Source: Escherichia phage RB69. From it: a stretch of 64,000 bases of DNA. Below are positions 1 through 64,000 of the stretch, piece by piece. Within the stretch, counting starts at the first letter, position 1. Every line of letters begins with the position of its first letter. The stretch lies in the sequence record NC_004928.1, one strand, 5' to 3'. The notes below the pieces were generated by a model that saw only the letters and a program-made list of their open reading frames with translations, was not told the origin of the DNA and searched no databases. The position numbers and the translations under genes are program-made.

Positions 1-280
1 CGGTATTAAAGGACAAGTGACTAGTTTAAATAAACTTATAAGCGGCACTAACCCAAACGGTCAAACCATAGAAGAACGTGGTATATTGCCAACAGTTAAA
101 AACCATGACACATCAATTATGGCTTTAACTACGCGTGTTACCACTTTAGAAACCGACCTTGCTGCAGCAGAAGCAGAAATTCAGGCCCTTAAAGAGGCTG
201 GATATATCGAAGATGCTCCTTCAGACGGTAAATTCTATGTTCGTAAAGATGGTGCTTGGGTTGAACTTCCTACAGCTTAA
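1..280 (+). CDS. wac: Fibritin (whisker), C-terminal end; 5' part lies outside the window
   Basis: ORF 17..280 ends with a foldon-like sequence (GYIEDAPSDGKFYVRKDGAWVELPTA); position immediately upstream of gene 13 as in T4. Confidence 0.85.
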   Translation, partial: GIKGQVTSLNKLISGTNPNGQTIEERGILPTVKNHDTSIMALTTRVTTLETDLAAAEAEIQALKEAGYIEDAPSDGKFYVRKDGAWVELPTA

Positions 281-286
281 TGAAAA

Positions 287-300
287 GGGCCTTCGGGCCC
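287..300 (+). promoter_or_regulatory. Intercistronic UUCG-tetraloop hairpin (GGGCC-UUCG-GGCCC) after wac
   Basis: Perfect inverted repeat around a ttcg loop read directly; no T-run follows, so more likely an RNA stability or processing element than a terminator. Confidence 0.5.
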
Positions 301-312
301 TAAAGGATTTAT

Positions 313-1239
313 ATGTCAGGTTATAATGCACAAAACCCTAAAGAATTAAAGGATGTAATATTACGTCGTTTAGGCGCTCCTATTGTAAATGTTGAATTAA
401 CTACAGACCAAATTTATGATTGTATTTCCAGAGCATTAGAACTTTATGGCGAATACCATTTTGACGGGTTGAATAAAGGTTTCCATGTATTTTTTGTTGA
501 TGACGAAGAAAAATACCGTCACGGCGTATTTGATATGCGTGGTTCTAATGTATTTGCTGTAACAAGAATTATAAGAACAAACGTTGGCTCTATTACTTCA
601 ATGGACGGTAATGCAACTTATCCTTGGTTCACTGATTTCCTTTTAGGAATGGCCGGTGTTTCTGGTGGTATGGGTAGTAATTGTGGTAAATTCTACGGTC
701 CGAACGCTTTTGGTGCCGACCTCGGGTATTATTCTCAATTAGTATCTTATATGGGTATGCTTCAAGATATGATTGCTCCTCTTCCGGATTTTTGGTTTAA
801 CTCTGCAAACGAGCAATTAAAAGTAATGGGTAACTTTAGACAGAAAGATGTCATTATTGTTGAATCATACGTTCGTTCTTATATTGAGACCCATAAGATG
901 GTAGGAAATACAGTAGGTTATGGGCAGGTCGGTCCTCGTGATTCATGGTCTATTTCTGAGCGGTACGACAACCCGGACCATAATTTGGTCGGACGACGAG
1001 TTGGTGAAGATCCTGCAACTAAACAAGGCGCATATAACAACCGCTGGGTTAAAGATTATGCGTCTGCATTAGCTAAAGAGCTTAATGGACAAATTCTTGC
1101 TAAACATCAAGGTATGATGTTACCAGGCGGTGTCACTGTTGATGGTGTTCGATTAATCGAAGAAGCTCGATTAGAGAAAGAAGCTTTACGAGAAGAGTTA
1201 TATTTACTAGACCCTCCTGCAGGTATTTTGGTAGGTTAA
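313..1239 (+). CDS. 13: Neck protein gp13
   Basis: 308 aa ORF; N-terminus [24 protein letters not shown] matches recalled T4 gp13; synteny. Confidence 0.9.
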
Positions 1240-1240
1240 T

Positions 1241-2005
1241 ATGGCGACTTATGATAAAAATCTTTTCGCCAAACTAGAAAATCGTGGCGGGTATTCTCAG
1301 ACAAATGAGACCGAAATCCTCAATCCATTTGTCAATTTTAATAACTATGAGAATAGTCAGACATTAGCTGATGTTCTAGTGGCAGAAAGCATACAAATGC
1401 GTGGTATTGAATGTTTTTATGTTCCACGTGAATATGTTGCTGTGGATCTTATCTTTGGTGAGGACCTTAAAAATAAATTTACTAAAGCATGGAAATTTGC
1501 TGCGTATCTGAACTCTTTTGAAGGTTATGAAGGAGCGAAATCGTTCTTCAGCAACTTCGGAATGCAAGTTCAAGATGAAGTTACATTATCTATTAACCCA
1601 GGTCTTTTCAAACACCAGGTCAACAATCAAGAGCCTAAGGAAGGTGATTTAATATACTTCCCAATGGACAACAGTTTGTTTGAGATTAACTGGGTTGAAC
1701 CATACGACCCATTCTATCAAGTAGGTAAAAATGCGATTCGTAAAATTACTGCAGGCAAGTTTATTTACTCTGGCGAAGAAATCAATCCGGTGCTTCAGAA
1801 AAATGAAGGTATCAATATACCTGAATTTAGTGACTTGGAACTTAACCCTGTTAGAAATCTTGACGGTATCCATGACATTAATATCGATGAATATTCTGAA
1901 GTTGAGCAAATCAATTCAGAGGCAAGTGAATACGTTGAACCATATGTAGTAGTTAACAACCGCGGTAGACAAAATTCACCATTTGACGATGGGTTTATGA
2001 ATTAA
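1241..2005 (+). CDS. 14: Neck protein gp14
   Basis: 254 aa ORF, size and position as T4 gp14. Confidence 0.88.
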
Positions 2006-2057
2006 TAAATAAATAAGATAAAGCAAACACCGGTCGAAAGGCCGGTTAGGAGAAATG

Positions 2058-2879
2058 ATGTTTGGTTATTTTTACAACTCGTCGTTCAGGCGATATATCA
2101 CAATGATGGGCGATTTGTTTTCAAATATCCAAGTTAACCGTCAATTGTCTACAGGCAATAAATTAATTAGAGTTCCTATTACGTATGCATCTAAAGAGCA
2201 CTTTATGATGAAACTTAATAAATGGACCTCTATAAACTCGCAAGAAGATGTGGCTAAAGTCGAAACTATTCTACCACGTATAAATCTCCAAATGGTAGAT
2301 TTCGTTTATAACCCAACGTTTAAAACGAATATATTGAATAACTCTCTTTTGAGTAAATCGACTAAGGATATTGTAGACCAATACAACCCATCACCAATTA
2401 AAATGATTTTTGAACTGAGCATCTTTACTCGTTATGAAGATGATATGTTCCAAATCGTTGAGCAAATTATTCCATATTTTCAGCCGCATTTTAATACGAC
2501 TATGATTGAGCAATATGGACAGGATATTCCATTTGAAAGGGATATTAAAGTCGTATGGATGGCAGCAGCAATGGATGAACAAATAGACGGTGATAATTTA
2601 TCTCGTCGACGTTTAGAGTGGTCATTAACATTTGAAGTAAATGGATGGATGTATCCTCCGGTAGGCGCAGCTGAAGGCCTTATTAAAACGACTTATCTTG
2701 ATTTTCATGCTAATGAACGAGACCTTCAAACAGCCGCCAGTGTTTTTGAATCAGTTGATACAGAAATTAAACCGAGAGACGTTGAAGCACAAGATTGGAA
2801 TGGTGAAGTTGAACAAACCTATACTCATGATATTCCAATCCCGACTCCACCAACCCCTCCTGGTCCTAGAAAACAATAA
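2058..2879 (+). CDS. 15: Tail sheath stabiliser / tail completion protein gp15
   Basis: ORF 2055..2879; MFGYFYNSSFRRY start matches recalled T4 gp15, so the second ATG is taken. Confidence 0.9.
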   Translation: MFGYFYNSSFRRYITMMGDLFSNIQVNRQLSTGNKLIRVPITYASKEHFMMKLNKWTSINSQEDVAKVETILPRINLQMVDFVYNPTFKTNILNNSLLSKSTKDIVDQYNPSPIKMIFELSIFTRYEDDMFQIVEQIIPYFQPHFNTTMIEQYGQDIPFERDIKVVWMAAAMDEQIDGDNLSRRRLEWSLTFEVNGWMYPPVGAAEGLIKTTYLDFHANERDLQTAASVFESVDTEIKPRDVEAQDWNGEVEQTYTHDIPIPTPPTPPGPRKQ

Positions 2880-5205
<2,326 letters not shown>

Positions 5206-5232
5206 AAATAAAGCAAATTAAGAGGAATTAAA

Positions 5233-7215
5233 ATGGCACTTCTCTCTCCGGGCGTTGAGCTCAAAGAAACTACCGTACAGAGTACGGTAGTTAATAACTC
5301 CACTGGTACTGCTGCCCTGGCTGGAAAATTCCAATGGGGACCTGCATTCCAGATTAAACAAATCACCGATGAAGTTGCGTTGGTTGATATGTTTGGTACT
5401 CCTAACACAGACACCGCAGATTATTTCATGTCTGCTATGAACTTCCTTCAATATGGTAATGACCTTCGTGTTGTACGCGCTGTTGATCGTGATACTGCTA
5501 AGAACTCATCTCCTGTGGCAGGAAACATTAATTTTACTATTTCTTCGGCTGGCACCAACTACAGAGTTGGTGATAAAGTTGTAGTTAAATATTCTACAGA
5601 TATTATCGAACCAGACGGTGAAGTTACTTCAGTTGATTCTGACGGTAAAATTTTGAATATCTTTATTCCTTCAGGTAAAATTATCGCTAAAGCTAAAGAA
5701 ATCGGCGAATATCCTGAATTAGGTTCAAACTGGACTGCCGAAATGTCTGGGTCTTCTTCTGGTCTGTCTGCAGTAATTACTATTGATTCCGTTGTAATGG
5801 ATTCTGGTATTCTGTTGACTGAAGTTGAAACTTCAGAAGAAGCTATTACTTCTCTAACTTTCCAAGAATCTATTAAAAAATATGGTGTCCCGGGTGTAGT
5901 TGCTCTTTATCCAGGTGAACTTGGAGACCAGCTCGAAATTGAAATCGTATCTAAAGCAGACTATGACAAAGGTGCTTCAGCCCAGTTAAAAATTTATCCT
6001 GATGGTGGCACTCGTTATTCTACTGCTAAAGCAATCTTTGGGTACGGTCCGCAGACTGATGACCAATATGCAATTATCGTTCGTCGCAACGACTCGGTAG
6101 TCCAGAGCGTAGTTCTTTCTACTAAACGTGGTGAACGAGATATTTATGGTAGCAATATCTTCATTGATGATTTCTTTGCTAAAGGCGCAAGCAATTATAT
6201 TTTCGCTACGGCACAAGGTTGGCCAAAAGGTTTCTCTGGCGTAATCAAACTGAATGGTGGCTTATCATCTAATGAAACGGTTGAAGCCGGTGATTTAATG
6301 GAAGCTTGGGATTTGTTTGCTGACCGTGAATCGGTTAATGCACAGTTGTTTATTGCTGGTTCTTGTGCTGGTGAATCTTTAGAAGTTGCTTCTACAGTTC
6401 AGAAACATGTTGTAGCAATTGGTGATTCTCGTCAAGATTGCTTGGTTCTTTGCTCGCCTCCACGTGCAGCTGTAGTTGGTATTCCTGTTAATCGTGCAGT
6501 TGATAATCTGGTTGATTGGCGTACAGCGTCAGGAACTTACACTGATAATAACTTTAATATAAGTTCTACTTATGCTGCTATTGATGGTAACTATAAATAT
6601 CAATATGACAAATATAACGATGTGAATCGTTGGGTTCCATTAGCTGCTGATATCGCCGGTCTTTGTGCTCGAACAGACAATATTTCTCAGCCTTGGATGT
6701 CTCCAGCCGGTTATAACCGTGGTCAAATTCTTAACGTTATTAAGCTTGCAATTGAAACTCGTCAAGCACAAAGAGATCGTTTGTATCAGGAAGCTATTAA
6801 CCCTGTTACTGGTACCGGTGGTGATGGATATGTTCTGTATGGTGATAAAACTGCCACTTCTGTTCCTTCGCCATTTGACCGTATTAACGTACGTCGTTTG
6901 TTTAACATGGTTAAAACGAACATTGGTTCGGCATCCAAATATCGCCTATTTGAATTGAACAACGCATTTACCCGTTCTTCTTTCCGTACAGAGACTTCTC
7001 AATATCTACAGGGTATTAAAGCTCTTGGTGGTGTATATAACTTTAAAGTTGTTTGTGATACTACCAATAACACCCCAGCAGTTATCGACCGTAATGAATT
7101 TGTAGCTACTTTCTACTTACAACCTGCCCGCTCGATAAATTATATTACGTTGAACTTTGTAGCAACAGCAACTGGCGCTGATTTCGACGAACTGATTGGT
7201 GCTGTAGGTGGCTAA
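5233..7215 (+). CDS. 18: Tail sheath protein gp18
   Basis: 660 aa; long identical stretches to recalled T4 gp18. Confidence 0.95.
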   Translation: MALLSPGVELKETTVQSTVVNNSTGTAALAGKFQWGPAFQIKQITDEVALVDMFGTPNTDTADYFMSAMNFLQYGNDLRVVRAVDRDTAKNSSPVAGNINFTISSAGTNYRVGDKVVVKYSTDIIEPDGEVTSVDSDGKILNIFIPSGKIIAKAKEIGEYPELGSNWTAEMSGSSSGLSAVITIDSVVMDSGILLTEVETSEEAITSLTFQESIKKYGVPGVVALYPGELGDQLEIEIVSKADYDKGASAQLKIYPDGGTRYSTAKAIFGYGPQTDDQYAIIVRRNDSVVQSVVLSTKRGERDIYGSNIFIDDFFAKGASNYIFATAQGWPKGFSGVIKLNGGLSSNETVEAGDLMEAWDLFADRESVNAQLFIAGSCAGESLEVASTVQKHVVAIGDSRQDCLVLCSPPRAAVVGIPVNRAVDNLVDWRTASGTYTDNNFNISSTYAAIDGNYKYQYDKYNDVNRWVPLAADIAGLCARTDNISQPWMSPAGYNRGQILNVIKLAIETRQAQRDRLYQEAINPVTGTGGDGYVLYGDKTATSVPSPFDRINVRRLFNMVKTNIGSASKYRLFELNNAFTRSSFRTETSQYLQGIKALGGVYNFKVVCDTTNNTPAVIDRNEFVATFYLQPARSINYITLNFVATATGADFDELIGAVGG

Positions 7216-7226
7216 TAAGACGCCTG

Positions 7227-7255
7227 ATGGGCTATTTCGGTAGCCCATATAAATA
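7227..7255 (+). promoter_or_regulatory. Hairpin (ATGGGCTA-tttcgg-TAGCCCAT) followed by late promoter TATAAATA (7248-7255) upstream of gene 19
   Basis: Inverted repeat and exact TATAAATA read directly. Confidence 0.55.
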
Positions 7256-7327
7256 TACTATATCGTTTAAAAATTAATTCTATGGGCATCCGGTTAATCC
7301 TAAGCCCATATTACTACAGAGGCTAAT

Positions 7328-7819
7328 ATGTTTGTAGATGACGTAACTCGTGCCTTCGAATCTGGTGATTTCGCTCGCCCTAACCTGTTCGAAGTAGAAA
7401 TCTCTTATCTTGGGCAAAACTTTAGCTTCCAGTGTCGTGCTACTGCTCTTCCTGCTGCGATCGTTGAAAAGGTTCCTGTTTCTTATATGAACCGTAAAAT
7501 TAACGTGGCCGGTGACCGTACATTCGATGATTGGACTATTACAGTAATGAACGACGATGCTCATAGTATTCGTCAGAAATTCGTTGATTGGCAAGGTATT
7601 GCAGCAGGACAAGGTAATGAAATTACCGGTGGTAAACCTGCTGAATATAAAAAGTCTGCTATCGTTCGTCAATTTGCTCGTGATGCTAAAACTGTCACTA
7701 AAGAAGTTGAAATTGTTGGCTTGTGGCCTACTAACGTTGGCGAAGTATCTCTTGACTGGGACAGCAATAACGAGATTGAAACGTTCGAAGTAACTCTTGC
7801 TCTTGATTGGTGGGAATAA
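7328..7819 (+). CDS. 19: Tail tube protein gp19
   Basis: 163 aa, same length as T4 gp19; synteny after gene 18. Confidence 0.93.
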   Translation: MFVDDVTRAFESGDFARPNLFEVEISYLGQNFSFQCRATALPAAIVEKVPVSYMNRKINVAGDRTFDDWTITVMNDDAHSIRQKFVDWQGIAAGQGNEITGGKPAEYKKSAIVRQFARDAKTVTKEVEIVGLWPTNVGEVSLDWDSNNEIETFEVTLALDWWE

Positions 7820-7826
7820 TCTGGTT

Positions 7827-7875
7827 GGGGAGAAATCCCCAGCTTCCCGTGATGACGGAGAAGTCCATATAAATA
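7827..7875 (+). promoter_or_regulatory. Hairpin GGGGA-gaaa-TCCCC (7827-7840) and late promoter TATAAATA (7868-7875) upstream of gene 20
   Basis: Read directly; TATAAATA lies about 28 nt upstream of the gene 20 ATG. Confidence 0.6.
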
Positions 7876-7903
7876 TAACTATAATTCCCATTTGGAGAAT
7901 ACA

Positions 7904-9475
7904 ATGAAATTTAATATCTTAAGTTTGTTTGCTCCATGGGCAAAAATGGACGAACGTGATTACAAAGACCAAGAAAAAGAAAATTTAGAATCGATCACCT
8001 CACCAAAATTAGACGACGGCGCTAAAGAATACGAAGTATCTGAAAATGAAGCACAGCAAACATATAATGCTATGTTTCAGAGAATGTTCGGTAGCCAAGA
8101 ACCAGGGCTCAAATCAACGCGTGAATTAATCGATACGTATCGAAATTTGATGACGAACTATGAAGTGGATAATGCAGTCTCTGAAATAGTTTCCGATGCT
8201 ATCGTATATGAAGATGATACAGAAGTCGTTTCTATAAATTTAGACAACACAAAATTTAGTCCAAATATCAAATCAATGATGTTGGATGAATTTAACGAAG
8301 TGTTAAATCATTTATCTTTCCAACGTAAAGGTTCAGATCATTTTAGACGTTGGTATGTGGATTCTCGAATTTTCTTCCATAAAATTATTGACCCTAAACG
8401 CCCTAAAGAAGGTATTAAAGAGCTTCGTCGTTTAGACCCACGTCAAGTTCAATATGTCCGTGAAGTTATTACAACCACTGAAGCCGGTGTTAAAATAGTC
8501 AAGGGTTATAAAGAATATTTCATTTATGACACATCACACGAATCTTATGCTTGTGATGGTCGCATATATGAAGCTGGCACAAAAATAAAAATCCCTAAAG
8601 CCGCGATTGTTTATGCCCATTCTGGTTTAGTTGATTGTTGTGGTAAAAATATCATTGGTTATTTGCATCGGGCTATTAAGCCGGCGAACCAATTAAAACT
8701 TCTTGAAGATGCCGTCGTAATTTATCGTATTACTCGTGCTCCTGATCGTCGTGTATGGTATGTTGATACAGGTAATATGCCTTCAAGAAAAGCAGCAGAA
8801 CATATGCAACATGTTATGAATACGATGAAAAACCGTATTGCATATGATGCTACCACAGGCAAGATTAAAAACCAACAGCATATTATGTCGATGACCGAAG
8901 ATTATTGGTTACAACGACGTGATGGTAAAGCAGTAACAGAAGTTGATACATTACCAGGTGCAGATAATACTGGAAATATGGAAGATGTACGTTGGTTCCG
9001 TAATGCGCTTTATATGGCTTTACGTATTCCTATTACCCGTATTCCAAGTGACCAAGGTGGTATACAGTTTGATGCTGGTACTTCTATTACACGAGATGAA
9101 TTGTCATTTGGTAAATTTATTCGTGAGCTGCAACATAAATTTGAAGAGATATTCCTAGACCCGCTTAAAACTAATTTAATTCTTAAAGGAATTATTACAG
9201 AAGATGAGTGGAACGATGAAATAAATAATATTAAGATAAAATTTCATCGGGATAGTTATTTCTCGGAATTAAAGGATGCTGAGATTCTGGAGCGTCGAAT
9301 TAATATGCTTCAGATGGCCGAACCATTTATTGGTAAATATATTTCTCACAGAACAGCTATGAAAGATATTCTTCAGATGTCTGACGAGGAAATTGAACAA
9401 GAGGCTAAGCAAATTGAAGAAGAGTCGAAAGAGGCTCGTTTCCAAGACCCCGACCAAGAACAAGAGGATTTTTAA
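7904..9475 (+). CDS. 20: Portal vertex protein gp20
   Basis: ORF 7892..9475; T4 gp20 begins MKFN, and the first ATG sits inside the GGAGAA Shine-Dalgarno, so start set to 7904; C-terminus identical to recalled T4. Confidence 0.93.
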
Positions 9476-9711
9476 TGGACGATTTAATTCAAGCTATTAA
9501 ATCAAACGACCTCGTTGCTACTCGAAAGTTTTTTGAAAGTGCAATGGCAGAAAAAACGGTTCGTTTGATTGAAGCACGCAAAGCAGAAATCGCTTCTCAA
9601 TTTTTGATTGAAGGCGAAGAACCTGAAGAAGAAAAGAAAGCTAAAGCTTCGGAAGACGACGCTGATGAAGGCGATGACGACGAAGACGAAGATGATGAGG
9701 ACGATGAATAA
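9475..9711 (+). CDS. 67: Prohead core protein gp67 (acidic C-terminus)
   Basis: 78 aa with a DE-rich tail; position between 20 and 68. Confidence 0.85.
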
Positions 9712-10136
9712 TGTATCTTATCCCTGAATCTTATGAATTGGTACTCGAAAATGTCGAAGCACTTATTCCTGAAGCACAGGGCCGAATCGATGCATTGTCT
9801 TCTGCTCTCGATATTGACGATATAAATACTATTATCGAGAACATGCTTGAAACTGAAACGGATTTAGCTGTTGCAATGGCTTCCATTATTAATGAAGAAC
9901 AGTTAAATGAGTTTATCGTTAAACATGTTTCTTCTCGTGGTGAAGTCACCCGCACTAAAGACCGTAAAACTCGTGAACGTAACGCGTTCCAAACAACCGG
10001 TCTTTCTAAAGCAAAACGTAGACAAATCGCTCGTAAGGTCGTTAAAGCTAAAAAAGCTAACCCTTCAGGCCAAGTTAAAGGCTTGCGTAAGCGTAAAAAG
10101 GCTCTTAAACGTCGTAAAGCATTAGGATTAAGCTAA
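9711..10136 (+). CDS. 68: Prohead core protein gp68
   Basis: 141 aa, same length and position as T4 gp68. Confidence 0.85.
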
Positions 10137-10777
10137 TGAATAAACCCGAGTTACTTATTGAAACTTGGGGTCAACCCGGTGAGATTATTGATGGCGTTCC
10201 AATGTTGGAATCTCATGATGGAAAAGATTCTGGCTTAAAACCAGGGCTTTATATAGAAGGTATTTTTCTTCAGGCAGAGGTTGTTAACCGAAATAAACGT
10301 TTATATCCTAAACGCGTTTTGGAAAAAGCAGTAAGTGACTATATTAAAGAACAAGTCGCAACCAAACAAGCCCTTGGAGAATTAAACCATCCACCTCGCG
10401 CAAATGTTGACCCTATGCAAGCCGCTATCATTATTGAAGATATGTGGTGGAAAGGAAACGATGTATATGGACGCGCTAGAATTATTGAAGGCGACCATGG
10501 TCCCGGCGATAAATTAGCTGCTAATATACGAGCTGGTTGGATTCCAGGTGTTTCCTCTCGTGGTCTTGGTTCTTTAACCGACACCAATAAAGGGTACCGT
10601 ATCGTGAACGAAGGATTTAAATTAACCGTCGGCGTAGATGCCGTATGGGGACCTTCTGCTCCAGATGCTTGGGTTACTCCTAAACAAATATCAGAATCAG
10701 AAAATTCGGTGGAAATCACCAAAAACAGTGCTGACGAAGCATTTAAAGCTCTCGCAGAGAGTTTAAAAGCATTATAA
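10136..10777 (+). CDS. 21: Prohead core protease gp21
   Basis: 213 aa; near-identical to recalled T4 gp21 (LLIETWGQPGEIIDGVPMLESHDGKD...). Confidence 0.95.
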   Translation: MNKPELLIETWGQPGEIIDGVPMLESHDGKDSGLKPGLYIEGIFLQAEVVNRNKRLYPKRVLEKAVSDYIKEQVATKQALGELNHPPRANVDPMQAAIIIEDMWWKGNDVYGRARIIEGDHGPGDKLAANIRAGWIPGVSSRGLGSLTDTNKGYRIVNEGFKLTVGVDAVWGPSAPDAWVTPKQISESENSVEITKNSADEAFKALAESLKAL

Positions 10778-10780
10778 ATA
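10773..10780 (+). promoter_or_regulatory. Late promoter TATAAATA upstream of gene 22
   Basis: Exact TATAAATA overlapping the gene 21 stop, about 30 nt upstream of the gene 22 ATG. Confidence 0.6.
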
Positions 10781-10810
10781 ATAATGTAATCTAAACCACA
10801 GGACACTAAA

Positions 10811-11623
10811 ATGATCAAAAGAACAATTTTGAAAGAAGCTCAGAATATCGAGACTTCAGTTGCTCTTAATAGTGTTTTCGAATCAGTAGAACTGTCTCCG
10901 GACGTTAAAGCTAATTTCAGCACTGTATTCGAAGCCACCGTTAAGCAGGAAGCAGTCAAACTGGCTGAATCTCATATCAAAGCCATCGCCGAAAAAGCCG
11001 AAGAAGAAGTTGAAAAGGCTAAAGAAGATGCTGAAGAGAAAGCTGATAAAAAATTGGCTGAACAAGCTTCTAAATTCCTGGACCATCTTGCAAAAGAATG
11101 GCTCGCAGAAAACCAAATCGCAGTTGATAAAGGCATTAAAGCTGATTTGTTCGAATCCATGCTTGGTGGTCTGAAAGAACTGTTTGTTGAACATAACGTT
11201 GTTGTTCCAGAAGAATCTGTAGATGTTGTAGCAGAAATGGAAGAAGAGCTGGCCGAACATAAAGAAGAAACCGCTCGTTTGTTCGAAGAAGTTACCAAAC
11301 GTGATGCATATATCAATTACGTTCAGCGTGAAACCGCTATTAATGAAAGCGTGAAAGACCTGACTGAATCTCAGAAAGAAAAAGTTATTGGCCTGGTTGA
11401 AGGTATGGATTATTCTGACGCATTTGGTACTAAGTTAACTGCTATTGTAGAAATGGTTAAAGGTTCTACTAAAGAAGAAGCCGCTATTACCGAAAGTATA
11501 AATACAGTTGACAATGACGCTGCCGGTCTTAATTTTGTTGCCGAAGCAGTTGACACTACCACAACTCAGGTAGAACAGAATTCTAATGTAAGTTTATATG
11601 CGAAAGTCGCATCTCGTTTCTAA
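10811..11623 (+). CDS. 22: Prohead core scaffold protein gp22
   Basis: 270 aa, acidic and coiled-coil rich; synteny. Confidence 0.9.
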   Translation: MIKRTILKEAQNIETSVALNSVFESVELSPDVKANFSTVFEATVKQEAVKLAESHIKAIAEKAEEEVEKAKEDAEEKADKKLAEQASKFLDHLAKEWLAENQIAVDKGIKADLFESMLGGLKELFVEHNVVVPEESVDVVAEMEEELAEHKEETARLFEEVTKRDAYINYVQRETAINESVKDLTESQKEKVIGLVEGMDYSDAFGTKLTAIVEMVKGSTKEEAAITESINTVDNDAAGLNFVAEAVDTTTTQVEQNSNVSLYAKVASRF

Positions 11624-11640
11624 TTTAAAGGTTAACACAA

Positions 11641-13209
11641 ATGACTACTATCAAAACTAAAGCTCAGCTCGTAGACAAATGGAAAGAACTGCTGGAAGGT
11701 GAAGGCCTGCCGGAAATCGCTAATAGCAAGCAGGCTATTATCGCTAAAATCTTCGAAAACCAGGAAAAAGATTTCGAAGTATCCCCTGAATATAAAGACG
11801 AGAAAATCGCTCAGGCATTTGGTTCTTTCTTGACCGAAGCTGAAATTGGTGGTGACCACGGTTATAATGCTCAGAACATCGCAGCAGGTCAAACCTCTGG
11901 TGCAGTAACCCAGATTGGGCCGGCAGTTATGGGTATGGTTCGTCGTGCTATTCCTAATCTGATCGCTTTTGATATTTGTGGTGTTCAGCCTATGAACAGC
12001 CCTACCGGTCAGGTATTTGCTCTCCGTGCAGTATATGGTAAAGACCCTATCGCTGCTGGCGCTAAAGAAGCTTTCCATCCGATGTATGCTCCGGATGCAA
12101 TGTTCTCTGGTCAGGGCGCTGCTAAGAAATTCCCAGCGCTGGCTGCTAGCACACAAACTAAAGTAGGTGATATCTATACTCACTTCTTCCAGGAAACTGG
12201 TACTGTATATCTGCAAGCTTCTGCTCAAGTAACAATTAGTTCAAGTGCTGATGATGCAGCTAAATTAGATGCAGAAATTATCAAACAAATGGAAGCTGGC
12301 GCACTGGTAGAAATCGCTGAAGGTATGGCTACTTCTATCGCTGAACTTCAGGAAGGCTTCAATGGTTCTACCGACAACCCGTGGAACGAAATGGGCTTCC
12401 GTATCGACAAACAAGTTATTGAAGCTAAATCTCGTCAGCTGAAAGCAGCTTACTCCATCGAATTGGCACAAGACCTCCGTGCAGTACACGGTATGGATGC
12501 TGATGCTGAACTGAGCGGTATTCTTGCTACTGAAATTATGCTGGAAATCAACCGTGAAGTTGTTGACTGGATTAACTACTCCGCTCAGGTTGGTAAATCT
12601 GGTATGACTAATATCGTTGGTTCTAAAGCTGGTGTATTTGACTTCCAAGACCCGATTGATATTCGTGGTGCTCGTTGGGCCGGTGAAAGCTTTAAAGCTC
12701 TGTTGTTCCAGATTGATAAAGAAGCAGTTGAAATTGCTCGTCAAACCGGTCGTGGTGAAGGCAACTTTATTATCGCTTCCCGTAACGTAGTTAACGTACT
12801 GGCATCAGTCGATACTGGTATTTCTTACGCTGCACAGGGTCTGGCTTCTGGTTTTAATACCGACACTACTAAGTCTGTATTTGCCGGTGTACTTGGTGGT
12901 AAATACCGCGTATACATCGACCAGTATGCTAAACAGGATTACTTCACTGTTGGTTATAAAGGCGCTAACGAAATGGATGCAGGTATTTACTACGCTCCTT
13001 ACGTTGCACTTACCCCACTGCGTGGTTCCGATCCTAAGAACTTCCAGCCGGTAATGGGCTTTAAAACTCGTTATGGTATCGGTGTTAACCCGTTTGCTGA
13101 AAGTTCCCTGCAGGCTCCAGGTGCTCGCATCCAGTCCGGTATGCCGTCTATCCTGAACAGCCTTGGTAAGAACGCTTACTTCCGCCGTGTATATGTAAAA
13201 GGCATCTAA
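11641..13209 (+). CDS. 23: Major capsid protein gp23
   Basis: 522 aa; synteny and size as T4 gp23. Confidence 0.97.
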   Translation: MTTIKTKAQLVDKWKELLEGEGLPEIANSKQAIIAKIFENQEKDFEVSPEYKDEKIAQAFGSFLTEAEIGGDHGYNAQNIAAGQTSGAVTQIGPAVMGMVRRAIPNLIAFDICGVQPMNSPTGQVFALRAVYGKDPIAAGAKEAFHPMYAPDAMFSGQGAAKKFPALAASTQTKVGDIYTHFFQETGTVYLQASAQVTISSSADDAAKLDAEIIKQMEAGALVEIAEGMATSIAELQEGFNGSTDNPWNEMGFRIDKQVIEAKSRQLKAAYSIELAQDLRAVHGMDADAELSGILATEIMLEINREVVDWINYSAQVGKSGMTNIVGSKAGVFDFQDPIDIRGARWAGESFKALLFQIDKEAVEIARQTGRGEGNFIIASRNVVNVLASVDTGISYAAQGLASGFNTDTTKSVFAGVLGGKYRVYIDQYAKQDYFTVGYKGANEMDAGIYYAPYVALTPLRGSDPKNFQPVMGFKTRYGIGVNPFAESSLQAPGARIQSGMPSILNSLGKNAYFRRVYVKGI

Positions 13210-13233
13210 TCTTAATTGATTAAATCTTATTTT

Positions 13234-13258
13234 GGGAGACTTCGGTCTCCCATTTTTG
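13234..13258 (+). terminator. Rho-independent terminator after gene 23 (GGGAGAC-UUCG-GUCUCCC plus U-run)
   Basis: Perfect 7-bp stem, ttcg loop, then atttttgg. Confidence 0.8.
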
Positions 13259-13290
13259 GTTTTATTTCTGCGCAATTTCGATGTAAGTTT

Positions 13291-13531
13291 TCAAAATATT
13301 TTGCCAATTAGGCATACCTTCTGAACATATGCCGGAGAACCGTCTTTATTTTTGAATGATGCAAGTTTATCAGTGGCCCAATAACCTTTAGTTCGAGCTT
13401 CAGAATCAACTTTCATCCATACTTTGTTGAAGGCATTACCATTAACTTTTGCACCATATTTTTGTACTTTCGGTTACAGATCCAGCTTCCAGAACTTTTA
13501 CAGTATCTCGTAAGAAACGTGCTTTAGTCAT
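13291..13531 (-). pseudogene. Small early gene between 23 and 24, apparently disrupted by a +1 frameshift (about 79 aa if repaired)
   Basis: SD GGAG plus ATG at 13531; frame 1 MTKARFLRDTVKVLEAGSVTESTKIWCKS-stop; the adjacent frame continues with T4-like codons (VQKYGAKVNGNAFNKVWMKVDSEARTKGYWATDKLASFKNKDGSPAYVQKVCLIGKIF) to a stop at 13291. Confidence 0.45.
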
Positions 13532-13559
13532 TTTGTTTACTCCTCTGCAGCTGATAAGT

Positions 13560-13591
13560 CGATAGTATCACATACCAAATACGTTGTAAAC
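13560..13591 (-). promoter_or_regulatory. Putative sigma70-type early promoter (GTTTAC -35, about 17-nt spacer, TACTAT-like -10) for the small minus-strand gene
   Basis: Read directly on the reverse complement. Confidence 0.4.
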
Positions 13592-13597
13592 AATCTT

Positions 13598-13605
13598 TAT
13601 AAATA
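13598..13605 (+). promoter_or_regulatory. Late promoter TATAAATA upstream of gene 24
   Basis: Exact TATAAATA about 28 nt upstream of the gene 24 ATG. Confidence 0.6.
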
Positions 13606-13632
13606 ATCTATATCACATAAGGGAAAAATGCA

Positions 13633-14916
13633 ATGAGTAAAATCCAAAAATTATCGCGTGAATCTACAACGTCTACCAGCAACTCAATTGGTCGCCCAAA
13701 TCTCGTTGCTTTGACTCGCGCTACGACTAAATTAATATATTCTGACATCGTAGCAACACAAAGAACTAATCAACCTGTTGCTGCTTTTTATGGTATCAAA
13801 TATCTTAACCCAGATAACGAATTCACATTTAAAACTGGTGCTACTTATGCTGGCGAAGCTGGATATGTAGACCGAGAAAAAATTACTGAGCTCACAGAAG
13901 AATCAAAAGCCACACTAAATAAAGGCGATTTTTTCAAATATAATAATATCGTCTATAAAGTGTTAGAAGATACACCATTTGCAGATATTCAAGAAAGTGA
14001 TCTAGAATTAGCTCTTCAGATTGCAGTCGTTCATTTAAAGGTACGGTTGTTTTCAGATGCAGCGGTAACAAGCAAATTTGAAAGCTCTGGTAGCGAAATT
14101 TCTGATGCAAGATTCCAGATTAATAAATGGCAAACTTCAGTCAAATCTCGTAAACTTAAAACCGGCCTCACGGTTGAATTAGCGCAAGATTTGGAAGCGA
14201 ATGGATTTGATGCCCCTAACTTCTTAGAAGATTTGCTTGCAACTGAAATGGCTGATGAAATTAATAAAGATATTCTTCAGTCTTTAATTACTGTATCGAA
14301 ACGTTATAAAGTTACTGGAATTACTGACACCGGATTTATTGACTTGAGCTATGCATCCGCTCCAGAAGCAGGTCGTTCGTTATATCGAATGGTGTGTGAA
14401 ATGGTATCACACATTCAAAAAGAGTCAACTTATACTGCGACGTTTTGTGTAGCTTCAGCTCGTGCAGCTGCTATTCTTGCTGCTTCCGGTTGGTTAAAAC
14501 ATAAACCAGAAGATGATAAGTATCTTTCACAAAATGCTTACGGGTTCTTAGCTAATGGTTTACCGCTTTATTGCGATACTAACAGTCCATTAGATTATGT
14601 GATCGTTGGCGTAGTAGAAAATATCGGTGAAAAAGAAATTGTTGGATCAATTTTCTATGCTCCGTATACAGAAGGTCTCGACTTAGATGACCCGGAACAT
14701 GTTGGTGCATTTAAAGTTGTAGTTGATCCAGAAAGCTTGCAACCGTCTATTGGTTTATTGGTTAGATACGCTTTATCAGCAAATCCTTACACAGTAGCAA
14801 AAGACGAAAAAGAAGCGAGAATAATTGATGGCGGGGACATGGATAAAATGGCAGGACGTTCAGACTTGTCTGTTTTACTCGGTGTTAAATTGCCTAAAAT
14901 TATTATAGATGAATAA
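13633..14916 (+). CDS. 24: Capsid vertex protein gp24
   Basis: 427 aa; near-identical to recalled T4 gp24. Confidence 0.95.
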   Translation: MSKIQKLSRESTTSTSNSIGRPNLVALTRATTKLIYSDIVATQRTNQPVAAFYGIKYLNPDNEFTFKTGATYAGEAGYVDREKITELTEESKATLNKGDFFKYNNIVYKVLEDTPFADIQESDLELALQIAVVHLKVRLFSDAAVTSKFESSGSEISDARFQINKWQTSVKSRKLKTGLTVELAQDLEANGFDAPNFLEDLLATEMADEINKDILQSLITVSKRYKVTGITDTGFIDLSYASAPEAGRSLYRMVCEMVSHIQKESTYTATFCVASARAAAILAASGWLKHKPEDDKYLSQNAYGFLANGLPLYCDTNSPLDYVIVGVVENIGEKEIVGSIFYAPYTEGLDLDDPEHVGAFKVVVDPESLQPSIGLLVRYALSANPYTVAKDEKEARIIDGGDMDKMAGRSDLSVLLGVKLPKIIIDE

Positions 14917-14917
14917 A

Positions 14918-14947
14918 CAAAAAAAGGGACCTTACGGTCCCTTTTTT
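14918..14947. terminator. Bidirectional rho-independent terminator between gene 24 (+) and rnlB (-)
   Basis: aaaaaaa-GGGACC-ttac-GGTCCC-tttttt. Confidence 0.8.
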
Positions 14948-14949
14948 CG

Positions 14950-15948
14950 TTATGATACTAATTCAATCCATGCAGGACGCAGAACATCTTGCACCATTCG
15001 GACTAATTCTTTCTTAACAAGATTCGGATTATCAGATGTTGTTAATACAATACCTTCACGAGAAGTTTCTTCCAGAATATCTTGAACAGTCAATCCCATC
15101 ACTTTGCCAAAATCTTTTGGCGTTACAGTCCCAATCTTAGAAATAACATTATTAACACGATTTAATGTAACATAACAAGCTAGAACATCAAGCAAGTTTT
15201 TGTCAATTTCGGTTAATGGAACCTGAGTTTTAATAGGCTTATCAGACTTTTTCTTTTCACTGAATTTAGAGTTCTTGCACTTAATCGCTACACGAGTACC
15301 GTTTGGCAGCCATTTAGGGAAACAAGGCTTCAGAACATAACCTTCTGCAGTATTATCACCAATAACATTAGCATCAAATACACAATTATTTGCTTCTACA
15401 AGGTCTTCTGACGCAGTAGCATTATAAGCGGCTAAAACGGAATCAAGGTCATTTGGAATCATGATAAGAGAATCAAATGTTCCACGACCAAGCATTGGTG
15501 CCATTTTAAAACCGAATTCATTACAGAAATCTTGCATTTCGTAATCGGTCAAATACGTATTATCACCACTTTCTGTATTGATAAGGATATCGAACACATA
15601 AAAATCTTTTTCACCGTAGTCAACACCTTTCTGGATTCCACCACCAGCGAATTCACCGAATACTTGATATGATACGGCTCGAGCTGTGTACATGAATTTC
15701 TGAACGGTTTTAATAGCTTTATCATACTTCTTGAGTACGATTTCATAACCATAAAAATCTTCTGCTGGAAGAATAGGGCCTGTGCGCTTGGCGCATGTGA
15801 CGTTGTCACGTTCAATTATTAACGAGAAGTTGGTCCCATGGATTTTCTCACGTGCTACCCAAACACCAGTAGTCAAACCATTAGTGTAGAGTTTTTCAAT
15901 AAACTTAGAGTTGTAGTGGTTTTCAAGACTGCTGTATTTCTTAAACAT
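14950..15948 (-). CDS. rnlB: RNA ligase 2 (Rnl2)
   Basis: 332 aa; N-terminus [20 protein letters not shown] and active-site region EKIHGTNFS match recalled T4 Rnl2. Confidence 0.93.
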
Positions 15949-15958
15949 AAATCACCAT

Positions 15959-15966
15959 TATAAATA
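15959..15966 (+). promoter_or_regulatory. Plus-strand TATAAATA late-promoter motif facing minus-strand genes (would give antisense late RNA)
   Basis: Exact motif; orientation is opposite to the neighbouring genes. Confidence 0.3.
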
Positions 15967-16067
15967 ATAATATCAAAATAATTAGCAGAGACTCTATCTC
16001 CGACCCGATGTTTAATTTGAATGGATAGAACCTAGATTCATTATACCATCAAAAAATGTAAAGCATA

Positions 16068-16319
16068 TTAGAACTTGATTTCTATCCAATGACCATCACG
16101 TTGGTCGTGATTAATTTTGTACTGAAAGCCGTTATCACGAAGCCATTGACCGACTTGTTCAGTTATAGTTAAATCGTTCTTTGACGGGTAGTACGTGAAT
16201 TGTGTCTGACCTTTGTCAGCGGCTTTCTCTGCCATCGCAGAGAAGTTAGTAATAAAATCACTCAACAAATTAGCTTTAGTGGCCAGAGCCCTTTCTCTTA
16301 ATTCCTGTGCAAAACTCAT
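16068..16319 (-). CDS. Hypothetical protein (24.2-like position)
   Basis: 83 aa ORF, compact operon arrangement. Confidence 0.55.
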   Translation of the reverse strand: MSFAQELRERALATKANLLSDFITNFSAMAEKAADKGQTQFTYYPSKNDLTITEQVGQWLRDNGFQYKINHDQRDGHWIEIKF

Positions 16320-16516
16320 TTCTTCACCTTTTTGTTAATCAAACGTTTACGGTATACAACTTTTTCTTTTGCTTTAAACTTTGACCGAGCTGTCTCGGCT
16401 TTAGTCCATAGTAATCCAACTTCTTTAGGTTGTAAACCGATTTTTTGAGCAATTTCTACGAATGAAAATCCCGCCTCATGTAATGTATAAACTTCAACTT
16501 CAGCTCTCATAATCAA
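16316..16516 (-). CDS. Hypothetical small basic protein, possible helix-turn-helix (24.3-like position)
   Basis: 66 aa ORF; FSFVEIAQKIGLQPKEV resembles an HTH. Confidence 0.5.
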   Translation of the reverse strand: MIMRAEVEVYTLHEAGFSFVEIAQKIGLQPKEVGLLWTKAETARSKFKAKEKVVYRKRLINKKVKK

Positions 16517-16577
16517 TCCCGTATTATTTGGTTTGTGCCATTATATACATCAATCTCACGTTGTGTTTTGTATGCTT

Positions 16578-16606
16578 TAAAAACGAAGAAAGGGGCCGAA
16601 GCCCCT
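16578..16606 (-). terminator. Rho-independent terminator downstream of hoc (GGGGC-UUCG-GCCCC plus U-run on minus strand)
   Basis: Read on reverse complement. Confidence 0.7.
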
Positions 16607-16611
16607 TACGA

Positions 16612-18027
16612 TTATGGATATGTATAGATGATACCAGTTTCCAAAGCAGTTTTATGGATGATGTATCCATTACGTGATTCTTGAACATCAACTTCTGGAT
16701 AGTCTTTCATCATCTTCTGAAGAGTGTAACGATGCAGGTAGTATTTACTATCTGGATCTTCAGTTTTCCAATCTTTACCTTCTTCAGTCATTTTTTGGAT
16801 TTCATCCATAACCCACCAACCGCACCAGATGTAAGCTGAAGTACGATGTGGAAGAGGATGAACATAAGGTAGTTCACCTTCTGGCTCAATTGGAGTCTGT
16901 TCAGTAATAACAACTTCAGCGGTTGAACTAATTGTCTTTGAAGTATAGTTATCTTTAGTTAATACTGCTTCAACTTTAATTGTATGAGTACCAGCTGAGG
17001 AGGTATCAATACTGTAAGTATTAGTAGAATTACTTTCTGCTACATTGTCTTTCTTCCAAGAATACACAATATTAGTATCACCTGGAGCACCAGTAACAGA
17101 TGCTGTTAAAGTTGCAGTTCCGCCAACAGTAGTATTAACTGATGGCGGAGATAAAGAAATGGTGGCACTATTAAATGTAGCATTATTAGTTACTACTGTT
17201 GCTTCTGCTGAAATTTCTTTTGTAACATAATTTGTTGCAGAAACAGATACGGTGCATTTAAGAGTTTTACTTCCGACCTCGGTTGGAGTGAATTTATACG
17301 TAGCAGAAGTTGCATCCAGAATATTACTGTCATCCATTGACCATTGGAATGATGTAGTAGCACCTGAAGGTGCACCAGAGACATTTGCAGTTAAAGTAAT
17401 AGGAACACCAAAGACCGTAGTCGGAGACTCAGGCGTAATTTTTAGTGTTGAAGAATTAGCCTTTTTATTTACAGTCAAAGAAACCGCTGATGATTCTACT
17501 GTTTTATCAACGTAATCAGTTGCAGTCACTGTGACAGAACAAGTTATAGACTTAGTTCCTTCAGATGTTGGTGTATATTCAAAGGTTGATTGCTTTTGAC
17601 CATCAACAGCGACCCCGTCAACTTTCCATGTATAAGCAATAGCAGCACCACTAGGTTGATTGCTTACATTAGCAGTGAATGTTGTTGCTGTTCCAATTTC
17701 TACTGCCGCCGGAGAAGCCGGAGTAACAGCGACGGTAGAATTATTTTCTTTCTTATTAACAGTGATAGTTGTTGACGCTTCAGCTATTTCCGGATCTCCT
17801 GCGGAAAGTGTATTGGTTGCAACCACTTTAATTTTTTTTGTTCCTGCCGGAGAAGCAAGAGTATAATCCATTGTAGCAGCCGTAGACTCCTGTGCTATAT
17901 CATCTACAGTCCAGACGTATGTAATAGTACCATCTGGAGTTTCACCTGCAGGTGTAGCAGTGAATGTTTGTGAACCTCCAATAACCCCTGTAGGAGTTAA
18001 AGGAGATAACGTGACAGTGAATGCCAT
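16612..18027 (-). CDS. hoc: Highly immunogenic outer capsid protein Hoc, with four Ig-like repeats
   Basis: 471 aa; C-terminal capsid-binding domain (EPEGELPYVHPLPHR...GIIYTYP) matches recalled T4 Hoc; four tandem Ig-like repeat signatures precede it. Confidence 0.9.
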   Translation of the reverse strand: MAFTVTLSPLTPTGVIGGSQTFTATPAGETPDGTITYVWTVDDIAQESTAATMDYTLASPAGTKKIKVVATNTLSAGDPEIAEASTTITVNKKENNSTVAVTPASPAAVEIGTATTFTANVSNQPSGAAIAYTWKVDGVAVDGQKQSTFEYTPTSEGTKSITCSVTVTATDYVDKTVESSAVSLTVNKKANSSTLKITPESPTTVFGVPITLTANVSGAPSGATTSFQWSMDDSNILDATSATYKFTPTEVGSKTLKCTVSVSATNYVTKEISAEATVVTNNATFNSATISLSPPSVNTTVGGTATLTASVTGAPGDTNIVYSWKKDNVAESNSTNTYSIDTSSAGTHTIKVEAVLTKDNYTSKTISSTAEVVITEQTPIEPEGELPYVHPLPHRTSAYIWCGWWVMDEIQKMTEEGKDWKTEDPDSKYYLHRYTLQKMMKDYPEVDVQESRNGYIIHKTALETGIIYTYP

Positions 18028-18036
18028 AAGTTATCC

Positions 18037-18705
18037 TTATTTTAATGTTACGAAAGAAGAATTACGAGTTTCACGAATTAGAACTGATCCATCGCGATTA
18101 ATATAATAAATTAAGCTAAATAATGTTTGGTGAGCAGAAGCATGCACAAAACTCGTTGGGTGAGATTTCCAATCTGGGGTTTCGGCTATCCATTGATAAA
18201 TCCACCAAGGAACAGTAACATATCCTGGGCCTTTGCCTAATTTAATGAGTGTAGGACTAAAATTTTCAGGCAGAACAAAATTTACTTCTTTATTTACTTC
18301 TGGCTCAGGCTCTTTTTCAGATTCAACAACCTGAGTAATTGCTTCTTCGAATTTATCATGGTCGAATTCTTTTTCTTGTTCGACAACTTCTAATACTTCA
18401 ACTTGTTCTGTTGGAGAATCAAACAACAGAATAGCTTCTTCTTTAACTTCTTCGTTGGTGAAATTAACACCGTCCACATCATCTGCGGCAGTAATTAAAT
18501 CAGTAATAGATAATCCATCAGTTTCAGGTAATGGTTCATCAGCCAGTGCGTTAAGAGCTTCTTCGATATCAATAACAATATTATCGAACGATTTTGTTTT
18601 CTTAACACTAATGCCAAATTGTTCTGCATATTCAAACAGTTTAGCTTTAGCTTCCTTTTTATCAGAAAGAGCACGTAACTCTTCAATATAGTCTTTATCG
18701 ATCAT
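18037..18705 (-). CDS. inh: Inh-like protein (inhibitor of prohead protease)
   Basis: 222 aa acidic protein in the T4 inh position between hoc and uvsW. Confidence 0.7.
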   Translation of the reverse strand: MIDKDYIEELRALSDKKEAKAKLFEYAEQFGISVKKTKSFDNIVIDIEEALNALADEPLPETDGLSITDLITAADDVDGVNFTNEEVKEEAILLFDSPTEQVEVLEVVEQEKEFDHDKFEEAITQVVESEKEPEPEVNKEVNFVLPENFSPTLIKLGKGPGYVTVPWWIYQWIAETPDWKSHPTSFVHASAHQTLFSLIYYINRDGSVLIRETRNSSFVTLK

Positions 18706-18718
18706 GGTATTTCCTCAT

Positions 18719-18726
18719 TATAAATA
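18719..18726 (+). promoter_or_regulatory. Late promoter TATAAATA upstream of uvsW
   Basis: Exact motif about 30 nt upstream of the uvsW ATG. Confidence 0.55.
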
Positions 18727-18755
18727 TAACTATATTTATTACATGGTAATTTGAC

Positions 18756-20270
18756 ATGACTGACATTAAAGTACATTTTTATGATTTTAGTCACGTGCGC
18801 ATTGAATGCGACGAAAGTACGTTTTACGAACTTCGTGACTTTTTTAGCTTTGAAGCTGACGGGTATAAATTTAACCCAAAATATCGCTATGGGCAATGGG
18901 ATGGTAGAATTCGACTTTTAGATTACAATCGTTTGTTACCATATGGACTTGTAGGACAAATAAAAAAGTTCTGTAACAATATGAGTTATTCTGTATGGAT
19001 TGACCCTAAAATCTTTGAGACCGAAGACCTTACCAGGGAAGATTTTGACGCGTGGCTTTCTAAACAAGAAATTTATTCAGGCAACGCCAAAATCGAACCA
19101 CATTGGTATCAAAAAGATGCCGTATATGAAGGTCTGGTTAATCGTCGTCGAATTTTAAACCTTCCGACATCAGCAGGTAAATCACTAATCCAAGCACTTT
19201 TAGCTCGATATTATCTAGAGAACTATGAAGGTAAAATTCTCATTATCGTCCCTACAACAGCATTGACAACCCAAATGGCTAATGATTTTGTTGATTATCG
19301 CTTGTTTAGTCATTCGATGATTAAGAAAATTGGCGGTGGTGCTGATAAAGCGGACAAATCTAAAAACGACGCTCCAATTATTGTTGGCACATGGCAAACG
19401 GTAGTTAAGCAGCCTAAAGAATGGTTCTCTCAGTTCGGTATGATGATGAACGATGAATGCCACTTAGCAACAGGCAAAAGTATTTCTTCAATCATCTCAG
19501 GATTAAATAATTGCATGTTTAAATTCGGTTTATCTGGCTCATTAAGAGACGGAAAAGCCAATGTAATGCAGTACGTAGGTATGTTCGGCGAAATCTTCCG
19601 TCCTGTTAGCACGTCTAAATTAATGGAAGACGGACAGGTAACTGAGCTTAAGATTAATAGTATTTTCCTTCGTTATCCAGACGAATTCGCCACCAAATTA
19701 AAAGGTAAAACATACCAAGAAGAAGTTAAAATTATTACCGGACTAAAACGTCGTACAAAGTGGATTGCTCAACTTTCGGTAAAATTGGCTAAGAAAGACG
19801 AGAACGCCTTTGTAATGTTTAAACACGTTACACACGGTAAAGAAATATTTGAAGCTATTAAAGAGCTTGGATACGAAAAAGTTTATTACGTATCAGGTGA
19901 AGTTGATACTGAAACACGTAACGCTCTTAAAGTCATGGCAGAAAATGGTAAAGGCATTATTATTGTCGCATCATATGGAGTATTCTCTACCGGTATTTCA
20001 GTCAAGAATCTTCATCATGTTATTTTTGCTCATGGTGTTAAATCAAAAATTATCGTACTTCAAACCGTAGGTCGTGTGCTTCGTAAGCACGGTTCTAAAG
20101 CTGTTGCTACAGTTTGGGATCTCATCGATGACGCAGGTGTAAAACCTAAATCATTAAATACTAAAAAGAAGTATACTCATCTTAATTACTTGTTAAAACA
20201 CGGTATTGATCGTATCCAACGTTACGCTGATGAGAAATTTAACTATGTAATGAAAACAATTAATTTATAA
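18756..20270 (+). CDS. uvsW: UvsW helicase (SF2)
   Basis: 504 aa; helicase motifs and extensive identity to recalled T4 UvsW. Confidence 0.95.
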   Translation: MTDIKVHFYDFSHVRIECDESTFYELRDFFSFEADGYKFNPKYRYGQWDGRIRLLDYNRLLPYGLVGQIKKFCNNMSYSVWIDPKIFETEDLTREDFDAWLSKQEIYSGNAKIEPHWYQKDAVYEGLVNRRRILNLPTSAGKSLIQALLARYYLENYEGKILIIVPTTALTTQMANDFVDYRLFSHSMIKKIGGGADKADKSKNDAPIIVGTWQTVVKQPKEWFSQFGMMMNDECHLATGKSISSIISGLNNCMFKFGLSGSLRDGKANVMQYVGMFGEIFRPVSTSKLMEDGQVTELKINSIFLRYPDEFATKLKGKTYQEEVKIITGLKRRTKWIAQLSVKLAKKDENAFVMFKHVTHGKEIFEAIKELGYEKVYYVSGEVDTETRNALKVMAENGKGIIIVASYGVFSTGISVKNLHHVIFAHGVKSKIIVLQTVGRVLRKHGSKAVATVWDLIDDAGVKPKSLNTKKKYTHLNYLLKHGIDRIQRYADEKFNYVMKTINL

Positions 20271-20282
20271 GGGCTTCGGCCC
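20271..20282 (+). promoter_or_regulatory. UUCG hairpin (GGGC-UUCG-GCCC) between uvsW and uvsW.1
   Basis: Read directly; followed by the AGGAG Shine-Dalgarno of the next gene. Confidence 0.5.
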
Positions 20283-20295
20283 TTAGGAGATAAAA

Positions 20296-20526
20296 ATGGT
20301 ACTTGAATTTAAACAATTTTTATACGAAGCATCTATTGACGAATTCATGGGTAAAATTGCTAGTTGTCATACCTTAGAAGGGCTTGAAGAATTGGAAGCT
20401 TATTATAAGAAACGTATAAAAGAAACGGAATTAAAAGATACAGATGATATTTCTGTCAGGGATGCCTTAGCAGGTAAGCGTGCCGAACTTGAAGGCGACG
20501 ATGAGGATGCGGAAGAAGATTTCTAA
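20296..20526 (+). CDS. uvsW.1: UvsW.1 small acidic protein
   Basis: 76 aa ORF immediately after uvsW, as in T4. Confidence 0.8.
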   Translation: MVLEFKQFLYEASIDEFMGKIASCHTLEGLEELEAYYKKRIKETELKDTDDISVRDALAGKRAELEGDDEDAEEDF

Positions 20527-20528
20527 TT

Positions 20529-20564
20529 AAAAAAAGGCCCGACCTTTTTGGAAGGGCCAAAAAC
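20529..20564. terminator. Bidirectional terminator-like hairpin (GGCCC...GGGCC flanked by A- and T-runs)
   Basis: Convergent gene ends on both sides. Confidence 0.6.
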
Positions 20565-20583
20565 CATAGGCAAAAAGGTAACA

Positions 20584-20751
20584 CTATAGTAAAAGTTGGG
20601 TTTCGTTCAATTGCTCTTCTGAACTTTCTGAAACCGGCAATTGTTGTACATAATTATAACAAGGACCAGGATGTGCTGGACCTTTGTCTGTTTCAACAAC
20701 CAATGCAGAATCGATTGGAGTTTTACAGACAACACAAATCTTATCTGACAT
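20584..20751 (-). CDS. Small Cys-containing protein (55 aa; uvsY.-2-like position), missed by the ORF track
   Basis: Strong SD GAGGAG 6 nt upstream of ATG; MSDKICVVCKTPIDSALVVETDKGPAHPGPCYNYVQQLPVSESSEEQLNETQLLL; T4-like codon usage. Confidence 0.55.
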   Translation of the reverse strand: MSDKICVVCKTPIDSALVVETDKGPAHPGPCYNYVQQLPVSESSEEQLNETQLLL

Positions 20752-20876
20752 GATTGTCTCCTCTGAATTATATATATCTATTTATAACCCCATCTTAAAG
20801 CGCATTTCTTGTACACGCTTTAAACATGCTTCCATTTCTGCTAAAAGTCTAAATACTTCTTTATAATTTGTCATAT

Positions 20877-21104
20877 TTACCCCATATCTCTCATATGCAT
20901 ATCAATGCCCATATCTTTAGAATAAAAATATTCATCAAGATATCCGGCAAATTTTCCTTTAATATAAAGGACATCTTCACCACACGGGTGGTTCGTCAGA
21001 ATACGAATATCCTGACGTCGTAGACGATACTTTTCCATTAAGAATTTAATTTCTGTTTCAAATTCTTCATCATTATTAAAGGCATCTTCAATTGAATAAC
21101 GCAT
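20877..21104 (-). CDS. Hypothetical protein (uvsY.-1-like position)
   Basis: 75 aa ORF; its stop overlaps the uvsY start region. Confidence 0.6.
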   Translation of the reverse strand: MRYSIEDAFNNDEEFETEIKFLMEKYRLRRQDIRILTNHPCGEDVLYIKGKFAGYLDEYFYSKDMGIDMHMRDMG

Positions 21105-21517
21105 TATTGCCCCGCTTCAAATTCTCGCATATCTTGAATATGTTTAAGTGCAAAACTACGAGACTTAACCGCATCAAGTGCACCACTACAGAACTCAAGT
21201 AAAATTCCCCAGTATTGTAAAGTAGTCTCTATTTTAAGCACATCTTTATCTGCGGCCAGGACAGTTTTCATTTCAGATTTCTCGTATCGGTCCATACTGA
21301 ATTCATCACCATCACCTCGTCCCGAGTAGTAGTCTAATCTTGCTTTTAGAGCAGTTTTCTTCTGAGTCTCTATACGCAACATTTCTTTACGAATAAATGA
21401 GTGCTTACGTAGCCATTTGCTGTATAACTTAACATTATTCGCCGTCTCATATTGCAACTTTGTCGTATCAATAGCTAAGTCTGCGTCTAACTCTTCCTGT
21501 AAATCTTCCAGCTTCAT
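21104..21517 (-). CDS. uvsY: Recombination mediator UvsY
   Basis: ORF 21104..21598; internal start MKLEDLQEEL matches recalled T4 UvsY, and the remainder aligns closely. Confidence 0.9.
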   Translation of the reverse strand: MKLEDLQEELDADLAIDTTKLQYETANNVKLYSKWLRKHSFIRKEMLRIETQKKTALKARLDYYSGRGDGDEFSMDRYEKSEMKTVLAADKDVLKIETTLQYWGILLEFCSGALDAVKSRSFALKHIQDMREFEAGQ

Positions 21518-21572
21518 AATATTCTCTCTTTTAACTAATAATCTCCCGGCTGTATCGGAAGGACCTAAAACC

Positions 21573-21597
21573 ATTATACATAGGTTGCCTTGAAGCA
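21573..21597 (-). promoter_or_regulatory. MotA-dependent middle promoter upstream of uvsY (MotA box aaTGCTTCA, 12 nt, TATAAT)
   Basis: Minus-strand reading taaTGCTTCAaggcaacctatgTATAATgg; matches the T4 middle-promoter consensus. Confidence 0.65.
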
Positions 21598-21996
21598 TTA
21601 CACTCTATTGCTTGACGCTAACTGAAGTTTAATTTGTTCAATATCGTCAGGGTTGTCTACGACCGAAAATCTAATCTCTACTATAACCGTATAGTCGTCA
21701 TATACCGGCGTTACACTTACAGAAAGTTTGTCGATGCGTGGCTCATAGTTACGAACAGCTGCCTGGATATTACGCTCAATCGTATCGGCTGTAAGTGGTG
21801 TCATATTCTCGAAAAGTTCATCAACCAAATCGCATCCAAATTCAGGGTCGAAGGGGCGTGAGCCTTTTCTAGTTGTCACTATGCCAAGAAGACTATTTTT
21901 AATAGAACGAAGTCCTACAGAACGAGCAACGTCCTTGTTCCAATCCATACGCATTTCTGGGTCGATATCTGAATAAAGTTTATTGATATTAGACAT
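21598..21996 (-). CDS. 25: Baseplate wedge protein gp25
   Basis: 132 aa, same length and position as T4 gp25. Confidence 0.93.
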   Translation of the reverse strand: MSNINKLYSDIDPEMRMDWNKDVARSVGLRSIKNSLLGIVTTRKGSRPFDPEFGCDLVDELFENMTPLTADTIERNIQAAVRNYEPRIDKLSVSVTPVYDDYTVIVEIRFSVVDNPDDIEQIKLQLASSNRV

Positions 21997-22622
21997 TATA
22001 GTAACTCAAAGAATTCTTTGAGGCCTCGTATTGTGTGAACGTGTGACGCCCCACATTTGGGACATTTAATAGGGGTTGCCAGATAAATTGATGGCGACAC
22101 CAAAAGATTTTTAATATTGATCATGTCATCTTCTGTTATAAGGCCGTAAAGGTCGTTTATTTCTGCTTCAGTTAAATCTTCAACAGGGATGGACTCTCCA
22201 TTGACAAAAACAGCCTCAATACATGAAGCAATCATTAATGCGATATTTTTATCATCAAATAATTTAGGTTGACGGAACTTAATTTTAATACCGCTGAACG
22301 AATACCAGGGATCGGCCTGTTCATCTAATTGAGTGTGCAATAAATTCATATAGACTTGAAATGAATGCCCACAGGAACAATTCCAGGTGTGTTCTTGATT
22401 CACTTCACCTAATGAATGTGCCCACAGATTTACCAACAATAACTCGGCTTCTTGTTTAGTCAAGTTTTTAGCGTTAGAGCAATTAGTGATAATATTGTTC
22501 ACTGCTGATTCAATAGTACCGGTAGCCCGCGCACCTATGAGTCCTAAATATTCTTTTAAAGTAAAGGCTCTACAATTCACTTCTTTATCGCCTAAACGTA
22601 CGGTAAACGTATATTTGTACAT
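21996..22622 (-). CDS. 26: Baseplate hub protein gp26
   Basis: 208 aa; synteny and length as T4 gp26. Confidence 0.88.
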   Translation of the reverse strand: MYKYTFTVRLGDKEVNCRAFTLKEYLGLIGARATGTIESAVNNIITNCSNAKNLTKQEAELLLVNLWAHSLGEVNQEHTWNCSCGHSFQVYMNLLHTQLDEQADPWYSFSGIKIKFRQPKLFDDKNIALMIASCIEAVFVNGESIPVEDLTEAEINDLYGLITEDDMINIKNLLVSPSIYLATPIKCPKCGASHVHTIRGLKEFFELL

Positions 22623-22640
22623 GTTAACTCCTTTATTGTG

Positions 22641-22652
22641 TATTTATAAATA
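22641..22652. promoter_or_regulatory. Divergent overlapping late promoters (TATAAATA on both strands) for gene 26 (-) and gene 51 (+)
   Basis: Plus tatTTATAAATAat contains TATAAATA at 22645-22652 and its complement at 22641-22648. Confidence 0.6.
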
Positions 22653-22669
22653 ATAGAAAAGGAGTAATT

Positions 22670-23425
22670 ATGGCTAATATAATTCGTTGTAAATTACCGG
22701 ATGGTGTTCATCGTTTTAAGCCGTTCACTGTGGCGGATTATAGAGACTTTTTACTAGTTAGAAATGATATCGAACATCGTTCGCCGCAAGAACAAAAAGA
22801 AATAATTGCCGATCTGATTGATGATGATTATTTTGGCGAGTACCCTAAAACATGGCAACCATTTATATTCCTGCAAGTTTTTGCAGGCTCTATAGGCAAA
22901 ACAAAAGTTCCCGTTATTTTCACTTGCCCTAAATGCTCTAAAGAAAAAACTGCACCATTTGAGATATATCAAAAAGAACTAGTCGAACCTGAACTTGATG
23001 TTGCTGGTATAAAAATACGTTTTTCTTTCCCTGAAAAGTTTTATGACAATAAAGCATTAATGATAAGTGAAAACATAAAAGAAATATATTATAATGATGA
23101 ATGGTACCCATGGAATGATTTGACTGAAGAGAACCAAATCCAAGTAATAGAAGCAATAGACATTGACTCGCTCGAGAAGGTTATTGCTTCTATGAATCCT
23201 ATTAATTTGACCCTTAGATTAGGTTGTTGTGAACGTCATGTTAAAACATATACTGATATCTTAGAGGTTTTTAAATTGTTAGTTAACCCTGATGAGATTT
23301 TTACATTTTATCAGATAAACCATTCACTAGTAAAGAGTCAATACACATTGGATTCTATTATGCAAATGATTCCTGTTGAACGTGGTATTGCTTTAACATT
23401 AGTAGAAAAGGACCATAAAAAATGA
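22670..23425 (+). CDS. 51: Baseplate hub assembly catalyst gp51
   Basis: 251 aa; position and size as T4 gp51. Confidence 0.88.
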
Positions 23426-24594
23426 CAGTATTCCAACGTCCAGGATATCCTAACTTAAGCGTTAAATTATATCAAGATTATTCGGCTTGGCAAGAAAATA
23501 GATACGTTGAACTCGCGGCAACAATAACAACTTTAACCATGCGAGATTCGCTATATGGAAGAAATGAAGGGATTCTTCAATTTTATGACACTAAAAACAT
23601 CCACACTAAAATGGATGGTAGACAGATAGTCCAAATCTCTGTTTCAAATTCAAACACACCTCTCCAAGTTAGAACTCGAATTTATGGATGTAGACATTAT
23701 TCTGTGTCTGTAGACTCAAAAGGTGACAATATTATTGCAATTGAGCTTGGAACAATACATTCTATAGAGAACCTTAAATTTGGACGGCCATTCTTCCCAG
23801 ACGCAGGAGAATCTATACGTGAAATGTTAGGTGTCATATACAAAGACCGTACGTTAATTACTCCGCCAATAAACACTATTAATGCTTATGTTCCTGATAT
23901 TCCTTGGACAAGCACATTTGATGATTATTTGGCATATGTCAGAGAATTAGGACTTGCTACAGCGAGTGATAAGTTCGTATTCGTATGGCAAGATATTTTA
24001 GGCGTAAACATGATTGACTACGATACTCTTATTGGCCAGGAAGGCATTAAGATGGTTGTAGGCGAGCCAAATACCGTAGGTCAGTATATTCAAGAGCTTG
24101 AGTATCCATTAGTATGGGATTTTACCTGGATGACTAAAGCTAACCAATTTACAAGAGACCCTATTAAAAACGCCACGGTATTCGCCCATTCATTTTTAGA
24201 TACATCTATTCCGGTTATTGTTACAGGTGATGGTGATAACGCTATTGTTGTGTCAAGATCCGGTGGATATTCCGAAATGACCTATCGTAATGGATTTGAA
24301 GAAGCAAGTCGTCTTCAGACAATGGCTCAATATGACGGATATGCTAAATGCACTACTACAGGTAATTTTAACATAACGCCTGCTACTAAAATTATATTTG
24401 TTGACCAAAAGAACCAATTCAAATCTGAATTTTACGTAGATGAAGTTATTCATGAGTTATCAAATAACAACTCACAAACTCATCTGTACATGTTTACCAA
24501 CTCAATGGTGTTAGAACCTGTTAACCCAGTTAAGGTTAAAAATGAACTTAAATCTGATTCTACCTCTAAAGAAAATAATTCTACCACAGTCTAA
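23422..24594 (+). CDS. 27: Baseplate hub protein gp27
   Basis: 390 aa; long identity to recalled T4 gp27. Confidence 0.95.
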
Positions 24595-25075
24595 TAAAAA
24601 GGTAATGATTCCCAAATTAGGGCTCAAACATTATAATCTTTTAAAGGACGTTAAAGGTCCTGACGAAAACATGAAAATCTTAGCTGATTCTATTTGTAAA
24701 AATATGAGTCCCGCAGATTTTGATTTTGCATGTCTACACATATTGGAATTTAATAACAAACTTAAGTCTGAAGTTGAAAAAGACGGATTCACATATAAAC
24801 TAGATGACGTCTATGTATGCCAACGAACAGAATTCCAATTCCAAGGCAATACTTTTTATTTTAGACCCCCAGGCAAATTTGAACAATTCGCTACAATCAG
24901 TGAAATGCTATCAAATTGCTTAATAAAAGTTAATGACGAAGAGAAAGAAATTTCTTTCCTTGAGATGCCTGCTTTTGTAATCAAATGGGCAGAAGACCTT
25001 TCGACAACTATTGCTATTCCAGGCCCTAATGGCCCTATTAAGGGTATAGCAGAAATTATTGGATTGCTTGAATGA
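24542..25075 (+). CDS. 28: Baseplate hub distal subunit gp28 (an alternative start at 24605 would avoid overlap with gene 27)
   Basis: 177 aa ORF, same length as T4 gp28; synteny. Confidence 0.8.
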
Positions 25076-26844
25076 AACCTGAAGAAATGAAATCCATGCG
25101 TAGAAATAAGGTCATTGCCGATAATAAACCACAAAAAGTAGCTGCAACAGCAGCTACCGATTCATTAGAAGCATTGAATAACATTTCATCAAAACTAGAC
25201 GATGTCCAAGCTGCGTCTGAACTCACATCACAAAGTGTAGAAGATAAAGGCAATGGAATTATTGAATCAATTGGAGACTTAAAGAATTCGACAGATAATA
25301 CTGCTGAAGGCACAGAGCTTATCGCAGAAGTTATTGAAAAACAAACTGAAGTCACTAAAAGTATAAACGAAGTTTCTAGTGCAATAAGCTCTAAGTTAGA
25401 CCGATTAGCTACATTATTAGAGCAAAAATTACAAACATCTACCGCTATTCAAAATACAGGAGGCACCTCTCTTGAAGTAATTGAGAATGCAATACCTGTT
25501 AAAGTGGTTGAGAATGAAACTTCTGATGAGTTGTTTAAAGCATTCCCTACACCTGAAAAGATCGATAATAAGCCAGACGAAGATTTCTTCCCAACGCCGG
25601 TTCAAGAAAGTGCTAATTCTACTTCCGATTCTAAAGGCGGGATTAGCTTTAAATTGAGCGATAAAATTGCAATGCTCACCAAAACAGTTCAAACCGGGTT
25701 TAATAAATCAATATCAATTTCAGACAGAATTGCTGGAATGCTTTTCAAATACACTATAACGGCTGCTATTGAAGCAGCAAAAATGGCCGCACTTATTCTT
25801 GGTATTGTTATCGGTATTGATTTATTGATAGTCCATTTCAAATATTGGACAGACAAGTTCACTTCTGCCTGGGATTTATTTGATGAAAACTTTACTAAAT
25901 TCTCCGATGAAGCTAAAGAGTGGGGTAAATTCTTAAGTGATATATTCACTTCTATTGACTCGATAAAACAATTGTGGGAAGCTGGAGACTGGGGTGGTTT
26001 AACCGTTGCTATTGTCAAAGGTGTAGGAACAGCATTAATGAACTTAGGTGAACTAATTCAATTAGGAATGGCTAAACTCTCCGCATCTATATTGCGTGCT
26101 ATAGGTTTTGGTGATACCGCGGACGAAATAGAAGGACGTGCTTTAGAAGGATTCCAAGAAACTACTGGGAACAAATTAAAGAAAGAAGACCAAGAGAAAG
26201 TCGCCAAATATCAAATGAAGCGTGACGACGGGGAATTAGGAACCGTTTCTAAAGGTCTTGATATGTTACAACGCGGCAAAACATTCGTTACTAACTGGGT
26301 TCGTGGTAATGATAATAAAGAAGAGTTTAGTACAAGCGATGAGCGTGCTGCGGAATCGGCAAAATTAAAAGAGTTACCTGAAGAGGAACGTAAAGAGGCA
26401 TATATAAAAGCTAATGAAACTCGGGCAGCCTTAGTTAGATTTGAGGATTATATCGATAAAATCGATATGACTAATCCGGAAAATGCTAAAAACGTTGAGA
26501 AGTCTTATGCCGATTTAAGTAAACTTATTAAAGACCCTGAACTTAATAAAACTCCTGTTGTTAAAAAGGAATTAGATGCTAGATTTGAAAAGCTAAATAA
26601 TAAAATGGCTGAAGCCAAAAAGGCTCAGACAACAGTTAAGCCTGAATCTTCGTCTAAATCTCCGGAAGCAAAACAAGTTCAGTCAATAGAGAAAGGACGT
26701 GCTTCTGAATCTAAACAACAGCAACCGGTAGCGACGATTAGTAATACAAATAATGTCGTCAAAAAGAATACCGTAGTCCAGAATATGACCCCTGTAACAA
26801 GTACAACGGCTCCTGGAATTTTCCATGCCACCGGTGTTAATTAA
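25072..26844 (+). CDS. 29: Baseplate hub / tail length determinator gp29
   Basis: 590 aa; alignable throughout with recalled T4 gp29. Confidence 0.92.
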   Translation: MKPEEMKSMRRNKVIADNKPQKVAATAATDSLEALNNISSKLDDVQAASELTSQSVEDKGNGIIESIGDLKNSTDNTAEGTELIAEVIEKQTEVTKSINEVSSAISSKLDRLATLLEQKLQTSTAIQNTGGTSLEVIENAIPVKVVENETSDELFKAFPTPEKIDNKPDEDFFPTPVQESANSTSDSKGGISFKLSDKIAMLTKTVQTGFNKSISISDRIAGMLFKYTITAAIEAAKMAALILGIVIGIDLLIVHFKYWTDKFTSAWDLFDENFTKFSDEAKEWGKFLSDIFTSIDSIKQLWEAGDWGGLTVAIVKGVGTALMNLGELIQLGMAKLSASILRAIGFGDTADEIEGRALEGFQETTGNKLKKEDQEKVAKYQMKRDDGELGTVSKGLDMLQRGKTFVTNWVRGNDNKEEFSTSDERAAESAKLKELPEEERKEAYIKANETRAALVRFEDYIDKIDMTNPENAKNVEKSYADLSKLIKDPELNKTPVVKKELDARFEKLNNKMAEAKKAQTTVKPESSSKSPEAKQVQSIEKGRASESKQQQPVATISNTNNVVKKNTVVQNMTPVTSTTAPGIFHATGVN

Positions 26845-26852
26845 GGATTATT

Positions 26853-27962
26853 ATGATTAGTGTAAAAGAAATAGTAGTAGATGCAAAGGATTTAAATAAA
26901 GCAATCCCAGTCTCAGAAAGTGCTGGGCAAAGCACTAAAACCGAAACAACTACTAAAACTTATGTTGCTCAATTTCCTACAGGAAGAGCAGCCGGAAATG
27001 ACTCCACAGGAGACTTCCAGGTAACAGACCTTTATAAGAATGGATTATTATTTACCGCGTACAATATGTCTGCACGCGATTCAGGATCCCTAAGAAATTT
27101 ACGTCCGGCATACGCCGGGACTTCATCTAATGGTATCATATCAGATTTAACTGATAATGTGAAAGATGCAGTGACTAAATTCTCAAATGGATTGCTTCCT
27201 GCCGGAGCTAATAAATCTACTATAAATAAAACTCCTGTTGCTAATATACTTTTGCCACGTTCCAAATCTGACGTTGATACAACTTCACATCGTTTTAATG
27301 ATATCGGTGATAGCCTTATTACTAAAGGTGGAGGTACTGCTACGGGCGTTTTAAGTAACATTGCTTCTACTGCAGTTTTTGGTGCATTAGATTCTATTAC
27401 TCAAGGGCTTATGGCTGATAATAACGAACAGATTTATACGACTTCTCGTAGTATGTATGGCGGTGCTGAGAACCGTACTAAAGTCTTTACATGGGATTTA
27501 ACTCCACGTTCAACTGAAGACCTTATGGCTATTATAAACATTTACCAGTATTTTAACTATTTCTCATATGGTGAGACCGGTAAATCACAATACGCCCAAG
27601 AGATTAAAAGTTATTTAGACGAATGGTACCGTTCAACGTTTATTGAGCCTATGACACCAGACGATGCTGTAAAAAATAAGACATTGTTTGAAAAGATTAC
27701 TGCGTCATTAACAAACGTATTAGTTGTAAGCAACCCTACGATTTGGATGGTTAAAAACTTTGGACACACATCTAAATTTGACGGGTTAACTGATGTATTT
27801 GGCCCATGTCAAATTCAAAGCGTACGTTTTGATAAAACTCCAAATGGACAATTTAATGGTCTTGCTGTTGCTCCTAACTTACCGTCAACATTTACGTTAG
27901 AGATAACAATGCGAGAAATTATTACATTAAACCGTTCTTCACTTTATGCGGGGACTTTCTAA
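26853..27962 (+). CDS. 48: Baseplate tail tube cap gp48
   Basis: 369 aa; synteny. Confidence 0.88.
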   Translation: MISVKEIVVDAKDLNKAIPVSESAGQSTKTETTTKTYVAQFPTGRAAGNDSTGDFQVTDLYKNGLLFTAYNMSARDSGSLRNLRPAYAGTSSNGIISDLTDNVKDAVTKFSNGLLPAGANKSTINKTPVANILLPRSKSDVDTTSHRFNDIGDSLITKGGGTATGVLSNIASTAVFGALDSITQGLMADNNEQIYTTSRSMYGGAENRTKVFTWDLTPRSTEDLMAIINIYQYFNYFSYGETGKSQYAQEIKSYLDEWYRSTFIEPMTPDDAVKNKTLFEKITASLTNVLVVSNPTIWMVKNFGHTSKFDGLTDVFGPCQIQSVRFDKTPNGQFNGLAVAPNLPSTFTLEITMREIITLNRSSLYAGTF

Positions 27963-28924
27963 TGTACTCTTTAGAAGAATTTAATAACCAAGCTATAAAT
28001 GCAGATTTCCAACGAAACAATATGTTTAGTTGTGTATTTGCTACTACACCGTCGACCAAATCGTCTTCACTAATTTCGTCAATTGGTAGTTTTGCTTATA
28101 ATAACTTAGGGTTGGATTCAGATTGGCTAGGATTGACTCAAGGTGATATCAATCAGGGCGTAACAACCCTGATTACAGCAGGAACACAGAAATTAATTCG
28201 AAAATCAGGTGTAAGTAAATATCTGATTGGAGCAATGAGCCAACGTACGGTACAAAGCTTGTTAGGTGAGTTCACAGTAGGAGCTTATCTGATAGACTTC
28301 TTCAATATGGCATATAATAATACAGGTTTAATGATTTATTCTGTAAAAATGCCTGAGAACCGATTATCTTATGAAACGGATTTCAACTATAACTCCCCGA
28401 ACATCCGAATTACCGGTCGAGAAATGGACCCGTTAGTAATAAGCTTTAGAATGGATTCCGAAGCATCTAACTTTAGAGCAATGCAGGACTGGGTAAACTC
28501 AGTCCAAGACCCTGTAACAGGTCTTCGCGCTTTACCACAAGACGTCGAAGCAGATATTCAGGTTAATTTACATGCGCGAAATGGTTTACCACATACCGCT
28601 GTCATGTTCACTGGATGTATTCCTGTTAGCGTCTCTTCTCCTGAGTTAACGTATGATGGTGATAACCAAATAACAGTTTTTGACGTAACATTTGCTTATC
28701 GCGTTATGCAATCAGGTGCTGTAAATAGACAGGCTGCTTTAGAATGGCTGGAATCAGGACTTATTAGTAGTGTTTCAGGAATGTTTGGAAATAATCAGAA
28801 TGATTCTGGACTAGGAAGTGCAGTATCAAGACTTTCTAGATTAGGTGGGACTGCTGGTGGTGTGTCTAATATAAACACATTGACAGGTGTGGTGAATTCT
28901 GCGTCAAGAGTTTTAGGACTATAA
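27962..28924 (+). CDS. 54: Baseplate tail tube initiator gp54
   Basis: 320 aa, same length as T4 gp54; synteny. Confidence 0.9.
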   Translation: MYSLEEFNNQAINADFQRNNMFSCVFATTPSTKSSSLISSIGSFAYNNLGLDSDWLGLTQGDINQGVTTLITAGTQKLIRKSGVSKYLIGAMSQRTVQSLLGEFTVGAYLIDFFNMAYNNTGLMIYSVKMPENRLSYETDFNYNSPNIRITGREMDPLVISFRMDSEASNFRAMQDWVNSVQDPVTGLRALPQDVEADIQVNLHARNGLPHTAVMFTGCIPVSVSSPELTYDGDNQITVFDVTFAYRVMQSGAVNRQAALEWLESGLISSVSGMFGNNQNDSGLGSAVSRLSRLGGTAGGVSNINTLTGVVNSASRVLGL

Positions 28925-28925
28925 G

Positions 28926-28950
28926 AAAAAGGGAGACAACGTCTCCCTTT
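28926..28950. terminator. Bidirectional rho-independent terminator (aaaaa-GGGAGAC-aac-GUCUCCC-ttt) between gene 54 and the alt-side genes
   Basis: Read directly. Confidence 0.75.
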
Positions 28951-28956
28951 AGGGGT

Positions 28957-29250
28957 TTATTTACGGAATGAAAGGAATGCTGGTGCTCGGAATGGAGTAT
29001 CATCTTTAGAGTATTTAACTAATACGACCATTGGTACCTCTGTTTCTAAATGACCTGTCACTACACCTATAAAAATTTGGTCGGTGTGCTCAGGGTCACG
29101 AAAGTTTTTAAGAGGTTCCATAGCAATATGGAATGCACCTGGGAATACTCGATTCAATTCGTCAATCACAGCTTCGTTAAAAACATCATCTGCTGGAATA
29201 ACATTTTCAACTACTAGTTCTTGACCATTAAAGCGAAGCATAGATTTCAT
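28957..29250 (-). CDS. Hypothetical protein downstream of alt (alt.-1-like)
   Basis: ORF 28957..29322; SD GAGGAAA before the internal ATG (MKSMLRFNGQ...) gives a 97 aa product without overlapping alt. Confidence 0.5.
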   Translation of the reverse strand: MKSMLRFNGQELVVENVIPADDVFNEAVIDELNRVFPGAFHIAMEPLKNFRDPEHTDQIFIGVVTGHLETEVPMVVLVKYSKDDTPFRAPAFLSFRK

Positions 29251-29308
29251 AACGGTTTCCTCATGTTGTTGATGGGATGATAGTATAACACATCCATGTG
29301 CTTGTAAA

Positions 29309-31396
29309 CTATCCTTGGACAAATTTAAACGGAACTGATTCTAAATCCATTAAAGATGCTAACAATTTCAAACCTTTAGGTGCGCTAGTTTTTTCTACAA
29401 ATGAAGAGAACGATACCGGCTCATCTGATTCGATTTCACCTGTCATAGCAACCACCTCACCTGTTTCCATGAGAACATCACCATCATAAATGACAGCTTC
29501 ATCTAACTGGTCTGAGGACATGACTTCAGCTTGAATAAATTTAAGGTTGGATTCTAAACCTGCACCAGTGTCAGATGACGCATCTGTAATTTTATTTATC
29601 TGCAAGAGAATGCCTCTAGGCAAAATAATTTCTTGCTCATTAGGGTGATTACTCAACTGTCCTGGATAAATCACGTTAACTTTATGAGCACCATCAATAG
29701 CCCATCCAACGTTAACACGGATTTGTTCTGGTGCATGCATAGCTGTTCTTACTTGACTAGGAGAAATAGTAACACCTTCGTCATTATTGTCAATGTTAAG
29801 CTCTTTGCGAACGTTCTTCAGGAGCAAGTCCAAGGGCAACGTTCTCTTTAAACCCACCGAAAATAATAGGAGCTTGTGAAGTGGAAACATAGTTTCTGAA
29901 GTAGAATACCTTATTTTTAACCATTGCTTCGTAAATAGGCATTCTGATAGACTGAGCTCTATATAACGTTTGTCCTTCAGGTAACGGTCTCCATTTAAAA
30001 ACGCCGAATCAAGACCATCAATAGCGCGTTTAACTTCATCTTCATCTGCAACATCGTAAAAATCTGGTTTATAACGACCTAACAACATATTATTGATATC
30101 GGTATACGCAGAAGAGGCATATTCACGAATAGCTCGTTTTTCAGCAACAGAGTATTGTTTAGGGTCCCGATTCATTGTTATATTAAAGGTGCCTCTAGCC
30201 GATTCTCGTGCATAAGTATACATCACATTAGACAAGAACGCTGATTTACGTTGTTTCCAAGTTTTTTCAGATACTTCAGCTAAAACGTCGTCGGCCAGTT
30301 GGAAATTATCACGTCTAAAATCTTCAAACCATTCGTCTTTAATAGAGTCTGCAATCTCATTTGCAGCTTCAACAAAAGCAGCTAATGCTTTAACAGATGT
30401 TGTTTTTTCAGTTTTAATTTTCTTAGCAAACTTTTCTAAAGTTGGCTTAATAACACCACCATAAGAAACTTCATCAGCAAATTTAAAGGATTCATCAATA
30501 CGATTATAAATCTTATTTTCGATATCAGCAACTAAAGTGCCTTTTGCTGTGGACGATGCTTGGGCTAGTACTATTTCATATGCTTCAGGAAGTAATTCGG
30601 CTGTAGCCGGGCCACTAACTTCTTTAGCAGAATTTTCGTATTTCTGGAATAACTCACCTTCTTGGCGGTCCGCTTCTAAAGATTGACTTGCTGCAATAGC
30701 ACGACGAGAAATTTTAGTACGAGCAATAACAGGCTTATCTTTACGTTTTTCTTCTACAGCAGCAATAGAACCAGCGATAGCCGTTTCTTTGGTGACCTTT
30801 TCGCCAGTCTTTTTACTCACATAAACTTCGCCAACATCAGAATCTACTTTCGTGTACAACTCTGTGTTAATGTTAGGGATGCCTTTAATATCTTCAATGT
30901 TGGCATTTTTACGAACCATCATCACATAGGTGTGTTTACCTGTGAATTGATACATTGCCGACAATACTTTAAAACGACCACCGGTTTTAGTAGAAACTAA
31001 ACGAGCAAGAAGAGTTTGAAGCTGCTGTCCACGTCCTTTCAATTTCTTGGTAGGGAATCGGAACAGAACTGCATCCATACGAAGAGCTTTAACCTGTTCA
31101 TATACTGTATTGAAAATGGTGTTGATTGCATCAATAGGAGCAGGACCAAGGCCATTTTTCAATTCAGCGAGATTACCCTTTTCAGATAGACTCATAATAA
31201 CAACATGAGCGTATTTGTCGCCAAGTTTAACTTGTTTTACAGCATCACCTTCGGAAAGGTAAGAGAATAAGCGAACTACGATGTTTGTATCGATATCACC
31301 AATTTTCCAGACTTGTGGAACTTTAGCTTTAGGGTTCAAATTGACGACAGGAAGACTGCCTTCAGATTCAAACACTTCATTTAATTGTTCAGACAT
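29309..31396 (-). CDS. alt: Alt ADP-ribosyltransferase; the ORF is open (695 codons) but the catalytic R/STS region appears out of frame
   Basis: Position next to gene 30 as in T4; ExE-like NEQEIILPRG in frame; LYR and YVSTS motifs present only in an alternative frame across about 29800-30008. Confidence 0.8.
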   Translation of the reverse strand: MSEQLNEVFESEGSLPVVNLNPKAKVPQVWKIGDIDTNIVVRLFSYLSEGDAVKQVKLGDKYAHVVIMSLSEKGNLAELKNGLGPAPIDAINTIFNTVYEQVKALRMDAVLFRFPTKKLKGRGQQLQTLLARLVSTKTGGRFKVLSAMYQFTGKHTYVMMVRKNANIEDIKGIPNINTELYTKVDSDVGEVYVSKKTGEKVTKETAIAGSIAAVEEKRKDKPVIARTKISRRAIAASQSLEADRQEGELFQKYENSAKEVSGPATAELLPEAYEIVLAQASSTAKGTLVADIENKIYNRIDESFKFADEVSYGGVIKPTLEKFAKKIKTEKTTSVKALAAFVEAANEIADSIKDEWFEDFRRDNFQLADDVLAEVSEKTWKQRKSAFLSNVMYTYARESARGTFNITMNRDPKQYSVAEKRAIREYASSAYTDINNMLLGRYKPDFYDVADEDEVKRAIDGLDSAFLNGDRYLKDKRYIELSLSECLFTKQWLKIRYSTSETMFPLHKLLLFSVGLKRTLPLDLLLKNVRKELNIDNNDEGVTISPSQVRTAMHAPEQIRVNVGWAIDGAHKVNVIYPGQLSNHPNEQEIILPRGILLQINKITDASSDTGAGLESNLKFIQAEVMSSDQLDEAVIYDGDVLMETGEVVAMTGEIESDEPVSFSSFVEKTSAPKGLKLLASLMDLESVPFKFVQG

Positions 31397-31416
31397 AGTG
31401 TTTTCCTTTTAGTAAT

Positions 31417-31424
31417 AATTTATA
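31417..31424 (-). promoter_or_regulatory. Late-promoter-like TATAAATT (7 of 8) upstream of alt
   Basis: Minus-strand aaaTATAAATTatta about 25 nt upstream of the alt ATG. Confidence 0.4.
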
Positions 31425-31431
31425 TTTATGC

Positions 31432-31453
31432 CAAAAAGAGCCCGAAGGCTCTT
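31432..31453 (-). terminator. Rho-independent terminator (AGAGCC-UUCG-GGCUCU plus U-run) upstream of alt
   Basis: Read on reverse complement. Confidence 0.65.
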
Positions 31454-31640
31454 AATCCACAATCTGGAGCAAAGTACGATAAACTTCAAAATTAGGGCCT
31501 TTTTCGTACTTATCAAAATTGTCCATAAAAATATGATAGGAATCGTTATTAGGAAAATCTAATACAATTTGGGAACAAGAGGTGGAAACATCACCACCAT
31601 CTTTATTAGCGACAACTACTGTTTCTAAATAAGCTTTCAT
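31452..31640 (-). CDS. Hypothetical protein (62 aa) between gene 30 and alt
   Basis: ORF with start overlapping the gene 30 stop. Confidence 0.5.
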   Translation of the reverse strand: MKAYLETVVVANKDGGDVSTSCSQIVLDFPNNDSYHIFMDNFDKYEKGPNFEVYRTLLQIVD

Positions 31641-33133
31641 TATACACCCGTCTGGTCCCAGGACCCAAATACGTCTTCAAACGAATCCGCTTCTGTTTTA
31701 TCAAAACGGAACCCTTTAATAATTGGAAGGAAAATACCTACAGTACCTTCACGGCCTTTAGAATGAACCCAACCATTACATTCACAATCAGCGATACGTC
31801 CAATCAATTTACCTTCACGAGCTTCGGACATTAATCGTTCACGGTCCAAATCATGACGCTCGTCTAAAGGAATAAGAACCTTTACACCGTCAACTGTTTT
31901 ATGAGTTGTATCTTTAAAACCTGAACCACAATCGGTTGTAATACGACGACAACGTGATACGAGTTCGACACCACCCAATTTGTTAGGGTCTTTAGAGTGT
32001 TCATAGTATCCTACAACTTCTAAAGCTATATCAATAACTTCTTTAAATTTAATTAGGTTCTTAGAGCGTTTGTTTTCCCAATATGAATCACGGTTTTTAA
32101 GGATAATACCTTCAAGACCTTGGTCAACATATTTTTTATAAACCACTTTAGCTTCGTCAAGATTACGAACTAACTGATTTTCAATTGGCTCAATTCGTTT
32201 AAAGCCTTCAGCCATATTTTCAAGAGCAGCAAAACGAACATCGTATTTCTGACCTTTAATTTTGCCATCAGAATAGACTTCATCTAAAGGAACATAGTCC
32301 CAGGCTTGAAGAACCATACCTTCAGCTTCTTTAGGAGAAATAGTCCCTTGAAGAGATTTATTTGCTAAACCGTTTGAAGTGCTACGGTCTGCAACTTGTA
32401 CTTCTTCGGATTCTTCATTATCACCAAATAAGAACGACAGGTCATTTCCTGAGCTCACAGCCTTTTTAATATCAAATGAATGATAAACTAATTCGCCGTC
32501 GATTAAAACCCCATTAGGGTGTCTTTCACGAGCTTCTTTAGTCATTTCCATTAGTTCATCTGCTAATAGGGTAAGACCATGGTATTCATTACCAGCACGA
32601 GAAAAGAATTGAACACCATCATCGCGAACTTCAGCGAAACAACGAGCACCATCTGCTTTTAATTGAGCAAATGCAGGCCATTTAATATTTTTAGTAATCA
32701 ATTTCTCATCATATGCAGATGCTAACATCTGTGGTTGCAATTGAATAAGTCCTGGCCACACCTTATTCGCGATAGACACTGAAGCACCTACTTCAAGGTC
32801 GCGCATCATTACACGACGAAGGACTTCTACATCATCAGGTTTACCGTCAGCGATATAACCCATGAGCTCTTTAATTGCAGCATTACCAGTGAGTTTACGA
32901 GTGGCTAATGTGAACTCAATAAAATCCAACATGTCATCTAATTCAAGAAGACCATATGCCTGAGACCTTTCACCTGGCCCAGGCCATTTCTTAATATAAT
33001 ACTGAATGCCACGTGCATATGTTAAACGATACACGCGTTCAAGTAATTTGTTGTCCTTATTTTTCTTAAGGATTTCCTGTTTTGTTTTAGTAGAACCGAT
33101 CGCAGCTATTTGGTTTAAAATATCTAAAATCAT
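31640..33133 (-). CDS. 30: ATP-dependent DNA ligase gp30
   Basis: 497 aa; N-terminus MILDILNQIAAIGSTK and adenylation motif KADGAR match recalled T4 DNA ligase. Confidence 0.95.
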   Translation of the reverse strand: MILDILNQIAAIGSTKTKQEILKKNKDNKLLERVYRLTYARGIQYYIKKWPGPGERSQAYGLLELDDMLDFIEFTLATRKLTGNAAIKELMGYIADGKPDDVEVLRRVMMRDLEVGASVSIANKVWPGLIQLQPQMLASAYDEKLITKNIKWPAFAQLKADGARCFAEVRDDGVQFFSRAGNEYHGLTLLADELMEMTKEARERHPNGVLIDGELVYHSFDIKKAVSSGNDLSFLFGDNEESEEVQVADRSTSNGLANKSLQGTISPKEAEGMVLQAWDYVPLDEVYSDGKIKGQKYDVRFAALENMAEGFKRIEPIENQLVRNLDEAKVVYKKYVDQGLEGIILKNRDSYWENKRSKNLIKFKEVIDIALEVVGYYEHSKDPNKLGGVELVSRCRRITTDCGSGFKDTTHKTVDGVKVLIPLDERHDLDRERLMSEAREGKLIGRIADCECNGWVHSKGREGTVGIFLPIIKGFRFDKTEADSFEDVFGSWDQTGV

Positions 33134-33399
33134 TTGATATCCTCGATTTTGGTTACGGTTCTATTATAAGCCACTTCATCTAGAAGCGATTTCAGCGTTT
33201 TCTGATAAGTGGTAATCCGTTTACCGAGTCCTTCAACATAATATTCTGAAATGTAGATGAACCCTTGTTCAACACACTCTTTAAATATTTCTGCGTCTTT
33301 TACTGAACGAAACAATGGCCGGTCTCGAAAGAACATGTTAACGTGACCGTAGTCACGCGTTGTGTTTTTGCCATCTGTAATATCATGAACTACAAACAT
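33130..33399 (-). CDS. Hypothetical protein (30.1-like)
   Basis: 89 aa ORF; 4-nt overlap with gene 30. Confidence 0.55.
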   Translation of the reverse strand: MFVVHDITDGKNTTRDYGHVNMFFRDRPLFRSVKDAEIFKECVEQGFIYISEYYVEGLGKRITTYQKTLKSLLDEVAYNRTVTKIEDIK

Positions 33400-33408
33400 A
33401 ATTAACCC

Positions 33409-34224
33409 TTAACAATTTATAGACCAAGTCCATTTAGACGAATCTAAAGGAAAGTTTTGAATCGTCCACCACGGCTGCATATCGGTTGGTCCTGGAGTTC
33501 GCCAGGTGTACGGATTTGACGGAGCGCCAATTTGATTAGGCCATGCGCCTGGACTTGTTGCACCAGATTCTTTAAGCAAATCCGCCAATCGTTTTAAAAG
33601 GTCTTCACGATCTGAATCTGAATTATGCTCGGGCGGAACCAAACGAGATTCAATATCATCCCACGTGTGTACACGTTGTGCAGTGCGAGGAATATCATCA
33701 CGTTCACCACGAGCCAACCAATAAATCGGTACATTAAGAATTTCTGCCGCATGGTCACAGTGATGAGCTAAATCGTCAACGTAACAAATCACGTTATATT
33801 TTGTTTTAGCTAGTTCGAATAATTGTTCCTTTGAAGAATCATGACCACACATCATTACTTCAGAGAAAGCGCCTGGGAACAAAGCATTCAAATTAAATTG
33901 TCTATTCAATCGAGCATCAATTGAATCACCTAGCGCCGTCACGGCTACAAAATTATAGTCTTCTTTTAGTTTATTGATAACTCGAAGAGCATCCGAATAA
34001 GGCGCTAAGTAACGAATAAAATCAGAGCGATTATATTTTTCTATTAATTGTTTACCAAGGTTATCGTCGGTATTGAACAGTTTACCAGGAGAAATAAATT
34101 TTTCGTCCTGAATCATTTTTAAAATATGTTCTAATGGAAGATTATATTTTTGGGCAAAATAAGGAAGACCAGATTGCCAGCTTAAACATACACCATCAAT
34201 ATCAGTCAAAATAGTAGGCTTCAT
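33409..34224 (-). CDS. HAD-superfamily hydrolase-like protein (30.2-like)
   Basis: 271 aa; N-terminal HAD motif I (ILTDIDGV). Confidence 0.6.
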   Translation of the reverse strand: MKPTILTDIDGVCLSWQSGLPYFAQKYNLPLEHILKMIQDEKFISPGKLFNTDDNLGKQLIEKYNRSDFIRYLAPYSDALRVINKLKEDYNFVAVTALGDSIDARLNRQFNLNALFPGAFSEVMMCGHDSSKEQLFELAKTKYNVICYVDDLAHHCDHAAEILNVPIYWLARGERDDIPRTAQRVHTWDDIESRLVPPEHNSDSDREDLLKRLADLLKESGATSPGAWPNQIGAPSNPYTWRTPGPTDMQPWWTIQNFPLDSSKWTWSINC

Positions 34225-34266
34225 AAAGAGTCTCTTAATAGGTTTAACACATCAATAAATTCAGCT

Positions 34267-34680
34267 TCAAGTTAGTATTGTATCATCTTTTGTTAGACCA
34301 CTAGCCATGCTGTGCTTCAAAATTTTTCCTTTAGAGGCTTGTAAGGCATCACGAAACCCCTTGTTTTGGATCGCGGCTTCAAAATATGCATTTGTGTATA
34401 ATTCTTTCCACGCTTCGGAGTATCTTGAAAATGGAACTCCTAACCAGAAGAGAGTCCCACGGTCCTGAGCTCTTGCATAAGACCTTCCTGCTTGCTGTGC
34501 AGCCAATCCAGACAACCCAAATATACTATGTTGTTGTTCAACATTTTTCACCTTACATCCTTGGAGAAATCCTTCAAGACCTCCGAATTGAATACCATCC
34601 ATAACAAAAGGCCATTGAGCAAAGTTACTTAATGCACATGACGGCCACTTGAAATTACTTCTAATCTCTAACTCAGGCAT
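34267..34680 (-). CDS. NADAR/YbiA-family (DUF1768) protein (30.3-like)
   Basis: SNFAQWP...DGIQF...E.F.Q pattern matches recalled E. coli YbiA (SNFAAWPIKVDGKTWPTSEHYFQ); start taken at MPELEIR. Confidence 0.65.
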   Translation of the reverse strand: MPELEIRSNFKWPSCALSNFAQWPFVMDGIQFGGLEGFLQGCKVKNVEQQHSIFGLSGLAAQQAGRSYARAQDRGTLFWLGVPFSRYSEAWKELYTNAYFEAAIQNKGFRDALQASKGKILKHSMASGLTKDDTILT

Positions 34681-34888
34681 CTTTAACACTTATAATTTCA
34701 ACATCAGCCCAATGACCATAACCAGGTATACGGTCTTCGATAGATAAATTTCCGTCATTTTTAGGCATTTTAATTGACGTAACGTATGGTTCTAAACGAT
34801 TTTCTGCGTGTGGAGAAACATCTGTCACACGATAAGTAACTTCAATCGTTTCCATACCAAACAATTTCTGGATTAATTTTTTAAGCAT
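34673..34888 (-). CDS. Hypothetical protein (71 aa)
   Basis: ORF in compact operon arrangement. Confidence 0.5.
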   Translation of the reverse strand: MLKKLIQKLFGMETIEVTYRVTDVSPHAENRLEPYVTSIKMPKNDGNLSIEDRIPGYGHWADVEIISVKDA

Positions 34889-34892
34889 TTTA

Positions 34893-35180
34893 TTAGAACC
34901 TCATCTGAAAGCCATGTGATTTAACATTACCGCCGCCAATATCAGAAATGTTAATTTCACTTGCAATCGAAGGATCGATGTCAATTTCACGATTAAGTTT
35001 AGTGATAGCCAAAGTATCATGCCCATTTACTGTACGAAACTCCAAAGGACATACTACGTTGACATAGTGTTTAATTGACTCGCTAGTAGGTTGCAAATGG
35101 ACCGGAAGGTTTTTAGGTGCTTTAGAGAAAACAACTTCACAAAAGTTTTTGCGGGTATCAAAATAAGTGGTCATAAACAT
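34893..35180 (-). CDS. Hypothetical protein (95 aa; start MFMTTYF)
   Basis: ORF 34893..35237; SD GAGGAAA precedes the ATG at 35180; upstream ORF sequence is a UUCG-type hairpin (35198-35213). Confidence 0.5.
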   Translation of the reverse strand: MFMTTYFDTRKNFCEVVFSKAPKNLPVHLQPTSESIKHYVNVVCPLEFRTVNGHDTLAITKLNREIDIDPSIASEINISDIGGGNVKSHGFQMRF

Positions 35181-35220
35181 AATATTTTCCTCAATTGGGA
35201 AGCCGAAGCTCCCAGTTAAA

Positions 35221-35586
35221 TTAGATATCGAATTCATTAAGAACTACATCAAAGATTGCTTCGAGATGTTCAGGTTTAGCTCGGTTACTCAGGATATGAC
35301 GAATCCAAGTTTTAACCAAAAGTTTACGATTAACACCGTTCCAGCAAGGATGAGTACCTAAATCACGCTGACGGAAATCATCATCTAATGCAATTTTGAA
35401 GTTGGAACCTTCCATCGTGATTGAAACCGTGATGCCATTTTCAAATCGCATATAAACGTAATTAGGAGTCATGCACTGTTCGATTTCACAAACTGTACCG
35501 TTTTTGTGTTTCCATAAGCAAATAACTTCAGAAGAACCAGCGATACCGTTAGAAACATATTTACGTTCGAAGTTGATGTAGTTCAT
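35221..35586 (-). CDS. Hypothetical protein (121 aa)
   Basis: ORF with GGAG SD; preceded by a PeSL-like promoter cassette. Confidence 0.55.
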   Translation of the reverse strand: MNYINFERKYVSNGIAGSSEVICLWKHKNGTVCEIEQCMTPNYVYMRFENGITVSITMEGSNFKIALDDDFRQRDLGTHPCWNGVNRKLLVKTWIRHILSNRAKPEHLEAIFDVVLNEFDI

Positions 35587-35614
35587 TTTATTCTCCAGAT
35601 GTTTAAGTTGTTTG

Positions 35615-35656
35615 TTGGTACAGGTCTATAATAACATATCCTGTACCAAAGTAAAC
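35615..35656 (-). promoter_or_regulatory. Early promoter (GTTTAC, 17 nt, TATTAT) with the -10 inside a perfect 10-bp inverted repeat (TTGGTACAGG/CCTGTACCAA); PeSL-like
   Basis: Read on reverse complement. Confidence 0.6.
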
Positions 35657-35661
35657 ATTTT

Positions 35662-36033
35662 TTATTTGATTTTTGTCCACTTAGCTGAATCAATAACACC
35701 TTTTGCTTTAATCTTCTCGATTAATGACTCTGCGCGATTTCTGGCATTTTCGTACCATACAACGTCTTCAGAGTAACCAGTTTCTTCATCTTCGTAAGTT
35801 TTAGAACGAATACAGCCATAAACTGTAGAATTCAGACGGTAAATTTCACCAGTGAAAAAGTTTTCGATTTCGATATGATAACAAAAATCGTCTGAAGGGC
35901 CATCAGGAGTTGTACAATAAACCACATCACCTTGAACTGAACGAACCATCCACTGTAACTCGTTAACAACTTGAGATTTATATCCATCATGGTCACGGCA
36001 TTTAATTGTAGCATTTAAATTGATAGTGTTCAT
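35662..36033 (-). CDS. Hypothetical protein (123 aa)
   Basis: ORF; same translation-initiation context as the neighbouring 121 aa gene. Confidence 0.55.
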   Translation of the reverse strand: MNTINLNATIKCRDHDGYKSQVVNELQWMVRSVQGDVVYCTTPDGPSDDFCYHIEIENFFTGEIYRLNSTVYGCIRSKTYEDEETGYSEDVVWYENARNRAESLIEKIKAKGVIDSAKWTKIK

Positions 36034-36074
36034 TTTATTCTCCGGTTGTTTTATTGATTAGGTGGTACAAGTCT

Positions 36075-36103
36075 ATAGAAACACATCCTACAGGAGAGTA
36101 AAC
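36075..36103 (-). promoter_or_regulatory. Putative early promoter (GTTTAC, 17 nt, TTCTAT), a diverged copy of the 35615-35656 cassette
   Basis: About 75 percent nucleotide similarity to 35581-35661 by eye. Confidence 0.4.
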
Positions 36104-36134
36104 ATCTTTTTAAACTTTTTCTGCCCTAAACGCA

Positions 36135-36157
36135 CAAAAGGGAGACCGAAGTCTCCC
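36135..36157 (-). terminator. Rho-independent terminator (GGGAGAC-UUCG-GUCUCCC plus U-run) after the small basic-protein gene
   Basis: Same 18-nt hairpin as at 13234 and 50032. Confidence 0.75.
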
Positions 36158-36162
36158 TAAAA

Positions 36163-36342
36163 TTATGCAACAACCTTTCCAAAACGAGAAGCATCATCTC
36201 GAAGAACTGCACGTGCTCTGCGCATGATCTTCTCAACGGTTTGATTAATACGAGAGTTCGACCCACGCTTGTATCCAGCGCGTTTAGAGGTACCATCAAC
36301 TTTCTTTTCAACTGCTTTCTTTGCTTTAGCTTGTTTTGCCAT
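36163..36342 (-). CDS. Small lysine/arginine-rich protein (59 aa), missed by the ORF track
   Basis: MAKQAKAKKAVEKKVDGTSKRAGYKRGSNSRINQTVEKIMRRARAVLRDDASRFGKVVA; T4-typical codons; terminator immediately downstream. Confidence 0.55.
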   Translation of the reverse strand: MAKQAKAKKAVEKKVDGTSKRAGYKRGSNSRINQTVEKIMRRARAVLRDDASRFGKVVA

Positions 36343-36605
36343 TATAAATTCTCTTTAAATGAAAATGCAGGACTTATTGGCGTTGCCTGCGCAAGCCCTC
36401 AACGGGAACATAGGTTTTGGATATTTAACGACAGGATAACCATAAACCTCGTCATCATACCAACCACGACTTAGACAGATAACCTTTTTCTGACGCGTGA
36501 TAGTACAAAATACATTCAAGAGGTACACCGTAAAACTGCCGGGGTCTTAAAACTATAATGATTCGCAAATCATTAATCAGACAGTTCGACGGCTCCTCGA
36601 TTTAC
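36343..36605 (-). pseudogene. Probable decayed small gene (30.9-like position) between rIII and the basic-protein gene
   Basis: No intact ORF, but protein-like segments in two frames (…RIIIVLRPRQFYGVPLECILYYHASEKGYLSKS… then …GWYDDEVYGYPVVKYPKPMFPLRACAGNANKSCIFI-stop). Confidence 0.3.
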
Positions 36606-36854
36606 TTACTTCAGGGTAATAACAAAATGACGTACTGCTTTACGAGCCGCAGAAGCCAGAGGCTTAGCAAATTTCAGTTCATCTTTAGCTTCCAGTTCAG
36701 CAGCCAGAGTAGCCTGAGCAGGATTCAGATGTTTGAAATAACGCAGGATTTCCAGTGCTTCGGCTTCAACATCAATAGATGCGCCGTAATTGTCATGGCC
36801 GTTATTCCATGCATGGCGTTGCAGTTCAAGAGCGTGTTGTAATTGTTTAATCAT
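36606..36854 (-). CDS. rIII: rIII lysis-inhibition accessory protein
   Basis: 82 aa, same length and position as T4 rIII. Confidence 0.85.
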   Translation of the reverse strand: MIKQLQHALELQRHAWNNGHDNYGASIDVEAEALEILRYFKHLNPAQATLAAELEAKDELKFAKPLASAARKAVRHFVITLK

Positions 36855-36978
36855 TTTAAATTCTCAATTCGAGATAATATTTAGTAGCCACGTTCTTCTG
36901 AATTTCACCTTCTTTCGACAAGTCTCTCAGTTGTAGGCTACCGCTTAGAAGAGTGTTCTCTTCATATAGTTATTTATA

Positions 36979-37311
36979 TCACTTATAAAGACACGGAATA
37001 GCTTTATAGTGGCATGTTACGAATTTCTGTTTAATTTCTTTAGGTTGTTTAAGTCCCAAAGCCACAAATGGATGTGGAACATTTCGAATTTGTCCAACCG
37101 GTAGTGGAGTCAAATCACCGACTTCAACAAAACCTTCAGGAACATCAGGACCTACAGAATGAACTACACATAGTTCAGGAACTTCACCTTGAACACGTTT
37201 ACCAATCACAAGTCCTGATTCAGTAACTTCTTCATCACCTGCTTGAGCGGGTTCAGAAACCAGAATGACATATTCACCAACAGCACGAATTGGGAGTTGT
37301 ACTTCAGACAT
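36979..37311 (-). CDS. 31: Co-chaperonin gp31 (GroES analogue)
   Basis: 110 aa; mobile-loop-like region; synteny. Confidence 0.88.
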
Positions 37312-37368
37312 CTTATTTCCTTGTTGTTTGACGATAGATTAATAATACCATACTATTCGTAAAGCATA

Positions 37369-37665
37369 TTACATAAGAAGCAAACGTTCGACCGGAGTAC
37401 CATCAACCGAAATTACTTTATCAAGGCGGAAAGAACGCCACTGACCTAACTTGGTATCGAATGCTCGAACTGATTCACGAGGTTCAGAACGAACTTCTGT
37501 TGCCGGATTGTTATTTTCATATTTGACTTCAAGTTCATCGCGCGAGGCAAACATCGTACGAATATCACCGTTAGCCTTTTCAAATACAACACAATGAACG
37601 CCTACAGACAGAATAGTTTTAATACGTTCACGAAGAACCATAGTTTCTTGTTCAGTTAAAATCAT
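37369..37665 (-). CDS. Hypothetical protein (98 aa) downstream of cd
   Basis: ORF 37369..37677; ATG at 37665 (MILTEQET...) sits directly after the inferred ancestral cd stop. Confidence 0.55.
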   Translation of the reverse strand: MILTEQETMVLRERIKTILSVGVHCVVFEKANGDIRTMFASRDELEVKYENNNPATEVRSEPRESVRAFDTKLGQWRSFRLDKVISVDGTPVERLLLM

Positions 37666-37741
37666 ATTATTCACCACAAAAGTTTCGGATTTGTTCCCAA
37701 TTCAGAGAACGAAGATTATTACCGAGAAGTACTGAATTACT

Positions 37742-38251
37742 TCAATACCAGCTTGGTTTTAGAATGTCTGCCCAATTTTCAGGAGATCGGTTGTATAATT
37801 CTGCGTATACAACCTTTTTAATACCTGACTGCGTAATAGCTTTAGTGCAATCAGGACACGGAGAAAGCGTAGTATATAACGTAGCGCCTTCAATAGAATT
37901 ACCTTTACGAGCTGCAAACAAAATTGCATTCAATTCCGCATGGATTTCGTTATTAGCAGACCATGCACTATGAGCGGCCCGATGTTCTTTAGCCAAAACA
38001 AAATTATCTGCCCGTCCAAATGCTGTAGTGCCTTCTTTATGTCCAGCAACGATGGCCGGGCTTGATTTATTCTTCAACCAACCATTTTCGGATGCATGTT
38101 CGCAACAGTTAACGCCACCTGCGGGTGAACCATTATATCCAGTAGAGATAATGCGTCCATCTTTTTCAATGACCGCACCAACTTTCCATGAACAACATTT
38201 TGATTCTTGAGAAATCAAATAAGCAATTTGAAGATATGTGCTAGCTTTCAT
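37742..38251 (-). CDS. cd: dCMP deaminase, apparently truncated at the C-terminus by 3' frameshifts
   Basis: Zinc-binding motifs HAELNAI and PCPDC; N-terminus matches recalled T4 Cd; ORF is 169 aa versus about 193; remaining C-terminus readable in shifted frames to 37667. Confidence 0.85.
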   Translation of the reverse strand: MKASTYLQIAYLISQESKCCSWKVGAVIEKDGRIISTGYNGSPAGGVNCCEHASENGWLKNKSSPAIVAGHKEGTTAFGRADNFVLAKEHRAAHSAWSANNEIHAELNAILFAARKGNSIEGATLYTTLSPCPDCTKAITQSGIKKVVYAELYNRSPENWADILKPSWY

Positions 38252-38502
38252 TATAGTGTTCCGTATACGCGAGTTGCTTCAACTAAACCGTCACTGCCTA
38301 ATTTAAGGCTAGTAATCTGGTCACCATCTTTAGGATTAACGATTATGAGAAAAGAACGTGGAGATTCTTGAATAACTCGTAATGTTGCATCTTGGAAACG
38401 TTCAGACACCTTATTGATGAGTGCTTGAGCAAATTCTTGTACTTTAATCTGAAATTCGTGTACTGTAATTGGGGTTTCACTTAGCCTTTCGATTTCCCTC
38501 AT
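38251..38502 (-). CDS. Hypothetical protein (83 aa; cd.x)
   Basis: ORF. Confidence 0.5.
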   Translation of the reverse strand: MREIERLSETPITVHEFQIKVQEFAQALINKVSERFQDATLRVIQESPRSFLIIVNPKDGDQITSLKLGSDGLVEATRVYGTL

Positions 38503-38516
38503 TGTGTTGGTAGAGT

Positions 38517-38547
38517 TATAGTATCACAACTCCACCATGTTGTAAAC
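38517..38547 (-). promoter_or_regulatory. Putative early promoter (GTTTAC, about 19 nt, TACTAT) with a short inverted repeat flanking the -10
   Basis: Read on reverse complement. Confidence 0.35.
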
Positions 38548-38549
38548 CA

Positions 38550-38825
38550 TTAAATTGCTTTGCATTCAATTTTTTGTGTACCGAAATTGATATCACATTG
38601 GATAACTAAATCACCGTCAAGATCAAATACCACTATGACGTGTGCAGACCCAGGGAGAAGAGTAATAGCAATAGAATCTACTTGGTCTGGGAGCAAAGCA
38701 TTGAGTACATGAGTTAGTTGAGCATGAACTCTGAGTTCGGCTGCATTATCAAGCACTTCAAACATATTATTAGCAATAATCTGACTGAAGACTACCTTTA
38801 CAATTTCAGAATAAGTTGGGAACAT
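38550..38825 (-). CDS. Hypothetical protein (91 aa; cd.x)
   Basis: ORF. Confidence 0.5.
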   Translation of the reverse strand: MFPTYSEIVKVVFSQIIANNMFEVLDNAAELRVHAQLTHVLNALLPDQVDSIAITLLPGSAHVIVVFDLDGDLVIQCDINFGTQKIECKAI

Positions 38826-38832
38826 AATTACC

Positions 38833-39057
38833 TCAGTGTACAGTATTTACTTTAACTCGAACAACAAATCGCTCGGTCGGTTCACCTACAGGAACAAACT
38901 CTACATGATATTCGCCTTTGTAACGAGTATTCAGATCATTACGAATTCCTGCGAGTTTGTTGATTAATGTAGGACTCATATTAAGTCCCACTAGTTTACG
39001 AAGCATTTTGTATGCTTCATCTTCGATTTCATGATGTTTATCGTACATAGTTTTCAT
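38833..39057 (-). CDS. Hypothetical protein (74 aa; cd.x)
   Basis: ORF. Confidence 0.5.
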   Translation of the reverse strand: MKTMYDKHHEIEDEAYKMLRKLVGLNMSPTLINKLAGIRNDLNTRYKGEYHVEFVPVGEPTERFVVRVKVNTVH

Positions 39058-39228
39058 TTAACCATTCAATTGCCTGGTCGACGTTATCAAATATACCGCC
39101 GTCCAAACGTTCTTCATGCTCATAGTCCAGCACATCAATACCGAACTGTCCATTTACTAAAGGCCAGGCTACAAACAAATATTCTTTATGCTGTTCGATG
39201 GCCTCAATCACTTCATATAATCGTTTCA

Positions 39229-39229
<1 letters not shown>
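39038..39229 (-). CDS. Hypothetical protein (63 aa; cd.x)
   Basis: ORF. Confidence 0.5.
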
Positions 39230-40315
<1,086 letters not shown>

Positions 40316-40316
<1 letters not shown>

Positions 40317-40615
40317 TATTTTATTCCTAAGAAAGTTTCAAGAATACGAATGTTATGCTCGCGTCGGTCTTTATTAATTTCAGCAACGTTTTTATTAATT
40401 GACGTACTTCTAACGTTTGAAGAAATAAATTTAATCATATGACTTTTGAGTTGTTGCAAATCCAAACCTTTTTCTTTAGCAGCTTTACGAAGAGCTTTAC
40501 CTGCTTCATCTAGGGCCTTTGCTGCATCTTTATCATAATTGACAAGTGACATTCCACGGCAGATATCAATATACTCATCCGACCATTTGATGTAATTTTC
40601 TAGTAATATTTTCAT
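40316..40615 (-). CDS. Hypothetical protein (99 aa)
   Basis: ORF preceded by a strong early promoter. Confidence 0.5.
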
Positions 40616-40643
40616 TTAGATTTCCTCAATTATCCATAGGAGC

Positions 40644-40673
40644 ATTATACTCTGCTCCCGAGAGTTTGTAAAC
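40644..40673 (-). promoter_or_regulatory. Early promoter (GTTTAC, 17 nt, GTATAAT) with a 6-bp inverted repeat (GGAGCA/TGCTCC) flanking the -10
   Basis: Read on reverse complement. Confidence 0.6.
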
Positions 40674-40897
40674 TATTTTACTAAAGATTCGATATACTCA
40701 TGAAGAGCTTTAGTCGCTACTGCCCACTTGTTCTGATATTCATTTTTCAGATTAGCACGAGACTGAACTAACAAGCGGTCATTAGTCGGAGGCAAAGATT
40801 CTAATCGTTGAATCTGACGGCCATAAATCATAGCCGCCATTTCAGATTCATAGATAAGCCCTTTAATGTATTCATGCTGTTCTTTAGTCATTGGCAT
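40673..40897 (-). CDS. Hypothetical protein (74 aa)
   Basis: ORF. Confidence 0.5.
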   Translation of the reverse strand: MPMTKEQHEYIKGLIYESEMAAMIYGRQIQRLESLPPTNDRLLVQSRANLKNEYQNKWAVATKALHEYIESLVK

Positions 40898-41178
40898 TTT
40901 TCCTCTTTTAAACCACTACGATAATAACATAACATAGTCTTCTGGTCATGTACATATCTTTTTACGTCGTTTAACCAGATACGAAATTCTTGAGAGTCTT
41001 CAAATGGCATTCCAACCCATGGATTACCATCAATAACCTTTACTTGCCATTTCTGGTTATATTCAACAATAGATTCAGGCCATTGCGGATGTAAAGTTTC
41101 TTTAGGGCTTAAGGGCACATCCTGGGCACATCCAGCCAAAATGCCAATAGATAATACAACTGCGGTTAATTTAATCAT
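40888..41178 (-). CDS. Outer-membrane spanin (o-spanin lipoprotein)
   Basis: Signal peptide with lipobox LAGC (ILAGCAQ); 4-nt overlap with the upstream i-spanin-like gene. Confidence 0.65.
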   Translation of the reverse strand: MIKLTAVVLSIGILAGCAQDVPLSPKETLHPQWPESIVEYNQKWQVKVIDGNPWVGMPFEDSQEFRIWLNDVKRYVHDQKTMLCYYRSGLKEEKCQ

Positions 41179-41531
41179 TCTGAGAGCTTCCTGAGGTCTT
41201 CTGCAAAGGAATCGAAGGACCTGTTGATTTGTTTTTCGACCAATCCTGGTTTACTTGCCACCACGTTCTTCTTCTTCGAATCCTTACGGAGCTTTTCATT
41301 TTCGGCCTTAAGTTGGTCAACTAAAACACGGTTCTTATAAGTCATTTCTTCGATTGACTGATATTGAACCTTGAAGTCGTCTAATACTTTAGCATTGTTT
41401 TTAGCGGTCTCTTTGACAGAAGCTAATTCAGTATTCAACGAATCAACTTTGTTGTTTAAGACAACTATTGTTACCGTAGAAACTAGAGCAAAAGCTGCTA
41501 CTATAGCATAAATCGGATTTACTTTAAGCAT
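41175..41531 (-). CDS. Inner-membrane spanin (i-spanin)
   Basis: N-terminal TM segment (IYAIVAAFALVSTVTIVVL) then coiled-coil-like region; adjacent to the o-spanin. Confidence 0.65.
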   Translation of the reverse strand: MLKVNPIYAIVAAFALVSTVTIVVLNNKVDSLNTELASVKETAKNNAKVLDDFKVQYQSIEEMTYKNRVLVDQLKAENEKLRKDSKKKNVVASKPGLVEKQINRSFDSFAEDLRKLSE

Positions 41532-42019
41532 GTTTTAATAATCTCAATGATTTCATCTCGGGATAATCCATTGATAAGAACGGTTTTCAAACCATCACAC
41601 TGGATTTTGTACGATTCAAACAATACACACAACTCTTCTGCTGTATGATACGGGCTTGAAATTCCGAGGCGGTTGAATTTGTCGGTAAGAGGGTCGCAAA
41701 TGATGTAGAATTTTATACCTGCGATATGTACGTTTGGTTGACTAATATTAATGAACACATTAGCGTCGTATTTAGTCAAATTATTTTGAAGAAATTCTAC
41801 CATGGCATTAACTGCTTCCGGCATCGCTTCGCGTTTCTCTTCAGCGTATCGGGTGGAATACTCTTTTTGTTTTACTTTCTTTTTAAGATTTTTGGCCAGT
41901 GTAACACGGAGGTCAGTAAGATAACCAACTGGACGTCCTTTCTTAAAGACTCGGATTCCGTCAGTTGTGTCTCCAAAAGCGGTTACGACCATATCGTTAG
42001 TAATCAATTGCATATTCAT
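41519..42019 (-). CDS. alc: Alc-like protein (host transcription shutoff); identity by position only
   Basis: ORF 41519..42082; SD GAGGAG precedes the ATG at 42019 (MNMQLITNDM...), giving 166 aa; lies between the spanins and rnlA as in T4. Confidence 0.55.
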   Translation of the reverse strand: MNMQLITNDMVVTAFGDTTDGIRVFKKGRPVGYLTDLRVTLAKNLKKKVKQKEYSTRYAEEKREAMPEAVNAMVEFLQNNLTKYDANVFINISQPNVHIAGIKFYIICDPLTDKFNRLGISSPYHTAEELCVLFESYKIQCDGLKTVLINGLSRDEIIEIIKTCLK

Positions 42020-42049
42020 AATTTTCTCCTCGTGTTGTTGATAAAAGCC

Positions 42050-42079
42050 ATAGTAACACCTTCCTTGGTGTTTGTAAAC
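42050..42079 (-). promoter_or_regulatory. Putative early promoter (GTTTAC, 18 nt, TACTAT) upstream of alc
   Basis: Read on reverse complement. Confidence 0.4.
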
Positions 42080-42081
42080 CA

Positions 42082-43215
<1,134 letters not shown>

Positions 43216-43233
43216 TCAGTTAGTTTTTTTTAA

Positions 43234-43263
43234 ATTGTACCACAATCCTTGTGGTATGTAAAC
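43234..43263 (-). promoter_or_regulatory. Early promoter (GTTTAC, 18 nt, TACAAT) upstream of rnlA, with a CCACAA/TTGTGG inverted repeat in the spacer
   Basis: Read on reverse complement. Confidence 0.55.
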
Positions 43264-43673
43264 TACTTTTTCTTATGTTGGATATTCCAAGGCGGGTTGA
43301 ACTTTTTGATAAAAAGTGGTTCTTCAAGGTCCATTGTTGCGATGGTCATTGAACCAAGTTCGTTGGTGACTGAAAGGTCAAAACATTGGCGGGCCCAGAA
43401 TTCAACCTTTTTGCCTTGCATTAAGGCATCCAAAATCATAAGTGATTTTCTTGAATCTGAAGTCTGGTCTTTTCGATTTATGGCTGTTCGATAATAGTTA
43501 ATGCGTTTCTTTAAATTCTTGGTTTTACCAATATACACAAGTTCGTCATCTATAGCAATAGCATATATAACATTTTTCTTATTAGGGGCATCAATGGTTT
43601 TAATTGTTGCATCTTCTAATAGCTCCAATTCTATATATTTAATAAAGGAATATTCGGCGGCAATATCTTTCAT
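43263..43673 (-). CDS. denA: Endonuclease II (GIY-YIG)
   Basis: 136 aa, same length as T4 endo II; GIY-YIG-like VIYAI...YIGKT. Confidence 0.9.
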   Translation of the reverse strand: MKDIAAEYSFIKYIELELLEDATIKTIDAPNKKNVIYAIAIDDELVYIGKTKNLKKRINYYRTAINRKDQTSDSRKSLMILDALMQGKKVEFWARQCFDLSVTNELGSMTIATMDLEEPLFIKKFNPPWNIQHKKK

Positions 43674-43681
43674 AATAAAGT

Positions 43682-43695
43682 GGGACCGAAGTCCC
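43682..43695 (-). promoter_or_regulatory. Intercistronic UUCG hairpin (GGGAC-UUCG-GUCCC) between nrdB and denA
   Basis: Read directly. Confidence 0.5.
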
Positions 43696-43699
43696 GTCC

Positions 43700-44872
43700 T
43701 TAGAAATATTTTTTGTATGAATTGATTACATTTTGGTCTACATCATTATCAATTTGTGCGACAAGATAAGAACTGATTTCAACTTCCTGAGGAGCTGCTT
43801 GAACTAAATCAGAGTTCAGATATTCACGAATCCAAGGATACGGATGCTTGGTCGGAGCATCAGTAATTGGACATGGCAAACCGCACTGTTTCATACGAGA
43901 CACAGTCAAGTAATCAACAAAAGCACACATACTCTGTGTATTGATACCTGGACATGTACCGTCTTTAAAGAGGTGTGCAGCCCATTCCTTGTACTTGACT
44001 ATTAACTTCCATAAAAATGTCAACTGCTTCTTGTTCACATTCTTTAGCAATTTGAACCCACTCATCGCCATCAGTACCAGATTGAAGTTGACGGATAATG
44101 TACTGAGTACCCTGAGATGGAGTTGTTCGTCACGAGCAATGAACTTCATAATCTTTGCATTACCTTCCATAATTTCCATATTTTTATGGAAGTTGAAAGT
44201 ACATGCAAATGATACGTAAAAACGAATAGCTTCTAAGGCGTTGATAACATGCAAACAGAGATAAAGAGACTTCATTAAATCGCGCTTGGCGTTAAACATT
44301 ATTTCTTCGTACATCTCAATATCATTCTGCTGGCATGAGCCTATTGAACACTCATAAACTTCCTTAGCATTTTCCCAATTACGAGTCTTGACTAGAACAT
44401 CGTCATAATATTTACCTATTGATTCAGCTCGTTTCATGATTGCTTCGTCTAATACAATCTCATCAAATACTTTGGATGGATCGGTATAAAGATTTCGCAT
44501 AATATGAGTATATGAACGAGAGTGAATAGTTTCACTGAATGTCCATGTTGCAACCCACGTATCTAATGAAGGGTCGGAAATCAGTGCCATAAGTACCGCA
44601 GATGGGGCCCTGCCTTGGATAGAATCCAATAATGATTGATACTTAAGATTGTTTGTACAGATGTCCTGTTGGAACTGAGGAAGCTTATTGAACTGTGCAG
44701 AGTCCAACATCAAGTTTACCTCTTCGGGGCGCCAGAAAAATGACAGGATTTCTATAAGTTCTTCAAAAACTTTATGACGCTGAATATCATACCGTGCAAG
44801 ACCAAGACCAGAACCAAAGAACATCGGTTCGTTCAAAACATCGACTTGTTGTGTATTAAAAACTGTACTCAT
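43700..44872 (-). CDS. nrdB: Ribonucleotide reductase small subunit NrdB; intron-less, ORF open but about 43 codons after the RDE.LHL iron-ligand motif appear out of frame
   Basis: 390 aa ORF; in-frame IARDEQLHL then atypical codons; shifted frame gives GTQYIIRQLQSGTDGDEWVQIAKECEQEAVDIFMEVNSQVQ, resembling recalled E. coli NrdB [39 protein letters not shown]. Confidence 0.85.
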   Translation of the reverse strand: MSTVFNTQQVDVLNEPMFFGSGLGLARYDIQRHKVFEELIEILSFFWRPEEVNLMLDSAQFNKLPQFQQDICTNNLKYQSLLDSIQGRAPSAVLMALISDPSLDTWVATWTFSETIHSRSYTHIMRNLYTDPSKVFDEIVLDEAIMKRAESIGKYYDDVLVKTRNWENAKEVYECSIGSCQQNDIEMYEEIMFNAKRDLMKSLYLCLHVINALEAIRFYVSFACTFNFHKNMEIMEGNAKIMKFIARDEQLHLRVLSTLSVNFNLVLMAMSGFKLLKNVNKKQLTFLWKLIVKYKEWAAHLFKDGTCPGINTQSMCAFVDYLTVSRMKQCGLPCPITDAPTKHPYPWIREYLNSDLVQAAPQEVEISSYLVAQIDNDVDQNVINSYKKYF

Positions 44873-44927
44873 TATATTTTCTCACTTAGTTATTAACTCA
44901 TCCATGAGTAAATTATAATCAAAAGTC

Positions 44928-47183
44928 TTAAAGCTTACAAGCAGAGCAATCTTCAGCTTTAGGTGTTTCTAATTCATAGTCATCTGTACCTGACCCATCA
45001 CGAGTGTTATGATAGTAGAGATTTTTTCCGCCAAAGTACCAGAAGTAAAGCAGATCGTCAAGCATTACCGACATTGGCACTTTACCTTTCTCAAATACAG
45101 CAGGGTCATAATAAGTATTAGCAGAAGCAGATTGGCACACCCATTTCAACATGATAGCAACTTGGGTCAAATAAGGTTTATTACCTTTCTTAGCAAGTTT
45201 CCACGCGTAGTCGTAAAGACTCATGTTATGTTCGATATTAGGAACAACCTGTCGGAAGTTGCCTTCTTTAGATTCTTTAATACTTACAGGTCCACGAGGT
45301 GGTTCTATACCATTTGTGCTATTTGAGACTTGACTGCTTGATTCACATGGCATGAGAGCACTAAGTGTACTGTTACGAATTCCATGTTCTTTTGAGTTCA
45401 GCTCGAAGTTCTTCCAGTCACAGACGTAGTTCGGGGCTGCGATTTGGTCAATCTTTTTATTGTACCAGTCGATAGGTAATTCGCCTCTAGACCATTTAGT
45501 GTCTGAATAATACTCACAAGGTCCTTTTTCTTTGGCGAGTTTGATTGAAGCTTTGATAAGGCCATATTGCAATCTCTCGAACAATTCATGAGTCAAATAG
45601 TTAGCGTCTTCATATGAAGCAAAGTTAGAAGCTAACCATGCAGCATAGTTCGTCACACCGACACCGAGATTTCGACGCTTTTTAGCTTTTAAAGCTTCTG
45701 GAACCGGATAATCTTGATAGTCTAACAGGTTATCAAGTGCACGTACTTGTACTTCAGCAAGTTCATTAATTTTATCTTGGTCTTGCCAATCAAATTTATC
45801 TAATACAAAAGCAGATAACGTGCATAAACCAATTTCAGCATCAGGACCATTCACATCATTAGTTGGAATAGCGATTTCACAACATAAGTTACTCTGACGA
45901 ATTGGAGCTTTTTCACGAATAAACGGAGTGTAGTTATTCGTGTTATCAACAAACTGTGGATAAATTCGAGCAGTACCAGAACGTTCAGTCATGAACAATT
46001 CAAAGAGTTCTAGTGCTTTGATTCTTTTCTTTCTGATTGTTGGGTCTTTTTCAGCTTTCTCATAAAGCTCACGGAATTTATCTTGATCTTCAAAGAATGA
46101 GTAATATAGTTCGCCTGACATTTCGTGAGGGCTAAATAAAGTAATATAATCATTTTTACCAAGGCGTTCCATCATGAGGTCATTAATCTGAATTCCGTAG
46201 TCCATATGTCGAATACGGTTTTCATCCACGCCTTTGTTATTTTTCAGAACTAATAGGTTCTCTACTTCTAAGTGCCACATTGGATAATACGCTGTAGCAG
46301 CACCACCACGAATACCACCTTGAGAACAAGATTTTACTGCAGTTTGGAAATGTTTCCAGAATGGAATAACACCCGTATGTCGAACTTCACCCATACCGAT
46401 CTTAGAACCTTCTGCACGAAGCATACCAACGTTGATACCGATACCAGCTCGTTTAGAAATATATTCAATAATTGATGCTGAAGTTTTGTTAATAGATTTT
46501 AACGAATCACCGGCTTCAATAACTACACAACTAGAGAACTGGCGAGTTGGAGTACGAGCACCTGCCATAATTGGGGTTGGCAATGAAACTTGATGAGTAG
46601 AAACGGCATCATAAAAACGAATAATATGTTTCAAACGGTCATGAGTTTCGTCTTGGTGTAAGGCCATGCCAATAGCCATGATAGCAAACTGGGGAGTTTC
46701 ATAAATCTTACCAGTTGTTTTATCTTTAACCAGGTATTTTTCTTTAAGCTGCATAGCACCAGCATAAGTCAGATCAAAATCTCGCTCATGTTTAATCCGA
46801 GAATCAAGATAAATGATTTCTTCTGCAGAATATCTAGACAACAACTCAGGATCATATTTGCCTTCATTAACACAATAAGAAATATGGTCGATAAAAGCAG
46901 GCGGTTCAAACTGCCCATATACATCTTTACGAAGTGCAAACATTAGCCCTTTGGCGGCGACATACTGATAATCAGGTTCTTCGACAGAAATCGAGTTAGC
47001 TGCAACTTTAATACAAATCTTCTGGATATCTTTGGTGCTCATCCCGTCGACAAGATGGGTCTTAATTTCTTCGTACAATTCATATGGGTCGATTTGTGTT
47101 CCTTCACATTGCCAAGTTAAGACTTGAATAATTTTCTGTGCATCAAAATTTTGGGATACACCACTGCTCTTAGTTACTTGCAT
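44928..47183 (-). CDS. nrdA: Ribonucleotide reductase large subunit NrdA
   Basis: 751 aa; active-site region SNLCCEIA, C-terminal redox cysteines (CSACKL); alignable with recalled E. coli NrdA. Confidence 0.95.
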   Translation of the reverse strand: MQVTKSSGVSQNFDAQKIIQVLTWQCEGTQIDPYELYEEIKTHLVDGMSTKDIQKICIKVAANSISVEEPDYQYVAAKGLMFALRKDVYGQFEPPAFIDHISYCVNEGKYDPELLSRYSAEEIIYLDSRIKHERDFDLTYAGAMQLKEKYLVKDKTTGKIYETPQFAIMAIGMALHQDETHDRLKHIIRFYDAVSTHQVSLPTPIMAGARTPTRQFSSCVVIEAGDSLKSINKTSASIIEYISKRAGIGINVGMLRAEGSKIGMGEVRHTGVIPFWKHFQTAVKSCSQGGIRGGAATAYYPMWHLEVENLLVLKNNKGVDENRIRHMDYGIQINDLMMERLGKNDYITLFSPHEMSGELYYSFFEDQDKFRELYEKAEKDPTIRKKRIKALELFELFMTERSGTARIYPQFVDNTNNYTPFIREKAPIRQSNLCCEIAIPTNDVNGPDAEIGLCTLSAFVLDKFDWQDQDKINELAEVQVRALDNLLDYQDYPVPEALKAKKRRNLGVGVTNYAAWLASNFASYEDANYLTHELFERLQYGLIKASIKLAKEKGPCEYYSDTKWSRGELPIDWYNKKIDQIAAPNYVCDWKNFELNSKEHGIRNSTLSALMPCESSSQVSNSTNGIEPPRGPVSIKESKEGNFRQVVPNIEHNMSLYDYAWKLAKKGNKPYLTQVAIMLKWVCQSASANTYYDPAVFEKGKVPMSVMLDDLLYFWYFGGKNLYYHNTRDGSGTDDYELETPKAEDCSACKL

Positions 47184-47218
47184 ATATTCCTCAGTATAGG
47201 TTGATAGACATTACTCCA

Positions 47219-47270
47219 AACGGGATAGTATTTATCCCGTTAATTTATTATACACTTTTAAACTGAAGCG
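47219..47270 (-). promoter_or_regulatory. nrdA leader: possible MotA-type middle promoter (CGCTTCA box, 12 nt, GTATAAT) followed by a 9-bp-stem hairpin (AACGGGATA/TATCCCGTT)
   Basis: Read on reverse complement; the MotA box is a 6 of 7 match. Confidence 0.4.
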
Positions 47271-47525
47271 TTAATTATTCTTAGCAATAATTTCTTTGTA
47301 TTCTTTAGGTGTCAAGACTGTGATATCGAAATAAACCAATGGTTCTTTTTCCATACCGTAACCACCACAAAATTCACGATATTCATAAATTCGTTCATGT
47401 GAATAACAAATGAATCGTTCACCTTTAACTGTGATTTCACTATTCGGTGAAGGGATATCTAGTTCGGTAGGATTTTTCATTTCAAAAATTGTGGTGCCAT
47501 ATGAATTAATAAAACGTAAAATCAT
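47271..47525 (-). CDS. Hypothetical protein (84 aa) between td and nrdA
   Basis: ORF. Confidence 0.55.
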   Translation of the reverse strand: MILRFINSYGTTIFEMKNPTELDIPSPNSEITVKGERFICYSHERIYEYREFCGGYGMEKEPLVYFDITVLTPKEYKEIIAKNN

Positions 47526-48386
47526 TTATACCGCCATTTTAGCTTTGATAGTTGGATGAGATTCGTAATTTTTAAGAACGAAATCAGAATGTGTCATCGT
47601 TCCAGTAACCCAGTCCATTTGGATTTTTGTAGGCCAATTCTCAAAATTACTAGGCCAATTAATTTCAAGAGAACACAACTCTTTAGGTTCACGACGAAGA
47701 ACTTCTTTGCATTGTTCTACATGATTGCTGTAGATATGCGTGTTGCCGCCTGAGAACACTAAATCACCCGGGATAAGGTTACACATCTTCGCTACAATAT
47801 GCGTCAAGGCAGCGTACGAGGCGATGTTGAACGGCAGGCCCAAGAAAACATCTACACTGCGTTGATACCATTGTAAATCAAGATGTCCATTACGCACATT
47901 AAATTGATAGAACATATGACAAGGAGGAAGAGCCATTTGGTCAATTTCGGCAGGGTTCCATGCAGAAACTATTTGTCGACGATCATTAGGAAGAGCTTTA
48001 ATACGGTCGATAGTTTTGACCAATTGGTCTACACCACCAAAATCACGCCATTGCTTACCATAAATAGGACCAAGTTCGCCGCTATGATATCCAAGGTCTT
48101 TTGCCTGATTTTCATAGTTGTCGTCCCAAATAGTTTTACCTTCAATTAGACTACCATGAGTACGAATACGCAAATCATTAACATTGGTAGAACCAGACAT
48201 GAACCACAGTAGTTCGGCAATACAAGCTTTCCATGCAAGCTTCTTGGTTGTTACTGCAGGGAATCCTTTAGTCAGGTCCCATCGCAATTTAGTTCCGAAC
48301 AGGGCAATAGTGCCTGTGCCTGTACGGTCGTCTGTTTCGTAGCCATTTTCTAGGATATCATTAATCAGGTATTGGTATTGTTTCAT
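47526..48386 (-). CDS. td: Thymidylate synthase (uninterrupted, no intron)
   Basis: 286 aa continuous ORF, same length as spliced T4 TS; active-site region PPCH present. Confidence 0.95.
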   Translation of the reverse strand: MKQYQYLINDILENGYETDDRTGTGTIALFGTKLRWDLTKGFPAVTTKKLAWKACIAELLWFMSGSTNVNDLRIRTHGSLIEGKTIWDDNYENQAKDLGYHSGELGPIYGKQWRDFGGVDQLVKTIDRIKALPNDRRQIVSAWNPAEIDQMALPPCHMFYQFNVRNGHLDLQWYQRSVDVFLGLPFNIASYAALTHIVAKMCNLIPGDLVFSGGNTHIYSNHVEQCKEVLRREPKELCSLEINWPSNFENWPTKIQMDWVTGTMTHSDFVLKNYESHPTIKAKMAV

Positions 48387-48970
48387 TTATACACGCTCTC
48401 AGTAATTTCGGTGAGTTCATCGATTCTGTAGTAATGAGATTCTACCATAGAACGTTGAAGCATAATATCTTGGACGAAATCTTTATCAAGTTGAACATCG
48501 GAATTAACACGACATTTCTTAATGATTTTAGTCATCACGATTTCATCGGCATAAGGCAGTGCTTGTTTTAATAATGCAGGACCACCAATAACCGAGACAT
48601 CAACATGTTCAGTAGAAAGTTTAAACGGTACGTCGGTTGAAGGGCTAAACAGGTTAATTTCACCACCCATTACCAAGGTAATAAATTCTGCTTGGGTGAT
48701 ATAGAACCGTGCAAGTTCATCAGTTTTAGTCCTAGGCAGTTTTCTGGCCATATCAGTGACAACCATATGAGTACGATCTGGTAGTAGACGAGGTAATGAT
48801 GCAAAAGTCTTAGCACCCATAACCATTACAGTGTTTTTAGTGCGAGCAACAAAGTTACTCATATCTTGTTTGATATGCTTCCATGGAAGTCCATCACCTA
48901 ATCCAAAAGCATATTCCAGTTTATCATCAACTGTTTTAGACGGTGCGCATGCGAATACTAATTTAAGCAT
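48383..48970 (-). CDS. frd: Dihydrofolate reductase
   Basis: 195 aa; alignable with recalled T4 DHFR; 4-nt overlap with td. Confidence 0.9.
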   Translation of the reverse strand: MLKLVFACAPSKTVDDKLEYAFGLGDGLPWKHIKQDMSNFVARTKNTVMVMGAKTFASLPRLLPDRTHMVVTDMARKLPRTKTDELARFYITQAEFITLVMGGEINLFSPSTDVPFKLSTEHVDVSVIGGPALLKQALPYADEIVMTKIIKKCRVNSDVQLDKDFVQDIMLQRSMVESHYYRIDELTEITESVYK

Positions 48971-48973
48971 TTT

Positions 48974-49222
48974 TTATTTCCTCAGATTTTTCTTAATAAC
49001 TTTCCAATCAGCTTTGAACATTTCAACGTCGGAGTGGTGAATCCAGAATCCTGCGCTTTCACCGTCTTCGTAGAGTGGACATCCATCACATTCTTCGTTC
49101 CAACCCATTTCACGTAAAGCTTCTTCAGCTTGTTCAAGGAGTTCAGCGTCTTTACCGACGATGTTGAAGTACCATTTACCTCTAACTTCTGAATCTTTGA
49201 TGCTCTGGCGTTGCAATCTCAT
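48974..49222 (-). CDS. Hypothetical protein (82 aa; frd.1-like)
   Basis: ORF. Confidence 0.5.
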   Translation of the reverse strand: MRLQRQSIKDSEVRGKWYFNIVGKDAELLEQAEEALREMGWNEECDGCPLYEDGESAGFWIHHSDVEMFKADWKVIKKNLRK

Positions 49223-49247
49223 TTTATTCTCCTCTTCACTTTTATTT

Positions 49248-49286
49248 GATAGGGCTACTATAAAATAGCCCTATCTTGTTATAAAC
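49248..49286 (-). promoter_or_regulatory. Putative early promoter (GTTTAT, 17-18 nt, TATAGT) with the -10 inside a perfect 10-bp inverted repeat (GATAGGGCTA/TAGCCCTATC); PeSL-like
   Basis: Read on reverse complement. Confidence 0.45.
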
Positions 49287-49678
49287 TACTTTTTAAAAGT
49301 TTTTTGCAAAAGTTTGATGATTTCGTCGACGTTGGTTTCATCTACGATACAATGGATTTTTGTTACACCTAAAGTTATACCTTCGTTAGTAGGTTGAGGC
49401 TTTACTAAATCTACCTCAGTAAAGTATTTGAACTCATCATAATAAATCTCAAAATAAGTTTCAATTTCACCACCGGCAGAACATACAGTACCATCTTCCA
49501 TAGTTACACTTACTACGTTTGACGTATCGCTATCATAATCAGGTTCCATTCCGTTTACAACAAAACTAGGCCCGTGGAGTTCAATCAATTTTAACATCTT
49601 AGCGTTACTGTGTGGTGCTTCTTGAACAAAGTCGTCTTTAAATAAAGGGTTAATGATATAAGATTTTCCAATTTCCAT
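49286..49678 (-). CDS. Hypothetical protein (130 aa; frd.2-like)
   Basis: ORF 49286..49777; SD GAGGAAA before the ATG at 49678 (MEIGKSY...), avoiding overlap with the upstream gene. Confidence 0.5.
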   Translation of the reverse strand: MEIGKSYIINPLFKDDFVQEAPHSNAKMLKLIELHGPSFVVNGMEPDYDSDTSNVVSVTMEDGTVCSAGGEIETYFEIYYDEFKYFTEVDLVKPQPTNEGITLGVTKIHCIVDETNVDEIIKLLQKTFKK

Positions 49679-49688
49679 TTTGATTTCC

Positions 49689-49940
49689 TCATTTGTTGAT
49701 GTGTTGTAATAAAGATTCTGCAAACGTCTCATATGATTCCAGGTGTTCTTCTTTAATGCGAACTGCATGATTATCACCCGAAGAATAGAACATCTGTACG
49801 ATAAGAGCTTCGTAATCAGACGAAATACATGCTACGTTTTCCGGCTTCAGGCATTCATTGTATGTCGCAACTGGGTCAGTGAAAGCTGCAACGTTTTTGC
49901 TACCGCAGTAATCCATACTTCTTTGAATAATAAAAATCAT
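49689..49940 (-). CDS. Hypothetical protein (83 aa; frd.3-like)
   Basis: ORF. Confidence 0.5.
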   Translation of the reverse strand: MIFIIQRSMDYCGSKNVAAFTDPVATYNECLKPENVACISSDYEALIVQMFYSSGDNHAVRIKEEHLESYETFAESLLQHINK

Positions 49941-49970
49941 TTTATTTTCCTCTCATTTGTTGATAAGTCT

Positions 49971-49999
49971 ATAGTATCATGTTTAAAGGAAAAGTAAAC
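49971..49999 (-). promoter_or_regulatory. Early promoter (GTTTAC, 17 nt, TACTAT) upstream of the frd.3-like gene
   Basis: Read on reverse complement. Confidence 0.5.
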
Positions 50000-50025
50000 A
50001 ACTTTTTTTGGCAATTTACAGATAC

Positions 50026-50049
50026 TCAAAAGGGAGACCGAAGTCTCCC
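50026..50049 (-). terminator. Rho-independent terminator downstream of gene 32 (GGGAGAC-UUCG-GUCUCCC plus U-run)
   Basis: Third identical copy of the 18-nt hairpin. Confidence 0.75.
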
Positions 50050-50056
50050 TAATTTA

Positions 50057-50956
50057 TTATAGACCAGCTAACAGGTCATCGAGGTCGCCATCGTCAGAAG
50101 ACGAGGAACTCATGAAGTCATCTTCAGTTTTTGCAGAACTAAAGGCTTCCATGTCTTTATCAAAATCGTCGAGGTCAGAAGCAACTTTATCTGCAACAGA
50201 AGCTGCTGCGGCTGCTGCACCACCCAGAGCGGCAGTACCAAGAACTTGATTAAATTTAGTATTCAATTCTTCAAACGATTTGAACTTATCTTTAGAAGTC
50301 ATTTCAGAAAGGTCAACCATTTGTTCGAACAATTCTTTCTGGAAAGATTCATCATCAATGTTTGGAATCGCAGATTGATTCAGGAATTTAGATTCGTCAT
50401 AGTTACTGAAACCAGAAACCTGTTTAACTTTCAGCACAAAGTTAGCACCTTCCCATGGACAAGTTACATCAACAGGAGTTTCACCCATTTCAGTATCAAC
50501 TGCAATCATTGCATTGATTTTGTCCCAAATCTTTTTACCAAAACGGTATTTGAATACCTTACCTTCATTATCTGGAGCTTGTGGGTCTTTAACAACCAGA
50601 ATATTAGCCCAATAAGAAGTTTTACGTTTCAGTTGAGAATATTCAGTTTTGTTGGTATTGTACAGGTCATTTTTACTAATGTACTGACATACAGGACAAG
50701 AGTCATAATCGCCGTGTGTAGATGAACAGGTTTCAATATACCATTTGCCATTTTTCTTGAACCCGTGGTTAACAAGAATTGCAAACGGAAGTGCGTCATC
50801 TGTTTTTGCCGGCAGGAAACGAATTACCGCTTGACCATTACCGGATGCATCGAGTTTCAGCTTCCATTCACCTTTATCTTCTGAAGAGAAACCTTTGTTA
50901 CCATTCAGTTTAGCCATCTGAGCTGCGAGGTCTGCGGTACTTTTACGTTTAAACAT
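50057..50956 (-). CDS. 32: Single-stranded DNA-binding protein gp32
   Basis: 299 aa; N-terminal [23 protein letters not shown] and acidic C-terminus match recalled T4 gp32. Confidence 0.95.
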
Positions 50957-51043
50957 TATATTTACCTTTATTTAGATTATTTAATTTATTTACAGTTGGT
51001 TGCTACGACACTTATACCTCGTAGCTGGTATGATTTATTTATA
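50957..51043 (-). promoter_or_regulatory. Gene 32 leader: late promoter TATAAATA (51036-51043), stem-loop, and A/U-rich unstructured region before the SD (autoregulatory operator-like)
   Basis: Minus-strand tttTATAAATAaatc, inverted repeat GCTACGAGG...GTCGTAGC, then a long AU-rich tract. Confidence 0.55.
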
Positions 51044-51072
51044 AAGTAATTTTAACACAGATAAAATAAAGC

Positions 51073-51726
51073 TTAATACTTACATGATTTTATTGTTTCT
51101 ATGAACAATTTCTTAGCAGCATTTACATCGATTTGAAGTATTTTTCGATATGCCTTTAATTTGGTAGAATAATTTTGCCAGACTAAATTGTCAGTAAGTT
51201 CGTCATGCTTATCTATAATATTCAAGAATGAATCCAACAACAAGAAGGTTTCAAACGAAATTATATTGCTTTGTAGCAATTTAAATATGTAGCTCGACTG
51301 AACTTTATTATTATAATCAAATATCTCTTGAAGCGCACTAACTTCCACTTTCTTACTGAAATAGTAGATGTTACGTACATCTTCAGCAAACGTCTCCTTG
51401 GCTTGTTTGAGACGTCCAATATATTCCCTATAGAAAACTAATGCATCAGCGTCTGATATCTCACCAATCCATGCATCTTGGTTAGCAACTAAGTTACTGA
51501 TGAATATCAAAGTGAGTTCCTTTAACTTATATTTCTCTGCTAGTTTCTCAAAGAAATATTTATCTCGGCGTTTTTGATATGCATTATCCGAAACACGCAT
51601 GCACCAGTTATATTTGATTACGTCATACCGACCATTAAAATGTTGTTTGCACATCAAGTATAGTTTGTATACCGATTTTCCATTAATATAACGTTCTCCG
51701 TCGGGAGGCATGCGTATTTTAATCAT
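51073..51726 (-). CDS. 59: Helicase loader gp59
   Basis: 217 aa, same length and position as T4 gp59. Confidence 0.9.
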   Translation of the reverse strand: MIKIRMPPDGERYINGKSVYKLYLMCKQHFNGRYDVIKYNWCMRVSDNAYQKRRDKYFFEKLAEKYKLKELTLIFISNLVANQDAWIGEISDADALVFYREYIGRLKQAKETFAEDVRNIYYFSKKVEVSALQEIFDYNNKVQSSYIFKLLQSNIISFETFLLLDSFLNIIDKHDELTDNLVWQNYSTKLKAYRKILQIDVNAAKKLFIETIKSCKY

Positions 51727-52061
51727 AATAAGAAATCTAACGTATTAGTTTTTTCACCACGAGCAACTGATGGGCGAAGCATGTTTTCGTCAATTGCTTC
51801 GCTTGTAATTTTTTCAACAATTCCTGTAGGAATAAATTTAGCAAATTGTGTTTCTGGAATAGAATTTTCTTCCAAGAAAGCAGTTGTTGCTTCTAAATAA
51901 GACATACCAAATTGTTCAACCATGGATTCGATAATGAATCCGTTTTCTTGACGGTCAAGCAATTTAGCGATATCATCTTTATCATGTTTTACTGCTAATT
52001 CTTGTTCAGATAAACCGGTCTCATCAACCGGTTTAATATCACTTAGTGAAAACTGTGTCAT
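51723..52061 (-). CDS. 33: Late transcription co-activator gp33
   Basis: 112 aa, same length as T4 gp33; synteny. Confidence 0.9.
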   Translation of the reverse strand: MTQFSLSDIKPVDETGLSEQELAVKHDKDDIAKLLDRQENGFIIESMVEQFGMSYLEATTAFLEENSIPETQFAKFIPTGIVEKITSEAIDENMLRPSVARGEKTNTLDFLL

Positions 52062-52308
52062 AAAGCTCGACTACCTCTTCGTTTTCAGCTTCAAATTGGT
52101 CACGAGCATCTTTATGATAAAGAGCTAACAAACGATTAAACATTTTTCCATCAACGCCAAGCTCTTCTTTAGCACGAGTACGAATGTCTTTAATCAGTTC
52201 ATTATAACCAGAAATTTTAAGTTTGTTATCGGAAGCTTCCTTGACTAGTTTAGCCAGTTCTTCACCATGCACATCTTGATTAAATTCAACTGCTTCTTTC
52301 TTAGCCAT
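52039..52308 (-). CDS. dsbA: dsDNA-binding protein DsbA
   Basis: ORF 52039..52326; SD GAGGTAA precedes the internal ATG (MAKKEAVEF...), giving 89 aa as in T4. Confidence 0.85.
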   Translation of the reverse strand: MAKKEAVEFNQDVHGEELAKLVKEASDNKLKISGYNELIKDIRTRAKEELGVDGKMFNRLLALYHKDARDQFEAENEEVVELYDTVFTK

Positions 52309-52359
52309 GTTTACCTCAGAATTCATTAATTACACTTGTTAATTTAGAAAGACCGGATT

Positions 52360-53232
52360 TTACAAGTATGAATAAATCTTGCCTTTAGGTTGTGGTTGAT
52401 ATGAGTTATAATACTCTATAATGGTTGAAGCAATATTATCAGGGATATAATCAAAATCAATGAGAACCAAATTTTCTTGGTACCGTTTATATTCTTCTGC
52501 ACTTAATAATACTTCAGCTTGAGAACGATCATTGGCAAGTGCTTCAATGATCGTTGTTTTCATGCTTGGAGTTCGTTCGCCTTCGACTCGAGTAAACCAG
52601 AAATCACCACGAACTCGAACAGACGCAACACCATCTTTACGGTCGCCTTTAAGAATTTTAGTCATGCAATCAATTTCGGCAGAACCATTCTTAATTTTAA
52701 CCCATTTTTTCTGCGGTGGCGACCACTGTTTAACGTTAGGGTATTTGTGTAATTGTGTAAAGTCACCATCTGATGCAACAATACACACCTTATGACCAGC
52801 TAATGACAAATATTTAGTTAATACGCCGATATGGTCATCCGCTTCGTATTTGTCAATATCCATTACAACGTATGGCATATATTTCTTAATCTCATCAACG
52901 ACTTGATGAAGTGCAGTAAAATATCCTTCCCAATCCCACTTTGAAGCTTCACGATCAGTTTTACGATTTTTCTTGTAGTAGTAAGCAAAGTCGCGTCGCC
53001 AATACCCAGAAGTAGCGTTATCCATGCACAATACAAATTTTGTATAACCTTGCTTACGGAACATCACTACGTTTTTACGAATTGAATTCAAGACTACATG
53101 ACGAACCATCGGAACGGTAATTTTATCACCATCTTCAAAGTTGTTTAATGCAGCTGCCAATGCAATGTTACTAAAGTCTGCAAGCGCAATACCTTCTTTG
53201 TAATCTTCATCCAACATCATTTCTAAATCCAT
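52360..53232 (-). CDS. rnh: RNase H (5'-3' exonuclease), C-terminus apparently truncated by a 3' frameshift
   Basis: 290 aa; N-terminus MDLEMMLDEDYKEGI matches recalled T4 RNase H; ends KIYSYL-stop while a shifted frame continues VKSGLSKLTSVINEF-stop. Confidence 0.9.
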   Translation of the reverse strand: MDLEMMLDEDYKEGIALADFSNIALAAALNNFEDGDKITVPMVRHVVLNSIRKNVVMFRKQGYTKFVLCMDNATSGYWRRDFAYYYKKNRKTDREASKWDWEGYFTALHQVVDEIKKYMPYVVMDIDKYEADDHIGVLTKYLSLAGHKVCIVASDGDFTQLHKYPNVKQWSPPQKKWVKIKNGSAEIDCMTKILKGDRKDGVASVRVRGDFWFTRVEGERTPSMKTTIIEALANDRSQAEVLLSAEEYKRYQENLVLIDFDYIPDNIASTIIEYYNSYQPQPKGKIYSYL

Positions 53233-53310
53233 ATGAACCTCTTGTTCAGTTAGTCAACTTAGACCATAGTAACATACTAGTTCGAAAGCGTAAATAGTCT
53301 TTTACTCATT

Positions 53311-53318
53311 TATAAATA
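53311..53318 (+). promoter_or_regulatory. Late promoter TATAAATA upstream of gene 34
   Basis: Exact motif about 35 nt upstream of the gene 34 ATG. Confidence 0.6.
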
Positions 53319-53352
53319 GTAAAATAGAACACATAATGATAAGAGGACTACC

Positions 53353-56300
53353 ATGGTTGACATCAAACGTAAGTTCAGGGCCGAAGATGGTCTTGACGCA
53401 GGCGGTGATAAGATAGTTAACGTTGCGCTTGCTGACCGCACAGTTGGCACCGATGGCGTGAACGTTGACTTTTTGGTGCAAGAAAACACCGTACAGAATT
53501 ATGACGAGACGCGCGCGTATACAAAAGATTTTATTGTTCTTTATGATAATCGTTTTTATCAAGCTTTAAGCGATATTCCAGCTCCGGCAGGCCCTTTCTC
53601 TTTGGCTAAATGGAAGGCAACTCGTACAGATGCAGAATGGATTACAGTTCAAGGCGGAGATTTCCAATTATCAGTAGGTAACTCTATTGCGGTTGATACT
53701 TCAGCTGGCATTGATATTAATTTCACTTTGCCTCAAAATCCTTTAGATGGCGATACAGTTATTTTGTCTGATATTGGCGGTAGAGTAGGCTATGTAAAAG
53801 TTCAAATTACTGCAGAGGCTCAAAGTATTGTAAACTTTAGAGGACAACAGGTTCGTTCAGTTTTAATGACGCACCCAAAATCTAAAATAGTATTCATTTT
53901 TAGCAACCGCCTATGGCAAATGTATGTTTCTGATTATGAACGTAATGCAGTCACAGTAACTCCTGCTAAGCCATATCAGGCGCAACCTAACGATTTTATC
54001 ATTCGACGTTTTACATCAGCCGCTCCTATTAATATTACATTGCCTCGCAATGCTAATAATGGCGATATTATTAATTTAGTTGATTTAGACAAATTAAACC
54101 CGTTATATCACACAATTGTCAAAACTTACGATGATACAACTTCTATACGAGAAGCCGGTGTTCATGTAGCAGAAGGACGTAATACTGCAGAAGCGTTCTT
54201 TGTTTATGATTCTGCTAATAGCTTATGGCGTGTTTGGGAAGGTGACCAGAAATCTCGTTTACGTATAGTTCGTAATGATACTGATTTACGCCCTAATGAA
54301 GAAGTTCTTGTTTTTGGAACTAATAATGATACAATCTCGACGGTAAATCTTACTTTGCCTACAGATATTTTGTCTGGTGATACTGTTAAAATATCGTTGA
54401 ATTATATGCGTAAAGGGCAAACTGTAAAAATTAAAGCTGCTGAAGGCGATACAATTGCTAGCAGTATTTCTTTATTACAGTTCCCAAAACGTTCAGAGTA
54501 TCCACCTGATGCACAATGGGTTTCTGTTAGTGAGCTGGAATTTAATGGCGATACTTCGTATGTCCCTGTACTTGAGTTGGCTTATATAGAAGATTATTCA
54601 TCTGAAACAAAATATTGGGTAGTTCAACAAAACACTGTAACCGTCGAACGAGTCGATGCATCGAGCAATACAACTCGAGCTCGTTTAGGTGTTATTGCTC
54701 TTGCTTCTCAAGCACAAGCAAATGTTGATTTAGAAAATGCTCCTGGTAAAGAACTGGCTATTACTCCGGAAACATTAGCAAATCGTACAGCAACTGAAAC
54801 TCGTCGCGGTATTGCTCGTATTGCAACAACTGCACAAGTTAACCAGAATACCGATTTTGCATTCCAGGACGATTTGATTATTTCTCCTAAGAAATTGAAC
54901 GAACGTACAGCAACTGAAACCCGTAGAGGTGTTGCTGAAGTTGCAACTCAGGCTGAAACTAATGCTGGAACAGATGATACCACTATTATTACTCCTAAGA
55001 AATTGGATGCCCGTCAAGGTTCTGAAGTTTTATCTGGTATTGTAAAATACACATCTACGACTGGTACTACAGCTGCTACTGTTCGTGGTAATGCTGGGAC
55101 TAACGTTTATAACAAAGCCGTAGATAATTTAACTATTTCTCCAAAGGCTCTTGACCAGTATAAAGCTACCCATACTCAACAGGGCGCAGTAATTCTTGCT
55201 ATTGAAAGTGAAGTTATCGCTGGCGAATCACAAGCCGGTTGGGCTAATGCTGTAGTGACCCCTGAAACTCTGCATAAGAAAACTTCTACTGATGGACGTA
55301 TTGGTTTAATTGAAATTGCTACGCAAGCAGAAACTAACACTGGAACTGATTATACTAGAGCAGTAACGCCTAAGACGTTAAATGATAGGAAAGCTACGGA
55401 AGGATTATCCGGCATAGCCGAAATTGCTACGCAAGTTGAATTTGATACTGGAACTGACGATACTCGTATCTCGTCTCCACTGAAAATTAAAACTCATTTT
55501 GATTCTTCTGACCGTACCAGTGTTAATTCTGATTCCGGACTTATTGAAGAAGGAACCTTGTGGAACCATTATACTCTTGATATTTCTAAAGCAAATGAAA
55601 CACAACGCGGTACACTTCGCGTAGCGACCCAGGCAGAATCTAATGCAGGAACTTTAGATGATGTTCTTATTACTCCTAAAAAGCTTTTAGGGACTAAGTC
55701 CACTGAAACGTCTGAAGGCGTGATTAAGGTTGCTACTCAGGCTGAAACTGTAACAGGAACTTCTGCTAATACTGCTGTATCACCTAAGAATTTAAAATGG
55801 ATTGTTCAATCAGAACCATCATGGACTGCTACTACGGCAATTCGTGGATTCGTTAAAACTTCATCTGGTTCTATTACATTTGTCGGTGACGATACTCAAG
55901 GTAATACCCAGGATTTGAATCTTTATGAGAAAAATAGTTATGCTATTTCTCCATATGAATTAAACCGTGTACTTGCTAACTACTTACCGTTGAAAGCTAA
56001 AGCAGCTGATAGTAATTTGTTAGATGGTCTAGATTCTCTTCAGTTCATCCGTAGAGACATCGACCAGACGGTTAATGGTTCTTTAAGTCTTACTAAACAG
56101 ACCAACCTGAGTGCTCCTTTAGTATCTACAAGCACCGCTTCTTTTGGTTCCGAAGCATCTGTTACTCGTAGATTAACTCTTAATGACTCTAGCGGTTCCG
56201 AAATAGTTTTCACTAAAGGAACCCAATCTCTTAGTAATAAAGAGAATTTCGTTGTTAGAGCATGGGGTAATAGCGCTACAGCTGGTGACCGTGATACAGT

Positions 56301-57186
56301 ATTTGAAGCGGGTGACGAAACCGGATACCATTTCTATTCTCAGCGCGCTGCTGATAATAAAGTATCATTTAATATTAATGGAACACTTTATTCAACAGGT
56401 ATTGTTTCTACAAATGGATTAAATGTTACAGGTGTTTCTACCTTTACCGGGCCTATTAGTGCTACAGGCGAAATTGTTTCTAGTTCTCCTATTGCATTCA
56501 GAGCTATTAACGGTAACTATGGTGTTATGCTTTATAACGCTGGTAACAGTTCTTATATTGCATTAACTAACTCAGGTGACCAGACCGGGACGTTTAATAA
56601 CTTACGCCCGATCACGATTAACAATGCCACAGGATTAGTTCGTCTTGACAACGGTGTTCAAATCACAAGTGGTGCAACAATAACTACCGGTGGGTTAACT
56701 GTAAATAACAGGATTATTTCTAACGGCGTTAAAACTGCCACGGTTTATACCGATAAACCAACAGCTTCTACTGTAGGTTTTTGGTCTATTGACATTAACG
56801 ATTCTGCTGTATATAGCCAATTCCCTGGATACTGGACGCGTGATAACAAAGGTAACCGTGACCAAGAAATTAAATATCCTGGTACTTTGACTCAATTCGG
56901 CAATAGCTTAGATTCGCTTTATCAGGATTGGATTTGTTATCCTACAGGTGCAAATGGTGGTAGTATTCGATATACTCGTACCTGGCAGAAAAATAAAGAC
57001 GCTTGGACCTCATTTGCAATGGTATTTGATAGTGGCAACCCACCTTCACCTAGCGATGTCGGTGCTATCCCATCCGATAATGCTGTGATTGGAAACCTTA
57101 CTGTTCGAGACTTCTTACAATTAGGAAATGTGAGAATTGTTCCAGACCCGGTTAACAAAACCGTTAAATTTATATGGGTTGAATAA
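53353..57186 (+). CDS. 34: Long tail fibre proximal subunit gp34
   Basis: 1277 aa; internal fibre repeats; position as T4 gene 34. Confidence 0.9.
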   Translation: MVDIKRKFRAEDGLDAGGDKIVNVALADRTVGTDGVNVDFLVQENTVQNYDETRAYTKDFIVLYDNRFYQALSDIPAPAGPFSLAKWKATRTDAEWITVQGGDFQLSVGNSIAVDTSAGIDINFTLPQNPLDGDTVILSDIGGRVGYVKVQITAEAQSIVNFRGQQVRSVLMTHPKSKIVFIFSNRLWQMYVSDYERNAVTVTPAKPYQAQPNDFIIRRFTSAAPINITLPRNANNGDIINLVDLDKLNPLYHTIVKTYDDTTSIREAGVHVAEGRNTAEAFFVYDSANSLWRVWEGDQKSRLRIVRNDTDLRPNEEVLVFGTNNDTISTVNLTLPTDILSGDTVKISLNYMRKGQTVKIKAAEGDTIASSISLLQFPKRSEYPPDAQWVSVSELEFNGDTSYVPVLELAYIEDYSSETKYWVVQQNTVTVERVDASSNTTRARLGVIALASQAQANVDLENAPGKELAITPETLANRTATETRRGIARIATTAQVNQNTDFAFQDDLIISPKKLNERTATETRRGVAEVATQAETNAGTDDTTIITPKKLDARQGSEVLSGIVKYTSTTGTTAATVRGNAGTNVYNKAVDNLTISPKALDQYKATHTQQGAVILAIESEVIAGESQAGWANAVVTPETLHKKTSTDGRIGLIEIATQAETNTGTDYTRAVTPKTLNDRKATEGLSGIAEIATQVEFDTGTDDTRISSPLKIKTHFDSSDRTSVNSDSGLIEEGTLWNHYTLDISKANETQRGTLRVATQAESNAGTLDDVLITPKKLLGTKSTETSEGVIKVATQAETVTGTSANTAVSPKNLKWIVQSEPSWTATTAIRGFVKTSSGSITFVGDDTQGNTQDLNLYEKNSYAISPYELNRVLANYLPLKAKAADSNLLDGLDSLQFIRRDIDQTVNGSLSLTKQTNLSAPLVSTSTASFGSEASVTRRLTLNDSSGSEIVFTKGTQSLSNKENFVVRAWGNSATAGDRDTVFEAGDETGYHFYSQRAADNKVSFNINGTLYSTGIVSTNGLNVTGVSTFTGPISATGEIVSSSPIAFRAINGNYGVMLYNAGNSSYIALTNSGDQTGTFNNLRPITINNATGLVRLDNGVQITSGATITTGGLTVNNRIISNGVKTATVYTDKPTASTVGFWSIDINDSAVYSQFPGYWTRDNKGNRDQEIKYPGTLTQFGNSLDSLYQDWICYPTGANGGSIRYTRTWQKNKDAWTSFAMVFDSGNPPSPSDVGAIPSDNAVIGNLTVRDFLQLGNVRIVPDPVNKTVKFIWVE

Positions 57187-57194
57187 GAGGTTAT

Positions 57195-58319
57195 ATGGAA
57201 AAATTTATGGCAAGGTTTGGACAGGGATACGTCCAAACGCCGTTTTTATCGGAAAGCAATTCAGTTAGATTTAAGCTAAGTATAGCGGGTTCATGCCCGC
57301 TTTCAACAACTAATCCGTATATTTTGTTCCAAAACGAGCCTTTAGGGTTGCAGTCTTTTGGTATTGGACTAAATGTTAGGGTGATAAATCCGGAAAATGG
57401 AACTATAGTTGATAGTAAATTATACAATTTTGCGCCTACAAATAATGCAACTTCAGCTGCATTTATTTCGTTTGTTAATACATACGCAGATAATTTCATT
57501 TTCGCATTTATTTCTAATAACAAATTTAATTTGCCGCCAGAAATAATTGAATGGTTTAAAGCTGCTGGGAGTTCAGTTATACCGTCAATTGAAGTTGCTA
57601 GTCTTGTTGATATTTCATATTCAGCGTTTTATGTTTCAGGTAAAAATACTATTGCATTAGAACACATAAAATACAGTAATAAGAAAACAATTTCTGATTA
57701 CGCAACTCCATTAGATATTGTATATGACTCTATTGCTGATATAGGTGCTACCGGCTATCCTAGACGTACATATGAAGCTCTAGAAACGTTTTTATCTCCT
57801 GTTGGAGGAACTAACAATGAAATAAAAAGGGTGCCTACATCATCCCTTGTTACTCCTATCGCAAACTATGGATTAAAGCCTACAGATTTTCTTTATTTGA
57901 AATTTCAATTAATGGCTGATGAAGAATTATTAGAGGAAGGAACCACAAGACTTTCAATTCGTTTCTTTAAGTCTCCATCTAGCTCTCCTATATCATCTAA
58001 AGATATAAACTTTGATGGAACTGCCGGGGAGTGGAAGCTATATGAAGAATACGTTGAAATACCAGCTGAAGCTGATGGCTTTACAGTATATTGTTACCGT
58101 ACGGCCTCAGTCGGTCAAGGTGGACTAAGAAATGTTATTTTCACTGAAGTATCATGTAACGGAAGTATAGCAAAACCCGCCGAGTTTGGTATAAACGGTA
58201 TTCGTGTTAATTACATTGATGAATCATTAACCGGTAATGATATAATGGACTTGCCTACTCAGTTATCTAACGACACAGGTAAGGTATTTGGGCAGGAATT
58301 TAAAGAGTACACAGAATAA
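57195..58319 (+). CDS. 35: Long tail fibre hinge protein gp35
   Basis: 374 aa; synteny. Confidence 0.85.
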   Translation: MEKFMARFGQGYVQTPFLSESNSVRFKLSIAGSCPLSTTNPYILFQNEPLGLQSFGIGLNVRVINPENGTIVDSKLYNFAPTNNATSAAFISFVNTYADNFIFAFISNNKFNLPPEIIEWFKAAGSSVIPSIEVASLVDISYSAFYVSGKNTIALEHIKYSNKKTISDYATPLDIVYDSIADIGATGYPRRTYEALETFLSPVGGTNNEIKRVPTSSLVTPIANYGLKPTDFLYLKFQLMADEELLEEGTTRLSIRFFKSPSSSPISSKDINFDGTAGEWKLYEEYVEIPAEADGFTVYCYRTASVGQGGLRNVIFTEVSCNGSIAKPAEFGINGIRVNYIDESLTGNDIMDLPTQLSNDTGKVFGQEFKEYTE

Positions 58320-58341
58320 AGGAGACTTCGGTCTCCTTTTC
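58320..58341 (+). terminator. Rho-independent terminator after gene 35 (GGAGAC-UUCG-GUCUCC plus U-run)
   Basis: Read directly. Confidence 0.7.
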
Positions 58342-58344
58342 GCG

Positions 58345-58352
58345 TATAAATA
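58345..58352 (+). promoter_or_regulatory. Late promoter TATAAATA upstream of gene 36
   Basis: Exact motif about 27 nt upstream of the gene 36 ATG. Confidence 0.6.
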
Positions 58353-58378
58353 CTTTAATATTAATAAGGAGACACGAA

Positions 58379-59035
58379 ATGGCCGATTTAAAAGCCGGAA
58401 GTACAGTTGGTGGTTCCGTCATATGGCATCAAGGCAATTTTCCTTTAATGCCAGCTGGCGACGACATCCTATATAAAACATTTAAATTATACACTGAATA
58501 TAACAAGCCAAAAGCGGCTGATAACGATTTCGTATCTAAAGCAAATGGTGGGACATATCTCAAAAAGGTAATCTTTAACGAAGGTGTTGCAGTCAAAACA
58601 GCAGATGACCAAACGAATGGTATTTTTTCTGGTGGTGGTGACGCCGCGACATTCGACCAAACAAACATGGATATTGTTTCGTGGTATGGTATTGGGTTTA
58701 AATCATCTCAAGGTACAGGTGAAAGAACTGTTGTAATTGATACTCGCACCGGTAATATAAGTTCTAAAGGCGTTATTGAAGCATCTCAATTCAGAGCCAC
58801 AACGTTAGCACCTTTAAATAATTACGACCTTACTCGCAAAGATTATGTTGATAGTCAAATAAATACAGTTAATGCTAATGCAAACAGTCGTGTACTCCGT
58901 TCAGGAGATACGATGACCGGCGCGCTAACCGCCCCAAACTTTTTCTCACAGAATCCTGCATCTCAACCCTCGCATGTTCCACGATTTGATCAAATTGTTA
59001 TTAAGGATTCTGTTCAAGATTTCGGCTATTATTAA
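58379..59035 (+). CDS. 36: Long tail fibre distal connector gp36
   Basis: 218 aa; synteny. Confidence 0.85.
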   Translation: MADLKAGSTVGGSVIWHQGNFPLMPAGDDILYKTFKLYTEYNKPKAADNDFVSKANGGTYLKKVIFNEGVAVKTADDQTNGIFSGGGDAATFDQTNMDIVSWYGIGFKSSQGTGERTVVIDTRTGNISSKGVIEASQFRATTLAPLNNYDLTRKDYVDSQINTVNANANSRVLRSGDTMTGALTAPNFFSQNPASQPSHVPRFDQIVIKDSVQDFGYY

Positions 59036-59043
59036 GAGGACTT

Positions 59044-62000
59044 ATGGCTACTTTAAAACAAATACAATTTAAAAGAAGCAAAACTGCAGGAGCACGTCCT
59101 GCCGCTTCAGTATTAGCCGAAGGTGAATTGGCTATAAACTTAAAAGACCGTGTACTTTTTACTAAAGATGACCAAGGAAATATTATTGATCTGGGTTTTG
59201 CTAAAGGTGGTAGTATTGACGGGAATGTTATTCATACTGGCAATTATAACCAAACTGGCGATTATACTTTAAATGGCACCTTCACTCAGACAGGTAATTT
59301 TAATTTAACCGGTATTGCTCGAGTAACTCGTGATATTATTGCCGCTGGGCAGATTATGACTGAAGGCGGTGAACTTATTACAAAAAGTTCAGGTACAGCA
59401 CATGTTCGTTTTCATGATTCGGCTGATCGTGAACGTGGCATTATTTATGCACCGGCTAATGATGGATTAACTACGCAAGTAGTTAATATCCGCGTTAAAG
59501 ACTACGCCGCTGGTGATGAAAGCACCTATGCATTTTCGGGCAGTGGACTATTTACTTCACCTGAAGTGTCAGCATGGAAATCTATGTCAACTCCTCAGAT
59601 TTTGACAAATAGAGTTATTACTAATAATAAATCTACGAGCGATTATGACATTTATTCTATGGCAGACAACGTTCCATTGTCTGAAAGCACTACTGCTATT
59701 AATCATCTCCGTGTTATGCGCAATGCTGTAGGCGCTGGTGTATTCCATGAAGTTAAAGATAATGATGGAATAACTTGGTATACTGGAGATGGCTTAGACA
59801 CTTATCTTTGGTCGTTTACCTGGTCCGGTGGATTGAAAGCAGGCCATTCTATTTCTGTTGGTACTCCTGGTGGCAATAAAGGATACTCTGAATTAGGGAC
59901 TGCTTCAATTTCTCTTGGCGATAATGATACAGGCTTAAAATGGCATCAAGATGGATATTATTTCAGCGTTAATAATGGAATAAAAACGTTTTTATTTAGT
60001 CCCAACGAAACAACTAGCCTAAGAAAATTTGTAGCTGGATATTCTACCACCGGAACCGATTTAACTACTCCTCCAACTGAAAACTATGCTTTGGCCACTG
60101 TTGTTACTTACCATGATAATAACGCGTTTGGAGACGGTCAGACTCTTTTAGGATATTATCAAGGCGGTAACTATCATCATTATTTTCGCGGTAAGGGTAC
60201 TACAAACATTAATACTCACGGCGGTTTGTTAGTTACTCCAGGTAATATTGATGTTATTGGCGGTTCTGTTAATATCGATGGTAGAAATAATTCTTCTACA
60301 CTGATGTTTAGAGGTAACACGACCGGAGCTAGTTCAGTTGATAATATGACAATTTCCGTTTGGGGCAATACGTTTACTAATCCTAATGTAGGTAATCGTA
60401 AAAACGTCATGGAAATTTCTGATGCAACTAGCTGGATGAGCTATATTCAAAGACTTACTACTGGTGAAGTAGAAATGAACGTTAATGGTTCATTTGAATC
60501 ATCTGGTGTTACTGCTGGAGATAGGGGAGTTCACACAACAGGCGAAATTTCATCTGGGGCTGTGAATGCGCTTCGTATTTGGAATAATGATTATGGAGCC
60601 ATTTTTAGACGTTCAGAAGGCAGTCTTCATATTATTCCAACTGCTTATGGTGAAGGTAAACATGGTGATATCGGTCCACTTCGCCCGTTTAGTATGGCTT
60701 TAGATACCGGTAAAGTTACTATTCCAGATTTACAATCAAGTTACAATACGTTCGCTGCGAACGGCTATATTAAATTTGTTGGTCATGGCGCTGGCGCTGG
60801 TGGTTATGATATTCAATATGTTCAAGCGGCTCCTATTTTCCAGGAAATCGATGATGATGCTGTAAGTAAATATTATCCTATTGTTAAGCAGAAGTTTTTA
60901 AACGGTAAAGCAGTTTGGTCTTTAGGTACTGAAATTAATTCGGGTACATTTGTTTTACACCATATCAAAGAAGATGGATCACAAGGCCATACATCTCGTT
61001 TTAATCAAGACGGCACAGTTAATTTCCCTGATAATGTTCAGGTTGGTGGTGGTGAAGCTACTATTGCTCGCAACGGTAACATCTGGTCTGATATCTGGAA
61101 AACGTTTACTTCTGCCGGTGATGTAACTAATATCCATGACGCTATTGCTACTCGTGTTGCCAAAGAAGGTGATACGATGACAGGCCGCTTAACTCTTAAT
61201 GCAAACTCGGATGTTATTGTTATTAACAGTGCTGCAACCGAATCTGGCTATTTGAAAGGACAAAAAGCCGGCGTTGATAACTGGTATGTAGGTAATGGTG
61301 GGGCTGATAATGCCATATCGTTTTATAGTTTCCGAAATAATTCAGGCATAAATGTTAATAATGGTGGCGATATTGCTTTAAACCCAGAAGGGTCCGCCAC
61401 TTTTAATTTTAATAAGGACCGACTTTATATAAATGGTTCGGTTTGGACCTCACACCAGGCCGGCGATTGGGGAAATCAATGGCGCCAGGAAGCTCCTGTA
61501 TTTGTGGATTTTGGCTACGTCGGTAATGATAGTTATTATCCAATTATCAAAGGAAAATCTGGTATTACTAACGAAGGATATTTTTCAGGCGTTGATTTTG
61601 GTATGCGACGCATTCCTAATAACTGGGCACAAGGTATTATTCGTGTTGGTAACCAGGAAAATGCTAGCGATCCGCAAGCTATCTTCGAATTCCACCATAA
61701 TGGAAACATGTACGTTCCTGACATGGTTAAAGCTGGAGTAAGATTATCAGCTGGTGGAGGTGACCCTGCATGGACAGGCGCATGTGTTGTTATTGGTGAT
61801 AATGACACTGGGTTAGTTCATGGCGGTGACGGTCGTATTAACATGGTTGCAAATGGAGTGCATATTGCTTCGTGGTCAGCTGCTTATCAGATCCATGAAG
61901 GTCTTTGGGATTCAACTGGTGCTTTATGGACTGAAACAGGAAGAGCTATTATTTCTTATGGGCATTTAGTCCAACAAAGTGATGCCTATTCCACATATGT

Positions 62001-62355
62001 CCGCGATGTTTATGTCCGCTCTGATATTCGTGTTAAAAAGAACCTCGTTAAATTTGAAAATGCTTCTGAGAAGCTTTCTAAAATTAACGGTTACACTTAT
62101 ATGCAGAAGCGAGGCCTAGATGAAGAAGGCAATCAGAAATGGGAACCTAACGCCGGTTTAATTGCTCAAGAAGTTCAAGCTATTTTACCAGAATTAGTTG
62201 AAGGCGACCCGGATGGTGAAGCTTTACTTCGTTTGAACTATAACGGTGTAATTGGTTTAAATACAGCTGCAATCAATGAGCATACTGCAGAAATTGCAGA
62301 ACTTAAGTCAGAGATTGAAGAGCTTAAAAAATTAGTTAAATCATTGTTAAAATAA
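59044..62355 (+). CDS. 37: Long tail fibre distal subunit gp37, with a C-terminal intramolecular-chaperone (S74-like) domain
   Basis: 1103 aa; C-terminal SDIRVKKNL...coiled-coil tail typical of self-cleaving chaperone domains (T2-type). Confidence 0.88.
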
Positions 62356-62360
62356 TAAGA

Positions 62361-62374
62361 GGGGCTTCGGCCCC
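62361..62374 (+). promoter_or_regulatory. UUCG hairpin (GGGGC-UUCG-GCCCC) between genes 37 and 38
   Basis: Read directly; followed by the GGAGG Shine-Dalgarno. Confidence 0.5.
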
Positions 62375-62386
62375 TTGGAGGTGTAT

Positions 62387-63160
62387 ATGGCAGTTGAAGG
62401 ACCGTGGGTAGGATGGTCTGCAAGGGTACAGACTGGAGATCCTTGGATGGGTGGTGCCGCACAGAGATTGAGAATGGGAATTCCGTTTTGGATGAGTAAT
62501 ATGATAGGTCGATCTGTTGAAGTAATTCACACGCTTGGAGCAGACCATAACTTCAATGGTCAATGGTTCCGAGATAGATGTTTTGAGGCAGGTAGTGCAC
62601 CTATAGTGTTTAATATCACCGGAAATTTGGTATCATATAGTAAAGATGTTCCATTATTCTTTATGTATGGCGATACACCAAATGAATATGTTACTTTGAA
62701 TATTCATGGTGGAGTTCATATGTGGGGACGAGGTGGTAACGGTACTGTAAACGGAAACCCAGGCACAAATGGCGGCGATGTAATCCAAAATGATATCGGC
62801 GGAAGACTTCGTATTTGGAACTATGGCGTTATTGCATCAGGCGGCGGTGGTGGTGGTGCAGTGTCATTACAGAATAGCTGGGCGCCAAATGCTACAGCAG
62901 GCGGCGGTGGTGGTAGACCATTTGGCATCGGCGGAGGCGGCGTTAATTGGCCGGGTGGTAATGCTAGTTATGACGCCCCGGGCGGTGCCGGTTACACTTC
63001 CCAATTCGGCGGAGGCAATGGCGGTGATGCTGGAGGTCGGGGCGGAGATGGATGGGGTAATCACTTATCTAGATCTGGCGGTGGTGCTCCTGGCAGAGCA
63101 GTATTCGGAAGTTCACCGTCATGGGGTGCTACAGGCACAATCTACGGCTCCTGGATTTAA
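62387..63160 (+). CDS. 38: Tail fibre adhesin gp38 (T2-type, glycine-rich motifs)
   Basis: ORF 62375..63160; start taken at MAVEGPW after the GGAGG SD; five poly-Gly motifs between variable segments. Confidence 0.85.
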
Positions 63161-63178
63161 ACGATAATACCTCTCAAT

Positions 63179-63186
63179 TATAAATA
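63179..63186 (+). promoter_or_regulatory. Late promoter TATAAATA upstream of holin t
   Basis: Exact motif about 20 nt upstream of the t ATG. Confidence 0.6.
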
Positions 63187-63205
63187 TTGATAAATGGGAG
63201 GTAAT

Positions 63206-63865
63206 ATGGCAGCACCAAAAGTATCATTTTCGCCTAGTGATATTTTATTTGGGTTGCTAGACCGCATTTTCAAAGATAACGCCTCTGGAAATATTCTTAT
63301 TTCAAGAGTTGCTGTTGTAGTTCTTTTGTTCCTAATGGCACTAATATGGTACAAAGGGAATATTTTTATGGATTATTACGTGAGGTCGAAATATGATACT
63401 TACACAGAAGTAATTCAAAAAGAAAGAAATACACGATTTGAATCTGCGGCTTTAGAACAACTACAAATAGTCCACGTCACATCAAGGGCGGATTTTAGTT
63501 CGGTGTATTCTTTCAGACCTAAAAATCTAAATTATTTCGTCGACCTTATTGCGTATGAAGGTAAGTTACCTAGCACAGTAACTGAAAAATCTATGGGAGG
63601 ATTTCCTGTCGATAAAACGACAGCAGAATATTCGGTCCATTTAAGTGGACTTCACTTTACTTCTAAAACAGATTTTGCTTTCTTACCTACCAAATCAAAA
63701 ACTCCGGAACTGGCATATATGTATAGTTGTCCTTACTTCAATTTGGATAACATATATGCGGGAACTGTTTCTATGTATTGGTATAAGGGGTCGGATGTGT
63801 TAAATGAAGAACGCTTGGCTGCAATATGCAACCAAGCAGCAAGGATATTAGGGCGGGCTAAATAA
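63206..63865 (+). CDS. t: Holin T
   Basis: ORF 63194..63865; start MAAPKVSFSPSDILFG matches recalled T4 holin T; single N-terminal TM domain. Confidence 0.9.
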   Translation: MAAPKVSFSPSDILFGLLDRIFKDNASGNILISRVAVVVLLFLMALIWYKGNIFMDYYVRSKYDTYTEVIQKERNTRFESAALEQLQIVHVTSRADFSSVYSFRPKNLNYFVDLIAYEGKLPSTVTEKSMGGFPVDKTTAEYSVHLSGLHFTSKTDFAFLPTKSKTPELAYMYSCPYFNLDNIYAGTVSMYWYKGSDVLNEERLAAICNQAARILGRAK

Positions 63866-64000
63866 TTAGTTGTTAGAATACATCGTCAAATGGCGATAAA
63901 TATTTTCAAAACCTTCATTGAATTCACTAATCAGTGTTTTCTTTTCTTCGGCAGTTAAATTTGTAATTAGTTTTCTGAACGAATTCTGATTTAGCTGCCG
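63866..64000 (-). CDS. asiA: Anti-sigma70 protein AsiA, C-terminal part (5' end beyond the window)
   Basis: Minus-strand translation ...KLITNLTAEEKKTLISEFNEGFENIYRHLTMYSNN-stop resembles recalled T4 AsiA C-terminus. Confidence 0.8.
   Translation of the reverse strand, partial: RQLNQNSFRKLITNLTAEEKKTLISEFNEGFENIYRHLTMYSNN

What the first reader, a model, noticed from the sequence alone, without database searches (positions are those of the whole stretch)
13291..13531. Frameshifted small early gene in the gene 23-24 intergenic region
The roughly 420-bp spacer between capsid genes 23 and 24 holds a minus-strand gene with an SD, an upstream GTTTAC-type early promoter and T4-like codon usage, but its frame is broken after about 24 codons (MTKARFLRDTVKVLEAGSVTE / VQKYGAKVNGNAFNKVWMKVDSEARTKGYWATDKLASFKNKDGSPAYVQKVCLIGKIF). 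The ORF track missed it. In T4 this spacer is a known site for mobile or accessory inserts, so an antisense early gene inside the late capsid operon is notable.
Basis: seen in the sequence. Interest (0 to 1): 0.5.

Follow-up and report, generated by a model that had tools for sequence, protein, structure and literature searches.

The report
Small early gene, probably mis-sequenced
The broken gene between capsid genes 23 and 24 is a real, conserved 89-residue early gene of RB69-like phages, but its frameshifts occur only in the 2003 RB69 reference sequence and are most likely errors in that record, so the finding is ordinary.

Summary
The window is phage RB69, genome positions 96001-160000. The two minus-strand fragments are exactly the annotated RB69ORF189c (29 aa) and RB69ORF188c (41 aa). 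Together they correspond to one 89-aa gene (window 13262-13531). That gene is intact in about 118 Mosigvirus genomes, lies in the same slot in JS98- and VR7-like phages, belongs to phrog_6003, and is under purifying selection. The early promoter, gene 23 terminator and gene 24 late promoter were all published in 2006.

The window copy has two frameshifts, not one: +1 inside a unique 20-nt garbled patch and -1 at 13322.

De novo assemblies from eight SRA runs are identical to the window over about 41 kb, apart from a few tiny clusters. One cluster holds all 18 differences in 13321-13749, and there the gene is intact. Other clusters are also frameshift pairs that hit conserved residues (gp22, an Alt-like gene, dCMP deaminase). 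A published case shows another RB69 gene was split by a record error.

Verdict: a real, already annotated gene of unknown function. The disruption is most likely a record artefact (about 0.75). The alternative is a lesion specific to the sequenced stock.

The parts
13262..13531 (-). Full extent of the small early gene. It is 270 nt and homologous to the intact 89-aa ORF of Mosigvirus relatives. In the window it is interrupted by a +1 and a -1 frameshift.
   Evidence: Alignments with G53, mogra, O157tp3, G2469, JS09, RPN187 and the Logan contigs. G53 translation. phrog_6003 at E=2.1e-45. dN/dS 0.04-0.16 among intact homologues.
13442..13531 (-). 5' fragment, identical to RB69ORF189c (29 aa, NP_861879.1). 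Residues 1-15 are family-like apart from L11V. The patch-encoded residues follow, then an out-of-frame tail and a TAA stop.
   Evidence: ORF list. Exact-sequence look-up.
13291..13416 (-). Middle fragment, identical to RB69ORF188c (41 aa, NP_861878.1). It starts at the internal Met39 of the family protein and ends in a 9-residue out-of-frame tail created by the second frameshift.
   Evidence: ORF list. Exact-sequence look-up. The JS09 annotation cites RB69ORF188c as the homologue of its intact gene.
13464..13483 (-). Record-private 20-nt patch GGATCTGTAACCGAAAGTAC, against GAAGCAGTTAAGTTAGTAG in relatives. It carries 8 substitutions plus 1 inserted base, which is the +1 frameshift. It replaces the invariant L21 and conserved V22.
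   Evidence: The patch is absent from 50,697 phage records (best 86% over 71 nt), from IMG/VR, from JGI metagenomes and from GTDB genomes. No second copy exists in the window.
13321..13322 (-). Site of the -1 frameshift. The window has GTTC-A-GAAGG where the closest relatives have GTTCAAGAAGG. It sits at the centre of the imperfect palindrome GGCATATGTTC/GAAGGTATGCC.
   Evidence: the closest relatives show a clean one-A deletion. (inverted repeat I5).
13540..13545 (-). Shine-Dalgarno sequence GAGGAG, 8 nt upstream of the ATG.
   Evidence: Read directly from the sequence. Conserved in all relatives.
13555..13605 (-). T4-type early promoter. The -35 element GTTTAC is at 13591-13586 and the -10 element TACTAT, preceded by TG, is at 13567-13562. 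This is the published RB69 Pe:109605.
   Evidence: Consensus scan. Nolan et al. 2006, Additional file 3, score 29.9. The 96000 coordinate offset was verified on 12 published promoters.
13233..13252 (+). Intrinsic terminator of gene 23 (hairpin plus T-tract on the + strand). It lies 10 nt beyond the small gene's stop codon. On the minus strand it lacks a U-tract.
   Evidence: Published TransTerm terminator 109234-109251, labelled '23-><-RB69ORF188c'.
13598..13605 (+). Late promoter core TATAAATA for gene 24. It overlaps the upstream A/T-rich part of the divergent early promoter. The published Pl:109573 corresponds to window 13573-13615.
   Evidence: Sequence. Nolan et al. 2006, Additional file 5.
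13321..13749 (.). A 429-nt stretch holding all 18 differences (16 substitutions, 2 indels) between the window and RB69-identical de novo assemblies in this neighbourhood. It covers the small gene, its 5'UTR and promoter, the gene 24 ribosome-binding region and gp24 codon 8.
   Evidence: At every one of these positions the window is the odd one out against all relatives examined.

Best explanation
The locus is a real, conserved, protein-coding early gene. It encodes an 89-aa basic cytoplasmic protein (predicted pI 9.6). It is transcribed antisense to the late capsid genes from a sigma-70/T4-early promoter that diverges from the gene 24 late promoter, and it is translated from a GAGGAG Shine-Dalgarno sequence.

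Its apparent disruption in this window consists of a +1 frameshift inside a garbled 20-nt patch, a -1 frameshift 150 nt downstream and scattered substitutions. This disruption is a peculiarity of the 2003 Sanger reference sequence of phage RB69. It most probably reflects sequencing, cloning or PCR errors in a poorly covered, hard-to-clone early-gene stretch, not biology. RB69 as it exists in current stocks encodes the intact protein MTKARFLRDTLKVLEAEAVKLVEKYGAKVNGNAFNKVWMKVDSEARAKGYWATDKLASFKNKDGSPAYVQEGMPNWQNILKTYIEIAQK.

Shown here: the identity of the window, homology, synteny, purifying selection, the promoter, Shine-Dalgarno sequence and terminator, and the fact that the lesions are private to the record.

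Inferred: that the lesions are record errors rather than mutations of the sequenced stock. Also inferred is that the protein is a non-structural early accessory or host-interaction factor, possibly deleterious when cloned in E. coli. Its biochemical function is unknown and its fold (three helices plus a beta-hairpin) matches nothing solved.
For: 1. The window is RB69. The 41-aa and 29-aa fragments are exactly NP_861878.1 and NP_861879.1. Twelve published RB69 early promoters land in register with an offset of 96000.

2. The gene is real.
- It is intact at 89 aa in about 118 Mosigvirus records, with >=95% amino-acid identity to the G53 copy.
- Syntenic homologues sit between genes 23 and 24 in JS98, VR7 and metagenomic relatives.
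- The intact protein hits phrog_6003 at E=2e-45.
- dN/dS is 0.04-0.16 with saturated dS.
- The AlphaFold2 model is confident, pLDDT 88.7.

3. The lesions are private to the record.
- Logan contigs from SRR16629520/23/25/27, SRR16634588 and SRR29299745/47/48 are identical to the window over 1641-25948. The exceptions are a +1/-1 pair in gene 22, a 3-nt repeat indel, and 18 differences confined to 13321-13749.
- In those contigs the gene is intact and equals the Mosigvirus consensus.
- Natural relatives differ by about 2.5% throughout (549 differences in 21 kb for L032).

4. Record-private states replace residues conserved across genera.
- gp22 reads KEQL in T4, JS98 and the reassembly but KRTI in the record. 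gp24 L8 is S in the record.
- About 56 codons of the Alt-like gene are out of frame in the record. The cd ORF is 169 aa in the record against 193 aa in the reassembly.

5. Precedent and mechanism.
- Thomas et al. 2018 re-sequenced RB69 and showed that C-29116 in the GenBank entry is an error that split ORF053c and ORF052c (PMC6024577).
- Nolan et al. 2006 state that novel-ORF regions were under-represented in the shotgun plasmid libraries and were found only by PCR gap closure (PMC1524935).

6. The 20-nt patch exists nowhere else.
Against: - I could not see SRA metadata, raw reads or the original traces. That the Logan contigs are RB69 stocks is therefore inferred from 100% identity over tens of kb, not documented.
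- A dense patch of 8 substitutions in 20 nt is not a textbook base-calling error.
- Outside the patch, 6 of the 8 differences are transitions, 5 of them A:T to G:C. That resembles either natural divergence or Taq errors.
- Divergent mosaic patches of similar density exist between RB69 and G53 in gp23 and rnlB. A recombination tract from an unsampled donor cannot be excluded.
- All Logan contigs break at window positions 13542-13554, which is unexplained.
Confidence: 0.75

Rival explanations
1. Genuine pseudogene in the sequenced RB69 stock. The stock sequenced in 2003 really carried a mutated tract of about 430 bp that inactivated a dispensable early gene. The tract arose by recombination with an unsampled divergent phage, or by a local error-prone repair event. 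Other RB69 stocks keep the ancestral intact gene.
For: - The lesions are in the deposited sequence.
- About 4% divergence over 429 nt is in the range of inter-Mosigvirus divergence, and most differences outside the patch are transitions.
- Dense divergent patches occur naturally between Mosigviruses.
- Other family members appear independently disrupted, which suggests the gene is dispensable. Examples are mogra (-1 in the A-run, split into two CDS), P0003, P0008, P0018 and P0019.
Against: - All 18 states are private to the record among more than 130 relatives, and the patch is found in no database.
- The flanking 24 kb shows zero ordinary point differences from the reassemblies.
- The same record carries similar paired-indel clusters in essential or conserved genes (gp22, Alt-like, cd), which a viable stock is unlikely to have accumulated.
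- One RB69 record frameshift has been shown experimentally to be an error.
Confidence: 0.18
2. Recoding. The gene is expressed as a full-length protein from the sequence as given, through a programmed +1 ribosomal frameshift or hop near 13465-13475 and a -1 shift near 13322.
For: The +1 and -1 lesions cancel, so the gene length (270 nt) and the C-terminal frame are preserved.
Against: - By inspection of the sequence, there is no slippery heptamer, no shift-prone codon or stop context and no stimulatory Shine-Dalgarno sequence at either site.
- The +1 shift would have to occur within three codons (ACC GAA AGT) that offer no re-pairing.
- Even after recoding, the patch would replace the invariant L21.
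- No relative needs recoding.
- Independent assemblies of the same phage simply lack the lesions.
Confidence: 0.02
3. Two separate functional mini-genes, as annotated in GenBank (RB69ORF189c of 29 aa and RB69ORF188c of 41 aa).
For: Both are open reading frames with ATG starts and are annotated in NC_004928.
Against: - Both are singleton sequences found only in the RB69 record.
- ORF188c starts at an internal Met of the family protein, has no Shine-Dalgarno sequence and ends in an out-of-frame tail.
- In the AlphaFold2 model, neither fragment could form the three-helix plus hairpin fold.
- All relatives encode one 89-aa protein.
Confidence: 0.03

Closest known systems
phrog_6003 family of hypothetical proteins (e.g. 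G53 QBO65322.1, JS09 YP_009037593.1, JS98 orf173 AAU29301.2, VR7 ORF190c ADR32565.1)
   Same: The position is the same (between genes 23 and 24), as are the strand, the length (87-93 aa) and the promoter and Shine-Dalgarno arrangement. The window is 95% identical in DNA to the Mosigvirus copies. The reassembled RB69 protein is 100% identical to the G53 protein.
   Different: The window copy, as deposited, is not an open 89-aa frame. It has +1 and -1 frameshifts and a private 20-nt patch that removes the invariant L21 and conserved V22.
RB69 ORF053c/ORF052c, a gene split by a single-base error (C-29116) in the RB69 GenBank entry (Thomas et al. 2018, PMC6024577)
   Same: Same genome record. In both cases two adjacent short 'c'-strand ORFs correspond to one longer gene in relatives, and re-sequencing gives the intact gene (here).
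   Different: That case was one extra base and was confirmed by targeted PCR, cloning and sequencing. Here there are two indels and 16 substitutions over 429 nt. The re-sequencing evidence comes from public de novo assemblies whose provenance I could not check.
T4 segD, a GIY-YIG homing endonuclease gene in the gene 23-24 spacer
   Same: It occupies the same intergenic slot on the same (antisense, early-type) strand, between the gene 23 terminator and the gene 24 late promoter.
   Different: There is no sequence or domain relationship. The RB69-type gene is 89 aa with no GIY-YIG or other nuclease domain. It is vertically conserved in three genera, not sporadically distributed.

Membership tests
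phrog_6003 small early protein family (Mosigvirus, Dhakavirus, Gaprivervirus) | Significant full-length sequence match to the family profile | tested here: met
   The intact orthologue, identical to the reassembled RB69 protein, hits phrog_6003 at E=2.1e-45 over residues 1-89. The window DNA is 95% identical to the orthologues.
phrog_6003 small early protein family (Mosigvirus, Dhakavirus, Gaprivervirus) | Conserved position and orientation: between genes 23 and 24, antisense to them | tested here: met
   G53, mogra, O157tp3, JM17, G2469, JS09, RPN187, JS98, VR7 and the metagenomic contigs L019, L021, L025 and L032 all show this arrangement.
phrog_6003 small early protein family (Mosigvirus, Dhakavirus, Gaprivervirus) | Uninterrupted ORF of about 87-93 aa retaining the invariant residues (M1, K3, F6, L21, N30-G31-N32-A33, N35, A45, W51, Q70) | tested here: not met
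   The window as deposited has a stop after 29 codons, two frameshifts and no L21. The feature is met in de novo assemblies of the same phage.
T4-type early promoter | GTTTAC at -35, a spacer of about 17 nt, a TAnnnT -10 element with upstream TG/GT, an A/T-rich upstream region, and correct orientation 5' of an ORF | tested here: met
   The scan gives TTTACA, 17 nt, TACTAT, with TG present. The site is listed as Pe:109605, score 29.9, by Nolan et al. 2006 and is in register with 11 other RB69 early promoters. Actual transcription was not tested.
Genuine pseudogene (biological gene decay) | The disabling lesions are present in the organism itself and are reproducible in independent sequencing | tested here: not met
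   Eight SRA-run assemblies, identical to the window over about 41 kb apart from small clusters, have the intact gene. No contig on record encodes the 41-aa fragment. Caveat: the provenance of the runs could not be verified.
Programmed ribosomal frameshift or recoding site | A slippery sequence or shift-prone codon with a stimulator at the shift site, conserved among relatives | tested here: not met
   No such motif is present at 13465-13475 or at 13322 (by inspection). Relatives are in a single frame.
Mobile insert or homing endonuclease gene (segD-like) | A nuclease domain (GIY-YIG, HNH or LAGLIDADG) and sporadic distribution | tested here: not met
   No Pfam domain scores above its cut-off. 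No NCBIfam match was found. The gene is present in essentially all Mosigvirus, Dhakavirus and Gaprivervirus genomes found.

The most novel reading that the evidence does not exclude
The lesions are real in the sequenced stock and form part of a pattern. This conserved small early gene would be repeatedly inactivated in independent isolates: RB69, mogra, 310Ecol104PP and several metagenomic fragments. The reason would be that its product is toxic or is sensed by a host defence, so loss-of-function alleles are selected on some hosts or during cloning. The gene would then be a candidate defence trigger or host-takeover factor. The RB69 patch would be the scar of a complex multi-nucleotide mutational event.
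Probability: 0.1. Interest if true: 0.45.

Novelty: already known. Interest (0 to 1): 0.12.

Why it matters
Biologically it matters little. The gene, its promoter and its terminator are already annotated, and an antisense early gene in the 23-24 spacer is the norm in RB69-like, JS98-like and VR7-like phages.

The practical value is curation. RB69ORF188c and RB69ORF189c should be merged into one 89-aa gene. The widely used RB69 reference (NC_004928) appears to carry several more clustered frameshift discrepancies beyond the published C-29116 error. In this window they affect gp22 (N-terminus), gp24 (L8S), an Alt-like ADP-ribosyltransferase and dCMP deaminase. Anyone using RB69 protein sequences from the reference for structural work, proteomics or comparative genomics would benefit from a corrected sequence.

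The 89-aa protein itself remains an orphan-fold early protein of unknown function.

Tried and rejected
- **Function by homology:** Pfam gave only DUF4859 at 17.9 bits, below the 22.6 cut-off. NCBIfam gave nothing meaningful. A profile search of PDB sequences gave a best E of 0.026, judged spurious.
- **Exhaustive HMM search of 1.84 billion representatives:** Only 9 hits were found. Two are large Big_2 or Filamin-type repeat proteins. hhalign gives 1.4% probability for one of them, so I rejected them as summed repeat noise.
- **Donor for the 20-nt patch:** None was found in the window with up to 3 mismatches, nor in IMG/VR, JGI metagenomes or GTDB genomes. The patch is not an inversion of the consensus.
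- **Quasi-palindrome-templated origin of the -1 lesion:** The site is at the centre of an imperfect palindrome. However, the closest relatives show that the neighbouring C>T change is an inherited polymorphism and that the lesion is a plain loss of one A. I dropped the templated-mutation idea.
- **Recombination from a more divergent allele:** Codon-level comparison with P0004, P0005, P0006, JS98 and VR7 shows no matching allele.
- **Literature:** No paper mentions RB69ORF188c or RB69ORF189c. No RB69 transcriptome was found.
- **Repeat as the cause of the Logan contig breaks at 13542-13554:** No repeat was found in the window.

Full report
**What is in the sequence.**
The window encodes gp23 (11641..13209, +), gp24 (13633..14916, +) and an RnlB-like ligase (14950..15948, -). 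The 423-bp spacer between genes 23 and 24 contains two ORFs on the minus strand. One runs 13531..13442 (29 aa, MTKARFLRDTVKVLEAGSVTESTKIWCKS). The other runs 13416..13291 in the +1 frame (41 aa).

Upstream of the ATG lie GAGGAG (13545-13540) and a sigma-70/T4-early-type promoter. The promoter has GTTTAC at 13591-13586, a 17-nt spacer counted from TTTACA, and TG-TACTAT at 13567-13562. On the + strand there is an intrinsic terminator for gene 23 at 13233-13252 and TATAAATA at 13598-13605 for gene 24.

**Identity of the window.**
The two fragments are exact matches to RB69ORF188c (NP_861878.1) and RB69ORF189c (NP_861879.1). Each is a singleton found only in phage RB69. With an offset of 96000, twelve RB69 early promoters published by Nolan et al. 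2006 (PMC1524935, Additional file 3) fall in register on GTTTAC. The window is therefore RB69 positions 96001-160000.

The same supplements already list three features of this spacer:
- The early promoter Pe:109605, at window 13555-13605, score 29.9.
- The gene 24 late promoter Pl:109573.
- The terminator '23-><-RB69ORF188c' at 109234-109251.

RB69 itself is absent from the phage collection searched.

**The gene is real and conserved.**
- The spacer matches 135 phage records at 90-95.5% identity.
- In G53 the same stretch is one 89-aa CDS on the minus strand.
- tblastn finds full-length copies at >=95% identity in 118 Mosigvirus records. It finds 30-38% identical copies in 120 other records, including JS98-like and VR7-like phages. 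In JS98 and VR7 the copy lies between genes 23 and 24 on the antisense strand.
- More distant metagenomic members (P0005, P0006, P0016) share this synteny.
- The protein is phrog_6003, of unknown function, at E=2e-45.
- Pairwise dN/dS among intact members is 0.04-0.16 with saturated dS.
- In T4 the slot is occupied by segD on the same strand.

**Anatomy of the lesion.**
Alignment to relatives shows two frameshifts, not one.

The first is a +1 insertion inside a 20-nt patch (13483-13464). The window reads GGATCTGTAACCGAAAGTAC where relatives read GAAGCAGTTAAGTTAGTAG. The patch carries eight substitutions and removes the family-invariant L21 and conserved V22.

The second is a -1 deletion at 13322. 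The closest relatives show it to be a clean loss of one A from GTTCAAGAAGG.

The two lesions cancel, so the gene is still 270 nt and its true stop is TAA 13264-13262. The patch occurs nowhere else. Neither site has features of programmed frameshifting.

**The decisive comparison.**
I looked up contigs that encode exactly the window's gp23, RnlB-like and DNA-ligase-domain (PF01068) proteins. This retrieved de novo Logan assemblies from SRR16629520/23/25/27, SRR16634588 and SRR29299745/47/48.

L033 and L039 together cover window 1641-25948 and are base-for-base identical to it, with three exceptions:
- A +1/-1 pair 8 nt apart in gene 22 codons 4-6 (10820-10826).
- 18 differences, all within 13321-13749.
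- A 3-nt TGA-repeat indel at 22819-22821.

Natural relatives differ by about 2.5% throughout. L032, for example, shows 549 differences in 21 kb.

In these assemblies the small gene is intact, and its product is identical to the G53 protein. At every discrepant site the window is the odd one out against all relatives. Several of the window's states replace residues conserved as far as T4 and JS98: gp22 KEQL becomes KRTI, and gp24 L8 becomes S.

Extending the comparison to 21640-43133 shows more clusters of the same kind:
- A -1/+1 pair puts about 56 codons of the Alt-like ADP-ribosyltransferase out of frame.
- The cd ORF is 169 aa in the window against 193 aa in the reassembly.

The SRR29299748 contig has its own divergent patch at 34323-34510. 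It is therefore a second, slightly different source, and it still agrees against the record.

**Interpretation.**
The distribution is zero ordinary point differences over tens of kb, with dense private clusters rich in paired indels that hit conserved residues. A viable phage lineage is not expected to accumulate that pattern.

There is a direct precedent. Thomas et al. 2018 re-sequenced RB69 and showed that base C-29116 of the GenBank entry is an error that had split one gene into ORF053c and ORF052c (PMC6024577). Nolan et al. 2006 also report that novel-ORF regions were under-represented in the shotgun plasmid libraries and were recovered only by PCR gap closure, presumably because they are deleterious in E. 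coli. This spacer holds a strong early promoter and a novel ORF, which fits that description.

I therefore conclude, at about 0.75, that the frameshifted state is an artefact of the reference record. A real lesion specific to the sequenced stock remains possible, at about 0.18. Three observations keep it open:
- The dense substitution patch is not a typical base-calling error.
- Mosaic patches occur naturally between Mosigviruses.
- I could not verify the provenance of the SRA runs.

**Function.**
The intact protein is 10.1 kDa with a predicted pI of 9.6. AlphaFold2 models it confidently as helix 3-25, helix 31-48, a beta-hairpin at 56-70 and helix 76-88. No fold or sequence search gives an informative match. 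The exhaustive profile search finds only a handful of relatives, plus repeat-protein noise.

From its early promoter and by analogy with other small T4 early proteins, the most likely role is a non-essential accessory or host-interaction factor. That is inference only.

**Verdict.**
The "frameshifted gene" itself is not a notable biological feature. It is an already annotated gene pair that should be merged, and the break most likely lies in the record, not the phage.

Noticed in passing
window 10820-10826 (gene 22, codons 4-6): The window has ATCAAAAGAACAATTTTG where all relatives and the RB69-identical reassemblies have ATCAAAGAACAACTTTTG. This is a +1/-1 pair 8 nt apart, giving gp22 MIKRTILK instead of MIKEQLLK. 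KEQL is conserved in T4 and JS98. It is probably another record error.
   Followed up: partly
window 13655 and 13749 (gene 24): gp24 residue 8 is S in the window but L in T4, JS98 and the reassemblies. One further base difference lies at 13749. This explains why the exact gp24 product is not on record in the assembly index.
   Followed up: partly
window 29813-29982 (Alt-like ADP-ribosyltransferase gene, 29309..31396, minus strand): A -1/+1 indel pair 169 nt apart, plus two substitutions relative to the reassembly. About 56 codons (aa 472-533) are out of frame in the window without creating a stop.
   Followed up: partly
window 37723-37792 (dCMP deaminase gene): Clustered indels totalling 3 nt, plus substitutions. 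The window ORF from the same start is 169 aa, against 193 aa in the reassembly.
   Followed up: partly
window 34270-34273, 34527-34530, 36079, 36603, 38410-38496 and 39709-39949: Further small clusters of differences between the window and the SRR16629527 assembly, including single-base indels, in the early novel-ORF region. The differences at 34527-34530, 36079 and 36603 are also seen against the SRR29299748 contig. Their effects on ORFs were not examined.
   Followed up: no
L043 (SRR29299748), corresponding to window 34323-34510: This RB69-like contig has about 25 substitutions in 190 nt relative to both the window and the SRR16629527 contig. It is either a natural mosaic patch or a different RB69-like strain.
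   Followed up: no
window 13542-13554 (ends of L031, L033, L034, L036, L037, L039 and L041): Logan contigs from several independent runs all break at the same place, in the 5'UTR of the small gene, with only about 13 nt of overlap. No repeat in the window explains this. It may reflect allele heterogeneity in the samples.
   Followed up: partly
window 22819-22821: A 3-nt length difference within a TGATGATGA repeat between the window and the reassembly. It is in frame.
   Followed up: no
L002 (phage mogra), 1053-1321; proteins P0003, P0008, P0018 and P0019: Other members of the family appear disrupted in their own records. Mogra has lost one A from the GAAAAATATGG run and is annotated as two CDS. 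A Dhakavirus (310Ecol104PP) has a 64-aa truncated copy. These are either recurrent loss or recurrent homopolymer sequencing errors.
   Followed up: partly
L003, L004, L019 and L021 (JS98, VR7 and metagenomic relatives): Gene 24 is tandemly duplicated (24a and 24b) in JS98-like and VR7-like phages, next to the small gene. RB69-like phages have a single copy.
   Followed up: no
window ~12138, ~12227 (gene 23) and 15675-15700 (rnlB-like gene): Dense in-frame patches of 10-11 differences per 25 nt between RB69 and G53. These are natural mosaic divergence of the kind that complicates calling the 20-nt patch an error.
   Followed up: no
window 44928..47183 (minus strand, 751-aa ORF): The exact product is not on record in the assembly index, although neighbouring RB69 proteins are. 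This may be another discrepancy between the record and the reassemblies.
   Followed up: no

What the first reader, a model, noticed from the sequence alone, without database searches (positions are those of the whole stretch)
15959..15966. Late-promoter motif oriented antisense to the early 24.2/24.3-like genes
An exact TATAAATA on the plus strand sits just upstream of rnlB, but all genes to its right until uvsW are on the minus strand. Late transcription from here would be antisense to the 24.x-like genes and hoc, possibly a late switch-off. Chance occurrence of an AT-rich octamer is also plausible.
Basis: seen in the sequence. Interest (0 to 1): 0.2.

Follow-up and report, generated by a model that had tools for sequence, protein, structure and literature searches.

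The report
Conserved antisense late promoter before rnlB
The T4-type late-promoter box sitting backwards in front of the RNA ligase 2 gene is real and is kept in many related phages, so it probably fires late against the gene's own middle promoter as a timing off-switch; this is a modest refinement of known T4 biology and has no RNA evidence yet.

Summary
An exact TATAAATA lies at 15959-15966 (+), 10 nt from the rnlB start codon, in the 119-bp spacer between rnlB and the 24.2-like gene, both on the minus strand. The window is a Mosigvirus (RB69-like) genome. It is the only intergenic TATAAATA of 19 in the window with no co-directional gene within about 140 nt.

Chance alone gives about 6% for this spacer, but comparison rejects chance. 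The same spacer holds a MotA-box middle promoter for rnlB. In 17 representative homologous leaders from related phages (Mosig-, Gelderland-, Dhaka-, Karam-, Gaprivervirus, PEi20, fHe-Yen9-01 and others):
- 12 carry the exact reverse-oriented box.
- 3 carry the common A(-13) late-promoter variant.
- The rest of the leader has diverged almost to randomness.
- In one clade the box has moved to another place in the leader.
- It is never found in the sense orientation.

Best reading (about 0.5): a maintained gp55-type late promoter starting near 15972. It faces the rnlB middle promoter (predicted start near 16033) and shuts that unit off late by convergent-promoter interference and/or antisense RNA. 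The main rival is a sense-strand leader RNA element. hoc is an unlikely target. There is no transcript evidence, and T4 itself lacks the spacer. It is a new member of a known kind and of modest interest.

The parts
15959..15966 (+). TATAAATA, the T4-type (gp55) late-promoter box, taken as positions -13 to -6
   Evidence: Exact match. It is the most widely shared 8-mer of the homologous leaders, in 10 of 13. The exact box is in 12 of 17 leader types and the A(-13) variant in 3 more.
15967..15974 (+). AT-only melting segment (ATAATATC) and predicted late transcript start at about 15972
   Evidence: Sequence, with 6 of 6 A/T after the box. The start position is inferred from the rule in PMC2988020 that the box lies about one helical turn upstream of the start.
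16059..16068 (-). MotA box (aaTATGCTTTA; core TGCTTTA at 16065-16059) of the rnlB middle promoter, overlapping the 24.2 stop codon
   Evidence: Sequence. It fits the consensus (a/t)3TGCTTtA placed 12 +/- 1 bp from the -10 (PMC2988021). The spacing here is 13. It is conserved in relatives.
16040..16045 (-). TATAAT -10 element of the rnlB middle promoter; predicted start at about 16033
   Evidence: Sequence. TATAATGG is shared by 10 of 13 leaders. The start position is inferred as 7 nt after the hexamer.
15972..16033 (.). Predicted overlap of about 62 bp between the two face-to-face transcripts (late on +, middle on -)
   Evidence: Inferred from the two predicted starts. In the nine leader types with the box at the SD-proximal end of the leader, it lies 63-73 nt after the -10.
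15986..16002 (-). Leader hairpin CGGAGAT-AGA-GTCTCTG in the rnlB 5' UTR, followed by a U-rich tract
   Evidence: Terminator-like hit. Other Mosigviruses have CAGAGAC-AGA-GTCTCTG. The window's version keeps its pairing only through G:U pairs on the sense strand, so it is a sense-RNA structure.
15946..15956 (-). rnlB Shine-Dalgarno GGTGA (15956-15952) and ATG (15948-15946); the reverse box ends 2 nt before the SD
14950..15948 (-). rnlB (RNA ligase 2), the gene served by the middle promoter
16068..16510 (-). 24.2-like (16068-16319) and 24.3/DUF2774 (16316-16510) genes, which a + strand late transcript would cross antisense
   Evidence: Annotations of relatives.
16590..16607 (-). hoc terminator hairpin AAGGGGCTTCGGCCCCTT with a T-run on the minus strand; there is no T-run after it on the + strand
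   Evidence: The same position is annotated as a terminator in phage MM02.

Best explanation
The octamer is a real, evolutionarily maintained T4-type late promoter (gp55 sigma, gp33 coactivator, gp45 clamp), set in reverse orientation inside the 5' leader of the rnlB middle transcript. Early and middle in infection, MotA/AsiA-modified sigma-70 RNA polymerase starts at about 16033 on the minus strand and makes rnlB mRNA with an 85-nt leader. Once late transcription begins, gp55-polymerase opens the box at 15959-15966 and starts at about 15972 on the plus strand, about 61 bp from the middle start and facing it. It then runs across the middle -10 and MotA box into antisense 24.2/24.3. The expected result is late shut-off of the rnlB unit (or the 24.2-rnlB unit). 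This would work by interference between convergent promoters: dislodging polymerase at the middle promoter, occluding it, or colliding with it. An antisense RNA covering leader positions +1 to +62 may add to the effect. Shown: the motif, its setting, its conservation and its relocation in one clade. Inferred: that it fires in vivo, the start sites, and the shut-off. The end of the antisense RNA is unknown, and Rho-dependent termination of an untranslated RNA is the likely fate.
For: (1) The match to the consensus is perfect and the 6 bases downstream are all A/T, as at the window's placed late promoters.
(2) The late system is present: gp33, and about 14 boxes lying 7-136 nt upstream of co-directional genes, most of them virion structural genes.
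(3) An unbiased k-mer census of 13 representative leaders ranks TATTTATA (rnlB sense) as the most shared 8-mer, in 10 of 13. It ties with the middle -10 and beats the MotA box. Shuffles expect 0.66 of 13, with a maximum of 5 in 5000. The sense-oriented TATAAATA occurs in 0 of 13.
(4) With further relatives, 12 of 17 leader types have the exact box, 3 have AATAAATA and 1 has CATAAATA. A(-13) is the commonest natural variant of T4 late promoters, at 9 of 50 sites (PMC2988020).
(5) Conservation stops at the edges of the box. The 63-73 nt between the -10 and the box have a median pairwise identity of 0.57, against 0.50 for shuffled pairs, while ATAAATA is invariant in all nine of those lineages.
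(6) The distance to the middle -10 is held at 63-73 nt, whereas the distance to the ATG ranges from 9 to 45 nt, so the box is not tied to the ribosome site.
(7) In the clade with PEi20, L025, L026, L029, L034, L185 and L200, the SD-proximal copy is gone and an exact copy lies 11-13 nt after the -10. This is on the other side of the shared landmark GGTAAGAAGAT, which indicates motif turnover.
(8) In 37 loci of about 3.7 kb each, every exact reverse box is either the uvsW promoter or this leader site.
(9) The box travels with the promoter-leader cassette whether that cassette precedes rnlB or 24.2, and whatever gene lies upstream.
(10) Late transcripts of either polarity are documented in T4 (PMC2988020), as are 22 antisense transcript starts (bioRxiv 10.1101/2024.04.04.588121). 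Convergent promoters in phage 186 give 5.6-fold interference (PMC6593788).
Against: - There is no RNA evidence for this site in any phage. T4, the only relative with start-site maps, has a 9-bp 24.2-rnlB junction and no equivalent site.
- In the relocated class, the bases downstream of the box are GC-rich (0-2 of 6 A/T), which is unfavourable for opening a late promoter. There the box also sits in the loop between GC-rich inverted repeats, which looks like an RNA hairpin.
- The lineages are related by descent, so the shuffle statistics overstate their independence. Only about one relocation and one loss can be counted as separate events.
- One group (L014, L016, L180) lacks the box.
- No terminator is evident on the + strand, so a long antisense RNA could run into the late genes hoc and inh, which seems counterproductive.
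- No reason is known why RNA ligase 2 would need to be switched off late.
Confidence: 0.5

Rival explanations
1. The conserved element works on the sense strand. UAUUUAUA would be an RNA signal in the rnlB/24.2 leader, for example a loop or AU-rich site bound by a translational repressor, ribosomal protein S1 or a nuclease, or possibly a DNA operator for a local regulator. On this view its identity with the reverse complement of the late box is incidental, and any + strand late transcription is a by-product.
For: - In seven sequences the 8-mer lies in the loop of a hairpin that starts at the 5' end of the middle transcript. The stems differ in sequence and use G:U pairs that work only in the sense RNA.
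- In most other leader types it lies 2-4 nt before the SD GGTGA (TATTTAT[AT]-NN-GGTGA).
- The nearby leader hairpin is also a sense-RNA structure.
- The GC-rich flanks in the relocated class are poor for a late promoter.
Against: - There is no common RNA context. The 8-mer is in a hairpin loop in one class, next to the SD in another, and 19-45 nt from the ATG in Gaprivervirus, L030 and L037.
- The window leader folds no better than shuffles (z = 0.08).
- RNAalifold support for the loop hairpin is weak (-0.44 kcal/mol).
- Rfam has no match.
- None of the roughly 45 early or middle genes on the minus strand of this window has the motif before its start, so it is not a general translation-initiation feature.
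- The conserved span and the only tolerated variant position both match the gp55 late-promoter consensus.
Confidence: 0.25
2. The late promoter is active, but its selected role is to make a long antisense RNA that silences the upstream early genes 24.2 and 24.3 (and hoc) at the RNA level, rather than to act on the rnlB promoter.
For: In this window the first 540 nt downstream of the predicted start are antisense to 24.2 and 24.3, with no strong + strand terminator. Antisense transcript starts occur in T4.
Against: - The gene upstream of the cassette differs between lineages. It is 24.2 in many, other ORFs in the Dhakavirus-like and fHe-Yen9-01-like groups, and a 117-aa ORF where the cassette precedes 24.2. 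Yet the box is kept.
- hoc and inh are late genes with their own late box at 18733-18740, so silencing them late makes no sense.
- In the relocated class, the promoter sits directly against the middle promoter core.
Confidence: 0.15
3. This is a chance AT-rich octamer with no selected function. It may or may not give a weak spurious late transcript.
For: The spacer is 73% A+T, and shuffles produce the octamer in this orientation 6% of the time. About 3 chance matches per strand are expected in 64 kb. Within Mosigvirus the whole spacer is nearly invariant, so conservation there says nothing.
Against: - Exact or A(-13) boxes occur in 15 of 17 diverged leader types, against 0.66 of 13 expected.
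- There are none in the opposite orientation.
- The flanks are near random.
- The box has relocated in one clade.
- There are no other stray reverse boxes in about 130 kb of flanking sequence.
Confidence: 0.1

Closest known systems
T4 late promoters (gp55/gp33/gp45-dependent, TATAAATA box), including those that give transcripts of the polarity opposite to early and middle genes
   Same: The 8-bp box is identical, the segment up to the start is AT-rich, and no -35 element is needed. The phage encodes gp33 and uses the same box in front of its structural genes. In T4, late transcripts of either polarity and transcription of both strands at several sites are documented (PMC2988020). Antisense transcription of gene 32 is known (Belin et al. 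1987, listed), as are 22 antisense transcript starts.
   Different: No co-directional gene is served. The site does not exist in T4, where 24.2 and rnlB are 9 bp apart. Its conservation across genera as a partner of one particular middle promoter was not found described in the papers searched.
Transcriptional interference between face-to-face promoters, such as pR/pL of coliphage 186
   Same: Two promoters converge with starts a few tens of bp apart: about 61 bp predicted here, and the 186 pair is about 62 bp apart by my recollection. The interfering promoter is the one switched on by the developmental decision. In 186 this gives 5.6-fold inhibition, mainly by the 'sitting duck' mechanism (PMC6593788).
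   Different: Here the two promoters use different sigma factors and are separated in time (middle against late), rather than being set by a repressor. No interference has been measured. The strengths of the two promoters are unknown.
T4 MotA-dependent middle promoters upstream of and inside 24.2, which serve rnlB
   Same: The partner promoter in the window has a MotA box (TGCTTTA) 13 bp from TATAAT, which fits the T4 consensus (PMC2988021). T4 is reported to have middle promoters upstream of and internal to 24.2 (PMC2988022).
   Different: In the window the promoter lies in a dedicated 119-bp spacer with an 85-nt structured leader that carries the reverse late box. T4 has neither the spacer nor the box.
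Late promoters embedded in RNA hairpins that control translation (T4 gene e, I-TevI, segB)
   Same: A late box lies within or beside a leader hairpin of a gene that is also transcribed from upstream promoters (PMC3014915; PMC2988022).
   Different: In those cases the late promoter points towards the gene and frees its ribosome site. Here it points away from the gene.

Membership tests
T4-type late promoter (gp55/gp33/gp45) | 8-bp box TATAAATA (a single deviation is tolerated, most often A at -13) | tested here: met
   Exact match at 15959-15966. Consensus and variants as given in PMC2988020.
T4-type late promoter (gp55/gp33/gp45) | A/T preponderance between the box and the start, with no -35 requirement | tested here: met
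   ATAATA, 6 of 6 A/T. The window's placed late promoters have 4-6 of 6.
T4-type late promoter (gp55/gp33/gp45) | The phage encodes the late transcription machinery and uses the box in front of late genes | tested here: met
   gp33 coactivator (Pfam Trans_coact, E = 3e-26) at 51723-52061. About 14 boxes lie 7-136 nt upstream of co-directional genes, most of them structural. Gene 55 itself was not looked for and is not evident in this window.
T4-type late promoter (gp55/gp33/gp45) | A primary 5' end about 6 nt downstream of the box, appearing late and dependent on genes 55 and 33 and on replication | not testable with these tools
   No transcriptome of a phage carrying this spacer was found. 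T4 lacks the site.
T4-type late promoter (gp55/gp33/gp45) | Serves a downstream co-directional late gene (usual, but not defining) | tested here: not met
   The next + strand gene is uvsW, 2.8 kb away, with its own box. There is no + strand ORF of at least 40 aa with an ATG start in between.
Convergent-promoter transcriptional interference | Two promoters face to face with overlapping transcription units | tested here: met
   This rests on predicted starts only. The MotA box and TATAAT on the minus strand (16065-16040) give a start at about 16033. The late box on the + strand gives a start at about 15972.
Convergent-promoter transcriptional interference | Activity of one promoter measurably lowers output of the other in cis | not testable with these tools
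   This needs reporter or phage-mutant experiments.
MotA-dependent middle promoter (the partner element) | (a/t)3TGCTTtA box placed 12 +/- 1 bp upstream of a good sigma-70 -10 | tested here: met
   TATGCTTTA, then 13 bp, then TATAAT. Rule from PMC2988021. Conserved in relatives.
Structured cis-regulatory leader RNA (a known Rfam family) | Match to a curated covariance model | tested here: not met
   Only a chance-level snoRNA hit (E = 0.97) in 15850-16700.

The most novel reading that the evidence does not exclude
A dedicated temporal off-switch, made of a gp55 late promoter placed head-on inside the leader of a MotA middle promoter, has been maintained across much of the Tevenvirinae for the rnlB (24.2-rnlB) unit. 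It has been re-created at a new position in one clade. It went unnoticed because T4 itself lacks it. This would be the first conserved case in T4-like phages of sigma-switch-driven interference between convergent promoters.
Probability: 0.4. Interest if true: 0.45.

Novelty: new member of a known kind. Interest (0 to 1): 0.3.

Why it matters
How T4-like phages switch off middle genes is usually explained by sigma competition and mRNA decay. A conserved late promoter aimed at one middle promoter would be a cis-acting, gene-specific shut-off device, and it could be tested with a single point mutation. It would also suggest that RNA ligase 2, whose role in infection is unknown, must not be made late, or that transcription converging on the capsid genes 24 and 23 must be stopped. 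If the rival is right, the 8-mer marks a new leader RNA signal. In either case annotators should not assume that every TATAAATA serves the next gene downstream.

Tried and rejected
- The Miller et al. 2003 T4 genome review (PMC150520) is not held.
- T4 start-site data cannot be transferred, because T4 has a 9-bp 24.2-rnlB junction and no box there. The held supplement of the T4 dRNA-seq preprint has no start-site table.
- A scan of IMG/VR for the 15-mer TATTTATAATGGTGA returned at least 120 unrelated contigs. These are chance matches and were uninformative.
- Rfam found nothing.
- Single-sequence folding of the window's leader (z = 0.08) and of the predicted antisense RNA (z = -0.81) was no better than shuffles.
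- RNAalifold on the seven loop-class hairpins gave only a weak consensus of 4 pairs at -0.44 kcal/mol, because the stems are out of register.
- The search for a + strand terminator found only weak hairpins at 16089-16111 inside the 3' end of 24.2. The sequence varies within the genus and has no counterpart in the L006 group. The hoc terminator has no T-run in the + direction.
- The search for a + strand gene served by the box found no ATG ORF of at least 40 aa before uvsW. The first AUG after the start opens a 6-codon frame with no Shine-Dalgarno sequence.
- Conservation within Mosigvirus is uninformative, because the spacer is nearly invariant.
- The idea of the box as a relic promoter of a lost + strand gene was rejected, because it is kept in more than ten diverged lineages with no such gene.
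- A general AU-rich translation-initiation feature was rejected, because no other minus-strand gene in the window has it.

Full report
**What is there**

The window is a Mosigvirus (RB69-like T-even) genome. The region 15400-16700 is 98.8% identical to Escherichia phage PTE-Eco05 and 95-99% identical to 130 records.

The octamer TATAAATA is at 15959-15966 on the + strand.
- gp24 is at 13633-14916 (+).
- rnlB is at 14950-15948 (-) and matches Pfam RNA_ligase and T4_Rnl2_C.
- A 24.2-like ORF is at 16068-16319 (-).
- 24.3/DUF2774 is at 16316-16510 (-).
- A Hoc-like Ig/PKD protein is at 16612-18027 (-).
- An inh-like ORF is at 18037-18705 (-).
- uvsW is at 18756-20270 (+).

The box lies in the 119-bp spacer between rnlB and the 24.2-like gene, 10 nt from the rnlB ATG, on the strand opposite to both.

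**Is it more than chance within the window?**

The window has 19 exact boxes against 6.7 expected. Four of them lie well inside genes. The rest are intergenic or at gene edges. After two of my crude gene calls were corrected (gp19 at 7328-7819 and an ORF at 36606-36854), all of these except 15959 lie 7-136 nt upstream of a co-directional gene.

The site at 15959 is the only orphan. For this spacer alone, dinucleotide shuffles give the octamer in this orientation 6% of the time.

The six bases after the box are all A/T, like the working late promoters of the window. The late coactivator gp33 is encoded at 51723-52061.

**The other strand of the spacer**

Read in the rnlB direction, the spacer contains, in order:
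- a MotA box (TATGCTTTA, core at 16065-16059);
- 13 bp of spacing;
- TATAAT at 16045-16040;
- a leader with the hairpin CGGAGAT-AGA-GTCTCTG at 16002-15986;
- a U-rich tract;
- TATTTATA, the reverse of the box;
- the SD GGTGA and the ATG.

The first two elements fit the T4 middle-promoter rule of (a/t)3TGCTTtA placed 12 +/- 1 bp from the -10 (PMC2988021). T4 is reported to have middle promoters upstream of and inside 24.2 (PMC2988022).

The predicted middle start is at about 16033 and the predicted late start at about 15972. The two promoters would then face each other with starts about 61 bp apart. These positions are inferred, not mapped.

**Comparison with relatives**

T4 itself has only 9 bp between 24.2 and rnlB and no box there.

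I collected rnlB loci from three sources: 35 from IMG/VR, 33 from metagenomes and named genomes. Wherever a spacer precedes rnlB, it carries the same cassette: a MotA box, TATAATGG and a leader. In CC31-like, L012-like and Jiaodavirus-like phages, the same cassette precedes 24.2 instead, and 24.2 and rnlB abut.

An unbiased census of 13 representative leaders gave these results:
- TATTTATA is the most widely shared 8-mer, in 10 of 13.
- It ties with the -10 (TATAATGG) and ranks above the MotA box.
- Shuffles expect 0.66 of 13, with a maximum of 5 in 5000.
- The sense-oriented TATAAATA occurs in 0 of 13.

Over 17 leader types, 12 have the exact box. These are the window's Mosigvirus, Salmonella S16 (Gelderlandvirus), the CIP9-like and CC31 Karamviruses, Gaprivervirus, Edwardsiella PEi20, L029, L025, L026, L034, Yersinia fHe-Yen9-01 and L037. 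L185 and L200 add two more. Three types have AATAAATA (Dhakavirus-like, L012-like, L028-like), one has CATAAATA and one has none. A(-13) is the commonest natural variant of T4 late promoters, at 9 of 50 listed sites (PMC2988020).

Conservation stops at the edges of the box:
- The flanks differ in every lineage.
- In the nine lineages with the box at the SD-proximal end of the leader, the 63-73 nt between the -10 and the box have a median pairwise identity of 0.57. Shuffled pairs give 0.50, while ATAAATA is invariant.
- The distance from the -10 is held at 63-73 nt, while the distance to the ATG ranges from 9 to 45 nt.

In the clade with PEi20, L029, L025, L026, L034, L185 and L200, the box is instead 11-13 nt after the TATAAT. 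This is on the other side of the landmark GGTAAGAAGAT, which PEi20 shares with the CIP9-like leader. The exact octamer has therefore been re-established at a second position.

Across 37 loci of about 3.7 kb each, every exact reverse box is either the uvsW promoter, paired 14 nt from the inh box, or this leader site. Pure chance is thus rejected, and something recognises exactly these eight bases.

**What recognises it?**

The only known reader of this octamer in T4-like phages is gp55-RNA polymerase. The pattern of tolerated variation matches the late-promoter consensus. The upstream neighbour genes differ between lineages, so the constant partner is the middle promoter and leader, not 24.2, 24.3 or hoc.

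I therefore favour a maintained late promoter that fires head-on into the rnlB (or 24.2-rnlB) middle promoter. In the common arrangement the two starts are about 60 bp apart. In the PEi20-type arrangement, the late complex would sit directly on the middle promoter core. Such convergent arrangements cause interference in other phages. One example is 186 pR/pL, with 5.6-fold inhibition mainly by the 'sitting duck' mechanism (PMC6593788).

Late transcripts of either polarity are documented for T4 (PMC2988020), and so are antisense transcript starts (22 of 150; bioRxiv 10.1101/2024.04.04.588121). The kind of element is therefore known.

**Weaknesses and the main rival**

- No RNA data exist for any phage carrying this site.
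- In the relocated class, the bases downstream of the box are GC-rich (0-2 of 6 A/T).
- In that class the octamer also lies in the loop of a hairpin that begins at the 5' end of the middle transcript. The stems differ between lineages and use G:U pairs that work only in the sense RNA. The RNAalifold consensus is nevertheless weak.
- The window's own leader hairpin is also kept through G:U pairs in the sense strand.

A sense-strand RNA signal (UAUUUAUA) is therefore a serious rival. Several points count against it:
- There is no common RNA context across the classes.
- No other early or middle gene of the window has the motif.
- Rfam has nothing.
- The window leader folds no better than shuffles.

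That hairpin is not obviously a terminator in the + direction. Where the antisense RNA ends is unknown.

**Verdict**

My probabilities are about 0.5 for the convergent late-promoter switch, 0.25 for a sense-strand element, 0.15 for a long antisense RNA against the upstream genes, and 0.1 for chance. It is a new member of a known kind, and the interest is modest.

Noticed in passing
window 22641-22652: TATTTATAAATA contains two overlapping late boxes back to back, one per strand. They sit 18 and 17 nt from the divergent genes 21996-22622 (-) and 22670-23425 (+).
   Followed up: no
window 18719-18740: A divergent late-promoter pair lies between inh and uvsW: TATAAATA (+) at 18719-18726 and the A(-13) variant AATAAATA (-) at 18733-18740. 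The same pair, with motif starts 14 nt apart, recurs in most relatives, including T4.
   Followed up: partly
window 15986-16002 (-); L045-L047, L002: The rnlB leader hairpin is CGGAGAT-AGA-GTCTCTG in the window and CAGAGAC-AGA-GTCTCTG in other Mosigviruses. Pairing in the window's version survives only through G:U pairs on the sense strand. The hairpin is followed by a U-rich tract and scores as terminator-like, so it may be an attenuator or a stabiliser.
   Followed up: partly
L008, L010, L011, L020 (CC31), L012, L032, L035, L028, L177, L181 at about -270 to -400 relative to rnlB: The whole cassette of promoter, leader and reverse box sits upstream of 24.2 rather than rnlB in these lineages. 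The cassette has therefore moved, or the 24.2-rnlB spacer has been gained or lost.
   Followed up: partly
L006, L014, L027, L007, L029, L025, L026, L034 leaders: These leaders have tandem -10 elements: TATATT 13 nt after the MotA box, then TATAAT 22-23 nt after it. Two alternative starts or a duplicated -10 are possible.
   Followed up: no
L007, L029, L025, L026, L034, L185, L200, 11-13 nt after TATAAT: GC-rich inverted repeats of differing sequence flank the octamer, forming a predicted 5'-terminal hairpin with UAUUUAUA in the loop. A motif resembling GGTA(A)GAAGA follows in most leaders.
   Followed up: partly
window 16612-18027: The Hoc-like protein is 471 aa here, against 376 aa in T4 and MM02. 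Extra Ig/PKD domain content is likely.
   Followed up: no
window 13210-13632: The 423-bp gap between gp23 and gp24 holds only a 41-aa minus-strand ORF. Phage MM02 annotates an 89-aa CDS at this place, and T4 has segD. This may be a decayed gene. A strong hairpin follows gp23.
   Followed up: no
window 27229-53310: There is no + strand TATAAATA or AATAAATA in the 26-kb stretch that includes the minus-strand early and middle gene block (about 1.3 exact boxes expected). Reverse late boxes are therefore not a general feature of early-gene leaders here.
   Followed up: partly
L038 (Salmonella S16) 1887-2450; L039 (Klebsiella KP27): S16 has a DprA-like gene between rnlB and gene 24. In KP27, rnlB follows srd directly and is followed by a homing endonuclease, and the leader cassette is absent.
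   Followed up: no

What the first reader, a model, noticed from the sequence alone, without database searches (positions are those of the whole stretch)
16612..18027. Hoc carries four Ig-like domains instead of the three I recall for T4
The 471-aa Hoc has four tandem repeats, each with an Ig-like signature (FTATPAGETPDGTITYVWTV; FTANVSNQPSGAAIAYTWKV; LTANVSGAPSGATTSFQWSM; LTASVTGAPGDTNIVYSWKK), before a conserved capsid-binding C-terminus. T4 Hoc is about 376 aa. Domain duplication in the decoration protein may change capsid surface adhesion and matters for phage-display use.
Basis: partly seen in the sequence, partly recalled or inferred. Interest (0 to 1): 0.45.

Follow-up and report, generated by a model that had tools for sequence, protein, structure and literature searches.

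The report
Four-Ig-domain Hoc capsid fibre allele
This T4-like phage encodes a head-decoration protein (Hoc) with four immunoglobulin-like modules where T4 has three, but the same allele is already in about 29 sequenced phages and variable Ig number in Hoc is documented, so it is real but ordinary.

Summary
Window 16612..18027 (minus strand) is an intact 471-aa hoc gene in the T4 gene order gp24 / rnlB / 24.2 / 24.3 / hoc / inh / uvsW. It has four ~95-aa Ig-like modules and then a capsid-binding domain about 97% identical to T4's. T4 Hoc is 376 aa with three modules.

The extra module (Dx, residues 189-283) lies between the equivalents of T4 domains 2 and 3. It is an old, diverged paralogue of domain 2 (41% identity, shared Cys), not a recent duplication, and there is no DNA-level repeat.

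This is not unusual:
- The same allele, at 95-98% nucleotide identity, is in 27 GenBank phages, in both Mosigvirus (phiC120, O157 typing phages) and Tequatrovirus (DalCa, Bas36 Paracelsus).
- Among the 120 closest protein clusters, Hoc lengths fall into classes of 3, 4 or 5 modules.
- The alleles are mosaics of six interchangeable module types.
- A commoner 472-aa four-Ig class arose separately, by duplication of a T4-type domain 2.
- Published work reports Hoc proteins with 1 to 10 Ig domains.

The likely effect is a longer acidic capsid fibre with a different adhesin set. That effect is inferred, not tested. Interest is low.

The parts
16612..18027 (-). hoc gene: 471 codons plus the TAA stop at 16612-16614
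   Evidence: ORF list. PHROG Hoc-like head decoration, E 1.8e-138. T4 Hoc PDB 5vf3_Z, E 3.7e-142. 98.4% nt identity to the phiC120 'Hoc-like head decoration' gene.
17752..18027 (-). Ig-like module 1 (D1b, residues 1-92), the distal tip of the fibre
   Evidence: Module HMM, E 3.8e-35. 61% identity to T4 domain 1. AF2 beta-sandwich with pLDDT 84-95. It carries E29 and G33, the residues reported as key for MUC2 binding in phiPNJ-6 Hoc (PMC11150434).
17464..17751 (-). Ig-like module 2 (D2b, residues 93-188)
   Evidence: Module HMM, E 3e-37. 55% identity to T4 domain 2. Pfam PKD 32.1 bits against a cut-off of 23.5. pLDDT 90-96.
17179..17463 (-). The extra Ig-like module (Dx, residues 189-283), absent from T4 Hoc
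   Evidence: It falls in the alignment gap against T4. Module HMM, E 3.1e-36. Its nearest relative is D2b at 41% identity, z = 20, with a shared Cys (C258 vs C163). pLDDT 91-96 with seven strands. 29 phage records carry it at >=90% aa identity, none at 60-90%, and the rest are <=46%. dN/dS is 0.20-0.27.
16900..17178 (-). Ig-like module 4 (D3b, residues 284-376), the counterpart of T4 domain 3
   Evidence: Module HMM, E 1.4e-35. 46% identity to T4 domain 3. Pfam Ig_3 34.3 bits against a cut-off of 30, and I-set 32 bits against 23.7. D341 corresponds to T4 D246.
16615..16899 (-). C-terminal capsid-binding domain (residues 377-471)
   Evidence: phrog_21694, E 1.3e-41. Nearly identical to T4 residues 282-376. 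All 16 T4 residues reported to contact gp23 or hold the binding loop are conserved at an offset of +95 (residues from PMC10385173).
16580..16607 (-). Intrinsic terminator just after the hoc stop (AAGGGGC-TTCG-GCCCCTT plus a T-run)
   Evidence: Terminator scan, 7-bp stem with 5 GC pairs. Sequence read directly. A rho-independent terminator is annotated at the same place in phage DalCa.
18034..18038 (-). Shine-Dalgarno AAGGA, 6 nt upstream of the hoc ATG, overlapping the inh stop codon
   Evidence: Sequence read directly. This is inference from the consensus only.
18037..18705 (-). inh (prohead protease inhibitor), immediately upstream and probably co-transcribed with hoc
   Evidence: ORF list. 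Annotated as such in phiC120 and T4. Only 9 nt separate inh from hoc.
11641..13209 (+). gp23 major capsid protein, the docking partner of Hoc
   Evidence: 94.6% aa identity to T4 gp23. The Hoc-binding stretch, residues 326-344, is identical to T4.

Best explanation
This is a natural, functional allele of the T4-type capsid decoration protein Hoc with the architecture D1b-D2b-Dx-D3b-Cter.

By homology with T4, the invariant C-terminal domain should dock one monomer at the centre of each gp23 hexamer. The four beta-sandwich Ig-like modules would then project as a flexible acidic fibre. That fibre should be about one module longer than T4's 180 A fibre, roughly +40 A. The length estimate is inferred.

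The extra module Dx is an old, diverged member of the domain-2 family, not a fresh duplication. The hoc genes of Tequatrovirus and Mosigvirus phages are mosaics of a small set of Ig module types (D1a/b, D2a, D2b, Dx, D3a, D3b). Recombination at conserved module boundaries (the ...SLTVNKK linker and the N-terminal strand of D2-type modules) reassorts, duplicates and deletes these modules, giving 3-, 4- and 5-Ig fibres. Whole alleles also move between genera.

What is shown: gene identity, module count, fold, conservation of the capsid-binding residues, the mosaic distribution, and purifying selection on Dx. What is inferred: the fibre length, and that the Dx-D3b module set changes which glycans or surfaces the capsid sticks to.
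For: Identity and synteny.

Module count and fold:
- The module HMM finds 4 domains.
- The AF2 model gives pLDDT of about 85-96 across residues 1-376, with four repeats of the same strand pattern.
- The best Foldseek hits are four-Ig fragments (Dscam1 Ig1-4, Sidekick-2 Ig1-4, ICAM-5 D1-D4), probability 1.0, 410-450 aligned columns.

Capsid docking: 16 of 16 contact residues are conserved and gp23 326-344 is identical.

Acidity: pI 4.72, against 4.74 for T4.

The duplication is old:
- Dx vs D2b is 41% identical.
- There is no tandem repeat and no long direct DNA repeat.

Module classes: length tracks module number exactly. 376 aa gives 3 modules, 468-472 aa gives 4, and 567-570 aa gives 5.

Mosaic architectures in clusters and in sequenced phages:
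- D1-D2a-D3a: 79 (78 clusters plus T4 itself)
- D1-D2a-D2a-D3a: 29 clusters
- D1-D2a-D2a-D2a-D3a: 8 clusters
- D1b-D2b-Dx-D3b: the window and P0001
- D1a-D2a-D2b-Dx-D3b: P0002 and phage CCU7
- D2a-Dx-D3b: P0004
- D1b-D2b-D3a: P0009
- D1a-D2a-D2b-D3a: P0013 and phage pEB20

Cross-genus transfer: the flanks of Tequatrovirus DalCa are 96-98.5% identical to T4 but only 73-85% identical to the window, whereas its hoc gene is 96.1% identical to the window's. Tequatroviruses Paracelsus/Bas36 and PYps35T carry the same allele, as does Mosigvirus typing phage 3.

Selection: dN/dS for Dx is 0.20-0.27.

Against: - No functional data exist for this allele. Fibre length, capsid occupancy and ligand specificity are inferred from T4.
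- The AF2 model of the C-terminal domain has low confidence (pLDDT 34-66). This is probably because the alignment is almost invariant there, so the fold of that part rests on sequence identity to the solved T4 domain.
- The dN/dS estimates rest on only 5-13 substitutions per module.
- Recombination at module boundaries is inferred from the mosaic patterns and from overlapping BLAST segments. It was not tested with a formal breakpoint method.
- Only the top 120 of 897 protein clusters were classified.
Confidence: 0.88

Rival explanations
1. A recent tandem duplication of one Ig domain occurred within this phage's own lineage. This is the simplest reading of the first reader's 'domain duplication'.
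For: The modules are head-to-tail with an exact 95-aa period. Recent duplications of this kind do occur in hoc: the common 472-aa class has two D2a copies that are 78-85% identical.
Against: Dx is only 41% identical to D2b and 33-35% identical to the other modules. TRF finds no tandem repeat, and the longest direct DNA repeats are 15-30 nt at 62-82% identity. The same Dx module, at >=90% identity, is present in 29 phage records of two genera and in three different architectures.
Confidence: 0.03
2. An assembly or sequencing artefact, in which a repeat was mis-assembled so that a three-Ig hoc looks like four.
For: Repetitive genes can be mis-assembled. Several related records do have broken hoc reading frames (a20, OLB35, NRG-P0074).
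Against: The extra module has a unique sequence and is not a copy of a neighbour. The ORF is intact. 27 independent genome records contain the full 1416-bp gene at 95-98% identity. One protein cluster of 54 member sequences has the same 471-aa length.
Confidence: 0.01
3. Dx was captured from outside the Hoc family, for example from a bacterial PKD/Big surface protein or another phage Ig-like decoration or tail protein. On this reading it is not a domain-2 paralogue.
For: Ig-like domains are promiscuously exchanged among phage structural proteins (Fraser et al. 2006, as cited in PMC10385173). Dx is nearly as distant from D2 (40-41%) as the other module families are from each other (26-39%). The weak PHROG hits to residues 164-281 include a tail protein family.
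Against: All tblastn hits to Dx in 50,697 phage records lie in hoc genes, and the best hits outside the Dx class are Hoc D2-type modules at 38-46%. Dx shares the D2-specific Cys, the KxxxC.V.V.ATxY strand and the linker. The z-score against D2 is 19-20, against 9-16 for D1 and D3.
Confidence: 0.05
4. The extra module is functionally neutral baggage. It acts as a spacer with no binding role, tolerated because Hoc is dispensable.
For: Hoc is non-essential in the laboratory (PMC10385173). Several relatives have frameshifted hoc genes. In phiPNJ-6, MUC2 binding mapped to domain 1 only (PMC11150434).
Against: dN/dS is 0.2-0.27 and the ORF is intact across two genera. The predicted fold has high confidence. 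T4 and RB49 domains 2 and 3 are reported to bind E. coli surfaces (PMC10385173). A spacer role would still change how far domain 1 reaches.
Confidence: 0.2

Closest known systems
Hoc of Escherichia phage phiC120 (YP_010090019.1), and the identical-architecture Hocs of O157 typing phages 3/6/13, Shigella phage ESh27, DalCa, Paracelsus (Bas36) and PYps35T
   Same: 471 aa, with the same D1b-D2b-Dx-D3b-Cter architecture and the same genomic position. Nucleotide identity is 95.3-98.4% and protein identity about 98%.
   Different: Only point substitutions. The window's own sequence is not in the collection at 100% identity.
T4 Hoc (NP_049793.1; PDB 5vf3, 8t1x; 376 aa)
   Same: The same family and synteny. 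[quoted passage not shown] Both are acidic. Domains 1, 2 and 3 have counterparts at 61%, 55% and 46% identity.
   Different: T4 has three Ig modules. The window adds Dx between the counterparts of domains 2 and 3, and its other modules belong to different sequence types (b rather than a).
The common 472-aa four-Ig Hoc class (e.g. phages vB_EcoM_G10400, BF15, ESh33; clusters P0014-P0042)
   Same: Also four Ig modules plus the same C-terminal domain.
   Different: The route to four modules differs. That class is D1a-D2a-D2a'-D3a, with two D2a copies 78-85% identical, and it is only about 59% identical to the window's Hoc overall.
Five-Ig Hocs (CCU7 / P0002, 567 aa; UGKSEcP1 / P0003, 568 aa) and the 10-Ig Hoc of Serratia phage Muldoon
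   Same: A string of Ig modules on the same C-terminal anchor. CCU7 contains the window's D2b-Dx-D3b block at 95-98% identity (PMC10385173).
   Different: They have one or more additional modules. CCU7 has T4-type D1a-D2a in front of the block.
RB49 Hoc N-terminal domains (PDB 3shs)
   Different: It has three Ig modules and about 21% identity.

Membership tests
Hoc (highly immunogenic outer capsid protein) of T4-like phages | A C-terminal capsid-binding domain homologous to T4 Hoc residues 281-376, including the ESRNG loop and the aromatic contact residues | tested here: met
   phrog_21694, E 1.3e-41. PDB 5vf3_Z domain 2, 289.9 bits. 16 of 16 listed residues are conserved, with ESRNG at 450-454.
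Hoc (highly immunogenic outer capsid protein) of T4-like phages | An N-terminal string of Ig-like domains joined by short linkers | tested here: met
Hoc (highly immunogenic outer capsid protein) of T4-like phages | Conserved gene position between inh and gene 24.3, near genes 23 and 24 | tested here: met
   Window ORF order compared with the T4 and phiC120 annotation.
Hoc (highly immunogenic outer capsid protein) of T4-like phages | Acidic protein, pI about 4-5 | tested here: met
   pI 4.72, against 4.74 for T4. The criterion comes from PMC10385173.
Hoc (highly immunogenic outer capsid protein) of T4-like phages | Binds as a monomer at the centre of gp23 hexamers (155 copies per prolate head) and is dispensable for growth | not testable with these tools
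   Indirect support only: the gp23 binding stretch 326-344 is identical to T4.
Recent in-situ tandem domain duplication | Adjacent copies with high DNA and protein identity, detectable as a tandem repeat | tested here: not met
   TRF gives 0 rows. There are no long direct repeats. Dx vs D2b is 41% identical at the aa level.
Domain-2 family of Hoc Ig modules (as the origin of Dx) | Closer to D2-type modules than to D1 or D3 types, with the shared D2-specific Cys and linker | tested here: met
   Identity to D2b and D2a is 41% and 37%, with z of 20 and 19, against 29-35% and z of 9-16 for the others. The cluster means agree. Cys258 aligns with Cys163. The margin is modest.

The most novel reading that the evidence does not exclude
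hoc in Tequatrovirus and Mosigvirus phages behaves as a cassette-shuffling locus. A small library of Ig module types is reassorted, duplicated and deleted by recombination at conserved linkers, and whole alleles are exchanged between genera. Within this, the always-linked Dx-D3b pair carried by this phage would be a distinct adhesion specificity, for example for a different mucin glycan or bacterial surface, selected in particular niches such as the O157-associated or animal gut. The mosaic pattern is shown here. No systematic description of it was found in the papers searched. The niche-specific function is speculative.
Probability: 0.3. Interest if true: 0.4.

Novelty: already known. Interest (0 to 1): 0.15.

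Why it matters
The value is mostly practical.
- Anyone using this phage or its relatives (including BASEL phage Bas36) for Hoc display or mucus-adherence work should know that the fibre has four Ig modules of non-T4 sequence types. T4-based domain numbering, antibodies and binding data (D246N, or E29/G33 in phiPNJ-6) do not transfer directly.
- N-terminal fusions would sit about one module further from the capsid.
- On the evolutionary side, the mosaic of module types and the cross-genus sharing of the allele show that hoc is a recombination hotspot under diversifying pressure on the Ig part and strong conservation of the anchor. This fits the published view of Hoc as an adaptable adhesin.
- It does not open a new question.

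Tried and rejected
- DNA-level repeat searches (TRF; the repeat finder) found nothing beyond short weak matches. This rules out a recent duplication.
- A second large protein search with the Dx-D3b pair alone returned only one 151-aa fragment and did not even recover the full-length Hocs. The word-index prefilter evidently failed on this query. It therefore says nothing about the origin of Dx, and I did not spend the third search.
- NCBIfam gave no hit above cut-off (ZirU family, 20 bits against a cut-off of 100).
- The paper search 'phiC120'/'Hoc' was swamped by unrelated 'hoc'/'hock' hits. The search for Hoc + T4-like + Ig-like + duplication gave three papers, none of which describes module shuffling.
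- The exact late-promoter motif TATAAATA is not present on the minus strand directly upstream of hoc or inh. There is only AATAAATA about 28 nt before the inh ATG, so the promoter is not assigned.
- I considered predicting Dx alone. I judged it unnecessary because pLDDT is 91-96 in the full-length model.

Full report
**Observation.** The ORF at window 16612..18027 is on the minus strand, starts with ATG and encodes 471 aa. Its neighbours are gp24 (13633..14916, +), rnlB, two small ORFs equivalent to 24.2 and 24.3, then hoc, inh (18037..18705, -) and uvsW (18756..20270, +). This is the T4 order. T4 Hoc in RefSeq and in PDB entry 5vf3 is 376 aa.

**Identity.**
- PHROGs gives 'Hoc-like head decoration', E 1.8e-138.
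- The PDB sequence search gives T4 Hoc at E 3.7e-142, in two stretches. Window 1-190 matches T4 1-190 and window 289-471 matches T4 194-376.
- A global alignment shows a single 95-aa insertion relative to T4.
- The C-terminal domain is nearly identical to T4's.
- All 16 residues that Fokine et al. (PMC10385173) list as contacting gp23 or holding the ESRNG loop are conserved at an offset of +95. The gp23 stretch 326-344 that Hoc binds is identical in the window's gp23 (11641..13209).
- The protein is acidic, with pI 4.72 and a mass of 50.0 kDa, against 4.74 and 40.4 kDa for T4.
- A strong intrinsic terminator follows the stop codon.

**Domain count and fold.**
- An HMM built from the seven window and T4 modules finds four domains in the window protein, at 1-92, 93-188, 189-283 and 284-376, each with E of about 1e-35. 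It finds three in T4.
- Pfam Ig_3, I-set, PKD, PKD_3 and Ig_2 all score above their gathering thresholds.
- An AlphaFold2 model from an 86-sequence alignment has pLDDT of about 85-96 over residues 1-376, with four repeats of the same seven-strand pattern. The C-terminal domain is poorly modelled, with pLDDT 34-66, presumably because the alignment is invariant there.
- The best Foldseek hits against the PDB are four-Ig fragments: Dscam1 Ig1-4, Sidekick-2 Ig1-4 and ICAM-5 D1-D4. Probability is 1.0 with 410-450 aligned columns.

**What the extra module is.**
- Pairwise comparison shows that the inserted module (Dx, 189-283) is closest to domain-2-type modules. It is 41% identical to the window's D2b (z 20) and 37% identical to T4 D2 (z 19). 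Against D1 and D3 types the figures are 29-35% and z 9-16.
- Dx shares the D2-specific cysteine, Cys258 aligned with Cys163.
- There is no tandem repeat and no long direct repeat at the DNA level.
- So Dx is an old, diverged paralogue, not a recent in-situ duplication.
- dN/dS for Dx against three relatives is 0.20-0.27, which indicates constraint, although only a few substitutions are counted.

**How common it is.**
- Megablast of the gene against 50,697 phage records finds 653 records that match the conserved 3' end. Of these, 29 match >=80% of the gene and 27 match its full length, at 95.3-98.4% identity. The best is phiC120. The others include O157 typing phages 3, 6 and 13, ESh27, DalCa, Paracelsus/Bas36 and PYps35T.
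- tblastn with Dx alone finds 29 records at >=90% identity, none at 60-90%, and all the rest at <=46%. The remaining hits are Hoc D2 modules.
- In the 5.8-billion-protein collection, the top 120 clusters fall into sharp length classes: 376 aa, 468-472 aa and 567-570 aa. These correspond exactly to 3, 4 and 5 modules.

**Mosaic architecture.** Clustering 416 modules gives six types: D1, D2a, D2b, Dx, D3a and D3b. The architectures found in clusters and in sequenced phages are these:

| Architecture | Where found |
|---|---|
| D1-D2a-D3a (T4 type) | 79 (78 clusters plus T4 itself) |
| D1-D2a-D2a-D3a | 29 clusters |
| D1-D2a-D2a-D2a-D3a | 8 clusters |
| D1b-D2b-Dx-D3b | window and P0001 (54 members) |
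| D1a-D2a-D2b-Dx-D3b | P0002 and phage CCU7 |
| D2a-Dx-D3b | P0004 |
| D1b-D2b-D3a | P0009 |
| D1a-D2a-D2b-D3a | P0013 and phage pEB20 |

- The common 472-aa four-Ig class has two D2a copies that are 78-85% identical. That is an independent and younger route to four modules.
- The junctions after D2-type modules share the ...SLTVNKK linker.
- BLAST of the window against CCU7 shows the junction segment matching two places in the CCU7 gene. This is consistent with recombination at module boundaries, which is inferred rather than formally tested.

**Exchange between genera.**
- The window's closest genomes (98.0-96.6% identity over 25 kb) are classified as Mosigvirus.
- Tequatrovirus DalCa has flanks 96-98.5% identical to T4 and only 73-85% identical to the window. 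Its hoc is nevertheless 96.1% identical to the window's.
- Tequatroviruses Paracelsus (Bas36) and PYps35T carry the same allele.
- The whole allele has therefore moved horizontally.

**Literature.** Fokine et al. 2023 (PMC10385173) describe T4 Hoc as three Ig-like domains plus a C-terminal capsid-binding domain. They report 650 homologues with strings of Ig domains that vary in number, from one (phage PG7) to ten (phage Muldoon). The phiPNJ-6 study (PMC11150434) states that T4-like phages differ in the number and arrangement of Hoc domains, and it maps MUC2/fucose binding to E29 and G33 of domain 1. The window's D1b has E29 and G33. No paper describing the specific module shuffling was found.

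**Mechanism.** By homology with T4, one monomer docks through the C-terminal domain at each gp23 hexamer centre, and the Ig string projects outward. The docking residues are shown to be conserved. One more module should lengthen the 180 A fibre by roughly 40 A and add another potential binding surface, which is inferred. Whether Dx binds anything, or only spaces domain 1 further out, is unknown.

**Verdict.** Interest is low. The modest added value is the explicit module map, the two independent routes to four-Ig fibres, and the cross-genus sharing of this allele.

Noticed in passing
window 13210-13632 and 18706-18755: T4 carries the homing endonuclease genes segD (between genes 23 and 24) and segE (between inh and uvsW). 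The window has neither. inh and uvsW are only about 50 nt apart.
   Followed up: partly
window 18756-20270 and 20296-20526: UvsW is a 504-aa ORF followed by a separate 76-aa ORF (UvsW.1-like). The T4 RefSeq record annotates one 1764-bp uvsW and carries a note about sequence discrepancies.
   Followed up: no
whole window: The T4 late-promoter motif TATAAATA occurs 19 times, against 6.7 expected and a maximum of 16 in shuffles. Most copies sit just upstream of structural genes on the + strand. No exact copy lies upstream of inh or hoc on the minus strand, only AATAAATA at about 18733-18740.
   Followed up: partly
L006 1420-2835 (phage a20), L003 1501-2631 (phage OLB35), and NRG-P0074 (H17): Several close relatives have hoc split by frameshifts or stops. 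OLB35 hoc also looks like a chimera of D1b, D1a, D2a and D3b pieces. These are either sequencing errors or real decay of a dispensable gene.
   Followed up: partly
P0004 (379 aa, from a 3.3-kb metagenomic contig): A three-Ig derivative, D2a-Dx-D3b, in which the first nine residues of D1 (MAFTVDITP) are fused directly to a D2a module. It looks like an internal deletion by recombination between the N-terminal strands of D1 and D2.
   Followed up: partly
window 17929-17943 (Hoc residues 29-33): D1b reads E29-T-P-D-G33. E29 and G33 are the residues reported as essential for MUC2/fucose binding in phiPNJ-6 Hoc, whereas T4 has Q29 (PMC11150434).
   Followed up: no
whole window: No tRNA genes and no Rfam family reach threshold in the 64 kb. 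The nearest genomes are classified as Mosigvirus, not Tequatrovirus, so T4 is a cross-genus comparator.
   Followed up: yes
(tool behaviour): The word-indexed protein search with the 188-aa Dx-D3b query returned 471 candidates and a single hit, missing the full-length Hocs found. Negative results from that tool on short, T/S/V-rich queries should not be trusted.
   Followed up: no

Follow-up and report, generated by a model that had tools for sequence, protein, structure and literature searches.

The window that we analysed, a stretch of 64,000 nucleotides from the genome record of Escherichia phage RB69, contains the gene alt on the minus strand (29309-31396, 2,088 nt) in the same gene order as in T4: ligase (gene 30), alt.1, alt, alt.-3 and gene 54. 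The ORF is open across 695 aa, and its product is exactly the public Alt of RB69 (NP_861900.1; AAP76109.1; UniRef100_Q7Y4U1; UniProt Q7Y4U1), which stems from the GenBank/RefSeq genome of 2003 (NC_004928, 167,560 bp); a synthetic change in the sequence was rejected because of this identity. The T4 counterpart (NP_049811.1, 682 aa) is a capsid-packaged NAD+:arginine ADP-ribosyltransferase modifying RNA polymerase alpha. The N-terminal 471 aa and the C-terminal 167 aa of the RB69 product are colinear with T4 Alt, as in an orthologue of the Tevenvirinae Alt proteins, whereas aa 472-528 are unalignable because the record is read out of frame there, a difference that in-frame RB69 assemblies do not show. 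The ORF contains the peptide DRYLKDKRYIELSLSECLFTKQWLKIRYSTSETMFPLHKLLLFSVGLKRTLPLDLLLKN, and the same bases in a second frame read PEGQTLYRAQSIRMPIYEAMVKNKVFYFRNYVSTSQAPIIFGGFKENVALGLAPEE. A first-pass annotation had interpreted this as a compensated -1/+1 pair that puts the catalytic arginine and the STS motif out of frame while the ORF stays open, and both gapped alignment and translation of the ORF bear this out. A promoter and terminator scan of alt gave nothing beyond chance that bears on the frame question.

We placed the events by gapped alignment of the alt locus to three relatives (Table 1). The two indels are of the types first proposed, but lie about 20 nt from the position suggested for the deletion (near 30005) and about 10 nt from that for the insertion (near 29803). 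The scrambled segment is accordingly shorter than the estimated 64 codons, and the ends of the alternative peptide as first read ('FGVFKWRP...' and '...ERSQ') fall outside it; the two substitutions that remove stop codons had been missed. Across the interval the annotated frame gives YLKDKRYIELSLSECLFTKQWLKIRYSTSETMFPLHKLLLFSVGLKRTLPLDLLLKN, whereas the true frame reads LPEG(Q)TLYRAQSIRMPIYEAMVKNKVFYFRNYVSTS(Q)APIIFGGFKENVALGLAPEE, with a mismatch at 52 of the 57 residues. Peptides such as YLKDKRYIELSLSECLFTK, YIELSLSECLFTK and QWLK in the annotated frame stand where the in-frame protein has, among others, LPEGLTLYR, AQSIR and NYVSTSLAPIIFGGFK.

Table 1. Positions in the window of the changes within alt and of the catalytic motifs of its product
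Feature	Position	Strand	Description
Out-of-frame interval	29813..29983	-	171 nt = 57 codons, aa 472-528
Upstream shift site	29983..29984	-	TT vs TTT in every relative; one T lost; codon 472 TTA Leu -> TAC Tyr
Private T->A	29971	-	true frame CTA (Leu) -> CAA (Gln); shifted frame TAA (stop) -> AAA (Lys)
Private T->A	29875	-	true frame CTA (Leu) -> CAA (Gln); shifted frame TAG (stop) -> AAG (Lys)
Inserted C	29813	-	between GAAGAA and GTT, giving GAAGAACGTT; true frame resumes at codon 529
Catalytic Arg codon AGA	29958..29960	-	R480 of in-frame Alt = T4 R478; out of frame in the annotated ORF
STS motif TCC ACT TCA	29877..29885	-	S505-T-S507 of in-frame Alt; out of frame in the annotated ORF
ExE motif GAG CAA GAA	29630..29638	-	E587-Q-E589, intact, in the annotated frame

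Codon usage agrees with the alignment. The segment in its annotated frame has a codon score (mean log codon frequency) of -4.38, below all 1,195 true-frame windows of 57 codons in the genes of the 64-kb stretch (mean -3.82, sd 0.11), whereas the other frame over the same segment has a typical score of -3.88. This supports the early impression of rare codons in the annotated frame and ordinary ones in the other (per 1000 codons of this stretch, AGG occurs 1.1, CCC 0.5, CTC 4.0 and CTA 5.1 times). In the ancestral sequence the shifted frame of the interval would contain two stops and no others, and both have disappeared through the T->A changes. In the window's genes, stretches of 57 codons read in this shifted frame lack a stop in only 4% of cases, and only 56 of 130,815 substitution pairs (4.3e-4) would open the alt interval; the open shifted frame is more than chance. 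In the true frame the same two changes are implausible as natural variants, because one of them strikes the leucine directly after STS, which is invariant; relatives use CTA or TTA at this site. A natural Leu-to-Gln polymorphism as the source of the substitutions was therefore rejected, since relatives vary only synonymously (CTA/TTA).

The in-frame protein and T4 Alt are colinear over the whole length (43% identity) and share LPxGxTLYR, YFRN[FY]VSTSL, NExE[VI]ILPRG and a C-terminal FKFVQG; it is the hidden frame, not the annotated peptide, with which T4 Alt and homologues of 45-58% identity are colinear, so that the alignment proposed as a refutation of the frameshift reading supports it. The LYR and YVSTS motifs that had been noticed in the second frame belong to LPEG.TLYR...YVSTS, which aligns with T4 Alt and with solved ART toxins. 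In a profile alignment the Alt arginine pairs with iota toxin Ia residue 295 and with the YR of BECa/CDTa, and S-T-S-L is invariant in the homologue alignments (A3/A4). The annotated product lacks both the arginine ([YF]R) expected on the first core strand of an R-S-E enzyme and the STS expected on the second: position 480 is a glutamate within YIELS, the positions homologous to 505-507 are P-L-H, and the S-T-S that occurs by chance at 498-500 (IRYSTSE) does not fall in register. The ExE-like NEQEIILPRG, with the glutamates of the ARTT loop, is back in the annotated frame, as first stated; it is invariant in the alignments and stands opposite NEYEV/GEYEV of BECa/CDTa. In T4 the equivalent of this motif is essential, the E577A variant of Alt being inactive (PMC11404850). 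The in-frame product matches PF03496 in one stretch (413-610; 97.9 bits), whereas the annotated product gives 56.5 bits in two flanking pieces with the middle missing; the in-frame sequence thus belongs to the family and the deposited one only partly.

A profile search with in-frame Alt matched the C2/C3-type R-S-E toxins of PF03496 (iota Ia, CDTa, BECa, C3bot, Certhrax and Vis); such a search was needed to reach them, as plain sequence search of Alt against solved structures returned no match. A structure model of the in-frame domain (pLDDT 58, core 64-82) had only ART toxins as top matches (E down to 5e-8, TM up to 0.50). Alt differs from these toxins in a long N-terminal extension for capsid packaging, and identity to them is only 12-18%. 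Judged from these sequence comparisons, the product of alt is very probably an ordinary Alt of the Tevenvirinae, a mono-ADP-ribosyltransferase that is packaged in the capsid and belongs to the R-S-E (C2/C3-toxin-like) type.

At alt, the reading frame is undisturbed in over 150 relatives. Each of the four changes is absent from all 149 Mosigvirus records, and the best Mosigvirus match over 261 nt (98.5%) differs at exactly these four sites. All 16 other fetched loci have TTT, CTA, CTA or TTA, and no inserted C, and a scan of IMG/VR for either state of the first junction found a single contig, in frame. A further comparison came from three de novo read assemblies, L004 (SRR16629527), L015 (SRR16629523) and L024 (SRR16634598), in which alt is in frame. 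They are 99.84-99.87% identical to the record, including 9.2 kb without any difference (L004 is 99.86% identical over 13.5 kb), whereas other Mosigviruses reach at most 98.5%, and their ligase, gp23 and RNA ligase products are exactly those of RB69. These assemblies, which were recognised by sequence and not by stock label and may all come from one laboratory, are evidently the same phage as RB69. Their alt differs from the record at the four sites and nowhere else in 2,088 nt, so that no further decay or relaxed constraint of the gene is seen in this comparison. The in-frame product is present on eight contigs, and the lesion, looked for in L004 and these contigs, is absent from them. One of the two readings first offered, that Alt is enzymatically dead in this phage, is thus unsupported, since the gene is in frame in these independent assemblies.

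The same assemblies argue against programmed recoding, in which two ribosomal frameshifts (or a bypass) would yield functional Alt from the deposited sequence. Translational bypassing is known from T4 gene 60, and this general precedent is all that speaks for recoding here. Two efficient shifts would be required, no slippery heptamer is found at GAC CGT TAC CTG or GAA GAA CGT TCG, and no relative and none of the in-frame assemblies has this arrangement; we regard recoding as hardly conceivable and rejected it.

The alt lesion is not the only one of its kind. Record and read assemblies were compared over 39.5 kb of the window, outside 13.5-25.6 kb and 53.2-64 kb, and they differ in about 63 columns, including about 24 single-base indels, all of which fall into about 17 tight clusters spanning about 5-230 nt, some in intergenic DNA. 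In every cluster except that in gene 30.3 (34270-34273), the outgroups share the state of the read assemblies and not that of the record. In nrdB, loss of an A at 44114 and gain of a T at 43993 scramble 40 codons; the indels alone would leave two shifted-frame stops, and the record changes both (TAA->TTA at 44004, TAG->TAC at 43991). In alt and nrdB together, four of four shifted-frame stops are removed, and neither interval (171 and 121 nt) has any other substitution. Shorter compensated pairs occur in gene 22 (7 nt apart), gene 30.3 (4 nt) and nrdA (21 nt). The ORF is not kept in every cluster: cd has 169 aa instead of 193, rnh 290 instead of 305, and a small ORF of 89 aa is broken. The exact Alt, NrdA and NrdB products of the record have no match in the contig index because of their private scrambled segments.

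Taken together, we conclude that the scrambled alt in all probability reflects a defect of the Sanger record of 2003 rather than of the phage, and that this record was probably edited with reading frames in view. We favour an artefact over a dead enzyme because alt keeps its frame both in the independent assemblies of this phage and in over 150 relatives. Paired indel errors in the deposited sequence had been the other reading offered at first; the in-frame assemblies and the further private clusters favour it, but it was incomplete, as four changes are involved. The true alt of RB69 would then, with high likelihood, read ...GDRLPEGLTLYRAQ...YFRNYVSTSLAP...APEEVRKEL... in frame, and RB69 Alt, to judge by this sequence, is almost certainly normal and active. 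We suppose that a base was dropped from the T run in a poorly covered Sanger stretch and that the consensus was then fitted to an open frame at the wrong places, a base being added 171 nt downstream and the two intervening stop codons being altered, so that the CDS would pass as intact. The sequence had been obtained from shotgun clones in plasmids, with gaps closed by PCR, and some regions were under-represented (PMC1524935). In the same record nrdB bears the marks of the same treatment, with milder compensated pairs in nrdA and gene 22. This account needs frame-aware editing that is undocumented (the RB69 genome paper states none; PMC1524935), because the removal of all four shifted-frame stops is unlike random error; since cd, rnh and the 89-aa ORF were left broken, any such editing must have been inconsistent.

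Purely random errors would dispense with an editor: four base-calling errors in one low-quality read might have survived since the ORF was unbroken, those that broke an ORF having been fixed. The extent of the clusters resembles read ends, the short compensated pairs in gene 22, gene 30.3 and nrdA resemble base-caller peak-spacing artefacts, and both alt substitutions arose in one context (ACTA[A/G] -> ACAA[A/G]), of which the interval holds two sites, both changed. However, passive survivorship predicts many neutral miscalls alongside, whereas the alt and nrdB intervals hold only substitutions that remove stops and none that is 'unneeded'. The removal of exactly the two alt stops means that simple random error does not explain alt, for which the probability is low already with this gene alone, and we consider this alternative unlikely.

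Cloning could have introduced the lesion if the intact catalytic domain of Alt were toxic in E. coli, so that only mutated plasmid inserts survived and the consensus was built from these. Its position in the catalytic core would fit, and regions under-represented in the plasmid library were presumed deleterious to the host (PMC1524935). However, one inactivating change would have been enough, selection in a clone would favour neither a compensating insertion nor the removal of two stops, and like lesions lie in nrdA, nrdB, gene 22, cd and intergenic DNA, which makes a cloning artefact highly improbable.

A real allele in the stock sequenced in 2003 is also very unlikely. It would encode a full-length, packaged Alt with a scrambled core, without arginine and STS and enzymatically dead, whose frame was kept open by selection for a non-enzymatic role inside the capsid or upon injection. 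The ORF is indeed open, with intact N- and C-terminal parts including ExE, and selection for an open frame would also remove exactly two stops; T4 can do without alt, for which a structural role beside catalysis has been proposed (PMC11404850). Yet four mutations would be needed, with truncated intermediates that offer nothing beyond what a single missense change would give, and outside these sites the gene is identical to that of the in-frame assembly. The same signature in nrdB scrambles 40 core codons, which cannot be adaptive, and the private clustered indels (including those in gene 22, nrdA, cd and rnh) correspond to no natural mutation spectrum; moreover, alt is in frame in the independent assemblies of this phage. 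If true, the allele would be a natural compensated frameshift of the Crick-Brenner style in a virion enzyme. In the (+/-) pairs of Crick and Brenner in T4 rIIB, distant -1 and +1 changes restore the frame and scramble what lies between, and stops in the shifted frame form the barrier. These pairs are real, selected suppressors in a tolerant region, whereas the alt lesion lies in a catalytic core and the evidence points to the record.

Another parallel is T4 uvsW/uvsW.1, likewise an error of a reference record exposed by comparison with relatives, which was corrected by resequencing and reported in the RB69 genome paper (PMC1524935). Unlike that error, the one in alt is compensated and its stops are gone, so that no break of the ORF served as a flag, and it persists in RefSeq and UniProt, which annotate the product as intact, as had been anticipated for gene callers. 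A look-up of UvsW returned ordinary relatives only, the RB69 twin not being among the matches, and in the literature on RB69 resequencing, reference errors or RB69 alt we found no mention of the problem.

The finding has little biological weight, but it is relevant to the curation of databases. For RB69, a model phage, the sole reference (NC_004928) carries a nonsense segment of 57 residues across the catalytic arginine and STS of Alt; NrdB contains another of 40 residues, NrdA and gp22 have shorter ones, and cd and RNase H are truncated. Because every shifted-frame stop was changed in alt and nrdB, an open ORF in an old record is no proof of the right frame. ORF callers cannot see such errors, and motif surveys, structure predictions, inferences of a 'dead enzyme' and phylogenies would be misled by them. 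The errors also turn proteins into clustering singletons: among about 15 billion proteins the record's Alt product clusters with no other, whereas the in-frame version falls into a cluster of 289 members.

The first-pass annotation had claimed that alt, the gene for the capsid-packaged Alt ADP-ribosyltransferase, carries a compensated double frameshift, leaving either a dead enzyme in the phage or an error in the record; the observation is confirmed and sharpened here. Translation of the annotated frame includes the peptide quoted then, and the same bases in the second frame read PEGQTLYRAQSIRMPIYEAMVKNKVFYFRNYVSTSQAPIIFGGFKENVALGLAPEE. Where the window reads GDRYLKDKRYIELS...LLLKNVRKEL, three translated relatives (G2469, JS09 and ATK47) show GDRLPEGLTLYRAQSIRMPIYEAMVKNKVFYFRNYVSTSLAPIIFGGFKENVALGLAPEEVRKEL; the relatives thus use the window's 'other' frame. 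Gapped alignment and a script located four differences from the relatives in the shifted stretch, two single-base indels and two substitutions (see table), which bears out the kinds and order of events first proposed; the positions had been misplaced by about 20 and 10 nt, and the two substitutions had gone unseen. The out-of-frame interval (29813-29983) spans aa 472-528; of its 57 codons, 52 encode a different residue. If only the two indels are put into a relative's sequence, exactly two stops appear in the shifted frame, and both coincide exactly with the substituted bases (TAA to AAA, TAG to AAG). In the true frame both substitutions would change Leu to Gln, one of them at an invariant Leu directly after STS, where relatives show only the synonymous codons CTA and TTA. 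The two share the context ACTA[AG]; the interval has two such sites, each of which became ACAA[AG].

Codon usage cleanly tells the two frames apart: against 1,195 true-frame 57-codon windows from the window's own long genes (-3.82 +/- 0.11), the annotated-frame segment scores -4.38, under all of them, and the hidden frame -3.88, a typical value. The codons earlier named as rare are indeed rare. Among the window's genes, just 4% of positions in this shifted frame give a 57-codon stretch free of stops, and only 56 of 130,815 possible substitution pairs (4.3e-4) would open the alt interval.

The claim that the catalytic Arg and STS motifs lie out of the annotated frame was upheld by T4 Alt (whose gene has the same neighbours in its annotated record) and four homologues (45-58% identity), which are colinear with the in-frame reading over LPxGxTLYR and YFRN[YF]VSTSL and gave no colinear alignment with the annotated peptide in the same stretch. 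The Pfam ADP-ribosyltransferase exoenzyme family PF03496 matches in-frame Alt in one stretch (413-610, 97.9 bits), and the window's Alt protein in two flanking pieces only (56.5 bits). A profile of the Alt domain matches the solved structures of BECa, CDTa, iota Ia, C3 and Certhrax; iota Ia residue 295 is the counterpart of the Arg of LYR, and NEQEI aligns with NEYEV/GEYEV of solved toxins. The in-frame domain was also modelled, with modest confidence (pLDDT 58, core 64-82); the model had only C2/C3-type ADP-ribosyltransferase toxins as top matches, and in it the scrambled interval is predicted to cover the Arg strand, the next helix and the STS strand. The ExE-like NEQEI does lie in the annotated frame, as first reported (E587/E589). 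Because Arg and STS are out of frame, the deposited Alt is expected to be inactive; in T4 Alt, E577A, the equivalent of an ExE glutamate mutant, is inactive (PMC11404850). The wrong-frame peptide also holds R-Y-S-T-S (aa 496-500; window 29870-29905), a look-alike of the Arg and STS motifs that is a meaningless chance match; it is displaced by seven residues from the true STS and could mislead a motif scan of NP_861900.1.

The window's product is exactly AAP76109.1 / NP_861900.1 / UniRef100_Q7Y4U1 of the 167,560-bp record, titled 'Alt RNA polymerase ADP-ribosylase [Escherichia phage RB69]'; the scrambled alt therefore belongs to the public reference and is not peculiar to this copy. It is the sole member of its 90% cluster, the in-frame version falling in a cluster of 289 members, and megablast with alt matched 149 records of Mosigvirus phages (RB69/JS09-like), each over exactly 2,088 nt, with identities of 95-99%. 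By the exact sequence of neighbouring gene products we located three de novo read assemblies, L004 (SRR16629527; ligase product), L015 (SRR16629523; gp23) and L024 (SRR16634598; RNA ligase 1). They match the window at 99.84-99.87% identity, compared with about 97-98.5% for the nearest deposited Mosigviruses; one 9.2 kb stretch shows zero differences, and L004 and L024 are identical in all overlaps. Judged by sequence, the three are evidently RB69 sequenced independently, and could share one laboratory. In L004 alt is in frame, the four sites being the only differences from the window across 2,088 nt, and the in-frame product is present on 8 contigs.

Over 39.5 kb compared with the read assemblies (1641-13554 and 25640-53203), we found about 63 differing columns, which without exception fall into about 17 tight clusters; about 24 of the columns are single-base indels. 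Outgroups (93-98% identity) side with the assemblies in all clusters but one in gene 30.3, leaving the record the odd one out. The closest parallel to alt, with the same signature, is nrdB 43991-44114: 40 codons are scrambled (KGTQYIIRQLQSG...MEVNSQE to RVLSTLSVNFNLV...LWKLIVKY), both stops of the shifted frame are substituted (44004 TAA to TTA, 43991 TAG to TAC), and the frame is intact in the independent assemblies and in three outgroups. A private T to G lies at nrdB 44658 (Phe to Cys); there and at the other nrdB cluster the read assembly and outgroups agree. The nrdA pair scrambles seven codons (EELRAEL to KNFELNS), which accounts for the absence of the exact 751-aa product from other records. 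Codons 4-6 of gene 22 are altered (MIKEQLLKE to MIKRTILKE), L015 and L014, a 98.3% relative, agreeing against the record. Three private 1-nt insertions (+C 37756; +T and +G 37723-37727) and one substitution mark cd; the insertions truncate its product to 169 aa, versus 193 aa in assemblies and relatives. The private -T in rnh likewise shortens RNase H to 290 aa, versus 305 aa in the read assembly and relatives. In the DUF7320 homologue a private +G puts an upstream ATG in frame, and the record has AGG in place of the true start ATG (83 versus 78 aa); two more private substitutions lie at 38439 and 38410. Six private substitutions and no indels mark the pseT region, where L024 and all three outgroups agree against the record.

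Alt features and differences between the record and its relatives or read assemblies
Feature	Position	Strand	Detail
alt ORF	29309..31396	minus	695 aa, 2,088 nt
T lost from TTT run (alt)	29983-29984	minus	gapped alignment with relatives
T to A (alt)	29971	minus	gapped alignment with relatives
T to A (alt)	29875	minus	gapped alignment with relatives
C inserted (alt)	29813	minus	gapped alignment with relatives
ExE glutamates E587/E589	29630-29638	minus	annotated frame
nrdB ORF	43700-44872	minus	-A at 44114, +T at 43993
nrdB other cluster	44746-44749	minus	net -3 nt; EKSLSF to EILSF; 390 aa vs 391
nrdA ORF	44928-47183	minus	-G at 45414 / +A at 45393, 21 nt apart, compensated, private
gene 22 ORF	10811-11623	plus	compensated +A/-C at start, 10820-10826
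cd (dCMP deaminase) ORF	37742-38251	minus	cluster 37723-37792
rnh ORF	52360-53232	minus	private -T at 52366, 3' end
small ORF (DUF7320 homologue)	38251-38502	minus	cluster 38410-38498
89-aa ORF between genes 23 and 24	13321-13551	minus	garbled, +1/-1 pair about 150 nt apart
gene 30.3	34270-34273 and 34527-34530	minus	private bases and extra T
pseT region ORF	39229-40128	minus	differences 39709-39949
isolated private differences outside ORFs	50050, 36605, 36079

The data fit a defect of the record, the branch supported by L004 and by the private clusters across the record. A real dead-Alt allele in the phage is very improbable: it would need four mutations, passing through disadvantageous intermediates, would have left no other trace in alt, and would have to share the genome with similarly strange lesions in nrdB, nrdA, gene 22, cd and rnh; like the lesion of alt, none of these is seen when the same phage is sequenced independently. 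Plasmid shotgun libraries, with gaps closed by PCR, were the source of the genome sequence, some regions being under-represented, and the RB69 genome paper itself reports a T4 reference error (uvsW/uvsW.1) corrected by resequencing (PMC1524935). Purely random error, with ORF-preserving mistakes passively surviving, does not account for one fact, namely that in both long intervals (alt and nrdB) the sole substitutions are stop-removing, 4/4, the rest of the 171 + 121 nt carrying no substitution. The best, though unproven, account is that genuine base-calling indels would first have entered the consensus, and that frame-aware editing at wrong positions would then have cleared well-known genes of internal stops. 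The idea that well-known genes were edited is in keeping with the state of the small novel ORF between genes 23 and 24, which unlike alt and nrdB is broken by stops in the record and is intact in L015 and L014; the truncated cd and rnh mean that such a process was inconsistent. The alt finding holds little biological novelty; we flag the reference record of this model phage, with its RefSeq and UniProt proteins, as needing resequencing.

In gene 30.3, a run of four private bases (CATA in place of AGAC, RR to HS) stands against ten agreeing relatives. Near its stop, record and read assemblies each have one T more than other Mosigviruses, 4 nt apart (ACTAACTTGA vs ACTTAACTGA); the extra base, uncertain in position, and the resulting 137-aa product (versus 152 aa) seem real for RB69. 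Outside ORFs, we noted a private +A just ahead of the GGGAGACTTCGGTCTCCC hairpin downstream of gene 32, a private -T just past a stop codon and one private intergenic substitution.
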